Assembly (NCBI GenBank): GCA_002269645.1 | Contig: NIVC01002552.1 | Coordinates: 1 to 64,000, forward strand | Length of the DNA: 64,000 bases | Reading direction: 5' to 3' | Source of the DNA: Macrostomum lignano | Lineage: Eukaryota | Shown here: one piece after another, positions 1 through 64,000 of the stretch | Layout of the letters: each line of letters begins with the position of its first letter | Position numbering within the stretch: the stretch's first letter is position 1 | The notes under the pieces: model-generated | Told to the model about the DNA's origin: nothing | Databases searched by the model: none | Seen by the model: the letters and a program-made list of their open reading frames with translations, nothing else | Made by a program: the position numbers and the translations under genes

Positions 1-887
1 TTCTCGGTGAGGGCGGAATTCCCCCGAGCCGAAGATCGCATCGTGCAGTTCGTCTCGCTCGATGTAGCCGCTGTTGTCTTTATCCAGCTTCTGGAAGCTC
101 GCCATCAAATCGTCGCGGACAGCCTGAGGCGGCTTGCACACCTGACCCATCAACTGGGAAAATTCCACAAAGTTCATGGAACCGCTGGCGTCCTTGTCGT
201 ACAATTTAAGCAGTTCTTCGACCTCCTCTTTCGACTTTGGAGCCTGGCCCATCACCTGTGATTGGGGATAGGGCGAGGGTTAGGGGAGGGCGTGAGGTGG
301 GTGTCTACTGAGGGGTTGGGGCAGGGGGAGGGGGTGAGGAAGTCTGCTGAGGGAGGCGTTGGGGCAGGGCGTGAGGTGGTGTCTGCTGAGCGAGGGGTTA
401 GGGGAGGGCGTGAGGTGGGTGTCTACTGAGGGGGTTGGCAGGGGTGAGGTGGAAGTCTGCTGAGGGAGGCGTTGGGGAGGGCGTGAGGTGGGAGTTTGCT
501 CTGAAGAGATCAAGTTTTAGTCTATGGGTGAGACAAGTTCTCAGAGAGTTCCGGCCGAGTATTGGTCAGCAACGCTTGACAATACGAGCGTATGAGGAGC
601 CATCAGATTCCTGAGCGGAGTGTTGAACTTGGGCAGCGATATTCTATGGCCAGCCCTGCCAAACCGCCGGCAGGAACGGATTTTACGAGTATTACGGCGA
701 GAAGAGCAGATTAATTGAACATACCTGCAGGCAGGCAAATAACTCTCCAGCGTCCATGGTGTCTGAGTTGTCCTTGTCGAACATCTTGAACACCAAGTAG
801 TGCCTGCTGGCCTCCTCAACTGACACGCCGGCCTCTTGCAGAGCAGCGTAGTACTGCTCAGGAAGAACCGCGACACCGCTGCCATCT
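1..887 (-). CDS. Calmodulin-like EF-hand Ca2+-binding protein (3' end outside window; start unresolved)
   Basis: Exons 887-725 and 255-1 (GT/AG) splice to ...HYLVFKMFDKDNSDTMDAGELFACLQ|VMGQAPKSKEEVEELLKLYDKDASGSMNFVEFSQLMG...SFQKLDKDNSGYIERDELHDAI: three DKDxSG/D-type EF-hand loops. Not in the ORF track in this frame. Confidence 0.85.
268..500. repeat. G-rich intronic minisatellite (~37-40 bp, GGGGTTGGGGCAGGGCGTGAGGTGGGTGTCTACTGA-like)
   Basis: Direct tandem copies filling the EF-hand intron up to ~15 nt from the acceptor. Confidence 0.9.
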
Positions 888-1434
888 CTGGTTGATAACT
901 CGAAACAATTTCAGTAGGAAGACACAAAGCAGCAACAGACAGGGCTGTCTGAGGTGGCAGCTTAAGCTTTATTATACGCTCACCTGCCCTCCACACTTCG
1001 CTGTGCCCGTCTCTCACCCCTGCGCCTCCTATTATTCGAGTCTTGTGTAGCCAATTATCCAATGTACGAGCCTGCGTTGCACACACTGCGGCTAGAGGGC
1101 AGCTGCTCCGCGACCATGGAGACCGGCGGCTCGGGCTTGTGTTTCTAAGCCTAGCCAGCTCTTGTATCTCGCCTTCAACTCCCGCCCGCAGATACAAAAA
1201 AAAACGACATTAGCAGTTTGTTATAACTGAGCCGCACTTTTGCAGGCTTGCGAAGCATCTAAAAATAGATCTGCTTTGAGCGCTGCAATGCAAGTCCTTC
1301 TGTTTGATACTGAACTGGGGCCCGGCTTATCTGCCTTATTTAGTTAGCTAAAGCTCTTAAAGTAACCTTATGCGATCAAGTTTGCTGAGTTGCTTTTGCT
1401 TTAGCAGAATTTCCAGAGTTGCTTGAAGCTAAAA

Positions 1435-4400
1435 ATGTGGACAAACTGGCGCGCCGTAACTGGGGCGGCGGTTCTGCTGGCGCTGGTGGCTGCTGGACCT
1501 CCGGGCTCGCTGTCCCGCTGGCCCTCATTGGCCAGGCTCAGCCGGTCCCCCGCGGCGCTGGCCGGGCCCCTCCGCTCTACCGGGTTGACCTGGACCAGGA
1601 CCCAGCCACCAGGTGGGCCGCGGTGGTGGCCGACTTCAAAGCCGACACGCAGCAGTTGATCAAAGCGTTTCTGGGGTGAGTTACTACACCATTGCCGTTG
1701 TGGAGTTCTGCAATACAAAAACTCTAGTAGAGAGGGATGAAACGGTTTCTTAATACCGTCAGTGAAGTGAGATAGAGTTCTGTCCTCAATGTACGGGACG
1801 GCCGGAGGATAGGGTTGGCCTCACTATACATCGGGGGCAGAGGTTTCAGCAAATAGAAAGTGTACATTGGGGCAAGGGTTTCAGTAAATAGTGAGAGTGC
1901 ATTGGGGCAAGGGTTTCCGTAAATTGTGAGTGTGCATTGGGGCAGAAGCTTCAGTAAGCAGTGAGTGTACATTCGAGGCCCAGATGTTTCAGTAAATAGT
2001 GAGTGTACATTCGGGGCAGAGTCAGTGAATAGTGAGTGTAAATTCGGGGCAGAGGTTTGTTTCAGTAAATAGTGAGTGTACATTCGGGCAGAGGTTTCAG
2101 TGAATAGTGAGTGTACATTCGGGGCAGAGGTTTCAGTGAATAGTGAGTGTACATTCGGGGCAGAGGTTTCAGTGAATAGTGAGTGTACATTCGGGGCAGA
2201 GGTTTCAGTGAATAGTGAGTGTACATTCGGGGCAGAGGTTTCAGTGAATAGTGAGTTTCGGGGCAGAGGTTTCAGTGAATAGTGAGTGTACATTGGAGGC
2301 TCAGTTTTCAGATCATTAGGGGTTGGGGCAAAGGAATGGTCGTGTTGGGTGCTATGGAAACGCATTTAAAACAAAATTCGCCCATTTATAGGATTATAAT
2401 GTGTATTCGCCACGAAGATAACACAGAAAATTTTCAGATCAGTACCTCTGGAGTTGAAGTACCTGGCAGACGTAATTGCTGCAGATTTGGACACCCACCT
2501 GCCGGCCGACTATGGAGCGGAGTTGTTAGGTGAGAGGAACCTTCGAATGCACCAATGTAAAATACCCTGTTTAGCAGTTCAACCCTGCCTCAACCAAATT
2601 AGATGATCCCAATAACTAATGCACTTTTTAGGCATTTCGAAGACGGTGAATGCGTCACTCGGAGACATCGTGCTGCTCAATCTGATCTACGATGTCACCG
2701 CGTAGGCTTTTGCCTCTTCTAAATGGATGCTGGATCAGTTTGTCACTCCTGGAGACACGCAAACCCGAAATAAGCATTAAATACCAGTATAAAACCAACT
2801 GTACACGCATTGCTTGAACCCAGTCTTAGTTTCCTAGAAACCAGCTAGCAAACTCGTCAGGCAACCGCAGCCAGAAAGTTCTTCCAGCAATCAAATCTGC
2901 CCTTTTTGCTGCAGCTTCTGCACCGGCATCATCGCCAACGACCGGAACGGCGGCCTCTGGCACGGAAGAAATTTGGACTACGGCAACACGATGCCCCAGA
3001 CTGACATGCTGGAGAAGGTCACCATCAGGGTCGACTTTTATAGAAGAGGCAAGGTAACCACTGGTGTTGCTCAAGCAAGAACCCCGATATCATAAATAAA
3101 TATCGCGTACAGAAAATACCCGCCATTTCAGCTGCTTTATTCCGCCGTCTCCTTTGCGGGCTATGCGGGCATCCTCACCGGCTGGAAGCCGCACCAGTTC
3201 GCCATTACCGTCAACGAGAGAGGCGCGTAGTGATGACTTTTTAAATTGTTTTCCACATTTTCACAGCACTACTCGCAGTAGTTCATCCACATTAAAAGCG
3301 CTATAATTTCACTCGCCGTGTTCTAAAAATATCTCCGTATTCTAAGTTTTCTCTTTTGAGTTTGACTGTAAATCTTCAATCTTAGTGACTTGGTTCTAAA
3401 CCGTCACTATGTTCCAAGCTGCCACTCTAACATTCTCAGGCATGTAGTTCTAAGCTTTTTCGGGTAGTCTCAACACATTCACTGCACTGCGTCTTTGCAG
3501 ACAAAGGAAACTTCATCAACAACATCGTGTCGGCTCTGCAGGAACTGCTGAACGGAGGCAAGCTCTACCCTGTGACAATGATGACCCGCTTGGTAAGCCC
3601 CGCTGATTTTCGTATGTCGCATTGGCTTGATGCAGGTCGTCATTCCAAAGCAACTCATTGCGCAGACTAGTATATAAAAAAGCAAATGAACGGTCAAAAT
3701 AGTTCCATTTGGAAGACGTCGAAATAGTTCCTGACGGAGGCCACCAAAGCAGGTTCTAGATCAACGATTCCGTCAGGAAGTTCTTCACAACTACACCTGG
3801 AGGCACAGACGGGGAGAAGACAACCCGCTGGCAGCCGCTGTTGCCGACCCAGCTCAGGAGGGATTTGCCGAGGACGAGCCGGCAGCGTGACCCTCCTTGG
3901 CACTTTTATTGACGATCTGCGCGTCCTGTACCTGACTTCCAGCGAGGCCATGCGCTTTCCCTCCTAGGTTTTTTGCGAGCGCTTGTGCGCTAGTGTCTTT
4001 GAGGCCTCTGCGCGTCGCTACTACTATACTACTACTACACCTGAATAAGCTGCTTTCTAAGCTGTTTCGAGGTACAAAAATCCAACAGATTTCTTTTTCA
4101 TCATCAGCCTGACGTGACGACCTATCGGATCTCCAAATTGACTTCAATAAGGTACTGTTTTGCGATTATTGCCTTTGCAGATGCAGAGTGCAAACTTGGC
4201 GAACACGTTCGACTAGAAACACCGAGGCATCTCATCCAGGTGCTTTCCTCGCGCTTCCATGGAGTAAAGGAATTCTAGAGAATCGAGCCTAAAGTAAATC
4301 CGATCCTAGAGTGACCCGGATGTGGCGTATAAATGTTTCTAATCGCCTGGTCCCACAAGTGGTCGATTGCGATCAGCTTGGTGTGGACGCAAAGCTTCAC

Positions 4401-6324
4401 TTTCACTTCACTTTAGCTTTAACTTTGGACGCAAAGTTCGCCGCCAGTACAGGTGGGCATCCCTGTACTTAAGATGAGTGTGTCTAAATTGCATTACAGT
4501 TGTCGAAATTGAATGTGAGCTTTGCCTTAGGACTTAAATTTTTACCATAGACAAATTGCTCTGACTGAGAAACTGTTTAAAAATGGAATATCCGCTGTCT
4601 AAAATGAATGTCTGGTGTCTAAATCGAGGTTTGCTTTGTCTAATTTGAAAGTCCAATTGAAAGTATAAAAAAAGATTATCGAAAATGAATTTCGAGTTGT
4701 CTGAATTGTATTGCATATTTGTTGAAATTGAACGGGAAAAGGTGTATGCGCATACAGTCACTGACTTTGGAAGGTTGCCCAAGCCGTTGCGGAAGGATAC
4801 TCACACAATGCTCTGCATAAAGCAATTGCAAGCCACGTTCGCAGTTCTACTGATTGTGACGATGGATAGCTTATTGAAAGCCTAATCGTTGCTGTCGAGA
4901 GCCGGATGCGCCGGTAGTAATGGAATTCACCAGGCCGTAACTCGAGCCCTGCTAGGCAGCCCGATGCTGGCTTATTGTCTCTCAGCCATCTGATGCGGCA
5001 GTGCAGGTCTCCGCTTTTGTTTATGCAGATTGCAGATGCATCGTCTGCCTGGAGCACATGGCGGGACATTGTGCTTCCATCCATCCAAAATAACTGTCTT
5101 TCTATCTCGTTTTCTCGCAGCTTTTGAGACAGGGTTTTCAAGGGAGCAATTTTCTGCTGCAGGTAAACAGCGCCTGATGCAGCAAATGGCACTGCATAAA
5201 TTTTTTGCTTAAAGCAGTTTGACTGCGCTTCCCCTTGCTGGCAGTGCAAACTGCGTACGTCATCATCATCAGCATCTGGTTGTGGGCAGTAAAACTCCAT
5301 GTGGATGGAGTTCGCCAAGTTTGAAGGTGCCTCGTCGGAGTCCACGCCTCAGCGATGTAGAGAAGGACGGTCTCGAATGCCATGTACTTTAACATGCATT
5401 TACTTTTCACTTTATTTTTCCCAGGCCTTCGAGCAGGACACGGACTTTGCCAGTGTGGTGAGCCGCCTGTCATCCGCTCAGCTGATCGCCCCGGTGTATT
5501 ACATCATCTCTGGCAACCAGACCGACCAGGGCATCGTGCTGGTGCGCACGCAGTACAAAACGCTTGGCACAAACCAGCTGGACCAGAAGTCTGGCAAGTG
5601 AGTAGTTCGCACACTGCACATGAACTCGAAATCTCAGCAATCGAAAAGGCTAATGAAGTAAAAATCCCTCCTGATTGCACAGGTGGTTCATTGTTGAAAC
5701 CAACTATGACCCATGGATGCCGCCACCGCCAGGTGATGACAGACGGTAAGATGGCTTTCTGAAAGTGTACTGATGCTTCCAACACAACCATATGCGTCAG
5801 CGTTGAACTTCGTTGTCATTGCAGCGACCCGGCAATCAAGGCCATGAATAGCCTGGGTCAGGCCAGGTTGAGCCTTGAGGGACTCTTTAATGTGCTGTCC
5901 GTGCCACCGGTAAACAACAAGTGAGAATTTCATTAAACTCATTTTTTTTGCGACTCAACCAGTGTAGACAGTACTTCAGTTACCGTGAAAAGCATTTGCT
6001 GTGCTAAATTCTATGGATAACGTAGTATGAGAATGGGCCTGTGACTTGTGCGATCCACGCTCACGACCGTCAGCTCCCAAGGCCTGAAGTGAGCGCACAG
6101 ATACACATCCTGTATGTGATTTGGATTCAGCTGAGTGGGCACATGGTATCCGTAAACCAGTGTAAGCTCATGCAAGTCACATTGCCGCCCGTCCTCTTTC
6201 CTCCAGCCACACAGTGTACACAGCGGTGTTCTCCGCAACCAGACCTGCGACGTCCAAGGCCGTCATCAGGGACTCGACGGAGCAACAAACAAAGAGAATC
6301 AATTTTGATCGAAAGCAAAAATAA
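1435..6324 (+). CDS. NAAA: N-acylethanolamine acid amidase / acid ceramidase-like Ntn hydrolase
   Basis: Exons ~1435-1485, 1536-1676, 2438-2529, 2632-2701, 2915-3053, 3132-3222, 3501-3592, 5425-5597, 5683-5745, 5825-5920, 6207-6324. Signal peptide, APPLYRVDLDQDPATRW, catalytic Cys motif AFCTGIIANDRNGGLWHGRNLDYG, NERDKG, LIAPVYYIISG, WFIVETNYDPW, ends ...DRKQK*. FCT...HGRNLDY favours NAAA over ASAH1. Confidence 0.92.
1850..2292. repeat. 36-bp intronic minisatellite TTCAGTGAATAGTGAGTGTACATTCGGGGCAGAGGT
   Basis: Tandem copies in an early NAAA intron; explains ORFs 1724..2365 and 2076..2282. Confidence 0.92.
3700..3960 (+). mobile_element. Decayed RTE-like LINE 3' fragment
   Basis: Interrupted translation SIWKTSK*FLTEATKA ... 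RGRAGSVTLLGTFIDDLRVLYLTSSEAM resembles the RTE post-RT C-terminus (IW..S...TK; RGRP..TYID.L). Recognised by eye only. Confidence 0.4.
4890..5400 (-). mobile_element. Decayed RTE-like LINE 3' fragment
   Basis: Frameshifted pieces FETVLLYIAEAWTPT (cf. VLLYGSEAWTLT) and LHCRIRWLRDNKPASGCL (cf. GHC.R....PAS.LILW) in the NAAA intron between exons 3501-3592 and 5425-5597. Confidence 0.55.
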
Positions 6325-6646
6325 CAGTCAAGTCATTTTTGTGATTGAATTGCTACGGGAATTTCATTTAAACTTTTTTAATTTTAGTGATGCACCAAAA
6401 TATAAATTGTCGTGCCGATCTCAAATTTCACTGATTTGGGAATACATGTAATTTCAGAAAATTATTGCTTCGCGAACGCATGGTGTTTCAGAAGCTGTTT
6501 TGACTCCTTTGCTATACCGTAGACAGAGCTACAGCATGGTTATATTTGGCTGCATACTTGAATAAGTTATTTACACAACATGTCGGCGCTTTCTTCAATT
6601 TCGTCAACAACTCCAAGGTTCTAGCTCGTAGGAATGCTTGAGGCAG

Positions 6647-9251
6647 TTAAACAAAAACTCGACCCCCGGCTTCGGCGTTGTCGTCGTGCGCGTCAGCCGT
6701 GAAGCTCTGCAGTTGGCGGCTTCCACCGGCGCCTGCAAGTGTGGCAGTGGCGGCGCCTCCGGCAGCGGCGGCGCCAGGCGAGTCCTTGAAGTCGGATCGG
6801 ATGATGTACAACAGGAAGGCCAGGAACTGCAGGACAGCCGCCGCCACGGCCACCCAGTAGGACCAGGGCAGCACGTTGCGGTGCAGTGCGTTGCGCTCGC
6901 CGTGATTGATGAAGTCGCCCCAGACTGCCACGGTCACCAGCAGGCATAGGACTGTGGGGAGCGGAGGGAAGGTCCGAGACTCGAATCCAGATCTATCGAG
7001 AATCCCAAACCCCCGAACCCAAGTCCCCGACTCACAGGAGGCCAGCAGACTGCTCACAAACATCATTCACAGGGTTTTGCTTCCGGCGCAACTGTCCAGC
7101 CTCATTCTCACGATGCCGATGCCCAGGGAGGCTGCGGACGCCATCAGACCGATGATGAAGGCCGCCTTCGTTTTGGTGAAATCGGCTGAAATGGATGAAT
7201 ATCGGGCTTGTCTCACAGATGAACCCAAGTCTCATAGATGACTCCCCTATCTCACAGATGACACCCAAGTCTCACAGATGACACCCAAGTCTCACAGATG
7301 ACACCCAAGTCTCACAGATGACACCCAAGTCTCACAGATGACACCCAAGTCTCACAGATGACACCCAAGTCTCACAGATGACACCCAAGTCTCACAGATG
7401 ACTCCCCAGTCTCACAGGTGACACCCCAGTCTCACAGGTGACACCCCAGTCTCACAGGTGACACCCCAGTCTCACAGGTGACACCCCAGTCTCACAGATG
7501 ACACCCAAGTCTCACAGATGACTCCCCAGTCTCACAGGTGACACCCCAGTCTCACAGGTGACACCCCAGTCTCACAGGTGACACCCCAGTCTCACAGGTG
7601 ACACCCCAGTCTCACAGGTGACTCCCTGTCTCACAGGTGACACCCCAGTCTCACAGGTGACACCCCAGTCTCACAGGTGACTCCCCTGTCTCACAGGTGA
7701 CACCCCAGTCTCACAGGTGACACCCAGTCTCACAGGTGACACCCCAGTCTCACAGGTGACTCCCCTGTCTCACAGGTGACACCCCTGTCTCACAGGTGAC
7801 ATCCATGTCTAACAGGTGACATCCATATCTAACAGGTGACATCCATATCTAACAGGTGACATCCATATCTAACAGGTGACATCCATATCTAACAGGTGAC
7901 ATCCATATCTAACAGGTGACATCCATATCTAACAGGTGACATCCATATCTAACAGGTGACATCCATATCTAACAGATGACATCCATGTCTAACAGGTAAC
8001 ATTCATGTCTAGCAGTGGGACAGCGGCAGGCTTCTATATCCCATGTGTACAGTATCAAAACGCCTTCTTCAAATCGCCAGAGCCTTTTTACTTGGCTGTC
8101 TGAGCTCGCGTTTATCAAGCCGAAAATCGGGCATGTTTTCATCCCGCAGCGAAGAGACAGCTTCCCATCTCTCTTCATCAATTACTTCTTTGATGCATGC
8201 GTCCTTCCCCAGCCTGTGCCCGCTGATTTCAGCTGGGAATAAAAGAGATTTTCACTGTGTGCCAGCCAGTTTTTGTCTAACGTTAATTAAATTGAACAGA
8301 AAAGCAGGGCAATTTCATTTTTGCGATTGAATTTCGTAGAAAAAATTGCACAAACAAAGAGCAACCAATCTTTTCAACGCTTTGTGCGTTATTCAATCAG
8401 TAATTAAAAATTCTCCCTCTTCGCAAATACAGCAGCGAGTTTCTTTAACCCTCGTTTAGCTGCTCTGCTTTGTATTAACCATTTATTTCTCCTTGCGCTT
8501 GATTTCTTCAAGGATTGGGTGGTTGGTGAGCTAGGTTGCTGCTGAGTGGGGTGGTGGGTGAGCTAGGTGGCTGCTGAGTGGGGCGGTGGGTGAGCTAGGT
8601 GGCTGCTGAGTGGGTGGTGGGTGAGCAAAGTGGCTGCTGAGTGGGGTGGTGGGTGAGTAAAGTGGCTGCTGAGTGGGGTGCTGGGTGAGTAAAGTGGCTG
8701 CTGAGTGGGGTGGTGGGTGAGCTAGGTGGCTGCTGAGTGGGTGGTGGGTGAGCAAAGTGGCTGCTGAGTGAGGTGGTGGGTGAGCTAGGTGGCTGCAGAA
8801 TGAGGTGGTGAATTGGCTGTAGAGGGCTGCAGAATGAGGTGGTGAATTGGCTGTAGAGGGCTGCAGAATGAGGTCGTGAATTGGCTGTAGAGGGCTGCAG
8901 AATGAGGTCGTGAATTGGCTGTAGAGGGCTGCAGAATGGGGTGGTGAATTGGCTGTAGAGGGCTGCAGAATGGGTGGTGAATTGGCTGTAGAGGGCTGCA
9001 GAATGAGGTGGTGAATTGGCTGTAGAGGGCTGCAGAATGGGGTGTTGAATTGGCTGTAGAGGACTCTAGAATGTGGCAACAATGGCGCAGGATGTTTGTC
9101 CAAAAGGCGTTATCTCACCTTCGCCGGAGTGGTCCTCCTCCATGACGATAGGCCAGGTGGACAGCCGGGAGATGGCCACGATGGAGGCGGCCAGCCCGCA
9201 GCCGCAGATGACAAGGATGCTCTTGTCGACGGTCCCGACAGACGGTCGCAT
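6647..9251 (-). CDS. Claudin/PMP22-EMP-like four-TM protein with in-frame TGA (possible pseudogene or allele)
   Basis: Exons 9251-9119, 7185-7036, 6951-6647 with GT/AG and matching phase. Four hydrophobic segments (ILVICGCGLAASIVAIS-W; KAAFIIGLMASAASLGIGIV; MMFVSSLLASFLCLLVTVAVW; PWSYWVAVAAAVLQFLAFLLYII). TGA at 7069-7067. No GLW-C-C motif found, so an ECL1 exon may be missed. Confidence 0.55.
7205..7995. repeat. 20-bp minisatellite with sequence gradient (GTCTCACAGATGACACCCAA to ATCTAACAGGTGACATCCAT)
   Basis: About 40 tandem units in the tetraspan intron. Confidence 0.95.
8525..9070. repeat. Compound G-rich minisatellite (~32-34 bp, two unit types)
   Basis: GAGTGGGGTGGTGGGTGAGCTAGGTGGCTGCT units followed by GAATGAGGTGGTGAATTGGCTGTAGAGGGCTGCA units. 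Confidence 0.92.
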
Positions 9252-10369
9252 GCCTGCAAGTTCCCTCTGAGTCAGCAATCAATTTAAGCCTGACGTTGTC
9301 TCTCCGATCGCTATGTAAGAATTAAACAAAACAGCTACTAGAAACCCGCTGTTTCTGCAGCCAAATCCGTCAGATAAAAAATTGCTTCTACGCAGAGCGA
9401 CTTTCTAAAGCGGTAGTGGTGCTGCACCGGCTGTCCCCAGTGGGACTCTGCTTCTCCCCTGCCTGCCGCTCGCTGCAATTTTGATGCCGGAATCGTCCCG
9501 ATGGGGATTCTTATTTCGAGCTGAGAAGCAGCGAGCGGGTCGAGGGGTTGTCGCCGGGGGCCTGAGTCGACTGACTGCTGCTGTCACTGCAAACACACAT
9601 CTGCTGCAGTGACTGCTGTTCGCTGATTGGTTCTGCACGGTGCTCGCTTATATATCTGCGTTATTAATCTCCCGTGCCGTGCACTGCCTGATATTGCTTG
9701 CTACTCGCGTCATCGCTTGACGGCCCAACAAAGCCAGCAGTGGCCTCACGGTTAACGGAGGCTTGCTAAAGTAGTGCGCCACAGTTTAAAATTTTTGTAC
9801 AGACTGTCACGTCAGATTATTATTAATTAGCAGCTTTTTTCTGAGCAGTTAAATTATTACGCTAGGAATTTAAGGATTGGTGTTGAAAAATAGCTGGGTT
9901 TGAACTGAAAGCTTCGATTGTATTATCGATTTTTTCGGTATCCCTTTCAACCTCGGCTCCTTTTCTACCCCCCTCCCCCATGGGGGGTTGATCGATTTAT
10001 CGATTTTCTGCCTCAAAAGTTCCACCAGGTCGGTCCTTCAACCTCTCGCACCCTCTGGCACAGTGAATGACAGTTTCTGCCGCAGTCTTAATAAGTGACC
10101 ACCTATCTGCTTCGGCCGTATCGCCACCTGTTAAACTGGATAAGAATATATTAAGAAGCATTAGCGGCACGACGCAGTCCAACCTGCGATTCCTGCTTGA
10201 GCTTGAGAACGCTGCCTGATGGCGTCATAGTTTGTGTGCAAAATTATGATTAAACAGAGAGTAGTGCTCAGCCTTTCTTATTATCACTGGGGAGAGAGAT
10301 TAGCGAATAGACTGAGCGGCATGGCTAAAGTGCATTCGTATATTCGCTAATAACAGCGTGCTTAAGTCA

Positions 10370-10377
10370 TATATATA
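10370..10377 (+). promoter_or_regulatory. TATA-like element upstream of temptin-like gene
   Basis: TATATATA about 70 nt upstream of ATG 10448; an AATAAA at 11851 follows the stop. Confidence 0.35.
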
Positions 10378-10447
10378 CTCCAACCGAATGGCCATAACTG
10401 AGTTACCCATTGAAGTGAACTTTAACAGCAACTCGTCTGATTCAAGC

Positions 10448-11718
10448 ATGCAGAAAAGGTCGGCGCTCCTTCTAGCGGTGGCCGCGGTGGCCCTCTGCTT
10501 TGTTGGGGAGTCGCAGGCCAGGCGCACGTATCAAGCCAGGATCCCCAACGGGAACAGCGTCCCAGACCCCTTCACACCTGGAGGCACCTGGCCGGGCGTG
10601 GGCCACAGGAGCAAGGAAGGCGCCGGCATGCGGAATCCCTTTGGAATCGATTTTGGGCTCAATAATAATGTGAGTTATTGAATCTGGTCCCAGATTGACA
10701 CCTCCATGGCAGTCCCATATTGACACCTCCATGGCAGTCCCATATTGACACCTCCATGGCAGTCCCAGATTGACACCTCTGGCAGTCCCAGATTGACACC
10801 TCTAGCAGTCCCATATTGACACCTCTAGCAGTCCCATATTGACACCTCTGGCAGCCCCAGATTGACACCTCTGGCAGCCCCAGATTGACACCTCTAGCCG
10901 TCCCAGATATTTTTATGACAGGTATCATTAAGGGCAGATGTGCAACCGACAGCTCAGCCGCAGCTATTGCGCGGCGCATCTGAAGGCTGCGTACGGCTGT
11001 TCAGTCCCAGGACTGGGGGGGTCGCAACACCGACCCTTAATTACCCCAGCTAATGCTGGCACCCACTTTACAGCTGGGTAAACTGAAGCAATGCAGATTT
11101 AAGTGTCTTGCTTAAGAATACAAATTATTCCGAGTAGGTCGAGAATCGAACCCCCGACCTTTCAGTCGTGAGTCCGATGCTCCGAAAACCAGAAAGGCGT
11201 TCCTGACAGGCTTCAGAGGCTCCGCAAAAAGATAAACAGGGCTTTCAGTCTTGTCCCCTCAGCTGCGATGGCCTCGAGACAGTAGAACTTGTGCTCCGTT
11301 TTTTAATAACAAACCAACCAATGAATTGCAGAATGCCCACTCAGCTTAGCAACGAAGAAGTGATTTGCCAGATCAAGCAATATTCTCTCTAGATAAATAT
11401 CTAGAAACAAAAGCAATTTTAACTGTGTTTTATTTTCCATTAGTAGCCTCTGCTTATAGATTTGGAAATCAGCCTTAAACTCCGGTTCTCGCGCTGAATA
11501 AAAAGCCAGATTTTGTGCACTTTGCCTCACGCCAGGCCTGGACCCAGGGACTTTGCCGCGCCGATTCCGACCAAGACGGCCGGTCCAACGGCGCCGAGCT
11601 GGGCGACCCCAACTGCGTGTGGAGGGTCGGAACGGCGCCGCCTCAGGCGGCCTCGGGTCACCCGGGCGTCTGCGAGCCGGTGAACACCGCGCACTGCAGG
11701 AACATCAACAACAACTGA
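10448..11718 (+). CDS. Temptin-like secreted protein (stand-alone temptin domain)
   Basis: Exons 10448-10669 and 11536-11718. Signal peptide, then RRTYQARIPNGNSVPDP...WPGVGH...RNPFG.DF...|AWTQGLCRADSDQDGRSNGAELGDPNCVW...HPGVCEP; matches the Aplysia temptin pattern (IPNG, GVGH, NPFG, DSDGDGRSNGxELGDPxCVW, HPG). Confidence 0.88.
10688..10908. repeat. 25-bp intronic minisatellite GATTGACACCTC(C/T)(A)(T)GGCAGTCCCA
   Basis: Tandem units starting ~18 nt after the temptin donor. Confidence 0.9.
10934..11182 (-). mobile_element. tRNA-derived SINE (5'-truncated head)
   Basis: Minus strand reads GAGCATCGGACTCACGACTGAAAGGTCGGGGGTTCGATTC (Pol III B-box GGTTCGATTC). The body end CAGATGTGCAACCGACAGCTCAGCCGCAG recurs at 63972-64000. 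Confidence 0.7.
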
Positions 11719-12284
11719 TGGACAGAGCGGTTTGCTGAGGCGATCGAGTTCATGACTCCGGGATTTGGGAAAAGGATGTAGGGAAGTCCGGGAATTAGTC
11801 CAGTCCCTAAGTGGTGATGGCAGTGCTAATTGTCTAATAACTGTTATTGCAATAAAACAAACCTGTCGATTGAATAATTGCTTAATTTAAGAGTGCCGTC
11901 ACGCTTTACGAGCGTATCCTCCCACATATGCGTTACGTCCGTAACATGTCTTAATAAATATTCATGTTTTCGTTACCTGTATAGGTGCAAAATAATACTC
12001 CAACTTCAACAAAGGGTTAAAATGCAGGACTGGCGCCGGTTCCATGCAATACCAATCTGATGCAAGACAGGCGCCAAATCCACGATAGATAGTAGATAGC
12101 GAGAAAGAGCGAGCGAAGCGAGCTCTTTCGAGCTTGCTTGCCGCAGCCAATCAAGCTGAAAGCACGCACACAAGATCACCGGAAACGATTAAGGCAGCTG
12201 GAAAGCCAATGGGCGCGGTAAGCACTTTTATCCAGAGGAATAAAAGAGGAATTAGGTCTGAGATACGCCGCAGACCTAAAGACA

Positions 12285-12502
12285 GGTGCCGAATCCAAGA
12301 CAGGCGCCAAATCCAAGACAGGTGTCAAATCCACATAAGATAGGCCAAATTCAAGACAGGCGCCAAATCCAAGACAGGCGTCAAATCCAAGGCGATCGCC
12401 AGATTCAGAGCCACTCAGGCGCCAAATCCAATCCAAGATAGGCGCCGAATCCAAGACAGGCGCTGAATCCAAGACAGGCGCCGAATCGAAGACAGGCGTC
12501 AA
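12285..12502. repeat. 18-bp tandem repeat GGCGCC(A/G)AATCCAAGACA
   Basis: Degenerate tandem units; explains ORFs 12134..12343 and 12176..12502. Confidence 0.85.
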
Positions 12503-13208
12503 CTAACTTATGCAGCGTGTAAACAAATTAAGTGTTGACCTGCTGGATAATTGGATTCTCACTTTTCTCTGCTTGTGGTTGCATTAAACTGAGCAGGTGC
12601 GAACAAGAGTAATTGCATCTGAGGGCCAATAATGGCTGGACAGGTGAAGCTACAGAGCGAGAACTTCGATTTTTGGAAGACTTGTCCGTTCCCAATTGAA
12701 TAGTCTGGTCTAAGGATTAATTATTTTCACTTGATTTTCAAAACCAGTGTTTTTTTCAGCATACTGCTTTTAGTTTTTAAATAAAACAAAAAATCTTTCA
12801 AGGAAAATCGATTCATACTACTGTTTGATTTTTAGTAGGAGAAACAGCTAGCCTAGTGTTTCTCTCCTTCGCTCACTACGTTTCAGTAAATACAATGGGC
12901 AGCTATGAAGGAATGAATGGAGGGCTTTAATTAACTTATTAAACTTATGATAAAGACAGCTTCCTAGCTCCTAATTATGAACACTTTTGATCTTCCTACG
13001 AGCGTAATTAAAGTTTATTGTCACCATGCCTTTTCCGATGTACTTTAAGTCTCATTGGTCTTCCCCAATTTCGACTTGCAACTTTGCTAGCTAGAATTGA
13101 GAAATCATGCCTAACTTTGAATAGGAACAACAAATTCAATGTACATGTGAAATTTAAACTGTAGTTTACAGTGCAACTGACACCAACCAGTAAGCAACTT
13201 ATCACCAG

Positions 13209-14034
13209 TAGGGATTGCAAATCCCGGCTGTTCTACGATCCCGGGATCCCGGACGAAGCTATGACTCAATCCCGGGATCCGGGACCCAATCCCGGGATTG
13301 ACATTTTAAATATTTTTGCCGATAGAATGCCAGAAAACCCGCTTCAAATTAAGAATGCATTCTGTACTTGGTCAAACTTACTATATTGCTACTATACTAT
13401 ATACGACATATACGATATATACGATATACTACAATACTATACTACTACTATACAATATATAATATATACATGTAAGTAGTATATCGTATATATCGTATTT
13501 ATACGATACAATATACGATATATCGTACGATATATACGATATAATACTTATATACATGTACTATATATTGTATTGTATAGTAGTAGTATAGTATAGTAGT
13601 ATAGTATAGTATAGTACTACTATGAAATACTACTATATAAATAAAATATGAATACATGCATGCAAAATTATCTCGACTCCCAGTCATTTTTCAATGCTTT
13701 TACGTACAAAGACAAGTTACACAAGTAACTCAAGTAGTCAAATACACAAACACAACACAAGTTTGAGACTCGCATGTATTGTATGTATTGTATAATTTGT
13801 ATTGTATCACGATTCGAGAATCGAGAGTTACGTCACGATCACGACGCGCTCGAATGTTACTTGTGTAATGCATTTAAAATACGAACATTTTGATATTTCC
13901 TGGATATCACCCACTTTATCAAAAAAGTTTCCAATCCCGGGATCCCGAGCCTCTAATCCCGGGATTCTTTCAGGCCAAAAAGTGTCCGGGATCCCGGGAT
14001 TCGGGATCCCAGGATCCCGGGATTGCAATCCCTA
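13209..14034. mobile_element. hAT-type non-autonomous element (MITE) with 8-bp TSD
   Basis: TIRs TAGGGATTGCA...TGCAATCCCTA, subterminal CCCGGGAT repeats, perfect TSD ATCACCAG at 13201-13208 and 14035-14042; AT-rich microsatellite interior. Confidence 0.9.
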
Positions 14035-14211
14035 ATCACCAGTATGTGCCATGTGGCTATGTGCCTTCTACTACTCTGCAGTCTGCATAGAATAAGATAC
14101 ATAGGATTAGTGCAAAATATGTTTACTTTTCGATTCTATAGCTGAATACCCGAATGAGAACTCTAAATAGTAAATTATATAAGTGTACTAAGTTAATTAT
14201 AGAGAAAATTT

Positions 14212-14381
14212 CAGGGGCGGACCCAGGATTTTATCGAGGGGGGGGGCAAGCCTCACGTCTGGTCAGGCCAGAGCTGCAATTAGGGTACCATGATACCAAT
14301 ACAGCATGATACCAATACATCTGATGATTTTTTGGCAGAGCTGAGGGGGGGGGGACTATGCCCCCCCTCGGTCCGCCCCTG
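14212..14381. mobile_element. Short hAT-type MITE with 8-bp TSD
   Basis: TIRs CAGGGGCGGACC...GGTCCGCCCCTG; perfect TSD GAAAATTT at 14204-14211 and 14382-14389. Confidence 0.88.
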
Positions 14382-15669
14382 GAAAATTTAGGAGGAATTA
14401 GGGGTAGCTAAGTTAAATCAAATAAGTGCCATCTCATTGTCATTGATAACTTTCTTTATTCCACTTTCCAATGTTGGTTTATAAAAGCAAAACGACGAAG
14501 GGCTAAGGGCCAAGGCTAAGGGGTAATCTACAGACCACAAGCGCAGTTTAGACATCAAGCGCGCCCTACACACCCATGGATAGACCATAGCCTAGAATGC
14601 CTAGAGTATGAGTCCTATTGAATATCATTGAGGGAGAACGAACACATGGGGCGGAGTCCACATTGCCTTGCCTTGCCTCTGGTCTGGCTCTGCCTCTGGG
14701 GGGTAAAAGCGTACGCCTTTCCTTCATTTCTGTCTTAACCGGACTAACCTTCTCTTACCCACATAGCTTGGCTATCTAGCTATTGGGGTGGGTGGCCTGC
14801 AGTTCATGAAAAACCTCGCATCTATAGGCGCCGCCTCGTCCCTACACCCACTCGCGTATAGGCAAGACAAGCACGCCTTTTCCCTATCTGTTCACTCACT
14901 CACCCACCCACACGTAGCTTTTCTCTCTCTACCCGGCCGGCCCGTCTGCCCAACTCTATAGCTTTTCTAACCGCGCACCCCTCCCTTCTTTCCTTTCCTC
15001 AGCGTCCTCCTTTTTGGCCTACCCACGCGTGGCCAGTGTACACCCTAGCTTGCTAGACTACTGCATTTCTCTCCTCTAAACCCTTCAAACCCCTCCTATA
15101 CTATACGGGCCACATGAGTCAAACATAAAACCCCCCTTTCTTTCCTTGCCTCACTCCCTAAAGCCCTACCCCCGGCCGATGGCTTTCGTCTCTCATATCG
15201 ATTCATGCCATAGCGTGGGGTAGAATTTTCTAAATAGCTTGGAAATTTCCACTCTATAATTATCACGCTGTGCTTGCGTGCACGCTAGCTTGACTATAGA
15301 TTGCGGGTCCTAGCTGGATTTCTATTGGTGGAAAAGAAAGTCACGAGACCTTCTTAGTCTTAGGAAAGATAGCATCGCTTCGGAAATGACCTTGAGATCT
15401 ATAGCAAGCTATCTATAGTCGCTCCCTCAAGCTAAAACGCTCTATTCTTTCTTACCCCGCCCTCAGCCCACAGATCTTCACTCTATCAGCCAAAGCGTGA
15501 GCTTCTGCCCTGCCCTTACTGTCTACAGTCTACACCCTAGCAATCTAGCATTTACACAAGGCCTTGTCACTGCAGGGAAAACCTATCCCAGGTTCCCTAA
15601 TCTAGCTAGTCTATACTATATAGTTATAGACGTCCAACAAGAACAAGACAAGTCCCTCTATCAGATGAA

Positions 15670-18600
15670 ATGAGTCAACAGTCAAACAATGCAGCAGGCG
15701 CAGGCGGTATGCCAAACAACACTAACAGAGCGCCACTATCAACGGCCGGTTACAGCATTCAAGAGTCTCGTCGCAGATTGCTGGAAACAATCGGCAGGCG
15801 CCGAACCGAAATGCTAAACGCCAGCAATGCTGCCACTGCTTCGACAGCTCGCGGACCACAAATTGGCAACGTGGGCTCAGCAGGCGCGATGCCGATGCCA
15901 ATGCCAATGTCCAGAATGCAGGCTCCTCGTATGGCTCCCGCTTCATCCTCTGATATTAATAATGGTTTTTTACACCGAAGCAGCAAAGAGCAGCCTGGCT
16001 CACTAACAGCTTCCAATGCATTTCCCAAGAATGGCTTTGCCAACTCTGTTCCAACGTCTAATGGTGGATCTTTCACGCACATGAAGTTTCCAACTGTGCA
16101 GCAGCAGCGGGCAGCAGCTTCTGTTACAGCCGGTGGTTATCGCGGCTCTCTAGCATCGGTTCCAGCCGGTGCCCTGCGGTTTCAACAGCCTCAAGCGCAA
16201 GCGGCTAATACAGCCCCTGGTGTCGGCATCAGTCCGGGGTCTGGCTTAAGCGTGCGAAGACGTCCATCGCAGCCCCACGCTGCTGTGCAAGCGACTGCAG
16301 ATTCCAGCTCAGTGGGTAAGTGAACGAACTTATTTATACTAGCGTTTTGTGCTCTTGACTTAAATAATTGAGATCTAGTACTGGCAGTATAGTATGATAA
16401 GTTGATAACGATCTAGTATTCTAGTAGTAGCAGATTGGGGTGGGGCACGGAGTAGCAGATTGGGGTGGGGCACTGGGGGTAGCAGATTGGGGTGGGGCAC
16501 TGGTAGCAGATAAGGGTGGGGCACTGGGAGTAGCAGATTGGGGTGGGGCACTGGTAGCAGATTGGGGTGGGGCACTGGGAGTAGCAGATTGGGGTGGGGC
16601 ACTGGGAGTAGCAGATTGGGGTGGGGCACTGGGGGTAGCAGATTGGGGTGGGGCACTGGGGGTAGCAGATTGGGGTGGGGCACTGGGGGTAGCAGATTAG
16701 GGTGGGGCACTGGGAGTAGCAGATTGGGGTGGGGCACTGGGGGTAGCAGATTGGGGTGGGGCACTGGGGGTAGCAGATTGGGGTGGGGCACTGGGGGTAG
16801 CAGATTAGGGTGGGGCACTGGGAGTAGCAGATTGGGGTGGGGCACTGGGAGTAGCAGATTGGGGTGGGGCACTGGGAGTAGCAGATTGGGGTGGGGCACT
16901 GGGAGTAGCAGATTGGGGTGGGGCACTGGGGGTAGCAGATTGGGGTGGGGCACTGGGGGTAGCAGATTGGGGTGGGGCACTGGGGTAGCAGATTAGGGTG
17001 GGGCACTGGGAGTAGCAGATTGGGGTGGGGCACTGGGAGTAGCAGATTGGGGTGGGGCACTGGGAGTAGCAGATTGGGGTGGGGCACTGGGGGTAGCAGA
17101 TTGGGGTGGGGCACTGGGGGTAGCAGATTGGGGTGGGGCACTGGGGGACTGGGGGTAGCAGATTAGGGTGGGGCACTGGGAGTAGCAGATTGGGGTGGGG
17201 CACTGGGTGTAGCAGATTGGGGTGGGGCACTGGAGGAAAGCAGAATGAACGAAAGCAGTCTCGTACATGTGGGAGTCAGCTTCAAATCTTTAATCAAAAA
17301 GTCAAAAGAAAAGCCTGCAAACTGACCCCCTTCTTTCCCTTGCAGGCGTTTCCCCTGTCCTGCGTACCGCCGTCCAGCCTCACCCGCTGCGCGACCCTCT
17401 GCATCAGCAGCATCAAGCAGCCCATCAACTGGACGTAACCCCCCAGCCGCATCCGTTTTTCGACCATCTGGAGGTGGTGATGCCGCCGACTGCGCTGGTG
17501 CCAAGTCGGATAAACAACCGGCAGCAGACAGCTGAGCTGACGTTCTCGCTCAGTCGGCAGCAGGCGGAGACCGTGGCTCTGAACCGCTACCGTCTGCCAG
17601 GCGTTGGCCGGCAGCGCACCGACTATGGAGTCCAGGTGCTGCTGCGCTGCTTCAAGATCGGCCCGGGCGAGCTGCCCGACTGTTTCCCGCCAGGCGTGTC
17701 TTTGGCGGTCAACGCCAACCAGGTGACCAGCCTGCCACCGCCGCTGCCCACCTGCCGGCAGAATTCCGTGCCCATGCGGCCGGGGCGCCCAGTTAACATC
17801 TCAGGTGAGAGTGCGGTGTCAGGGATGGGGTTCTGGAGTGTCAGGAATGGGATTCTTTAGTGTCAGGGGTATGGTTCTGGAGTATCAGGGATGGGGTTCT
17901 GGAGTGTCAGGGATGGGGTTCTGGAGTGTCAGGGATGGGTTCTGGAGTGTCAGGGATATGGTTCTGGAGTGTCAGGGATGGGGTTCTGGAGTGTCAGGGA
18001 TGGGGTTCTGGAGTGTCAGGGATATGGTTCTGGAGTGTCAGGGATGGGGTTCTGGAGTGTCAGGGATGGGGTTCTGGAGTGTCAGGGATGGGGTTCTGGA
18101 GTGTCAGGGATATGGTTCTGGAGTGTCAGGGATGGGGTTCTGGAGTGTCAGGGATATGGTTCTGGAGTGTCAGGGATGGGGTTCTGGAGTGTCAGGGATG
18201 GGGTTCTGGAGTGTCAGGGATGGGGTTCTGGAGTGTCAGGGATGGGTTCTGGAGTGTCAGGGATATGGTTCTGGAGTGTCAGGGATGGGGTTCTGGAGTG
18301 TCAGGGATGGGGTTCTGGAGTGTCAGGGATGGGTTCTGGAGTGTCAGGGATATGGTTCTGGAGTGTCAGGGATGGGGTTCTGGAGTGTCAGGGATATGGT
18401 TCTGGAGTGTCAGAGATGGGTTCTGGAGTGTCAGGGATGGGGTTCTGGAGTGTCAGGGATATGGTTCTGGAGTGTCAGAGATGGTTTCTGGAGTGTCAGG
18501 GATGGGGCTCTGGTGTATCAGTCTTCAGTAATAGGGCTCTGTGTTCTGGGGTGTCAGTAGGGCTCTGTGTTCTGGTGTGTCAGTAGGGCTCTGTGTTCTG

Positions 18601-20092
18601 GGATGTCGTGCCATATGATTAAAATGACTGATTCATCTGCCGCTCCGCAGGCCACTGCCGCATCTCGCACGCGGTGCTGAACCGCCTGACAGTTGGCTGG
18701 GTGCAGGACCAGCAGGCGGCAACGGCCCTGGCCGGATACTGCGTGACGGTCAGCCTGGCACGGGCGCTCACCGCCCAGCAGCTCACGCAGCGCGTGCTGG
18801 AGCTCAGCCCCATCCCAGCCTCCGGCACCCGGACTAAAATTGTCGACATGCTTGGCGGCAGCGGCGGTGGTGACGAAGTGGCCCTGACAGACCTGACGGC
18901 CTCGCTGCGCTGCCCGCTGACCCGCAGCCGCATCGGCATCCCGGCGCGGGGCCGCGACTGCGCGCACCTGCAGTGCTTCGACGCCTCTGTCTTCCTCACC
19001 ATGAACGAGCGGAAGTCCAGCTGGCGCTGCCCCTGCTGCGACCGGCCGCTCCGGCTGGACGACCTGCGCGTTGACGAGCTTTTCCGCGACATTCTGGCCG
19101 CCCGGGCCGCGGCCGACCCGGTGGACACCGTCCGCTTCCTGCCCGACGGCGGCTGGGTGCCCGCCGAGGCTGAGCAGCCCGGGGCGGCGGCTGCAACTGT
19201 CGAGTCGTCAAACGGCGACGGCGGCAAAGTCGTGGTGGCCTTCGACCTGACCGAGGACGGGCCCGCTGCTCCTGCGGCTCCTGCGCCTCCCGCCGCTCCT
19301 GCGGCTCCCGCCACCCAGCCGACAGCTCCTGCAACTCCTGCGGCTCCCACCGTCCAGCCGGCGACTAAGCGGCCAGCAGCAGCAGCGGCGCCCGCCGCCA
19401 AGTCCAGCGTTGGGCCGGACGGCATTCTGGTGATCACGCTGGACAGCTCGGACGACGAGGCGGAGCCTCCTGCTGCCCGGCCACCGCCGGCCAAGCGGCC
19501 AAACCGACCAGCTTCTTCGTCCAACTCTGCGGCTGGCAGCGGCTCGGCGAGTCCGCGCAGTCAGCAGCAGCAGCCCGGAGATGCCGACAGTGGCATCCGG
19601 GTCGGCAATCCGCCGCAGCCGCTGCTCGCCGCCGCCCTGGGCAGCTCGGCGGCGTCGCGTCATCCGCCGGTGCCGCCGCCGACTGCGGCGTCGCTCATCC
19701 GCGGCAATGAGGGAATCCGCACGCCTCCCCCAAACTACGGAAATCCGCAGGGAATTCCTGTCTCGTCTCCTTATCAGCATCAGGGAAATTCCGCTAGGAA
19801 TTCCCCGGCCCAGCTGGCGCAGCAGCTTCATCAGCAGCAGCTTCATCAACAGCAACAGCTTCATCATCAGCAGCAGCTTCATCAACAACATCAGCTTCAT
19901 CAACAACAGCAGCTTCATCAACAACAGCAGCTTCATCAACAACAGCAACTTCATCAGCAGCATCTCCGCCATCAGCAGGTTCAGCCGTCGCCGAGCTCTG
20001 CCATCCCGCTGCCGCAGGCGTTTCTGCAAGACCAGCAGCGAATCTCCGCCATGCTGGCGGCCGCCTCCGCGCCCAGCCTGCAGCAGCACTAG
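15670..20092 (+). CDS. PIAS: PIAS-family SUMO E3 ligase (PINIT + SP-RING)
   Basis: Exons 15670-16315, 17346-17804, 18651-20092 in phase. PINIT domain (PFFDHLEVVMPPTAL...DCFPPGVSLAVN...RPGRPVNIS), SP-RING SLRCPLTRSRIGIPARGRDCAHLQCFDASVFLTMNERKSSWRCPCCD, SIM-like ILVITLDSSDDE, Q/H-rich tail. Confidence 0.93.
16428..17235. repeat. 28-bp G-rich minisatellite GTAGCAGATTGGGGTGGGGCACTGGG(G/A)
   Basis: About 29 units in PIAS intron 1. Confidence 0.95.
17812..18600. repeat. 21-22-bp minisatellite GGAGTGTCAGGGAT(G/A)(G/T)GGTTCT
   Basis: Fills PIAS intron 2 from just after the donor; ends in GTAGGGCTCTGTGTTCTG units. Confidence 0.95.
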
Positions 20093-20649
20093 AGAGTGCA
20101 TTTTGTACTTGATTTTTATGCGTACTGCATCCATCCATCCCCTGCTTGCCAGCTCGATTGCCTGCTTGAAATCATTTCCTTGACGAGACTGTCTGATAGT
20201 CTATATGGATGTCATTCTCTGCACTGTGCTGTTAAACACATGATGCGTTTCTTATAAACCGTCTGGCCTAGCCAAATGTTTTTATAGAAAAAACAACAAA
20301 ATTCTGAGGTCCTTTTTTATTAATTTTTTTAAATATTCCACATGCAGAACTGCTTGATTAAAAACGGTTATATAAAATTACAAAAGTATATTTCATTTCA
20401 AAACGTGTACAGTAAAATCAGTGGAAAAAATTCAATCAGGCATATCTGCTAGAATTCGGACATCTTCGGGGAAATCGACATTGCAAATTGAAACCGAAAT
20501 TCATTCAGCTTTCACAATTGATCAAGTACATATTGCTGAAGTCTTCAGCCTCGGTAAGAAACAATTATAGTATTATCCGTTATAACCCATGAGCGTCGGC
20601 ACCGTCTGAGATATTGATAGTCACTCTCGCTCATCCATAAGAATCAATC

Positions 20650-22775
20650 AGAATCACCATAAACAACCCGGAGAATTACCCATAAACCACCCCGAGAATC
20701 ACCCATAAACCACACTGAGAATCACCCATAAACCACACCGAGAATCACCCATAAACCACCCCGAGAATCACCCATAAACCACACTGAGAATCACCCATAA
20801 ACCACACTGAGAATCACCCATAAACCACACCGAGAATCACCCATAAACCACACCGAGAATCACCCATAAACCACACCGAGAATCACCCATAAACCACCCC
20901 GAGAATCACCCATAAACCACACTGAGAATCACCCATAAACCACACCGAGAATCACCCATAAACCATCCCGAGGAGAATCACCATAAACCACACTGAGAAT
21001 CACCCATAAACCACACCGAGAATCACTCATAAACCAGCCTGAGGAGAATCACCATAAACCACACTAAGAATCACCCATAAACCACACTGAGAATCACCCA
21101 TAAACCATCCCGAGGAGAATCACCATAAACCACACTGAGAATCACCCATAAACCACCCCAAGAATCACTCATAAACCAGCCTGAGGAGAATCACCATAAA
21201 CCACACTAAGAATCACCCATAAACCACACTGAGAATCACCCATAAACCACACCGAGAATCACTCATAAACCACCCCGAGAATCACCCATAAACCAGCCTG
21301 AGGAGAATCACCATAAACCACACTAAGAATCACCCATAAACCACACTGAGAATCACTCATAAACCACCCCGAGAATCACCCATAAACCACACCGAGAATC
21401 ACTCATAAACCACCCCGAGAATCACCCATAAACCATCCCGAGGAGAATCACCATAAACCACACTGAGAATCACCCATAAACCACACCGAGAATCACTCAT
21501 AAACCACCCCGAGAATCACTCATAAACCAGCCTGAGGAGAATCACCATAAACCACACTAAGAATCACCCATAAACCACACTGAGAATCACCCATAAACCA
21601 CACCGAGAATCACTCATAAACCACCCCGAGAATCACCCATAAACCAGCCTGAGGAGAATCACCATAAACCACACTAAGAATCACCCATAAACCACACTGA
21701 GAATCACTCATAAACCACCCCGAGAATCACCCATAAACCACACTGAGAATCACCCATAAACCACACTGAGAATCACCCATAAACAACCCCGAGAATCACC
21801 CATAAACCACACTGAGAATCACTCATAAACCACCCCGAGAATTACCCATAAACCACCCCGAGAATCACCCATAAATCACACTGAGAATCACCCATAAACA
21901 ACCCAGAGAATCACTCATAAACCACCCCGAGAATCACCCATAAACCACACTGAGAATCACTCATAAACCACCCCGAGAATCACCCATAAACCACCCCGAG
22001 AATCACCCATAAACCACACTGAGAATCGCCCATAAAAAACCCTGAGAATCACTCATAAACCACCCCGAGAATCACCCATAAACCACACTGAGAATCACCC
22101 ATAAACCAGCCTGAGGAGAATCACCATAAACCACACTGAGAATCACCCATAAACCACACCGAGAATTACCCATAAACCACCCCGAGAATCACCCATAAAC
22201 CACCCGAGAATCACCCATAAACCACACTGAGAATCACTCATAAACCACCCCGAGAATTACCCATAAACCACCCCGAGAATCACCCATAAATCACACTGAG
22301 AATCACCCAAAACCACCCCCAGAATTACCCATAAACCACCCCGAGAATCACCCATAAATCACACTGAGAATCACCATAAACCACACTGAGAATCACCCAT
22401 AAACCACACCGAGAATCACCCATAAACCACTGGAATCACCCATAAACAACCCCGAGAATCACCCATAAACCACACTGAGAATCACCCATAAACCACACCG
22501 AGAATTACCCATAAACCACCCCGAGAATCACCCATAAACCACACTGAGAATCACCCATAAACCACACCGAGAATCACCCATAAACCACACTGAGAATCAC
22601 TCATAAACCACCCCGAGAATTACCCATAAACCACCCCGAGAATCACCCATAAACCACACTGAGAATCACTCATAAACCACCCCGAGAATTACCCATAAAC
22701 CACCCCGAGAATCACCCATAAATCACACTGAGAATCACCCAAAACCACCCGAGAATCACCCATAAACAACCCTCA
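20650..22775. repeat. 23-24-bp minisatellite GAGAATCACCCATAAACCAC(A/C)C(T/C)
   Basis: About 90 units with interspersed 26-bp GAGGAGAATC variants, between the convergent PIAS and SLC26A11 3' ends. Confidence 0.97.
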
Positions 22776-23034
22776 GAATCACCAGTGAAAAGTACCCCGA
22801 AAGCTACCATAAGCCACTGTTTCATTCCCACACGGAGTGCAATGAATATGCGTGCAAAAGTAAGTCTAAAACTGACAAAACAAAGTAAAAAGCTACAAAG
22901 ATTTCAACACGAATCGCATTAGATTCGGCTGCAGCACCATTGGAGCTGGTGGGTTGAGGAATCAAGTTCAAAAGACGGTCGCAGCTTTAATCAGCAGTGA
23001 ATATGTGATGCTGTTGAGCCTGACGCTCCGGCTG

Positions 23035-26000
23035 TCACGTGATCAGCGGCGTCACCTCTGAGGCGCCGGCAGAGGCGGAGAGGCCGGACTCCGCAGCCTG
23101 CACGGATTCGAACACAGACAGGCCGGCCTGTTCCAGGATTTGGCGCACCTCGGGCTGAGGGGGGGCGTTTAGGGATTGCGTAAGAGATTCAGAGCTCGGA
23201 GAGATGGGTGGGGGATTAGTAACAGGAAATAATAGAAGGTGCGAGATTTCAGTAGAATGATAAGATCTTTAGAAGAGGGTGAGATTTGTAGAAGAGGGGT
23301 GAGATTTGTAGAAGAGGCGTGAGATTTGCAGTAGAGGGGTGAGATTTGTAGTAGAGGGGGTGAGATTTCTAGAAGAGGCGTGAGATTTGCAGTAGAGGGG
23401 TGAGATTTGTAGTAGAGGGGTGAGATTTCTAGAAGAGGCGTGAGATTTGCAGTAGAGGGGTGAGATTTGTAGTAGAGGGGTGAGATTTGTAGAAGAGGCG
23501 TGAGATTTGTAGAAGAGGGATGACACTTATAGCAGAGGGGTGAAATTTGCTGTAAAGGGGTGAGATTTTTAGAAGAGTGGGATTTTCTGAAGAGGAATGA
23601 GATTTGTAGAAGCAGGGTGAGATTTGCTTTAGATTGGTGAGATTTGTAGCAGAGGGGTGAGATTTGTATTATAGGGGTGAGATTTGTCAAAGGGACGTGA
23701 GATTTGTCAGAGAGATCATATAAAACCAGACTGCCAGATTGAACCGGTGGCAGCTGAGACTCACCTGGCGAGCCACCACGAAGAGGCGGGCACTGAGGAG
23801 CCGCAGCCGCTCCCGCACAGTTTTCAAAGCCTCCACGACGGCAAAGTCGATGCCAGTCGCCAGCGACAGGTCGGCACAAACGTGGCGAACTCGGCCCTCA
23901 CTTGGCTGGGCTGCGGCGACGAGGCTGAGCTCAAGGCCGTCCGCAGCTGGGAATCGAACCGCGGACTTCACTGTTACCACGGCCAGGCCGGAGGACTGCG
24001 TCTGAATAGTTGAATTAATAATTCAGTAAATAATAAAAAAATTACATTTAATTTATTTAACATTATACATGCAGTGACATGCACACAGCCAGAGTTGCAC
24101 ATTATACATGCACTGACATGAACACAGCCAGAGTTGCACATTATACATGCACTGACATGCACACAGCCAGAGTTGCACATTATACATGCACTGACATGCA
24201 CACAGCCAGAGTTGCACATTATACATGCACTGACATGCACACAGCCAGAGTTGCACATTATACATGCACTGACATGAACACAGGCAGAGTTGCACATTAT
24301 ACATGCACTGACATGAACACAGGCAGAGTTGCACATTATACATGCACTGACATGAACACAGCCAGAGTTGCTCATTATACATGCACTGACATGAACACAG
24401 GCAGAGTTGCACATTATACATGCACTGACATGAACACAGGCAGAGTTGCACATTATACATGCACTGACATGCACACAGCCAGAGTTGCACATTATACATG
24501 CACTGACATGCACACAGCCAGAGTTGCACATTATACATGCACTGACATGCACACAGCCAGAGTTGCACATTATACATGCACTGACATGCACACAGCCAGA
24601 GTTGCTCATTATACATGCACTGACATGAACACAGCCAGAGTTGCACATTATACATGCACTGACATGAACACAGGCAGAGTTGCACATTATACATGCACTG
24701 ACATGCACACAGCCAGAGTTGCACATTATACATGCACTGACATGCACACAGCCAGAGTTGCACATTATACATGCACTGACATGCACACAGCCAGAGTTGC
24801 ACATTATACATGCACTGACATGCACACAGCCAGAGTTGCTCATTATACATGCACTGACATGCACACAGCCAGAGTTGCACATTATACATGCACTGACATG
24901 AACACAGGCAGAGTTGCACATTATACATGCACTGACATGAACACAGGCAGAGTTGCACATTATACATGCACTGACATGCACACAGCCAGAGTTGCACATT
25001 ATACATGCACTGACATGAACACAGCCAGAGTTGCACATTATACATGCACTGACATGCACACAGCCAGAGTTGCACATTATACATGCACTGACATGCACAC
25101 AGCCAGAGTTGCACATTATACATGCACTGACATGCACACAGCCAGAGTTGCTCATTATACATGCACTGACATGCACACAGCCAGAGTTGCACATTATACA
25201 TGCACTGACATGAACACAGGCAGAGTTGCACATTATACATGCACTGACATGAACACAGCCAGAGTTGCTCATTATACATGCACTGACATGAACACAGCCA
25301 GAGTTGCACATTATACATGCACTGACATGAACACAGCCAGAGTTGCACATTATACATGCACTGACATGCACACAGCCAGAGTTGCACATTATACATGCAC
25401 TGACATGCACACAGCCAGAGTTGCACATTATACATGCACTGACATGCACACAGCCAGAGTTGCTCATTATACATGCACTGACATGCACACAGCCAGAGTT
25501 GCACATTATACATGCACTGACATGAACACAGGCAGAGTTGCACATTATACATGCACTGACATGAACACAGCCAGAGTTGCTCATTATACATGCACTGACA
25601 TGAACACAGCCAGAGTTGCACATTATACATGCACTGACATGAACACAGGCAGAGTTGCACATTATACATGCACTGACATGCACACAGCCAGAGTTGCACA
25701 TTATACATGCACTGACATGCACACAGCCAGAGTTGCTCATTATACATGCACTGACATGAACACAGCCAGAGTTGCACATTATACATGCACTGACATGAAC
25801 ACAGGCAGAGTTGCACATTATACATGCACTCACAGAAGTCTCCAAGCCGGGCCTGGTGTATCTGTACAGAAGAAATGCAAAAGAGAGTCCCATGCCGCAA
25901 AGGATGCCGTACTGCAATACATGGAATTCACAATAAAATTTACTATTGAGGACTAGAAGAAATGAATATTAAAAACAATGATAAAGAAACAAATATTTTA

Positions 26001-29000
26001 CCTGAATGCCAGCTGCTAGAGAGACCAGAAAAGTGACCAGCCATTCGAGCAAGTCAGTTTCTGCGGAATGAAAACCATCATAAAGAAACATAAACTCCGT
26101 GCCCGCGCAAAGGTCAGCAAAGGTCAGCCTCTCAACTCACTGCTGACAAACCAGAGCCGGCGCAGCATTCGAAATTCGGTCATCTGCAGCACGGCCACAA
26201 TGATGACAGCGGCCAGGGCGGCCTGCGGAATGAACTGGAACAGGTCGCCGAGCAGAGCCAGGGCCAGCAGCACCAGCGTGCCTGAAATCACCGTTTTAGC
26301 CCACTGTTTCAATTTAGACAGCAAAATGTGCACTTTTCTACTGACAGTAGCGTCTATGGGCACAAAAAGCGAGAATTTTAAAAAACTCTGCACCAAACGC
26401 AACGATTTACCCGTGAAGATTCCTCCAGCCGGAGTTCGAACCCCGCTCTGGTAGTTGATGGCAGTTCTTGAAAGCAAGAGTGCAGGTTTAGAATCGCCTT
26501 ATTACAGCATTTTACAAGCATCTAACAGCCGAACTGAAATCAAACACCGAATCTAACACACTGAAACTGTATCTAGATTCACACAAAAAGCTAAGAATCC
26601 AAACTATTATATATATTATATTTCTAATTTATACAAACTAGATTTATCCTGCCTGAAAAGCACATATCTAACAACACACATTTCTAACAACCCACACATT
26701 TATCTAACAACCCAACACATTTATCTAACAGCCCACACATTTATCTAACAGCCCACACATTTATCTAACAGCCCACACATTTATCTAACAACCCACACAT
26801 TTATCTAACAACCCACACATTTATCTAACAGCCCACACATATATCTAACAGCCCACACATTCATCCAGCAACCCAAACGTCCATGTCCACAACTACCTGT
26901 AGAGCCAAGCACAAAGACATCCGAAACCCATAACTACAGTAACAACCCTAACAGGTCAGTCATTGAATACCGATATCTAACACTGAAGCCTATATCTACC
27001 ATCCCAAATTCATATCTAACTTCCAAAAGCCAAATCTAATACCGAAAAGCCCATATCTAACACCCAAAGCTCATATCTAACACATACAAATTCAACACAT
27101 CTAACATCCCAAATCAATATCTAACACCCCAAAAGTTCATATCTAACACATACAAATTTAACACATCTAACATCCCAAATCAATATCTAACACCCCAAAG
27201 CTCATATCTAACACATACAAATTTAACACATCTAACATCCTAAATCAATATCTAACACTCCAAGGCTCAGATCTAACACCCGAAGCCATATCTATACCCA
27301 TATAACACTGAAAAACCATATCTAACACCCCAAAGCCCGTATCTAACAGCCCAACCTGGTGAAGCTGCCGGTCACAGGGTAGGAGGACACAAAGCTGCCG
27401 GCAAGGTTGGACAGGCCGATGGCGATGAGCTCCTGGCTGGCATCGATCCTGTAGTTGCCGCTGCGAGCTGTCGCGGATGGCGAGGATTTAGGGGATTTGA
27501 GACCGACTCAGTGACTTAGTAAAAGTCTGTCGAAGCTCACCGAAAACTCGGGCGATAGCGATAGACTCCACCAGGCCGATGAAGGGCACCACAGCGAAGC
27601 CGATGCCAATGTCCTGCGGCGTGGGCGGAGGGAATGGGATAGCAAAATCCCAAACTAAGAATTCAGATCCCCATATGCAATACAATGAACGCGGCCAGAA
27701 TGCTTCCTAAGTTTACTCACTCCAACGATCTGCCAGAAGTCACGCACCACCTGCGTGCCGTTCATCAGCTGAAAGGCGGGCGGGCGGAACGGCGGCAACC
27801 TCGAGTCGACCTTCTGGGTCAGCGTGAGCTTGTCGCCCAGGTCGACTGACTTCAGCGAGAAGGCAACGAGACTGGCGCAGGCTACGATAAGAGCGTTGCG
27901 GCCTGGAAAGAGGCGGAGCGGGTTGGGGTGGCTGTTCTGGCTGGGGTGGCTGTTCTGGCTGGGGTGGCTGCTCTGACTGGGGTGGCTGTTCTGGCTGGGG
28001 TGGCTGTTCTGGCTGGGGTGGCTGTTCTGGCTGGGGTGGCTGCTCTGGCTGTGGTGTCGGGGGTGGCTGTTCTGGCTGGGGTGGCTGCTCTGGCTGTGGT
28101 TTTGGGGGTGGCTGCTCTGGCTGTGGTGTCGGGGGTGGCTGTTCTGGCTGGGGTGGCTGCTATGCCTGTGGTGTCGGGGGTGGCTGCTCTGGCTGTGATT
28201 TTGGGGGTGGCTGCTCTGGCTGTGGTGTCGGGGTGGCTGTTCTGGCTGGGGTGGCTGCTCTGGCTGTGGTGTCGGGGGTGGCTGTTCTGGCTGAGGTGTT
28301 GGGGCGGTTATTTTGGCTGGTGTGTTGGGGTGGCTGTTCTGGCTGTGGCGTTGGGGTGGCTGCTCTGGCTGGGGTGTTGGGGTGGCTGTTCTGACTGGGG
28401 TGTTGGGGTGGCTGTTCTGGCTGGGGTGTTGGGTGGTTAGAGTACCTGAGCAGACAATCGCTAGAAAGGCTCTGGAACTCCTGACACCAAGGTGGACATC
28501 GCCATCCTCCGTTGCGTCGATCCTCGACGCTTTCGAGATGTCCCGCTGGATTTTCTGTATAGGACAAAATGAATAGCTAATTTTGACCTGAGAGCTGCAG
28601 TTGTTTATCATACTATACTACTAATCAGATGAGTAGCATGATACAAACTAATTTAGATTCGCAAGTACATGAGTTTTTATATGCTTGCGGCTGCAGTGAA
28701 AACAAAACGATAGCAGTAAAAACAGTGCCAGACAGACAGGGCAGTGCTGGCCAGATAAGCATAATTGCGGCAGTTAATTTTGGCTCAATATTTATGCTCC
28801 ATGCACAGATTTCCCAAATCTTGTCGTCTGAAAACTGAAATTGCCGAATTTTGTCAGTTTTGTCATTGCACAGTAGAGCTGGAGCCGCAATGCGGGCGCT
28901 GATTGCCATCGATACTCATCCGGCCATGCATGGACTCCTGTTATAATAGTATCTGGACTGGAATCTTACCATTCTAAACAGAACTAGTCCAGCCATTCGT

Positions 29001-32000
29001 GGATCTCTCATATTTAGCAACTGAACCACAAAAACGCAGAACACCTGATTTTTACATTTCATGTACAATCTAGACATGATCCTGACATGGACTTTCAAAC
29101 AGTGAGCATTCGGATTAGAAACTGCACCCTCGGCAGCTTATTACGAGCTAAAACTCTTGCTCAACACAAGGACATTTAAAACATAGCATCTGGATCGAAA
29201 TTTGAAGTGGTGTATTCTTAATTCATGGAGCCCTGGCAGAGAGCATATGGACTGGAATCGGTAGTGATAGAATTTACATTCTTGTAAATCGAATATATCG
29301 TTGTATATCGAATGAGAATTGAATGATCCAAAATAATTCTGAGAGTCATTTTCTTGTCAAAAAACAGCGGTAGTTTGGTCTCGGCTGTTTGGGAATGCCG
29401 GCAGCAGATGGCAGCCCATGACAGATGTAGACAGCACAGGCCAACTGGGCTCTGTCCGTGTCCCTGAGCATGGGCAGAGCGGCAGAGCGCGGAAGAGGCG
29501 GGCAAAGAGGCAAATCCAATTTGGACCAATTTTTACATTCCCGTCCGGCGCCGCGCCCAGAATCCAGATGAGGCCCAGCAGTCTCTCTCCCCCACGTCAG
29601 CATAAAAGTCCCAATCGGATCTGGATCGCTGCCTGCAGTCCTTGGCCTGTTGGCTGATCTTCTTTCAGAATGCCAACGAAAGAAGAAAGAAGTCTGGATT
29701 CGTGCTCATTCCTGCCGCTGCCAAATCTAGCTGGGATCCCATCTCTGATCCCAAATCTAGCTGGGGTCCCATCTCTCCTAAATCTAGCTGGGGTCCCATC
29801 TCTCCTAAATCTAGCTGGGGTCCCATCTCTCCTAAATCTAGCTGGGGTCCCATCTCTCCTAAATCTAGCTGGGGTCCAATCTCTGATCCCAAATCTAGCT
29901 GGGGTCCCATCTCTCCTAAATCTAGCTGGGGTCCCATCTCTCCTAAATCTAGCTGGGGTCCCATCTCTGATCCCAAATCTAGCTGGGGTTCCATCTCTCC
30001 TAAATCTAGCTGGGATCCCATCTCTGAACCCAAATATAGCTTGGGTCCCATCTCTGATCTCAAATCTAGCTGGAGTCCCATCTCTGAACCCAAATCTAGC
30101 TGGGGTCCCATCTCTGATCCCAAATCTATCTGGGGTCCCATCTCTGATCCCAAATCTAGCTGGGGTCCCATCTCTGATCCCAAATCTAGCTGGGGTCCCA
30201 TCTCTGATCTCAAATCTAGCTGGAGTCCCATCTCTGAACCCAAATCTAGCTGGGGTCCCATCTCTGATCTCAAATCTAGCTGGAGTCCCATCTCTGATCC
30301 CAAATCGAGCTTGGGTCCCATCTCTGATCCCAAATCTATCTGGGGTCCCATCTCTGATCCCAAATCTAGCTGGGGTCCCATCTCTGATCCCAAATCTAGC
30401 TGGGGTCCCATCTCTGATCCCAAATCTATCTGGGGTCCCATCTCTGATCCCAAATCGAGCTGGGTCCCATCTCTGATCTCAAATCTAGCTGGGGTCCCAT
30501 CTCTGATCCCAAATCTATCTGGGGTCCCATCTCTGATCCCAAATTGAGCTGGGTCCCATCTCTGATCTCAAATCTAGCTGGGGTCCCATCTCTGATCCCA
30601 AATCGAGCCAAAGCGATGTTTACAATCATAGCCAGTATCATGTGATATTTAATCAAACAGCTGGGCAGTGGCTCACCATCAGCACCAGCAGCAGGGCCAT
30701 GCAGCTGAGGCCGAGAGTCAGATCCCACACTCTGAAATGGGGGGAGGCGTGGTCGAGCAATTACGAGTAATTCGCATCCAGCCAGGCCCACAGGCCCCCA
30801 ATCCGCGGCCACCCGCGCGCGAACTCACTTGGTGCGCCCAATGTCCCTGCAGATTTCGTACACAGACAGCGGCAGCCAGTTGGAAATGCCTCTCAGGCCC
30901 AGCAGCGACTGCGGGCGGTTGGGAGCGGAGTGGCCAGCAACTGAGGATCTGGGAGGCTGGCCCAGCAACTGAGGATCTGGGAGGCTGGCCCAGCAACTGG
31001 GGATATGGGAGGCTGGCCCAGCAACTGGGGATATGGGAGGCTGGCTCAGCAACTGAGGATCTGGGAGGCTGGCTCAGCAACTGAGGATCTGGGAGGCTGG
31101 CTCAGCAACTGAGGATCTGGGAGGCTGGCTCAGCAACTGAGGATCTGGGAGGCTGGCCCAGCAACTGGAATTCTGGGAGGCTGGCTCAGCAACTGAGGAT
31201 CTGGGAGGCGGTGGTCCAGCAACTGAGGATCTGGGAGGCGGTGGTCCAGCAACTGAGGATCTGGGAGGCGGTGGTCCAGCAACTGAGGATCTGGGAGGCG
31301 GTGGTCCAGCAACTGAGGATCTGGGAGGCTGGCCTGGCAACTGAGGATCTGGGAGGCGGGCAGTGCTCACCTTGACCTGGCTCCAGGCGATGGTGACAGC
31401 AGCGGAGGTGGTGAAGCCGCTGACCACAGGCAGGGAGATGAAGTTGACGATGACGCCCAGCCTCATGGCGCCTAGCAGGAACTGCACGATTCCGCAGGCG
31501 AAGCACATCAGCACGGCGTAGACGGCTGACTTCGACGTGACTCCCGGAGCCGCGTTGTAGGAGGCGGTGAGCAGCGACATGATGGCGGTGGGGCCCAGGC
31601 TGGCGTCCTTGGAGGTGCCGAGCAGGCAGTAGACGAAGGGGCCCATGAAGGCGGAGTACAGGCCGTACTGAACCGGCAGCTCTGCGACGTGCGCGTAGGC
31701 GAGGCCCTGCGGGATCACCATCAGGCCGACGGTCAGGCCCGCCACCGCGTCCTGGCGGAGCTTCTGCAGGCTTTAAGGAAGTGGAGGTGATGGTTCAGGC
31801 GATGGTTCAGGTGATGGTGCAGGTGAGGGTTCAGGTGAGGGCTCAGGTGAGGGCTTAGGTGATGGTTCAGGTGAGGGTTCAGGTGATGGTTCAGGTGAGG
31901 GCTCAGGTGATGGTTCAGATGATGTTTCAGGTGAGGGCTCAGGTGAGGGCTCCGGTGAGGGCTCAGGTGAGGGCTCCGGTGATGGCTCAGGTGAGGGCTC

Positions 32001-34839
32001 AGGTGAGGGCTCAGGTGAGGGCTCAGGTGAGGGCTCCGGTGATGGCTCAGGTGAGGGATCAAGAGAGGTATCGGGTGATGGTTTAGGTGAGGGCTCAGGT
32101 GAGGGCTCAGGTGAGGGCTCAGGTGAGGGCTCAGGTGAGGGCTCCGGTGATGGCTCAGGTGAGGGATCAAGAGAGGTATCGGGTGATGGTTTAGGTGAGG
32201 GTTCAGGTGAGTGTTCAGGTGATGGTTCAGGTGATGGTGCAGGTGATGGTTCAGGTGATGGTGCAGGTGATGGTTCAGGTGAGGGCTCAGGTGAGGGCTC
32301 AGGTGGGGGTTCAGGTGATGGTTCAGGTAAGGGGTCAGGTGAGGGTTCAGGTAATGGTTCAGGTGAGGGTTCAGGTGATGGTTCAGGTGAGGGTTCAGGT
32401 GACAATTCAGAAGCCAAAGTAGCGACACTGACGGCGCGGTCTATGCTCGGAGAATTAATAAGGTTATGGAGCAATGCGAACACCAGAGAACCAGACAAAC
32501 CGCAAGCTTCTTGTCCCAAATTCGATGCATAATTCATAGCGCTGCAATGCTGCCGGTCTCTGCCAATGCCTTTAAACTCATCATAAATGCAATACAATGA
32601 GGATTGTCCAGAGGAGAGAAATGATGCGGTGGGCGCCTCTTCCGACTGCATGTTGGGTCATTTTGATCATTAAAAGTAGGAATACCAAGCCATTTTTCCG
32701 CCCGTCGAACTACCAAGAGGGGGGGGGGGAAATTTCCCCCCCCCCCCCCGACAATTTTTTTGCTGCGCCGGAACGGAGCAGCGCAGGCACACGAAATTCA
32801 AGAACACGGGCCAATTTTTTGTTGCGCACCTTCTTAAACAAGAATCAAGTCGCCAGCTCTCCGGACCGTCGAGATATTCGACGATTCTGCCAGAAGGTCG
32901 GATTTTTCCCATAAGGGCTAGTGTATTGAGTACACCCCTGTGCGCCAATCAGCCCTGCACCTCAGTGCAACCTTGCCAAGTCTCCAAATTTTAAAAGCAC
33001 GTCGACCACATGTGTCTGCATCAGCTCGTTGGTCACTAGCCTTCACCCAGGCGGAGCTTCTGGACATTCAACAGGTGGCACCAGGTGACAATGGACAGCT
33101 TGATGCGGATTTCTCTATTTTCGTTTGCCCACTGTCGAGGCTTGACCAGCAAAACTACAGAAATTTGCAACAGGATCTCCATAGTCACCTGGTGTCATCT
33201 GTTGAAGAAGCCGACTGCGTTGGGATGATGACGCAGACAGATTTAGGACACTGCAGACACATTTGAGACACTGCAGACACATTTGAGACATTGCAGACAC
33301 ATTTGAGACATTGCAGACAGATTTAAGACACTGCAGACACATTTGAGACATTGCAGACAGATTTAAGACACTGCAGATACATTTAAGACACTGCAGACAC
33401 ATTTGAGACATTGCAGACAGATTTAGGACACTGCAGACACATTTGAGACACTGCAGACACATTTGAGACATTGCAGACATATTTAAGACACTGCAGACAG
33501 ATTTGAGACACTGCAGACACATTTGAGACATTGCAGACACATTTGAGACACTGCAGACACATTTGAGACATTGCAGACAGATTTAGGACACTGCAGACAC
33601 ATTTGAGACACTGCAGACACATTTGAGACATTGCAGACACATTTGAGACATTGCAGACAGATTTAAGACACTGCAGACACATTTGAGACATTGCAGACAG
33701 ATTTAAGACACTGCAGACACATTTGAGACATTGCAGACACATTTGAGACACTGCAGACACATTTGAGACACTGCAGACAGATTTAAGACATTGCAGACAC
33801 ATTTAAGACATTGCAGACACATTTGAGACATTGCAGACAGATTTAAGACACTGCAGACACATTTGAGACATTGCAGACACATTTAAGACATTGCAGACAC
33901 ATTTGAGACATTGCAGACACATTTGAGACACTGCAGACAGATTTAAGACACTGCAGACACATTTGAGACACTGCAGACAGATTTAAGACACTGCAGACAC
34001 ATTTGAGACATTGCAGACACATTTAAGACATTGCAGACACATTTGAGACATTGCAGACAGATTTGAGACACTGCAGACACATTTGAGACACTGCAGATAC
34101 ATTTGAGACACTGCAGACACATTTGAGACATTGCAGACAGATTTAGGACACTGCAGACACATTTGAGACACTGCAGACACATTTGAGACATTGCAGACAC
34201 ATTTGAGACATTGCAGACAGATTTAAGACACTGCAGACACATTTGAGACATTGCAGACAGATTTAAGACACTGCAGACACATTTGAGACACTGCAGACAC
34301 ATTTGAGACATTGCAGACAGATTTAAGACACTGCAGACACATTTGAGACACTGCAGACACATTTAAGACATTGCAGACACATTTGAGACACTGCAGACAC
34401 ATTTGAGACACTGCAGACACATTTGAGACATTGCAGACAGATTTAAGACACTGCAGACACATTTGAGACACTGCAGACACATTTAAGACATTGCAGACAC
34501 ATTTGAGACACTGCAGACACATTTGAGACACTGCAGACACATTTGAGACATTGCAGACACATTTGAGACACTGCAGACAGATCTAAGACACTGCAGACAC
34601 ATTTGAGACACTGCAGACACATTTAAGACACTGCAGACACATTTGAGACACTGCAGACAGATTTAAGACACTGCAGACACATTTAAGACACCGCAGACAC
34701 ATTTAAGACACTGCAGACACACCTGGGACACCGCAAATCAAATGTTTACTCACTCATATTTTGGCAGCCAGCCAGCAATCGGGAGCAGAGCTGTGAGCAG
34801 ACTGCAGCAACGATCAGATGACAAAGGCAGCTCAGCCAT
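23035..34839 (-). CDS. SLC26A11: SLC26A11-like sodium-independent sulfate/anion transporter
   Basis: 14 exons, all GT/AG in phase: 34839-34754, 31770-31371, 30908-30829, 30731-30677, 28554-28446, 27902-27721, 27613-27541, 27467-27356, 26466-26411, 26281-26141, 26060-26002, 25911-25834, 24001-23765, 23154-23035. Motifs [27 protein letters not shown]...[30 protein letters not shown]...[25 protein letters not shown]-terminal STAS domain (GIDFAVV). Confidence 0.95.
23215..23712. repeat. 20-bp minisatellite GTGAGATTTGTAGAAGAGGG
   Basis: Tandem units in the last SLC26A11 intron. Confidence 0.92.
24062..25833. repeat. 39-bp minisatellite GTTGCACATTATACATGCACTGACATG(C/A)ACACAG(C/G)CAGA
   Basis: About 45 near-identical units; source of the 600+ aa repetitive ORFs. 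Confidence 0.98.
26665..27350. repeat. Degenerate ATCTAACA-core minisatellites (20 bp and ~22 bp)
   Basis: ATCTAACAGCCCACACATTT units, then ATCTAACACCCCAAAG variants. Confidence 0.85.
27922..28438. repeat. 18/27-bp minisatellite GGGGTGGCTG(T/C)TCTGGCT
   Basis: Fills the SLC26A11 intron from ~8 nt after the donor to ~20 nt before the acceptor. Confidence 0.93.
29720..30608. repeat. 27/30-bp minisatellite AAATCTAGCTGGGGTCCCATCTCT(GATC)C
   Basis: About 30 units. Confidence 0.95.
30932..31358. repeat. 28-30-bp minisatellite CAGCAACTGAGGATCTGGGAGGC(TGGCC/GGTGGTC)
   Basis: Same family as the 43385-44690 array. Confidence 0.93.
31788..32405. repeat. 12-bp minisatellite CAGGTGA(G/T)GG(C/T)T
   Basis: About 50 units; source of the PSPE/HLN ORFs. 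Confidence 0.93.
33234..34730. repeat. 20-bp minisatellite GACA(C/T)TGCAGACA(C/G)ATTT(G/A)A
   Basis: About 75 units in SLC26A11 intron 1. Confidence 0.97.
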
Positions 34840-36039
34840 GCTGTTGGTTCGTTGCTGCCTCTAGGAGCAGCCGCTTTGCAATGCAGACATTCTGACAACT
34901 GTTCAGTGCAGCAGCTGCAACGGGGGTGCGCATGCAGTTTTATAAAATTGTGCAGAAGTTGGCACTGGAAAATCAGATAAAGTTTTGCTCGTATTCTTAG
35001 TGCAAACTGCAATAAGCCAGTCAGTATGCAGAACAAAGTGAAAGTGTGGCTAAACTCTGTTACTCTGGCATTTAAGCCTAAATAGCTGATAAAGCAAACG
35101 CGCAGACTGATTGCAAATGAGCTTTGAGTTTAAAAATCTCTTTTTTGGAGCCCCCGCCCCCGGTCAGCCAAGAGAAAACCGAGTTTAATATCGGGAAAAC
35201 GACTTAAACTTGGTTGAATTTCGAAAGGTGGAAAGTGAATCAATCTGCAATTGCCACAACCGGCCAGAGGGGGCCGTAGTATCTGCGCTTGTGTGCCTGC
35301 TCGCCGGTTGTGACAATGTCGCTTAAAGTGCGCCAGGGTTCGCACAGCCCCCTGCCTCTGACTAACTGATGGCAGAGCCACTCAGACTCGCCGTGCAGTA
35401 CAGGCTGTGCACTTGATCCCCGCCCAGTCAGCTGCACGAGCAGTTGGGAACTGGATCTATCCCTCCACACACCGGCAGCACTCAAGTATCCTCATAACCC
35501 CCGCCGGGAGCTCAGAGAGCAGCTGCGGGGCAAGCAGCCGGCCACAAACCCCCACAACTTCCAATATGATCCCCGTAATTAGAAACTCATTAGCCTCACA
35601 CAGCTTTATGGATAATTGGCAGCCCCGGGAGGTCCTGCCCCCCCCCCCGCATGCAGGCCCAAACAGAGCGAAATGAAAGATAAAGGCCAGTCACATGTAA
35701 AAACGCGGCGCAATGTTCTGTGCGTCTGTTTAAATATTATTATTGATAACTGCGGGGGAGAAATACGCACAAAATATAGAATGAGAGAAACAACATCTGC
35801 ATATCTATAGACTGCTCTATAGACCAATGATATTGAAACTGTGTTGTGCTGCTAATGGAATTGTTAGCGTAGCATCACAGTAAATATCCGTAGAAAAATC
35901 CTATACACTAATCTAAACTTCTCTAGAGATCGTCTGAAAACAAAATATATTAATAACGCATAAATTATCTGTCCTGACACCTGTTTCGATGGTCTGTTTC
36001 GATACGTTTTCTTGTCTAAAGTCTTCAAGACACTAACAG

Positions 36040-36520
36040 TCTCTAGACATGTCTCTTTAGATACGATCGTTTAGATGACTTTTAGATAGACACGATTGAC
36101 CCGCGTTCCTAGACTCTAGACATGTCTCTAGACACGAATGACCCGCATACTTAGCCTCTAGACATGTCTCTAGACACGAATGGCCCGCATTCTACATGTA
36201 GGCTTCTAGACATGTCTCTAGACACGAATGGCCCGCATTCTAGGCTTCTAGACATGTCTCTAGACACGAATGGCCCGCATTCTAGGCTTCTAGACATGTC
36301 TCTAGACACGAATGGCCCGCATTCTAGGCTTCTAGACATGTCTCTAGACACGATTGACCCGCATTCTTAGTCTCGAGACATGTCAATACACACGATTGAC
36401 TCGCATTCCTAGTCTCTAGACATGTCCATAGACACGAATGACCCGCATACTTAGCCTCTAGACATGTCTCTAGACACAATTGACCCACATTCTTAGCCTC
36501 CAGACATGTCTCTAGAGTCT
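36040..36520. repeat. 42-bp minisatellite with palindromic core TCTAGACATGTCTCTAGA
   Basis: About 11 units between the DEG/ENaC stop and the SLC26A11 start. Confidence 0.92.
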
Positions 36521-36567
36521 GGACTGTCTGTAGCCAAGATCTGCACTGCCAGTCTCCAGACGCGTCA

Positions 36568-39500
36568 CTAGACGGACAGCTCAGTCACGAGCTCGGTGTC
36601 AGTCAGGCGCTCCCGGAAGGTACTACTGAACAGCCGGCGCACCAGGGCGCCGAGGAAGTCGATGAACTCGCAGACCGTCACAATGCTGATGCCGAGCCAC
36701 AGGCCGCTGAGGCCGCCGAGCTGGGACAGCAGGCTGCTGAGCGGGAAGTTGCACCGCTCCTCGGTGTACTGAATGTCCAGACTGCGAGGGAAAACCCGCA
36801 ACTCCAGGAAATTCTCTTCCATGAAGCTGAAAATCTGCCTGTTGATGCGGCTGAAGCAGTCGGGCGCGGTGCAGCCCTCCAGGGCGGCGAACTGGTCCCA
36901 GAAGTCCGGCTTCAGCGGGTGGATGAGCGAATCCTGCAGACCGCGCCTGCGGACAGTGTTGAAGTACTCCTGGTGGATGGAGTCAAGCAGCAGCTCCTTG
37001 ATGCGGCTCAAGAGCTCCTGCTGCGGCCACAGCGCCTGCGAAACGGCAGTCACGTAGTTGTCGAATTCGCACGGGTTGGGGCAGTCCGAGTGGCTCACCG
37101 GCTGGCGGCGGGCCTCCTACGGGGGTGAAAGTTCAGCTCTGAGCTAATGCTGGCGATAGGACAGAGAAGGCTCTGAAACATTGCATTGTAGTGCCTCAGG
37201 GAATACCCCAGGGGTTACTTGATACCAGATATGACCCAGATTGCTAAAACCCAGACAGCTATGACCCAGATTGCTAAAACCCAGACAGCTGTGACCCAGA
37301 TTGCTAAAACCAGACAGCTATGACCCAGATTGCTAAAACCCAGACAGCTATGACCCAGATTGCTAAAACCAGACAGCTATGACCCAGATTGCTAAAACCA
37401 GACAGCTGTGACCCAGATTGCTAAACCCAGACAGCTATGACCCAGATTGCTAAAACCAGACAGCTATGACCCAGATTGCTAAACCCAGACAGCTATGACC
37501 CAGATTGCTAAAACCCAGACAGCTATGACCCAGACTGCTAAAACCAGACAGCTATGACCCAGATTGCTAAAACCAGACAGCTATGACCCAGATTGCTAAA
37601 ACCAGACAGCTATGACCCAGATTGCTAAAACCAGACAGCTATGACCCAGATTGCTAAAACCAGACAGCTATGACCCAGATTGCTAAACCCAGACAGCAAT
37701 GACCCAGACTGCTAAAACCAGACAGCTATGACCCAGATTGCTAAAACCCAGACAGCTATGACCCAGACTGCTAAAACCAGACAGCTATGACCCAGATTGC
37801 TAAAACCAGACAGCTATGACCCAGATTGCTAAAACCAGACAGCTATGACCCAGATTGCTAAACCCAGACAGCTATGACCCAGATTGCTAAAACCAGACAG
37901 CTATGACCCAGACTGCTAAACCCAGACAGCTATGACCCAGATTGCTAAAACCAGACAGCTATGACCCAGATTGCTAAAACCAGACAGCTATGACCCAGAT
38001 TGCTAAAACCAGACAGCTATGACCCAGATTGCTAAACCCAGACAGCTATGACCCAGATTGCTAAAACCAGACAGCTATGACCCAAATTGCTAAAACCAGA
38101 CAGCTATGACCCAAATTGCTAAAACCAGACAGCTATGACCCAGATTGCTAAAACCAGACAGCTATGATCCAGACAGCTATGATCCAGACAGCTATGATCC
38201 AGACAGCTATGATCCAGACAGCTATGATCCAGACAGCTATGATCCAGACAGCTATGACCCAGATTGTTAAAACCAGACAGCTATGACTCAGATTGCTAAA
38301 CCAAAGGAAGGTGCATTGAACGGACACACCCAGACTGATATGACTAAGAGCAGCATGCTATGATCAAGACTGCCCAGACCCAGACTGATATGACCAAGAG
38401 CAGCATGCTATGATCAAGACTGCCCAGACCCAGACTGATGACCGACTGCCCAGCCGGCTACCTGGAAGCAGTCGATGATGTGGTTCAGCGGCGACGCAGC
38501 GTCCTCGAGGATCTCCATGGCCGGCTGAGCGGCCTGGTCGCCGATGTGGCTGTGGCCGGCCTTCCGCAGCCGCAGGATCATGTCGAACAGCCGTCGGGTG
38601 ATTCTGAACGGCTCGTGGCAGCCGACAAACCTGTCGCGACCGCCGTCGTCGCTGGAGGAGTTGCCGGAGCCGCCAAGCGGGTAGTCAGCATGCACGGAGC
38701 AGTTGCAAACCTGTCCGGCCCGCTCCACCAGCCGGTTGTACTCGCAGTCCTCTTTGCGGTAGTAAAACTCCTCTATGCGACCCGTGGCGTGGTTGCGCTG
38801 CCTGAGGTTGCTGCTCTCGCCTGAGCAGGGCGCCACCGGCGTGTTCGCCAGCGCGGAGCTGGGGGCGGGGGGAGGAGGTTTGATGTCACACCTGACTGTA
38901 ACGGTCACACCTGACTGTAACGGTCACACCCGACTGTAATGGTCACACCTGACAGTAACGGTCCCAAATGACAGTAATGGTCCCACTTTACATTAACGGT
39001 CACACCTGACTGTAACGGTCACACCCGACTGTAACGGTCACACCCGACTGTAACGGTCACACCTGACAGTAACGGTCACACCCGAAATTAACGGTCACAC
39101 CTGACAGTAACGGTCCCAAATGAAAGCAATGTTCCCACTTTACAGTAACGGTCACACCTGACAGCAACGGTCACACCTGACAGTAACGGTCACACCTGAC
39201 AGCAACGGTCACATCTGACAGCAACGGTCACACCTGACAGCAACGGTCACATCTGACAGCAACGGTCACATCTGACAGCAACGGTCACACCTGACTGTAA
39301 CGGTCACATCTGACAGTAACGGTCACACCTGACAGCAATGGTCACATCTGACAGTAACGGTCACACCTGACAGCAACGGTCACACCTGACAGCAACGGTC
39401 ACACCTGACAGTAACGGTCACATCTGACAGTAAAGGTCACACCTGACAGTAACGGTCACACCTGACAGCAACGGTCACACCTGACAGCAACGGTCACATC

Positions 39501-40589
39501 TGACAGTGAAGGTCACATGCCTGACAGTCAAAATGGTCACATCGAGCACTCACTCACACAGACGCGGTCACCCCGCAGACCAATAATAGCACGGTCACCC
39601 CAGACCAGTCCAGTCACATCTGCTAACCGGAAGTGCCAGGTGCTTATCTCGGTCAGCATGCCCTTCGGCAGCATCCAGCCGCCTTCGCTGGGCCGCGGCA
39701 CTGTGTCGGCCTGCTGCAGGGACACCCGCAGGCCCAGCGGCAGCAGAGCCTCCTCGTATCGCTCGCCAAACTCCGAGAACGACTCAACGGAGCTGCGCTG
39801 CGGCACGTTCAGCACAAGGGTGAGGCCGCTGTCGGGTCCAGCCGCGGCGACGAGGCGAGTCGGCGGCCGGAACACGAAGCAGTTCATGAAGTCATGGTGG
39901 TAGTACACGCTGAAGTTTAGGAAGGTGCAGGGCAGCTTCTGGTAGCGGCAGAAGATGATGTAGTCGGCCGGCTGCAGGCCGCTGGCCGGCAGGTCGATGA
40001 AGTGGCTCAGGAAGAAGCGGAACTTGTCCTTCTGCTGCAGCTCGCCGGAGTCGGGCAGCACGATGGCGTCCTCGGTGCCAATGAGGATGTCGCCGGCCGG
40101 GCCGGAGCTCGCGTTGCGGCGCAGTGTCAGGCGCGGGTTGATGGGGCCGATGGGGTCGCAGATGATCACGTCGGGGAAGGCGTAGCCGCCCAGGATGAAG
40201 CTGGTCTGGACGCTGATGGGGTAGGAGAAGTAGTGCATCACCTCCACGGTCAGGTGCGTGGCCACCCCGGCGGTGACCACCGTCAGAATGGCCGCCCACA
40301 CGATCCGGCGGCACCAGCCGTTCGCCTGGGCCAGCTGGCGGATGCCGTGCGCCGTGGTGTTGCCAGCGAAGTCCTTGAAAATCGCTGACAGCCCCGCCTG
40401 CGGCCACTGGTGACAGCTGCGTCCGTGCCGGCACCGGCTGCTGGCCTGCCGCTGCTGCGGCCGCGGCTGCCAAACGCTGCGACGACTTCTGGCGAAGCGC
40501 AGCGGCCGAGGCGCTCCGGGAACGCGGCAGGTCGACAGGCGAAGCGACCCGTTCTCGGCCGGGTGGGCCGGCGACGAAGGACCGGACAT
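36568..40589 (-). CDS. DEG/ENaC (amiloride-sensitive) cation channel subunit
   Basis: Exons 40589-39628, 38858-38462, 37116-36568 in phase. [10 protein letters not shown] (HG motif), TM1, FPDVIIC, GLTLVL, Cys-rich thumb (CNC...DCPNPC), QALWP, TM2 [23 protein letters not shown] (GxS filter). Confidence 0.93.
37230..38300. repeat. 29-30-bp minisatellite ATGACCCAGATTGCTAAAA(C)CCAGACAGCT
   Basis: About 36 units, with a short run of truncated 15-bp units near 38160-38250. Confidence 0.96.
38886..39545. repeat. 19-bp minisatellite CACCTGACAG(T/C)AACGGTCA
   Basis: About 34 units filling DEG/ENaC intron 1. Confidence 0.95.
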
Positions 40590-41174
<585 letters not shown>

Positions 41175-41494
41175 TACTGCTATAAAAAAATTCTAACCGC
41201 GGCCACAGCTCTCACCGCTAGTTCCAACCTCCCGCACTCCATAAACTCAAACCTTAGCCTGAGTTTAAACTGTTGCCATGGCCTGAGCTCTATTGGACAT
41301 CGCAATCCACAGCTTCATGGGACCAATCATAAATGGATGAGTTTGAGAGGGAGACCGCCCTGCCGAACTAAAAAATGCAATTATCAAATTCATTGGATCC
41401 CGACGTTGTGGAGGATAGGAGACTCCAAAACAGCCCAGACAGACTCTCAGATGTTTCTAAATAGCGAATATTTAGATCAATCAGGGAGATTCTG

Positions 41495-42395
41495 GGGCAG
41501 CTGGCCTCTCATAGGGAGAGATTCTGGAGTAGGACTCTCATAGGGAGATTCTGAAATAGGACTCATTGGGAGATTCTGGAGTAGGACGCTCATAGAGAGA
41601 TTCTGGAGTAGGACTCTCATAGGAAGATTCTGGAGTAGGACTCTCATAGGGAGAGATTCTGGAGTAGGACTCTCATAGAGAGATTCTGAAGTAGGACTCT
41701 CATAGGGAGAGATTCTGGAGTAGGACTCTCATAGGAAGATTCTGGAGTAGGACTCTCATAGGGAGATTTTGAAGTAGAACTCTCATAGGGAGATTCTGAA
41801 GTAGGACTTTCATAGGGAGAGATTCTGGAGTAGGACTTTCATAGGGAGAGATTCTGGAGTAGGACTTTCATAGGGAGAGATTCTGGAGTAGGACTCTCAT
41901 AGGGAGATTCTGGAGTAGGACTCTCATAGGGAGAGATTCCGGAGTAGGGCTCTCATAGGGAGAGATTCTGAAGAAGGACTCTCATAGGGAGAGATTCTGG
42001 AGTAGGACTCTCATAGGGAGAGATTCTGAAGTAGGACTCTCGTAGGGAGAGATTCTGAAGTAGGACTCTCGTAGGGAGAGATTCTGAAGTAGGACTCTCA
42101 TAGGGAGATTCTGAAGTAGGACTCTCATAGGGAGAGATTCTGAAGTAGGACTCTCATAGGGAGATTCTAGCTGGAGTACGGCTCTCATAGGGAGACATTC
42201 TGAAGTAGGACTCTCATAGGGAGAGATTCTGAAGAAGGACTCTCATAGGGAGAGATTCTGGAGTAGGACTCTTATAGGGAGAGATTCTGGAGTAGGACTC
42301 TCATAGGGAGAGATTCCGGAGTAGGACTCTCATAGGGTGTCATTCTGAAGTAGGACTCTCATAGGGAGAGATTCCGGAGCAGCTGGACTCTCATG
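41495..42395. repeat. 27-29-bp minisatellite G(G/A)AGTAGGACTCTCATAGGGAGAGATTCT
   Basis: About 31 units. Confidence 0.95.
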
Positions 42396-43036
42396 GGCAT
42401 TCATTAAATCTCAAAGGCAAGGCAGGACAAAACTGTCCATGCCAAACACGGGATGGTGGCTCACGCTATTAACACCAGCTAATTCTAGCACGAAGGGTCC
42501 ATTAGCGCAGTAATCCAGCCTTAGCAGCCATAATGGAGTCCGCAAAGCACTATAAACAACACAAGCCGAGCCAAGCACTGAGGTCTCAACCTACCTGAAA
42601 TTTAGGGCACGAAGTTCCTAGCAAGAAATGAAGGACCACACAAAACAACAGCACATTGTTTAAAGCTAATTTATCAGAAAAAAGATGATTAAAAAGGTGT
42701 ATATTTGCGCTTAAATAACTGTTCGAACAGCTGGACACCTGTCTAAAATATTGGGGTTAGAGAACAGTCCTCAAAGAGAGATTGATTTCATGGAAGTAAG
42801 GCACAAATGAAGGTCAAACCAGATAACAAACAGGGCTGGAATGTTGTTAGCATTTGTTAGAACAAGAGGGTAAAAGGTTTAGTAAAAACGCATCCGTGAA
42901 AATATGTTAAGAAATCGCGATTTAAAACTTTGCGGATAAAAATTACACAGCCAATACTACTAAATAAAACTAGTAAGTAGCAGCTAATGAACATGTCACA
43001 CCAAAACTTATCGCAAAATCGTAAAAAAACGGGACT

Positions 43037-45431
43037 TCAGGGCAGGGCGTCAGCGGCGGCGGAGGGGTCGTCGCCCGCCTTTGAAATGTCGGCGGAGCCT
43101 ACCAGCTCGTAGCTGGCGCCGCCGCCGACTCCGTCGCAGTCGACCAGCCGCAGCGGCCGAAAAAGCGACAGGCCGGCGGCGAACTTCAGCGACATCAGGA
43201 AGCCGAACAGGGCGCCGATGGAGGCGCCGGCTAGCACGTCGCTCCAGTGGTGGTGATAGTCAGACACGCGGCTGCCACACACGAAGCTGCAAGCGAGTGA
43301 GGAGCGAGTGAGACGGGGAAATCAGGCCAACTGCTCATTGCTGCCACCTGGGGTGCTGGCGACTAATCTTTGAGATCTCAGGGTTGCCCAGCAACTCAGG
43401 ATTTGGGAGGCTGGCCCAGCAACTGGGGATCTGGGAGGCTGGCCCAGCAACTGGGGATCTGGGAGGCTGGCCCAGCAACTGGGGATCTGGGAGACTGAGG
43501 ATCTGGGAGACTGAGGATCTGGGAGACTGAGGACCAGGAGGCTGAGGATCTGGGAGACTGAGGACCAGGAGGCTGTGGATCTGGGAGACTGAGGATCTGG
43601 GAGACTGAGGATCTGGGAGGCTGAGGACCAGGAGGCTGAGGATCTGGGAGACTGACGATCTGGGAGACTGAGGATCTGGGAGACTGAGGACCAGGAGGCT
43701 GTGGATCTGGGAGACTGAGGATCTGGGAGACTGAGGATCTGGGAGACTGAGGATCTGGGAGACTGAGGATCTGGGAGACTGAGGATCTGGGAGGCTGAGG
43801 ACCAGGAGGCTGAGGACCTGGGAGACTGAGGATCTGGGAGACTGAGGATCTGGGAGGCTGAGGATCTGGGAGACTGAGGATCTGGGAGACTGAGGATCTG
43901 GGAGACTGAGGATCTGGGAGACTGAGGATCTGGGAGACTGAGGATCTGGGAGACTGAGGATCTGGGAGACTGAGGACCAGGAGGCTGAGGACCAGGAGGC
44001 TGAGGATCTGGGAGGCTGAGGATCTGGGAGACTGATGATCTGGGAGGCTGGCCTAGCAATTAGGGATCTGGGAGGCTGGCTCAGAAACAAGGGATCTGGG
44101 AAGCTGAGGATCTGGGAGGCTGGGGATCTAGGAGGCTGGCCCAGCAACTAAGGATCTGGGAAGCCCAGCAACTGAGGATCTGGGAAGCCCAGCAACTGAG
44201 GATCTGGGAAGCCCAGCAACTGAGGATCTGGGAAGCCCAGCAACTGAGGATCTGGGAAGCCCAGCAACTGAGGATCTGAGAAGCCCAGCAACTGAGGATC
44301 TGAGAAGCCCAGCAACTGAGGATCTGAGAAGCCCAGCAACTGAGGATCTGAGAAGCCCAGCAACTGAGGATCTGAGAAGCCCAGCAACTGAGGATCTGAG
44401 AAGCCCAGCAACTGAGGATCTGAGAAGCCCAGCAACTGAGGATCTGAGAAGCCCAGCAACTGAGGATCTGAGAAGCCCAGCAACTGAGGATATGAGAAGC
44501 CCAGCAACTGAGGATCTGAGAAGCCCAGCAACTGAGGATCTGAGAAGCCCAGCAACTGAGGATCTGAGAAGCCCAGCAACTGAGGATCTGAGAAGCCCAG
44601 CAACTGAGGATCTGAGAAGCCCAGCAACTGAGGATATGAGAAGCCCAGCAACTGAGGATCTGAGAAGCCCAGCAACTGAAGATCCAAACTGCGCGGCAGC
44701 ACTCACCCGGCCAGCGCCAGCAGGGCCAGCTGGTAGACATTTTTCACAGGATGCATTGGATGCCGGAAGCCCAGCCGAGCCTGCAGGTACAACGCCAGGA
44801 AGACAGCCACGAACATGCTGAAGGAGGAGTGGCCGCTGGGGAAGGACATGCTGGCCTCGTCCAGCGCCTTGGGCGCCACGGCGGCCGCTCCGCAGGCCCC
44901 CAGCGGGCTGAGCAGCAGGCCGGGACGGCAGGCGCTGGCGTTGAGCAGCTGGCAGACGGCCAGGAAATGCGGCCGCTGCCGACCGAAGCCCAGCTTGCCG
45001 GCTACGGTGACCAGCTCAGTGCACAGCAGGCCGAACACGCCGGCGTACAGGGCCCGCAGCAGCGCCGACACGAAGCCGGCCGACCGCTCCGACAGGCACC
45101 GCTGCAGGCAATCCGTCAGTTGCCCCCGCGCGGCCGGCTGGTCGCACAGCAGCCGCAGCGCCTCCACCACCAGGATGGTTGCCACGGCAACGGCGATTCC
45201 GCCGCCGACAGCCGGAGCGAAGGGCACAGTGTCCTTTCTGTAGGGGTAGGCGATGGACTCGTCTGTGCAGAAGAATTCGCGGCGAAACGGCCTGACGCCC
45301 GAGTGCAGCACGATCGAAGGCGCCGCCACGCACAGCAGGGCGACCGCGTGCGAGGCGATTGAGAGGGACAGGCGGAGCTCGCTGGGCGGCGGCATGGCTG
45401 GCAACTGGCTTTGATCTGCCGTCACCGGCAT
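43037..45431 (-). CDS. PLPP: Lipid phosphate phosphatase (PAP2 / wunen-like)
   Basis: Exons 45431(or 45395)-44707 and 43286-43037. [26 protein letters not shown]1 [12 protein letters not shown]2 SFPSGHSS, C3 [16 protein letters not shown] all intact. Confidence 0.94.
43385..44690. repeat. Compound minisatellite (28-bp, 18-bp CTGAGGATCTGGGAGA, 27-bp CCCAGCAACTGAGGATCTG(A/G)GAAG)
   Basis: Fills the PLPP intron; shares the CTGAGGATCTGGGAG core with 30932-31358. Confidence 0.95.
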
Positions 45432-45571
45432 GCATAAAAATGTTTTACGGTATAATAACTGTCACTCATTACTAGCTGGATTAGTTTTTATACTGCAGCT
45501 CAACAATAAAGTTTGAAAGATTTAGCGCTGACAGAGACTGAAACATCAACAGATAGCAAATTAGGGTTGCT

Positions 45572-45581
45572 ACAGGCAGAC

Positions 45582-45624
<43 letters not shown>

Positions 45625-45626
45625 GG

Positions 45627-45679
<53 letters not shown>

Positions 45680-45761
45680 CGACAGACAGGCAGACAGACA
45701 AACAGACCGACAGACAGGCAGACAGACAAACAGACAGAGACAGACAGACAGACATACAGAC

Positions 45762-45800
<39 letters not shown>

Positions 45801-45913
45801 TGCAGACAGAGACAGACAGACAGACAGAAAGACAGACAGACAGACAGAGACAGGCAGGCAGCAGAAAGACAGGCAGACAGACAGACAGGCAGACAGACAG
45901 ACAGACAGGCAGG

Positions 45914-45947
<34 letters not shown>

Positions 45948-46112
45948 CACAGACATACAGACAGACAGACAGACAGGCAGACAGACAGACAGACAGACAG
46001 GCAGACAGACAGGCAGACAGACAGGCAGACAGACAGACACACAGACAGACACACAGACAGACACACAGACAGACAGACAGACAAGCAGACACACAAACAG
46101 AGACATACACAG
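45572..46112. repeat. (GACA)n microsatellite
   Basis: Same motif as 40590-41174, opposite orientation. Confidence 0.97.
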
Positions 46113-46789
46113 AGAGCTCTAACAGGGCTATTAAAAACTCAAATTGCAGAAGAAAATAACGGAGGCTCTGAAATTGTCTGAGCAAGCAATCAACTATACA
46201 GATCAGTTATATTTCCATGAGAACTCTTCCTATTGTAATATGCTGATAGCAATTCTTTCAGCTTTTTGAGTACGCAAGCAAGTGCAGTAAAGTCGCCACT
46301 AATCCAAAAGAACTGCAGTCAAAACACCCAGGCAACTAAATATAGATAGCAGTTTTCCGAATAAAAAAGTTAACGAGGAAACCAATTTAACTACTAATAG
46401 TAACAAAAAACGCGTAAAACTTTAAGCATTTGTGACGCCTCGATCCAGTTGTTCGTTTGCCAATATTTACAGGGTAATAAATGACTCTGCTCAACAAGGT
46501 GGCACAGGGCAGCACTGCAATGGGACTGTTACTGAGATAGGCTGTGCATAGCTATATGTAAACTTTGAAATATCTCAAGTATCATAATCCGGCAGGTATG
46601 ACAGTCAGAGATGTTGGGGGAGTTTATTTGGCACTGGGGGAGGGGGGGCGATGCAGCATCCGGGTGGCGGGGTCAGCTGCCGAATCTTGGAGTTTGTCAA
46701 CGATCATTCCAAATAGTAATGATGATGGACTCTTGAGATACTTCTGTCAATTTAGCAAGTATTGGAAGAGAATGAATGAGAGATCGGTT

Positions 46790-48050
46790 CAATGAGTGTG
46801 AGTGAATGATATGGTGTGAATGAGAGTATTAATGAGAGAGTGGGTGAATGAGAGAGTGGAATGAGAGATTGGGTGAATAAGAGAGTGGGCGAATGAGAGT
46901 GTGGGTGAATGAGAGTGGGTGAATGAGATGGTGTGTGAATGAGAGTAGGTTAAGGAGAGACTAGGTTAAGGAGTGAGTAGGTTAAGAAGAGAGTAGGTTA
47001 GAGAGAGAGAGAGAGTGGGCGAATGAGAGAGTGGGTGAATGAGAGTGGGTGAATGAGAGTGGGTGAATGAGATGGTGTGTGAATGAGAGTAGGTTAAGGA
47101 GAGACTATGTTAAGGAGAGAGTAGGTTAAGAAGAGAGTAGGTTAGAGAGAGAGAGAGAGTGGGCGAATGAGAGAGTGGGTGAATGAGAGTAGGTTAAGGA
47201 GGGTAGGTTAAGGAGAGAGTAGGTTAGAGAGAGAGAGTGGGCGAATGAGAGAGTGGGTGAATGAGAGTGGGTGAATGAGAGTGGGTGAATGAGAGTGGGT
47301 GAATGAGAGTGGGTGAATGAGAGTAGGTTAAGGAGAGTGGGTGAATGAGAGAGTAGAATGAGAGAGTGTAATGAGAGATTGGGTGAATAGGAGAGTGGGC
47401 GAATGAGAGAGTGGGCGAATGAGAGTGGGTGAATGAGAGTGGGTGAATGAGATGGTGTGTGAATGAGAGTAGGTTAAGGAGAGACTATGTTAAGGAGAGA
47501 GTAGGTTAAGAAGAGAGTAGGTTAGAGAGAGAGAGAGAGTGGGCGAATGAGAGAGTGGGTGAATGAGAGTAGGTTAAGGAGGGTAGGTTAAGGAGAGAGT
47601 AGGTTAGAGAGAGAGAGTGGGCGAATGAGAGAGTGGGTGAATGAGAGTGGGTGAATGAGAGTGGGTGAATGAGAGTGGGTGAATGAGAGTGGGTGAATGA
47701 GAGTAGGTTAAGGAGAGTAGGTTAGAGAGAGAGTAGGTTAAGGAGAGTAGGTTAGAGAGAGAGTAGGTTAAGGAGAGTAGGTTAGAGAGAGAGTGGGCGA
47801 ATGAGAGTGGGTGAATGAGAGTGGGTGAATGAGAGAGTGGGTGAATGATATGGCGTGTGAATGAGAGTAGTTTAAGGAGAGAAAGGGTGAATGAGAGTGG
47901 GCGAATGAGAGAGTGGGCGAATGAGAGAGTGGGCGAATGAGAGAGTGGGCGAATGAGAGAGTGGGCGAATGAGAGAGTGGGCGAATGAGAGTGGGTGAAT
48001 GAGATGGCGGGTGAATGAGAGTAGGTTAAGGAGAGTGGGTGAATAAAGTG
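46790..48050. repeat. Purine-rich compound minisatellite (GAATGAGAGTGGG(T/C) and GAGAGTAGGTTAAG units)
   Basis: 14-16-bp units with block-level duplication. Confidence 0.92.
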
Positions 48051-48302
48051 GAGCAGTAAAAATTGGGAGAATTTCATGAAAAGAAGAGAGACACAAGCAG
48101 TCAGTAACTTCTCAATACAATGGCTCTTTAAGCAGGACAGGAGTTAAGATCACTAGATCAGTTTCTATTCTATAATTGAAATACACAGAGACTCTCAAGT
48201 GCAATCACCAAAACCACCAGCAGAGAGGGCACGGATTGAAGCAGAATTGAATAAAGATTCGGGGATTCGATGGCAACTGGGAAGGCGAGTTCAGAGGTGA
48301 GC

Positions 48303-48527
48303 TCATCGCACAAACAGCACGTAGAATGCCATCACAGTGCAGGCGATGGCCACGACAATGTGCAGCCGGACTCCGATCACCGCCCCCTTGTACAGGACGC
48401 CCCACAGGCCCGACTTCTCTGAGAAGCACCACTGCCGCAGGCGGGGTACCCGGCGCAGGTAGGCGCAGGTGCAAACAAACAGCAGCGACATCACCAGGGC
48501 GCCATCAAAGCTGTAGGCGTTTGTCAT
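48303..48527 (-). CDS. TMEM167B: Protein kish-B (small Golgi membrane protein)
   Basis: Single-exon 74 aa [74 protein letters not shown], colinear with TMEM167B (MTNVYSLDG...LLFVCTCAY...VPRL...SEK.G.WGV.YK.AVIG.RLH). Confidence 0.95.
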
Positions 48528-51500
48528 GTCTGCTGGAAGGCGATTTGCAATCACATTGGCGATTGCAGAATAACTGAGCCCGGGTAATGTGTTTTATCCC
48601 ACTAAATTGCGATAAAGTTGGTAAACGGCAGGAGTAACACTTCGTCAATGCCTCGTCACCTAATTAGTGCTACTAACCATAAATAATTAGTACTAACTTA
48701 GGCTTATCAGGCAGTTTAGCCTGTTTTGCCTGCTAGTCAACAAAATATCTAATAGAGATTATTTATTGGAACTCTATTGGCAACCTAAGGGGTTGTAGTT
48801 GTAGTGTTCTACCGCCCACAAAAAGGCATAAAAATTGTTAATGTAAAAGTTTAATCATAGAATGCTACTGTAAGTAGACTAGTGCACACATGTGTATTGA
48901 AACCCTGAATCATGTTACTATTTATAGCAAATGAATGAGTCATGATACTACTTATAGTAAGGAATGAATCATGATAATTTATAACCCAGAATCTATTATC
49001 TATCGTTACTAATTATAGCACAAAAATGAGTCATGTTACCCTTTATAGGGCAACACCCGAGTCATGTTGCTATTTATGGTTTGCAAAATTGCCTATAAAT
49101 ACAAGTGGTCCAAAACAGACCCAGAGCCAACAACCGAACCTCCAGAAGGAGACGCTCCAAAGAGGAAGCCTTAGGAGGACTTCCTGAAGACTAAGTTAAT
49201 CGAGACTTGGTCGAGTTCTTGTGGTAAGCCTTACTCATTTGCGCCCATTGTCTGAGTCGACTCATTATTGTTGTTGAGATTGAGTCTGTTGAGACTCTTG
49301 AGTCTATTGAGACTTCATTGGTTATAGTCTCCAGAAGGACTACCCTGATAGATCTTAGAAGACTATCAGTGATTACCAGAGCTATACCTAGAGTACATTG
49401 AGGCACTGCTAGAAGGAGAAGGCTTATTTGAAACCGCAGTTTGGCGCAGGGATCCCATTGTTAATTTGAAGCTTCTGATTGGTCCGAACAACAGATACTG
49501 GCCGGAGACACTCCAGCGGAAGTAAAAGTGCAAAGGACCAGAACTACAAAGAAGTAAGGTGCCTGATCTATAGAGACTACTTGCAGTCGAGATCTACTCA
49601 TCTCAAGAAGAACTAATCCGGATTCAAGGTAATAACTACCTTCAGTTGATTACTGGGTTGCCTAGCAGTAGCTAGAAGTGATTGTTCTTTGATTACTGAG
49701 AAAGGTCTTAGTAATAAGGAACACATCATAGTCTAGTGTTTAGAGTATCAGACTCATGACTCAATACTTTTATATATGCAACAAGATTAAAGCTTTAAAA
49801 AACCCATATAGACATGCCTAATAGATACAAACCTCCCACAAATTGAAATTTTAGGTGCATTTTACTAATTGATATTAGCTATCAATTGGAATTTTCTATT
49901 TATTAGTCATAATTGATATACTATTATAATATTATACTAATTATAGCACTTCTACAGTATAATTGCTATTATCTAACCACTAATAATATGCCAGATTTTT
50001 TAATATTCATAACATAAAAGTAAATGAGTCATCACCAAAGCTAAAATTCAAAACTATGCTAAATAGACTCAATAAAAATGCTAGGCTATTTATATTATTA
50101 AAATAAAATAATCATATATTCTTCATAGGCATTTTAGTCTACTATCTATATCTTTTTGTTTTAGAATAAAATATTATAGTATTCAATTTTATTGGTTTAT
50201 AAATTATAGTATAGTACAGTACTTTGTCTTTATTTAATCTGCTTTCAGAAGTACTTAAATTAAATGTGAGTTCAAAATTTGTGAATCAAATCAAGAAATA
50301 TAGCAATAGAATAGGTCTAAAAAACCTAGCAGTTTACAACTTCTACCAATAAATGCAACAAACTACATAGCAAAAAGTTCTAAAAAATTCAGACTGAAAA
50401 ACTGAAAAAATGTTTATTTTTTATAGAGCACGAAACGTTATACTAGCGCCTATAATTTTAAACTTGTGCGTGCCCTCTAGCCCTTTAGGAGAGCAGCTTT
50501 TTGTTATATTTTTTGGAGGGTGAACTGGTGAACCCAATCATTACCCTTCAAGAGCTTTAAAAAGGTCGCGCAAAAAATAAAAGTAAAAACGTTGTTAGTT
50601 AGTATAGAATGTGATCTACGGACCACAAACACATCAACCACCTGGGTCGATTCAATAACATAAAAAAGGTTCTTGTCTTCATTTTTGTAATTTTCTATTA
50701 GATTATAAGAAATGTATACTATTTGTCAGTGAAGTTTTTCATGTAATGTTATATAGATTTAGGCAACTCTTCGTATCACTAAGTGTAATAATAAAATTTT
50801 TTTATTTATAAATATTTGTCATTTCCAAGAATGTTATAATTTAAAGTTTTGTTACTTAACATAACAATGTAACGACTTTTTATGTGCTTTGAGGAAATTT
50901 TTATTGTTTTATGCTGCAACTAACACTTCAGTACTTTTTTGCGATTTGAATAATTCTTAATTTTTTTCTTCTAAAGTTTTTTTCTTATTTTAGATGCTTC
51001 TTTTTAACATATTCTGTAATTAAGAATTATCGGAATCCGGTCATGTAGACTTTTAAGCGCTAGGCGGTGCCGTGCGGCTTGCAAGAACTATAAGTAATTG
51101 CACTGGCTGTCTGTGTGTAAACTAAATCTTTGAAGTAACTACTGACCTTATTACTTCAATTTTGAGCTATCGTGTGATCAAAAATCTCAAGTTTGACTCT
51201 ATATTATTATTTGCTTTTAATTGCTTGCTTGCTTGGCCTTGGCTTAGCATATTTCCATATTATATAGTTTTGTTACAACGTTAAAAGCTATCCAGTTAGA
51301 TATTATTTTACTTTAAGCCGCTAATTTTTTTGCTAAAAACGTTTAGCAGGGTTAGCTTCCCTACTATATTTGCACAACTCCTAGCATGTAAGGCTTGTCT
51401 AAAACTTAAAAGTAATAAATTTAACAACTTTCGTGCAGTTAATAAGGTACATTGAGTGTATTTCATTCTAGCTGCATAAAAAGATGTGTACTGCACTATT

Positions 51501-51818
51501 TACTTATTATAGTTTATGTTTTATAATTATAGATTTAATAGAATTATAGATTTTCAAATGGTCTATTTATAGAAGGAACTGAAAACTCAAAGCTTACTTT
51601 TGTTTGTTAATTTTAGGCTAGTCTATATTTTATGGTTCTGGTTCGAATTTATACTTTACAGTTATTTTTTGTGTGGTCATGTTGCCTTATTACAGATGTC
51701 CACCATGTTTGGTGCATACCATTTTGATTTGATATTATATATGCCAAAAGATTATCTTGTGTATTTGGAGTACTCACAGCTTCAATCTTTGTAACCTTGC
51801 AAATTCCTCAAATTCCAG

Positions 51819-54800
51819 GCTCTGCAACAGGGCAGACTAATAATCTGCATCTGGTCTCAGGAGGCTGCTGGCCCAGTGTTCACCTGGGACAATGGAACTG
51901 TTGGGTGCCGCTGCAGCCACAGTCTGGAGCCATTGACACTGCAACAGTCAGCTGATCGCGCCGAGCTGCTGCAGGTGGGGCCTGGGATTGCAAAACTCGG
52001 TGCATGAAAAACCTTAATCGATAGAGAGATCGATAGACAAACTTTGATATTTCCACTTATAAGTTTTTCTTATTTGCCTTTCGACTTAGTCTATCTTAGC
52101 GTCCTCTTGCTTGCATCTGCATCTTCTTTCTCTGTCGAAAAAACTGATCCTGGCACAACACAAAACATTGTTACAATATTCTCTGCGGACTACTTAAAGT
52201 CAGTAAGTAAGTAAGATAACAGGAAAAGTAAGCATATATGCGTCATTTCCGCACGCAGGCAACCCTGGCAACTCTCGTCACCAGCGAGGTGTTCGCCGAC
52301 AGGCGCCGCTGCCGCCTCCGTCGGGCCACCTCGACTGGCGCCGCCAGCTCTGGCGCAGATTCGGCGCGCTGGTTCGAGGTCCACCCCGGCCTCAGCTGCG
52401 TCCTGGTCGCCTGCGGCTGCCGGCAGCACCTGCAGGAATTGGACAGCCTGGCCGCTCTGTTGGCCGGCGCGGTGCGAATGTTCCATTCAGAGGAGGACCC
52501 CCAGGTGCGCGGGCCGGCTTTATCAGTAAATGTTAAATTCAATTAGCTTAGCTAATTAGCTTACCTGTGTGCTTTCTGCAAGTCGACTGTGACTGTCACT
52601 TGATTTGCGGTAGCGCCTAAAGCCCCCTGCTAACTAACTGACTGTCTAAGCCAGACTGGGTGTCAGGGGCGCCAGATTTGGCGTCAGAGGCGCCAGATCG
52701 GGTGTCAGGGGCGCTAGACTGAATGTCAGAGGCGCCAGACTGGGTGTCAGAGGTGCCAGATTTAGTGTTAGATGCGCCAGATTAATTGGGTGTCAGAGGC
52801 GCCAGGCTGGGTGTCAGGCGCCAGATTGGGTGTCAGGGGCGCCAGATCAGGTTTCAGAGGCGCCAGATCGGGTGTCGAGGGCGCCAGATTGGGTGTCGAG
52901 GGCGCCAGATTGGGTGTCAGAGGTGCCAGATTGAGTGTTAGATGCGCCAGATTAATTGGGTGTCAGAGGCGCCAGGCTGGGTGTCAGGCGCCAGATTGGG
53001 TGTCAGGGGCGCCAGATCAGGTTTCAGAGGCGCCAGATCGGGTGTCGAGGGCGCCAGATTGGGTGTCAGAGGAGCCAGGCTGGGTGTCAGGCGCCAGATT
53101 GGGTGTCAGAGGCGCCAAGCTGAGTGTCAGGCGCCAGATTGTGTGTTAGGGATGCCAGATTGGGTATCAGAGGTGCCAGGCTGGGTGTCAGAGGCGCCAG
53201 ATTGGGTATCAGAGGTGCCAGGCTGGGTGTCAGAGGCGCCAGATTGGGTGTCAGAGGCGCCAGATTGGGTGTCAAGGGCGCCAGACTGGGTGTCAGATGC
53301 GCCAGATTAATTGGGTGTCAAGGGCGCCAGACTGGGTTTCAGATGCGCCAGATTAATTGGGTGTCAGAGGCGCCAGGCTGGGTGTCAGGCGCCAGATTGG
53401 GTGTCAGAGGCGCCAGATTGGGTGTCAGAGGCGCCAGGCTGGGTGTCAGGCGCCAGATTGGGTGTCAGAGGCGCCAGATTGGGTGTCAGAGGCGCCAGAT
53501 TGGCTGTTAGAGGCGCCAGGCTGGGTGTCAGAGGCTCCAAAGGCAATTTCTGATGCGTCAAACAGGGTGTCAGCGGGGCGAGCCTGATGGTAGCTGAAAG
53601 GAATTTTCGACCTTTGCATCCTATCCCATCCCAAAAATTTTAAACATTCCAAAACAGTCAAATAATTTGAATAATACAGGCTAGCGCCGCAAAGCGCCTG
53701 CAGCCGCTGCGCACCCTGCTGCCGCAGCTGGCCGCCGCCTGCGGCCCAGCCGAGCTTCTCTGCGCCCCCAGCATCTTGCGCTGCGGCCAGGCCTCGGAGG
53801 AGGCCGCCCTGGACCGGGCGCTGGCCGCCTACTTGGCCAAGTTCACCTGCCAGTACGGCTGCCTGCTGGTTGCCGGGCGCCGGGCCGCCGCCTCCCAGCA
53901 GTGGCGCCTCCTGTCAGCCACCGAGCAGATCCTGCTGGGCCACCTGGCGCTGGCGGCGGCTGATGGCGGCAGCGCCGACGTGCCTGTGTACATCGGCAGC
54001 CTGAGCAAGACTCTGGTGTTCCGGCTGGCCGCGGTCACCCTGCTGCCCGGCGTCTGTGCTCTGTGCGTCTGCGGCGGCCAGCCGACGCTGACTGACATCC
54101 TGCGGCACGCCGAGGCCGCCTGGACTCCCGTCAGCGGAGTGTTGTGTCAGGTGGGTGTTGTGTCAGGTGGGTGTTGTGTCAGGTGGGTGTTGTGTCAGGT
54201 GGGTGTTGTGTCAGGTGGGTGTTGTGTCAGGTGGGTATTGTGTCAAGTTAGTTTTGTGTCAGATGGGTGTTGTGTCAGGTGGGTTTTGTGTCAGGTGGGT
54301 TTTGTGTCAGATGGGTTTTGTGTCAGGTGGGTTTTGTGTCAAGTGGGATTTGTGTCAGATGGGTGTTGTGTCAGGTGGGTTTTGTGTCAGATGGGTGTTG
54401 TGTCAGGTGGGTTTTGTGTCAGGTGGGTTTTGTGTCAGGTGGGATTTGTGTCATGTGGGATTTGTGTCAGGTGGGTTTTGTGTCAGGTGGGTGTTGTGTC
54501 ATGTGGGATTTGTGTCATGTGGGATTTGTTTCAGGTGTTTTGTGTCAGGTAGGTGTTGTGTCTGGTTGGTGTTGTCAGGTTTTTGGTCAGGTGAGTGTTA
54601 CTGTACGTCTGTGGTACTTTGTCAGGTGGGTGTTGTGTCATTGTGTTGTGAGCCAGGGGGTATTGTTTCATGTGAATGTTACTGTCTGGGAATATTATGC
54701 CTGGGAAGCTTTAGCCAATCAAAGATCATAACAGGCTGTGCATGCGCCAACTGAGATGACCAACTGACTGACTCCCGCAGGCACTCGGCAGTGTTCAGCG

Positions 54801-55149
54801 CAGCCTGCCCGACAAGCTGAACCTGGACCCCAACATCGACTGCCTCTGCTACCGAGACGCTGCCGCCAACAGCTGCATCGTGTCCGCCATCCGCCCAGCC
54901 TCCGCGCCTCATCTGTTGCGGTTGATCGCCCACAGCGCGCCGCAGTTCTCCGAGGATCAGGCGGCGGATGCTGTGGCCGCCCCACTGCTGGCGCGTCGCA
55001 AGATGCAGCTCGGCTGGAGTCTGCAGGACTGCGCCTGCTATGCCGTGCGTGGCGACTCCTGCCAGCTGTACCTGGTTGCTAGGCCAGGCTTCCAGCCTGC
55101 CAGCCTGTCAGCTGTGCTGACGGAGCTCACTGGGAAGCTGGGGAACTGA
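51819..55149 (+). CDS. FUZ: Fuzzy planar cell polarity / ciliogenesis effector (tri-longin); initiator Met not encoded in first identified exon
   Basis: Exons 51819-51974, 52259-52504, 53680-54150, 54781-55149. GRRAAASQQWRLLSATEQILLGHL...DVPVYIG...RLAAVTLLPGVCALCVCGGQPTL matches FUZ GRVVAATEGWWRL..PEAVLLPWL...DYPVYLP...RLLTLTLLPSLELCLLCGPSPPL; WTPVSGVLCQ|ALGSVQRSLP aligns ungapped to WQPLLDPLRACLPLGPRALP. Confidence 0.85.
52648..53535. repeat. 19-21-bp minisatellite GCGCCAGATTGGGTGTCAGAG
   Basis: Fills the FUZ intron; same family as 60545-61045. Confidence 0.94.
54139..54655. repeat. 16-bp minisatellite GTGGGT(G/T)TTGTGTCAG built from the FUZ exon-intron junction
   Basis: Starts inside the exon and decays distally. 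Confidence 0.93.
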
Positions 55150-55335
55150 TGCTGCTACAGTTGGGATCCTGGGAACTGATGTTGCTACAGTTGGGATGCT
55201 GGGAACTGATGTAGCTGCAGTTGGGATGCTGGGAACTGATGTTGCTACAGTTGGGATGCTGGGAACTGATGTAGCTGCAATTGGGATGCTGGGAACTGAT
55301 GTAGCTGCAGTTGGGATGCTGGGAACTGATGTAGC
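55141..55335. repeat. 30-bp minisatellite GGGAACTGATG(T/C)(A/T)GCT(G/A)CAGTTGGGATGCT containing the FUZ stop
   Basis: About 6.5 units starting at the last two codons. Confidence 0.92.
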
Positions 55336-56039
55336 TGCAGTTGGGATGCTGAAGAACTGGTTTTGACATAGTAAAAGGCCTAATTGTTTATTCCAAGTAG
55401 CATTTATAAGCTCATATGTAAGGCTTGCTGAGCAAGTCTTAAGTCTCTCCAGTCTCTTGAGGCCTGCTTTTCTTGCAAATTTCTGCTTGAGCAGTTAATC
55501 CAATGTAATCCCAAATTCTCTAAGTTTCAATGTTTGTTAAGTTTAACTTGCATAATGCACTTTTGCACAGCACTGTTGAGTTATGGCGACTATTGCATTG
55601 AACTCTGAATAAAGATTTCAAGTCACTTTGAAGTTAGAAGCATTAGAAGTTGAAGTTTGAATCGCAAGGCATTTAAAAGCAACTTATTTCTTTAAAATCG
55701 AAATCTATTTACAGCTTTGCAGTACAAAAAGATGCAAACGTATTACTGAAAGTAGTGCGTATTAGAGTTGCAAGCATATTTAATAATAAAGTTTTTGTTT
55801 GGCGACGTAAAAGTATCAATATTCAAAAATAATTTGGCAAAATCTGAAGTTTGGGTGAAAAAGAACTCAGTTTAGAGCATTAAACTATAAAATATTGTAA
55901 AATGTGCACAATTAAATTCCGTTAATGTTGAATCTGGGAGAAAACACGCATGGTGCTCATGCCAGATGCTTGAGCACTTCACCCAGACGACCTCACGAGT
56001 GTCCTTTGGCATGCTTCTGTAAGCAATAGTACTTTTACC

Positions 56040-56315
56040 TTAGATTGGGCGCCACTGGATCAGATTGGGCACCACTGAATCAGATTGGGCGCCACTGTAT
56101 CAGATTGGGCGCTACTGAATCAGATTGGGCGCCACTGTATCAGATGGGGCGCTACTGAATCAGATTGGGCGCCACTGTATCAGATTGGGCGCTACTGAAT
56201 CAGATTGGGCGCCACTGTATCAGATGGGGCGCCACTGTATCCGATTGGGCGCCACTGTATCCGATTGGGCGCCACTGTATCAGATTGGGCGCTACTAAAT
56301 CAGATTGGGCGCCAT
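56040..56315. repeat. 20-bp minisatellite CAGATTGGGCGC(C/T)ACTG(T/A)AT
   Basis: About 13 units just past the innexin stop. Confidence 0.92.
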
Positions 56316-56363
56316 CATTCAAAATGAGTTTTCAAAGTGGGTGACAGACGGCAGACTTTGTCA

Positions 56364-59300
56364 TCACACCGACGCCAGGCTCTCCATATCGCTGGCCGCT
56401 TCTGCAACACCCGCAGGGTTGTCCCCTCCACCGCCGTCTGCCTCCCGTTCTTCTCGACTGTCTCCGTCGCTGTCGGAGCCGTTGGCGCTGCTGCCCGTCT
56501 CGCCGACATCCTCGCTGCCATCGGCGCTGTCGACCCCGTCGCTGCCTTCAGCAGCCTCTTCGCTCTCGCTGCCCTCTTCAGCTTCTTTCTCGACATCCTC
56601 GCTCTCCTCCTGATCGGCTTCATCGACGAGGCTCTCCTCGCCGCCGCCGTCACTCTCGCTGACGTCTTCCTCCTCGTCGTCGCCCTCGTCGTCATCATCG
56701 CCACCTTCGCCGCCTCCGTCATCATCGTCCTCATCGTCTTCGTCAGCTGGACCGTCGCCGTCGTCCTCGCCGATGTGGCAGTAGCCGGAGCTTCCACTCC
56801 TGGCCTCGCCAGCAAATCCGTCATCGTCGGCAGCGTTGGCAGCCTCGGCCGCCGAGTCGGCCCGGTCTCTGCTGTCCTGGGCCTCGTTTACAATTGCGAC
56901 CGCGGCAGCCAGCGTTCTTGCCGCAGGTGCATCGGCGGAGGCATCGCAGTCCAGCTGGGCCTCACAGTCGCAGAAATGATCAGCGCTGACGTCCTTGAAT
57001 AGCCTGCGCCTATCGTCTCGCTGACTCTCCTCGTCATCCTCGAGGTCGTCTCCCGGTCTGTCGGGCAATTTCGCCCACTTCACTCGTTTGAACTTGAAGC
57101 CAATCTTTCGGGGCCTCTTGTGAACGGGTGCGGGCTGGGCGGATTCCTCCTGGCTCAGGGACCGCGCCGAGGAGGCGGCGCTGCTCGTGATGGCGCCGGT
57201 CACCGAGCCTTCGGGCTCGTGTCGCGACCGGAATTTCCGGTAGAGGCCGCAGCAGATGTCGCTAGCGACGGAGTTGCCGCAGTTGATTGACAGCATGCTG
57301 ATGAGTAATGCGCCGTCATGCCGAAGGTAGTCTTGGGCGAATGACCTGCGATGTTAAGCGGTGAGGGGTTATTTGTGCAACTGCTGGCAGCAGTGGATCC
57401 AGAGCCAGTTAAGACTGCCCATTCACACGTCACTCGCTCTCACGGATCCGTAGGCAGACACGGTTTCGCGCAAAGCGTCCATCTGCCCTGACTTCCAATG
57501 ATCGGGTGGTGTGCATACTTGAAGTACTCGTATAAAGTATCATTATACTTTGCGAATTGCCAGGTTTGACGTTCGTGAAAGGTAAGTGCTCAAGCTCCTA
57601 GATCAGCTTTCCGTGTCTATTGCATCCTAGCATTCGGAAGGCGCATCTTTATCAGACAGAGCACACAATTATGGAGCCGTCAGAGGCCTTTTGCCATCAT
57701 AAAAGACTATTTTTACATTGTAACAAGGCTCAGTTTAGACACTGAAAATCCCACAACAACTTTTCACACTGGTTGGACCGCGTTGCACCTTGAAAAGCCA
57801 AGATGTACTTTGAAACCCAGGAAGACCCACGTTGCACTCAAGAAGAACCACTTTGCACTCAGGGAGACCCACTTTGCACTCAAGAAGACCCACTTTGCAC
57901 TCAAGAAGACCCACTCTGCACTCAAGAAGACCCACTTTGCACTCAAGAAGATCCACTTTGCACTCAAGAAGACCCACTTTGCACTCAAGAAGACCCACTT
58001 TGCACTCAAGAAGATCCACTTTGCACTCAAGAAGACCCACTTTGCACTCAAGAAGACCCACTTTGCACTCAAGAAGACCCACTTTGCACTCAAGAAGACC
58101 CACTTTGCACTCAAGAAGATCCACTTTGCATTCAAGAAGACCCACTTTGCACTTAGGAAGACCCACTTTGCACTCAAGAAGACCCACTTTGCACTCAAGA
58201 AGACCCACTTGGCACTCAAGAAGACCCACTCTGCACTCAAGAAGACCCACTTTGCACTCAAGAAGACCCACTTGGCACTCAAGAAGACCCACTCTGCACT
58301 CAAGAAGATCCACTTGGCACTCACGAAGACCCACTTTGCACTCAAGAAGACCCACTCAGGAGAGAACAGCGTTGCTTTCCTTCAGAATCAAACCTCACAA
58401 AATCTGCATCCCATGCAAACTCGCCTCCTACCTGATGACTCGCCTCTCTGCCGGATTGGCGCACGGAGCGCCGCTCAGGAAGATCATCCGCTTCACGCTT
58501 CGCTTCACCGGACAGACTGGCAGGAGCCAAGCCACCCAGACTGCCAGGCTGATGAGCGACATCGCCAGCAGGAAGGTGAACCAAAACCACAGGAATATGA
58601 ACAGCTTCTCGTGAAGCATGTTCACCGGCAGGGCGCACTGGGCGAACTGATGCTGGGCACCGGAGGACTGCCGGGTGAGCACGGCGCAACAGCCGCTCCT
58701 GGGGAACAGCCCGGTGGCTCGCCAGTCCCTGCCTGCGGTGGGGGGGAGAAGCCGGACTATTAGTGTGTTATAGCTCAGTGGTCAGCTGTTGCTTATCCCA
58801 AGGTTGTCTTAGAAGCGCCATTGTTGGGGGCGTCACAACAATTTTGAAGGGTGCGCCTAATCAGGTGCCGTAGTTCTTTGTCAGCCTATTGTGCGGGTGC
58901 CCCCTTGCCCCCTCGCCTCTGGCTACCCGTGACTTTGCTTCTCTGCCGTATAGACATCCAAGTATCACTTAAAGCCAGTATCTGTGGCGGTTTTACAAGT
59001 CTATTGATATTCATTTTGAAAAAAGCACAACTGAACATTACAAACTAGTGAAGTTTAAGCAAAATTGCAGCACTTACTACTACTCTCTCTCTCTCTCTCT
59101 CTCTCTCTCACTAGATACATACAGACGGGGATGGGTCCATCGTTCCAGTGCTTTGCTAGCGACTATTCTGAGAAATTGATAATAACGCGCTGAAACAAGG
59201 GGAGCAAAGCCAAAGAAAAGCCTTGCTCAGAGACCCCAGAGAAGCTCCTCTCCCCCCTCTCCTCTCACCCGCTGCCAGATCAGCCAGCAAGGAGGCGCCG

Positions 59301-60346
59301 AAACTCGCCGCCTGCACCGGCAGGGCCGCCAGGCCGGTCTTGGAGTTGAAGGAGCCGAGCTGCAACAGGCTGGCCATCAGCAGCAGCTGGCAGACGGCGT
59401 TGCCAGCGTAGAGGCACTTGACGGCCAGGTAGGCAGCGGCCAGGCGGGACCTGCAGGCCGCCCAGCAGTCCAGCCAGAGGTCCGCCTGACTCACGCAGCT
59501 GCTCAGAAGTTTCTCTCGCCGGCCGTCCGGCACTTTCGTTGCCAGCGGCTCGGCGGCGGCCTCGCGAGCCGAGCGCACCAGCTGCAGCAGGTTGACGCCG
59601 GCGCCGCAGCGGGCCACGGCGACCTGCCAGACGATGCGCGGGCTGTACAGCAGCGCGCCCTGCAGGCCGAGCACCAGCGGAAGCCACTGGTAGTAGAAAA
59701 TCTTGCGGCTGCGGTACGGTTGGTCCCAGTCCGGGTCGGAGGAGTCGATGAGGAACTCGGCGGGGGGCACATTGTAGGTGCCCTCCGAGTAGCAGATGCT
59801 GTTCACGTAGCTGCTTTGGCCTTCGTGCGAGCCCACGATGGAGGGCAGGTAGCAGACTATCGGGCTGGCGAAGTAGTTCTTGGCAGTGGCGAGGCTGCTG
59901 CAGACCAGCAGGAACCAGACTGCAATGCGAGTTCGAGTTCTATGCTTGTGGCTGAGTCAGCGGTAAATGTGTCTTGTCGAGCGATTTACGACCTTGAGAA
60001 CTACTAAGTGTGTACATTCCTGACGATGGGAGAGTCAGGGCTGCTGTACAACCCGTGTGAGCGTGTGTGTGAATGCAATATCCCGCGCTCTAAATGCAAT
60101 AAATGTCCAGGATTGCCTCGCTGCTGCTTGTGCCACGGTGTCGCCAAAGGCGTAGCGCTAGGGTGCACGCAACCTTCCTGCGAATATCCATCTGTACTTG
60201 AGTCCTGTGTGAAACTGCGTGTGCTCAGGGGTCAAAGCCGACTCACCAGAGTAGATGAAGCTCAGCTTGTCGGCAAAGTCGTCCAAGCCAACGTGGCTGA
60301 GCACCTCCGCCTGCCGCATGTAGGTGAAGAAGTCTTGAAGAATCAT
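56364..60346 (-). CDS. inx: Innexin (gap-junction protein) with long acidic C-terminus
   Basis: Exons 60346-60247, 59919-59269, 58732-58432, 57345-56364 in phase. DDFADKLSFIYS, YFASPIVCY, YVNSICY, YYQWLP, PRIVW, YLAVKCLY, LFPRSGCC, CALPVNMLHEKLFIFLWFW, FAQDYLRHDG. Confidence 0.94.
57815..58358. repeat. 21-bp minisatellite CACTTTGCACTCAAGAAGACC
   Basis: About 25 units in the innexin intron. Confidence 0.95.
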
Positions 60347-60544
60347 TGCGGCTGGTTAAAGCAATTCTGCAATATTTTTAGGATGCGGTTGGGTCGGTGT
60401 TTGACAAATCATTGCATTCAGCAACTCATTTTAGTGCATGCGTACGATCGAGTATTCGAATCGGGATGGCCAGTGCGCCAGGGGGCAAATAGCGCCTCAT
60501 TGAAGGCCTCACTGAAGCATTTGGTGCAAGCACAAATGAGGTCC

Positions 60545-61045
60545 GGGGTGCCAGATTGTGTGTCAGGGATGCCAGCTTGTGTGTCAGGGATGCCAGATTG
60601 GGTGTCAGGGATGCCAGATTGGGTGTCAGGGATGCCAGATTGTGTGTCAGGGGTGCTATATTGTGTGTCAGGGGTGCTAGATTGTGTGTCAGGGGTGCTA
60701 TATTGTGTGTCAGGGATGCCAGATTGGGTGTCAGGGATGCCAGATTGGGTGTCAGGGATGCCAGATTGGGTGTCAGGGATGCCAGATTGGGTGTCAGGGA
60801 TGCCAGATTGGGTGTCAGGGATGCCAGATTGGGTGTCAGGGATGCCAGATTGGGTGTCAGGGATGCCAGATTGTGTGTCAGAGGTGTCAGATTGTGTCAG
60901 AGGTGCCAGATTGTGTGTCAGGGATGCCAGATTGTGTGTCAGAGATGCCAGATTGGGTGTCAGGGATGCCAGATTGTGTGTCAGGGATGCCAGATTGTGT
61001 GTCAGAGGTGCCAGATTGTGTGTCAGGGGTGTCAGACTGGGTGTC
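60545..61045. repeat. 21-bp minisatellite GATGCCAGATTG(G/T)GTGTCAGG
   Basis: About 24 units upstream of the innexin ATG. Confidence 0.94.
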
Positions 61046-61964
61046 GAAAAGCCAGTAAGAGCGCCCATTTGTGTCAGAGGCCCGCCCAGTTTGGGTCCTA
61101 GGGACACGAATTTTGCAAAAGTTTTGCTGTGACAAGTGATTTGCAATAAATGCATGACTCATACTCTCTCACCTTCATCCGAATGAAGCAGCATTTAACT
61201 CACTATCAGTGTGATGCAGCATCCATCGCTCACTTGAGTCACATTCTACCAACGCAGCAGTTGATTTATTATGAGTAAAAACTCGCACAGGAAGTCATTA
61301 ATTTATAAAGATGAGTTTTTGTACGCCAAACGTTTCGCAAAACAGCGCACAAGCCCACTAGATAAGGGCAGATATGGGAAAGAAATGTAAGTGCTCAATC
61401 GACCGCTGTATTCAACAACAAGTTCACGTGCTCACAGCGCATGGCCAGCGAGCTGCACCTCTCCCTCACTGCACCCTCCCCGCCGCTTTTCCCGCTTCCC
61501 ATTGGTTCGGTCTTGGCGTTGGCAAAGAGCAATTATTTGAACAAGTTTGAGAAGTGAGCGGACGCAGACAGTCGATTTAAAACGCGGGCTGGGGCCCTGG
61601 AGAGCTCTGAAATAAGGGGAAGAGACGGGTATGAGTTCTGCAGCAGTTTTTAACGAGATCGTGCATGCATTTTAGACTGGTCTGTGAGCAGGGACGGTTG
61701 TTCACACCGAATGCTGAGAGCTCGAGCCTGACTCGAAGTTCAGAAGCGCGTAGAACTTCTCTCCGCCGCGTGGGCAAGTGCATGTCAGTACGTCATTGTG
61801 GGAATTTTATTGGCTACGACTTGAGCTGCGATTAGGTAAAAAAGTACAAAAGGCACTCTTGTCAGAGGACTATTTACGCGAAAAAGAAAGTACTTCATCT
61901 GTACTGACAGATTCATTCCAACTAGGCGCTAAGCTGCTTTCTGTTTCAGCTAGTGTCGGCCTGA

Positions 61965-62200
61965 TGGATCAACATGCAGATGACCGTCGTTCTCTGCATG
62001 CCGGACGACATCGAGGCTGCCATTTGGTGCCGAGGCGCTGACGAACAGGCGACGGAGCTTCTGTGAGGTCAGCAGTTCGTGTACCTCGGCGGTCTGGTTC
62101 CCGGCGTCCGCGAGGATCTGCGGCGTCGCCGCGGGTTAGCCTGAGGCCCTGACCGCCTATCGTCCCGCCGGCCTGCCCCGACCAAGCGACCTGTTGCGCC
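61965..62200 (+). mobile_element. Decayed RTE-like LINE reverse-transcriptase fragment
   Basis: HADD (YADD-like) followed, with frameshifts, by QQFVYLGGLVPGVREDLRRRRGLA* (cf. FxYLG...D..RR.GLAW). Confidence 0.65.
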
Positions 62201-63094
62201 GGTTGCAGCCGGTGTTAGGCTTTCTGTTCACCGGGGTCTTAATTTGTCCGGGGGACATCGCAAAGCAAAATTATTGTCGCTTTGCGATAACCTACCCTGG
62301 ATAATCCAAGGCACAACAAAATCGGGCTTTGAAATATCCTAGGTCTTGAATTGTCCGGGGTGAATAAAGATTGGGGTGGCAAGTTAGTCAAATTAGCTCG
62401 TATTTACAGGATAAGGCGCATGTGAATGCGTGGGGCAGAATGACAACATTAAGCGAGAATGGGACTGACTCAGAGTGCTTGGGAGGGGCGGATAAGATGC
62501 AGTCTAAGAATAAATCGATAATAGACTGTCGTTAAATGTACCCGCACAAGCGTACATGCCATGAATATCAGTGTACGAGCTAATAGCCCGAAATTAATGT
62601 TGGCGCAAATTATAATACACATTATTTTCAGATAGTTGGAAAATATTTCTTGTCCAAGTCCTACGTAATCGTTTTTAGCGACGAGCATGCTGAGCTGCCG
62701 GAACATTCCAGTACAAAAGAGAGAGATAATCTGCAGAAGACGTCTACCGCATCATCAAATGCAATAATACTTATCAGCTGGCTGGTTTCTCAAAACATGA
62801 AAACGGAAAGCATCTCAATCAAAGCATCGGAAGAAGGCTGTGGCTCATCACGCTTCAATCAGCGGATCGCCAGTTTTTGATTTATCGAATTAGATTGGTG
62901 AATGGAGTAACAGACAGCTTTTCGGTTGACAATATGAGCTTTGATTTTAGTTCTTTTTGGAGTGTGTGAAGCGCGAAATTGTTATTGAAACATACACCGT
63001 TAAATAAGCATGACGCAGATGTTTGCCATTGAAAAAGTAGCAAAAAGTTATTTTCTAATTTGCGAAAAGTGATGTCGAAATTTTGCTATTTCTA

Positions 63095-63400
63095 GCCCCG
63101 GATATCAGTAGCCGGATGTCCTAAGGCAAACCTCTGTCTCCGCAGGCTGACCCCTCTCTTTCAACCTACAGTCGGATGTCCCAAGACAACTTCCCCTTCT
63201 TGTGGTCTCCGGGCCGGATAGCAGAGTCAGTGCCGTAGGATGTCCGGGAGAGACATCTCAAAGTGCCCGGACAATGCAAAGCAGCTCAAGATATCCGGGA
63301 AGGACAAAACAAAGCAGGTTTTTTGCTTGGCAGTATCCGGGCAGATATCGTAAGTGCGTTCGGATATCCGGGCCAGACAAAAAAACCCGGATAGTCTAAA
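63095..63400. mobile_element. Possible DNA-transposon subterminal region
   Basis: Cluster of CCGGATA/TATCCGG motifs in both orientations; no TIR or TSD identified. Confidence 0.3.
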
Positions 63401-63964
63401 GTGTAACACCGGTGCAGGAGCTGCTGCTGACCCTGCAGGCGCCCTACCGGCGAGGAAAAGCGCGCACTCGACGTCAGCGACCTGCGTCACGTCACCGACG
63501 TCACTGATGTGAATCGCTCTAACATCAATACGTGCCGATTGATTCACAACTCCATTACTGATTTCCTTAGAGATTCGCTCTTCAGTTTCTCTGCGCTCCA
63601 TAATCAGACAAAATCAGCTCATACGGCTGTTCAGTTTATTCGCGAGTCGCTCTTTTTACGCAGAATTTTCGCAGACCGCCTGCTATTAGTAGGGCATGCA
63701 GCACATTTTTAATAACGACAGTTTTGGCGAACTGCAAGAAACTCAAAATGCCTTGAATTGGTGGCAATAACAATACAGCAGAGCTCTGAGAACTATTCTT
63801 CAAGAAGCCGATCTCGAAGTTGCCGAGAGTCTGTCGGGCTGAAGATGAATAATAAATCCACTAGAGTCGTTGGGGACTCCAGCGCCACGTTTTGGTACTT
63901 GGGAATTGTTGAATATATGGAGTAAAATTGCTATAATAATGATAATAATAAGTTACACCTGCCC

Positions 63965-64000
63965 TAATAGACAGATATGCAACCGACAGCTCAGCCGCAG
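63965..64000 (-). mobile_element. End of a second copy of the SINE seen at 10934-11182
   Basis: CAGATATGCAACCGACAGCTCAGCCGCAG is a near-exact match to ~10937-10965. Confidence 0.7.

What the first reader, a model, noticed from the sequence alone, without database searches (positions are those of the whole stretch)
51790..51974. FUZ has no start codon: candidate initiator AUG donated by the spliced leader
Seen: the first FUZ exon starts after a clean acceptor (ttcctcaaattccag at 51818) in phase 0 (GCT CTG CAA CAG GGC AGA CTA ATA ATC TGC...). There is an in-frame TAA at 51792-51794 and no in-frame ATG until well into exon 2, which would remove most of the first longin domain. Established: flatworm spliced leaders end in AUG, which can serve as initiator (shown in Schistosoma). 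Inference: SL + exon gives M-ALQQGRLIICIWSQEAAGPVF, matching the FUZ N-terminal length (MGEEGTGGTVHLLCLAASSGVPLF). Translation of a ciliogenesis effector would then depend on trans-splicing.
Basis: partly seen in the sequence, partly recalled or inferred. Interest (0 to 1): 0.8.

Follow-up and report, generated by a model that had tools for sequence, protein, structure and literature searches.

The report
Flatworm FUZ gene lacking own ATG
The Macrostomum lignano FUZ (ciliogenesis) gene has no start codon of its own and most likely borrows the AUG at the end of the trans-spliced leader. This trick has been known in flatworms since 2006, so it is a plausible but unproven new example, not a new mechanism.

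Summary
The window is Macrostomum lignano contig NIVC01002552.1. A four-exon, all-phase-0 gene (51819-55149, 413 codons) is a true FUZ orthologue by sequence, profile and fold. Its first exon opens directly after TTCCAG|, an in-frame TAA lies 9 codons upstream, and the first in-frame ATG is codon 126.

Orthologue comparison puts the family's N-terminal strands at residues 7-23, so only a Met is missing. The 3.2 kb up to the divergent upstream gene holds no credible ATG-bearing exon.

The M. lignano spliced leader ends in ...TTGCATG, and the acceptor fits the published trans-splice motif [T/C]TNCAG. The SL AUG is an established initiator in Schistosoma and Echinococcus.

No SL-containing read or cDNA for this gene could be reached, so trans-splicing here remains inferred.

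One new detail: the GenBank model of the near-identical paralogue is a 5'-partial CDS. It starts exactly after a second, in-phase acceptor 12 nt downstream (CAACAG|51831). The junction may therefore be 51819, 51831 or both.

Verdict: a probable new member of a known kind. It is useful for annotation and easily testable. Interest is modest.

The parts
51600..51818 (+). Presumed outron (5' limit unknown): AT-rich, non-coding sequence. It carries upstream ATGs at 51632, 51679, 51696, 51705 and 51741. The frame-0 ones (51696, 51705, 51741) are closed by the TAA at 51792.
   Evidence: GC 0.20-0.34 in 100-nt bins. Codon log-odds -24 to -34. ORF 51600..51794 ends at the TAA. Candidate list.
51792..51794 (+). 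In-frame TAA, 9 codons upstream of exon 1. It rules out reading in from unspliced upstream sequence.
   Evidence: Identical in paralogue L002.
51813..51818 (+). Candidate SL trans-splice acceptor A, TTCCAG|. It fits the [T/C]TNCAG motif enriched at M. lignano SL acceptors and would give M-ALQQGRLIICIW...
   Evidence: Sequence. Motif from PMC8629364. ML2-derived UniProt models include the ALQQ codons.
51825..51830 (+). Candidate SL trans-splice acceptor B, CAACAG|, 12 nt downstream and also phase 0. It would give M-GRLIICIW...
   Evidence: The GenBank 5'-partial CDS PAA88628.1 of the paralogue starts at L002:10001, the first base after CAACAG. L002 is identical to the window here.
51819..51974 (+). 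FUZ coding exon 1: 52 codons, no ATG, phase 0 at both ends, donor CAG|GTGGGG. It encodes strands 1-2 of longin domain 1.
   Evidence: Junction confirmed by P0002, P0083 and P0084.
52259..52504 (+). FUZ exon 2 (82 codons). It contains the first in-frame ATG of the gene at 52478-52480 (codon 126).
   Evidence: The profile alignment to FUZ orthologues starts at its first codon.
53680..54150 (+). FUZ exon 3 (157 codons): end of longin 1 and longin 2. Its donor lies in the first copy of a 16-nt minisatellite.
   Evidence: (Fuz_longin_2, residues 192-279).
54781..55149 (+). FUZ exon 4 (122 codons plus TGA at 55147-55149): longin 3.
   Evidence: Same junction in the ML2 model P0001.
48303..48527 (-). 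Divergent upstream neighbour, Kish/TMEM167-type gene (DUF1242, 74 aa) with its own ATG at 48527. It bounds the FUZ upstream region at about 3.3 kb and means FUZ is not a downstream operon gene of a same-strand neighbour.

Best explanation
The FUZ pre-mRNA of M. lignano is probably SL trans-spliced at the 5' edge of its first coding exon. The acceptor would be TTCCAG|51819, the in-phase CAACAG|51831, or both. The 35-nt leader (CGGTCTCTTACTGCGAAGACTCAATTTATTGCATG) ends in AUG, so it would supply the initiator codon in frame. The product would be M-ALQQGRLIICIW... or M-GRLIICIW..., a full-length three-longin FUZ protein of about 410-414 aa.

Shown:
- The gene model and its identity as FUZ.
- The absence of any own in-frame ATG before codon 126.
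- The stop upstream of exon 1.
- The phase of both acceptors.
- The species and its SL sequence.

Inferred:
- That the SL is actually joined here.
- That ribosomes start on its AUG.
For: 1. Species and leader. The window is NIVC01002552.1 of assembly GCA_002269645.1, and NIVC is the M. lignano Mlig_3_7 assembly (PMC5730564). The single M. lignano SL ends in ATG and is found on 30-39% of genes. The top motif at SL acceptors is [T/C]TNCAG (PMC8629364; PMC5730564), and 51813-51818 is TTCCAG.

2. No own start. There is a TAA at 51792, no ATG in exon 1, and the first ATG is codon 126.

3. Only a Met is missing. hhalign against 14 orthologues gives 99.5% probability and E 4.5e-22, and starts at exon 2 = family column 37. 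The 52 codons of exon 1 therefore cover the family's first 36 columns. The strand1-strand2 motif maps to residues 7-23. Orthologues carry 1-14 residues before that motif (listing).

4. No credible upstream cis exon. There are 23 ATG...|GT phase-0 candidates in 48600-51790. All are AT-rich (GC 0.13-0.45, against 0.58-0.73 in the exons), and their donors match at most 3 of 6 consensus positions.

5. The RNA-seq-derived GenBank model of the paralogue is 5'-partial and begins exactly after an AG, with no upstream exon. The pipeline used TransDecoder on transcripts cut at SL peaks (PMC5730564).

6. Mechanism established elsewhere. The SL AUG initiates translation in S. mansoni, where more than 40 cDNAs need it (Cheng et al. 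2006, as reported in PMC9851317, and PMC12582326). The same use is inferred in E. granulosus and S. japonicum (PMC3510090).

7. FUZ identity. PDB phmmer hits only FUZ (1.4e-11). Foldseek's top four hits are FUZ chains (E 3e-20, TM 0.77), ahead of MON1.
Against: - No SL-bearing read, cDNA or protein for this gene was found. A query carrying the SL-encoded peptide recovered only the outron-reading ML2 fragment cluster.
- Only about a third of M. lignano genes are trans-spliced.
- The two database models disagree on the 5' edge (FQALQQ... against GRLIIC...), so the junction is not pinned down.
- Exon 1's similarity to FUZ N-termini is weak. It is not significant with phmmer or an N-terminal HMM, p is about 0.012 with the motif PSSM, and AF2 pLDDT is below 50 for residues 1-48.
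- FUZ's own cis donors (GTGGGG, GTGCGC, GTGGGT) are non-consensus. A poor donor score therefore does not by itself exclude an upstream exon.
Confidence: 0.7

Rival explanations
1. An unannotated upstream cis exon, somewhere in the 3.2 kb between the Kish gene and exon 1, carries the ATG and is cis-spliced to 51819. The most concrete version is ATG at 51696, 51705 or 51741, donor CTT|GTGTAT at 51758|51759, and a 60-nt mini-intron that removes the TAA.
For: One search lists 23 phase-0 ATG...|GT candidates, including the 60-nt-intron version and three '...ATG|GT' micro-exons (49076, 51558, 51632). FUZ's own donors are non-consensus, so weak donors can be functional in this gene. The 5' ends of lowly expressed genes are often missed by annotation.
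Against: - All candidates are AT-rich and score as non-coding.
- An extension of 6-21 residues has no counterpart in 14 orthologues.
- The RNA-seq-based GenBank model of the paralogue is open to its very 5' end at an AG and has no upstream exon.
- The paralogue carries a 5.9-kb LINE insertion 1.2 kb upstream, so any exon beyond 50611 would lie much further away in that copy.
Confidence: 0.14
2. The mRNA is not trans-spliced. Translation would start either at a near-cognate codon in exon 1 (for example CTG at 51822-51824) or at Met126, which would give an N-terminally truncated protein.
For: A CTG is the second codon of exon 1. Met126 is the first AUG of the ORF.
Against: - An unspliced leader holds at least five upstream ATGs, and the frame-0 ones end at the TAA.
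- Met126 would delete all strands of longin 1, yet exon 1 keeps an open, codon-biased frame.
Confidence: 0.07
3. The locus is a decaying or non-functional FUZ copy that lost its start codon.
For: The paralogue L002 has a 1-nt deletion (window equivalent 53968) that truncates its annotated protein to 237 aa. Both substitutions between the copies in exon 1 are non-synonymous.
Against: - The window copy keeps a 413-codon ORF across four exons with canonical splice sites and strong GC3 bias (0.62-0.90).
- It folds as a complete tri-longin FUZ.
- The single-base deletion in L002 may be a long-read assembly error.
- The two copies are too similar (2 substitutions in 1242 nt) for a selection test.
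Confidence: 0.05

Closest known systems
SL-AUG-initiated mRNAs of parasitic flatworms (Cheng, Cohen, Ndegwa & Davis 2006, J Biol Chem 281:733; S. mansoni, S. japonicum, E. granulosus)
   Same: The leader ends in AUG. The acceptor sits in phase at the very start of the conserved ORF. There is no own AUG that would preserve the orthologous N-terminus. The SL AUG is therefore the inferred (here) or demonstrated (there) initiator.
   Different: - The species here is a free-living, early-branching flatworm (Macrostomorpha).
- No cDNA or read evidence for this gene was reachable.
- There are two in-phase candidate acceptors 12 nt apart.
- FUZ did not turn up among the SL-AUG examples in the text passages read; gene lists and supplements were not fully searched.
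slORFs: ORFs created by start codons inside spliced leaders in nematodes, Oikopleura and trypanosomes (slORFfinder, PMC9851317)
   Same: The start codon is contributed by the trans-spliced leader and not by the gene.
   Different: Those mostly use near-cognate NUG codons inside the SL, and often create alternative or extended ORFs. Here a canonical terminal AUG would be the only way to make the conserved protein.
FUZ/Fuzzy, the tri-longin subunit of the CPLANE Rab23 GEF (PDB 7q3d, 7q3e, 9rs8, 9rs9)
   Same: The length is similar (413 against 418 aa). It has three longin domains. The best sequence and fold matches are FUZ chains, and hhalign to metazoan orthologues gives 99.5% probability.
   Different: Identity is only about 20%. 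There is an insertion of roughly 17 residues between strand 2 and helix 1. Pfam Fuz_longin_2 scores 23.0 bits, just under the 23.8 gathering cut-off, and longin 1 and 3 are not detected by Pfam.

Membership tests
Flatworm mRNAs that take their initiator Met from the SL 3'-terminal AUG | The organism has an SL RNA whose leader ends in AUG | tested here: met
   The window is M. lignano NIVC01002552.1. The SL is ...TTATTGCATG (PMC8629364), and the ATG is noted as a likely start codon in Macrostomum (PMC10468722).
Flatworm mRNAs that take their initiator Met from the SL 3'-terminal AUG | The mRNA is SL trans-spliced at an acceptor at the 5' edge of the ORF | not testable with these tools
   No read or cDNA data were reachable. 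Indirect evidence only: TTCCAG fits the trans-acceptor motif, and the paralogue's 5'-partial GenBank CDS starts exactly after an AG.
Flatworm mRNAs that take their initiator Met from the SL 3'-terminal AUG | The SL AUG is in frame with the main ORF, with no intervening stop | tested here: met
   Both candidate junctions (51819 and 51831) are phase 0, and the ORF is open for 413 or 409 codons.
Flatworm mRNAs that take their initiator Met from the SL 3'-terminal AUG | No own in-frame AUG that would give the conserved orthologous N-terminus | tested here: met
   The first ATG is codon 126, and a TAA lies 9 codons upstream. The family's N-terminal motif is at residues 7-23.
Flatworm mRNAs that take their initiator Met from the SL 3'-terminal AUG | Translation actually initiates at the SL AUG | not testable with these tools
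   This needs Ribo-seq, N-terminal proteomics or a reporter assay.
FUZ (CPLANE tri-longin protein) | Sequence similarity specific to FUZ and not to MON1 or HPS1 | tested here: met
   PDB phmmer returns only FUZ chains (1.4e-11 to 5.6e-11). The library-wide HMMER hits are 400-430-aa FUZ-like proteins, including mammalian FUZ. hhalign gives E 4.5e-22.
FUZ (CPLANE tri-longin protein) | Pfam Fuz_longin domains above the gathering threshold | tested here: inconclusive
   Only Fuz_longin_2 is detected, at 23.0 bits against a 23.8 cut-off (E 9e-5).
FUZ (CPLANE tri-longin protein) | Three-longin fold closest to solved FUZ structures | tested here: met
   The AF2 model has pLDDT 69 and pTM 0.67. Foldseek ranks 7q3d_C, 7q3e_C, 9rs8_A and 9rs9_A first (E 3e-20 to 2e-18, TM 0.74-0.77). 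MON1 comes next (TM 0.66) and BLOC-3 lower.

The most novel reading that the evidence does not exclude
FUZ protein output in M. lignano is gated by trans-splicing: only SL-joined transcripts can be translated. Two in-phase tandem acceptors would give two N-termini (MALQQGR... and MGR...). More broadly, a sizeable class of M. lignano genes now annotated as '5'-partial' would be complete once the SL AUG is added. That would make SL-AUG dependence an ancestral flatworm feature and not a neodermatan one.
Probability: 0.2. Interest if true: 0.5.

Novelty: new member of a known kind. Interest (0 to 1): 0.3.

Why it matters
- If confirmed, this is a clean example of obligatory SL-AUG initiation in a free-living, early-branching flatworm. 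The gene is conserved and has a clear phenotype (ciliogenesis and planar cell polarity effector).
- It would extend a mechanism documented mainly in parasitic flatworms.
- It explains why this gene is 'partial', fragmented or chimeric in all three public annotations. The practical fix is to add the SL AUG when calling ORFs on trans-spliced M. lignano genes.
- M. lignano has transgenesis, so it could also serve as an in-vivo reporter for SL-dependent translation.
- It does not change the understanding of the mechanism.

Tried and rejected
1. Word-indexed protein search with the full model found nothing: 8000 low-complexity candidates and no hits.

2. A query with the SL-encoded peptide (VSYCEDSIYCM) prepended was meant to fish out SL-bearing transcript ORFs. 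It found only the UniRef/GenBank cluster of P0002, none carrying SL-derived residues.

3. Exact look-ups of P0001 and P0002 for their contigs found nothing on record.

4. No FUZ gene is listed on the window contig in the look-up. I do not count this as evidence, because other obvious genes (for example the PAP2 exon at 44703-45431) are missing from that list too.

5. Searches for Mlig016781 or FUZ in full texts and in the supplements of PMC5816591, PMC8629364 and PMC5730564 found nothing. Wasik et al. 2015 is not held.

6. The SL 3' end (last 21 nt) was searched in the window with up to 3 mismatches, looking for a cis copy or an SL RNA gene. There were no matches. Rfam found nothing in the window.

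7. The paralogue comparison for conservation or dN/dS failed. The copies are 96-99% identical along the whole locus and differ by 2 substitutions in the CDS, which is too few.

8. phmmer of exons 1+2 against PDB, and an N-terminal HMM of orthologues, did not place exon 1 significantly.

9. A junction-spanning ATG (upstream exon ending in AT, plus the G of GCT) was rejected. That frame hits TAA after 7 codons (read).

10. The AG at 51778-51779 was rejected as an acceptor, because the SL AUG would then read LQSL and stop.

11. A survey of other genes for ATG-less first exons was not done beyond three neighbours. Kish and ASC have their own annotated ATGs. The PAP2 exon ORF opens with an ATG, but it is not annotated and was not checked as the true start.
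Full report
**Origin of the window.** An exact-protein look-up of the small minus-strand ORF at 48303-48527 (74 aa, DUF1242/Kish) found it on NIVC01002552.1 of assembly GCA_002269645.1, at the same coordinates as in the window. NIVC01000000 is the annotated Mlig_3_7 genome of the flatworm Macrostomum lignano (PMC5730564).

**Gene model.** Reading the sequence and assembling it gives four exons:
- 51819-51974
- 52259-52504
- 53680-54150
- 54781-55149 (TGA at 55147)

All introns are phase 0 and all have CAG| acceptors and |GTG donors. The ORF is 413 codons. The exons are GC-rich (0.58-0.73; GC3 0.62-0.90) against AT-rich surroundings (0.17-0.49 in 100-nt bins upstream). The same exon junctions appear in three public M. 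lignano models:
- UniProt A0A1I8G8X3 and A0A1I8GG03: exons 1-2 only.
- A0A1I8GNN2: exons 2-4, fused to unrelated downstream sequence.
- GenBank PAA88628.1, from the paralogue.

**Identity.**
- Pfam gives only a sub-threshold Fuz_longin_2 hit (23.0 against 23.8 bits).
- phmmer against all PDB chains returns only 'Protein fuzzy homolog' (1.4e-11; model residues 87-317 against FUZ 69-303).
- An exhaustive HMMER search of 1.84 billion representatives returns 82 hits. Beyond the two M. lignano fragments, these include many 400-430-aa FUZ-like proteins, among them mammalian FUZ.
- hhalign against 14 of these gives 99.5% probability and E 4.5e-22 over residues 54-395.
- An AF2 model (pLDDT 69, pTM 0.67) has three longin-like alpha/beta units.
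- Foldseek ranks the four FUZ chains first (E 3e-20, TM 0.77), ahead of MON1 (TM 0.66) and BLOC-3.

The gene is FUZ.

**The observation.**
- Exon 1 opens directly after ...aaattccag|. The frame upstream is closed by TAA at 51792-51794, with no ATG in between.
- The first in-frame ATG is codon 126 (52478-52480).
- Exon 1 is coding in this frame. It is the only open frame, with codon log-odds +7.2 against -15.5 and -14.0.
- The sequence is identical in the paralogous locus and consistent with two models from the independent ML2 assembly. This is not an assembly error.

**How much N-terminus is missing?**
- The profile alignment begins at the first codon of exon 2, which equals family column 37. 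The 52 codons of exon 1 therefore stand in for the family's first 36 columns.
- Generic methods could not place exon 1.
- A PSSM of the orthologues' strand1-loop-strand2 motif (xYLVCLTA..GVPLFxR) finds one outstanding placement: RLIICIWS + 3 residues + AGPVFTW at residues 7-23. It scores 15.1 against 5.9 for the next best, and 24 of 2000 shuffles reach it.
- AF2 predicts a strand at residues 6-13, at low confidence.
- Orthologues have 1-14 residues before this motif (listing).

Only a methionine, or at most a few residues, is missing. Starting at Met126 would remove every strand of longin 1.

**Where could the AUG come from?**

*(a) The spliced leader.*
- M. lignano has one SL, CGGTCTCTTACTGCGAAGACTCAATTTATTGCATG, on 30-39% of genes. 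The top motif at its acceptors is [T/C]TNCAG (PMC8629364; PMC5730564), and the site here is TTCCAG.
- All reported flatworm SLs end in AUG (PMC12582326).
- Cheng et al. 2006 showed that the SL AUG initiates translation. They reported it in frame in 28% of S. mansoni trans-spliced transcripts and required by more than 40 cDNAs (as summarised in PMC9851317).
- E. granulosus and S. japonicum show the same, with conserved usage (PMC3510090).
- The authors of the Macrostomum genome papers already flag the SL's final ATG as a 'translation start codon' (PMC10468722).

*(b) An upstream cis exon.*
- The region is bounded at about 3.3 kb by the divergent Kish gene.
- It holds 23 phase-0 ATG...|GT candidates. 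All are AT-rich (GC 0.13-0.45), with donors matching at most 3 of 6 consensus positions.
- The most concrete one (ATG at 51696, 51705 or 51741; donor at 51758|; 60-nt intron) would add an AT-rich extension that no orthologue has.

*(c) Non-AUG or downstream initiation.* This is possible but costly. The unspliced leader has several upstream ATGs.

- The paralogous copy (L002, NIVC01000180.1, 96-99% identical across the locus) carries the only GenBank model of this gene, PAA88628.1. It is labelled partial and starts GRLIICIW.
- Its first base, L002:10001, is the base after CAACAG.
- The Mlig_3_7 gene set was built from RNA-seq transcripts cut at SL peaks, with ORFs called by TransDecoder. A 5'-partial CDS therefore implies a transcript whose 5' end is at that AG and which has no upstream exon.
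- About 4 of the first 50 exon positions follow an AG (my count), so the coincidence is suggestive but not proof.
- Conversely, the ML2 models include the ALQQ codons, plus 6 nt of outron and 6 nt of intron 2. That looks like a boundary artefact.
- Either junction, or both, keeps the SL AUG in frame. The products would be MALQQGRLIICIW... or MGRLIICIW..., and the latter mirrors the short MAYL.../MSFL... N-termini of invertebrate orthologues.

**What could not be done.** No SL-containing read, cDNA or SL-flag for this gene was reachable. The two copies are too similar for conservation or selection tests. Trans-splicing at this gene therefore remains an inference, though a well-grounded one. I put SL-AUG initiation at about 0.7, an unseen cis exon at about 0.14, other initiation at about 0.07 and a dead copy at about 0.05.

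**Assessment.** This is a probable new example, in a free-living early-branching flatworm and in a conserved ciliogenesis gene, of a mechanism established in 2006. Its value is practical: it would repair annotations now marked 'partial', and it offers a testable reporter in a transgenic model. It is not conceptually new.

Noticed in passing
window 54142-54575: A 16-nt minisatellite (TTGTGTCAGGTGGGTT, 27 copies, 89% matches) starts inside the last codons of FUZ exon 3. Every copy recreates the CAG|GTGGGT donor used at 54150|54151. The period is not a multiple of 3, so use of a neighbouring copy's donor would shift the frame.
   Followed up: partly
window 55131-55359: A 30-nt tandem repeat (7.6 copies) begins 16 nt before the FUZ stop codon. 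The last codons (…GKLGN) and the TGA lie in its first copy, and each further copy carries the same GGGAACTGA.
   Followed up: no
window 52650-53539 (also 56042-56314 and about 60550-61100): FUZ intron 2 is mostly a 21-nt minisatellite (GCCAGATTGGGTGTCAGAGGC, 42 copies, with a higher-order 170-nt period). Arrays that look related by eye (their ORF translations share ...RLGVR... motifs) occur elsewhere in the window. Almost every intron and intergenic stretch of the window holds such arrays.
   Followed up: no
L002 2866-8771 (insertion relative to window 50611-50620): The paralogous locus carries a 5.9-kb insertion 1.2 kb upstream of FUZ exon 1. It has two long same-strand ORFs (525 aa and 1246 aa). 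By eye the layout looks like a non-LTR (LINE-type) retrotransposon, but no domain search was run. It is flanked by an apparent 10-bp target-site duplication (window 50611-50620 aligns on both sides). A second insertion of about 0.95 kb sits at window 49762.
   Followed up: partly
L002 about 11988 (window equivalent 53968): A single-base deletion in the paralogue's exon 3 shifts the frame, so its GenBank protein (PAA88628.1) ends after 237 aa (…AADGAAPTCLCTSAA). This is either a long-read assembly error or a decaying homeologue. The only other CDS differences are two non-synonymous changes in exon 1 (G29R, R47C).
   Followed up: partly
window 52259-64000 (UniProt A0A1I8GNN2, 2881 aa): The ML2-based UniProt model starts at FUZ exon 2 and leaves exon 4 through a spurious donor (…CQLYLV|). 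It then runs on for about 2500 residues through what appears to be repeats and unrelated downstream sequence, so it is a chimeric annotation. The exon 1-2 fragments are named 'HGH1 protein' in UniRef, a name the FUZ matches found here do not support.
   Followed up: partly
window 48303-48527 (-): A single-exon Kish/TMEM167-type gene (DUF1242, 74 aa) is arranged head-to-head with FUZ, 3.3 kb away. The two may share a bidirectional control region.
   Followed up: no
window 51819, 52259, 53680, 54781: All three FUZ introns are phase 0. Every exon begins GC(T/A) (Ala) right after CAG, and all three donors are CAG|GTG with non-consensus +4/+5 positions, unlike the GT[G/A]AG motif reported as typical for the species.
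   Followed up: no
window 18674-20092 (+), 26124-31745 (-), 36568-40589 (-), 44703-45431 (-), 59156-59836 (-): By eye from the ORF translations, other genes are recognisable: a PIAS-type SP-RING protein, an SLC26-type anion transporter, a DEG/ENaC (ASC) channel, a PAP2 lipid phosphatase and an innexin. Only the ASC channel has a tool result behind it: it is annotated with its own ATG at 40589 (635 aa, Pfam ASC). The PAP2 exon ORF also opens with an ATG (45431), but that gene is not in the annotation list.
   Followed up: no
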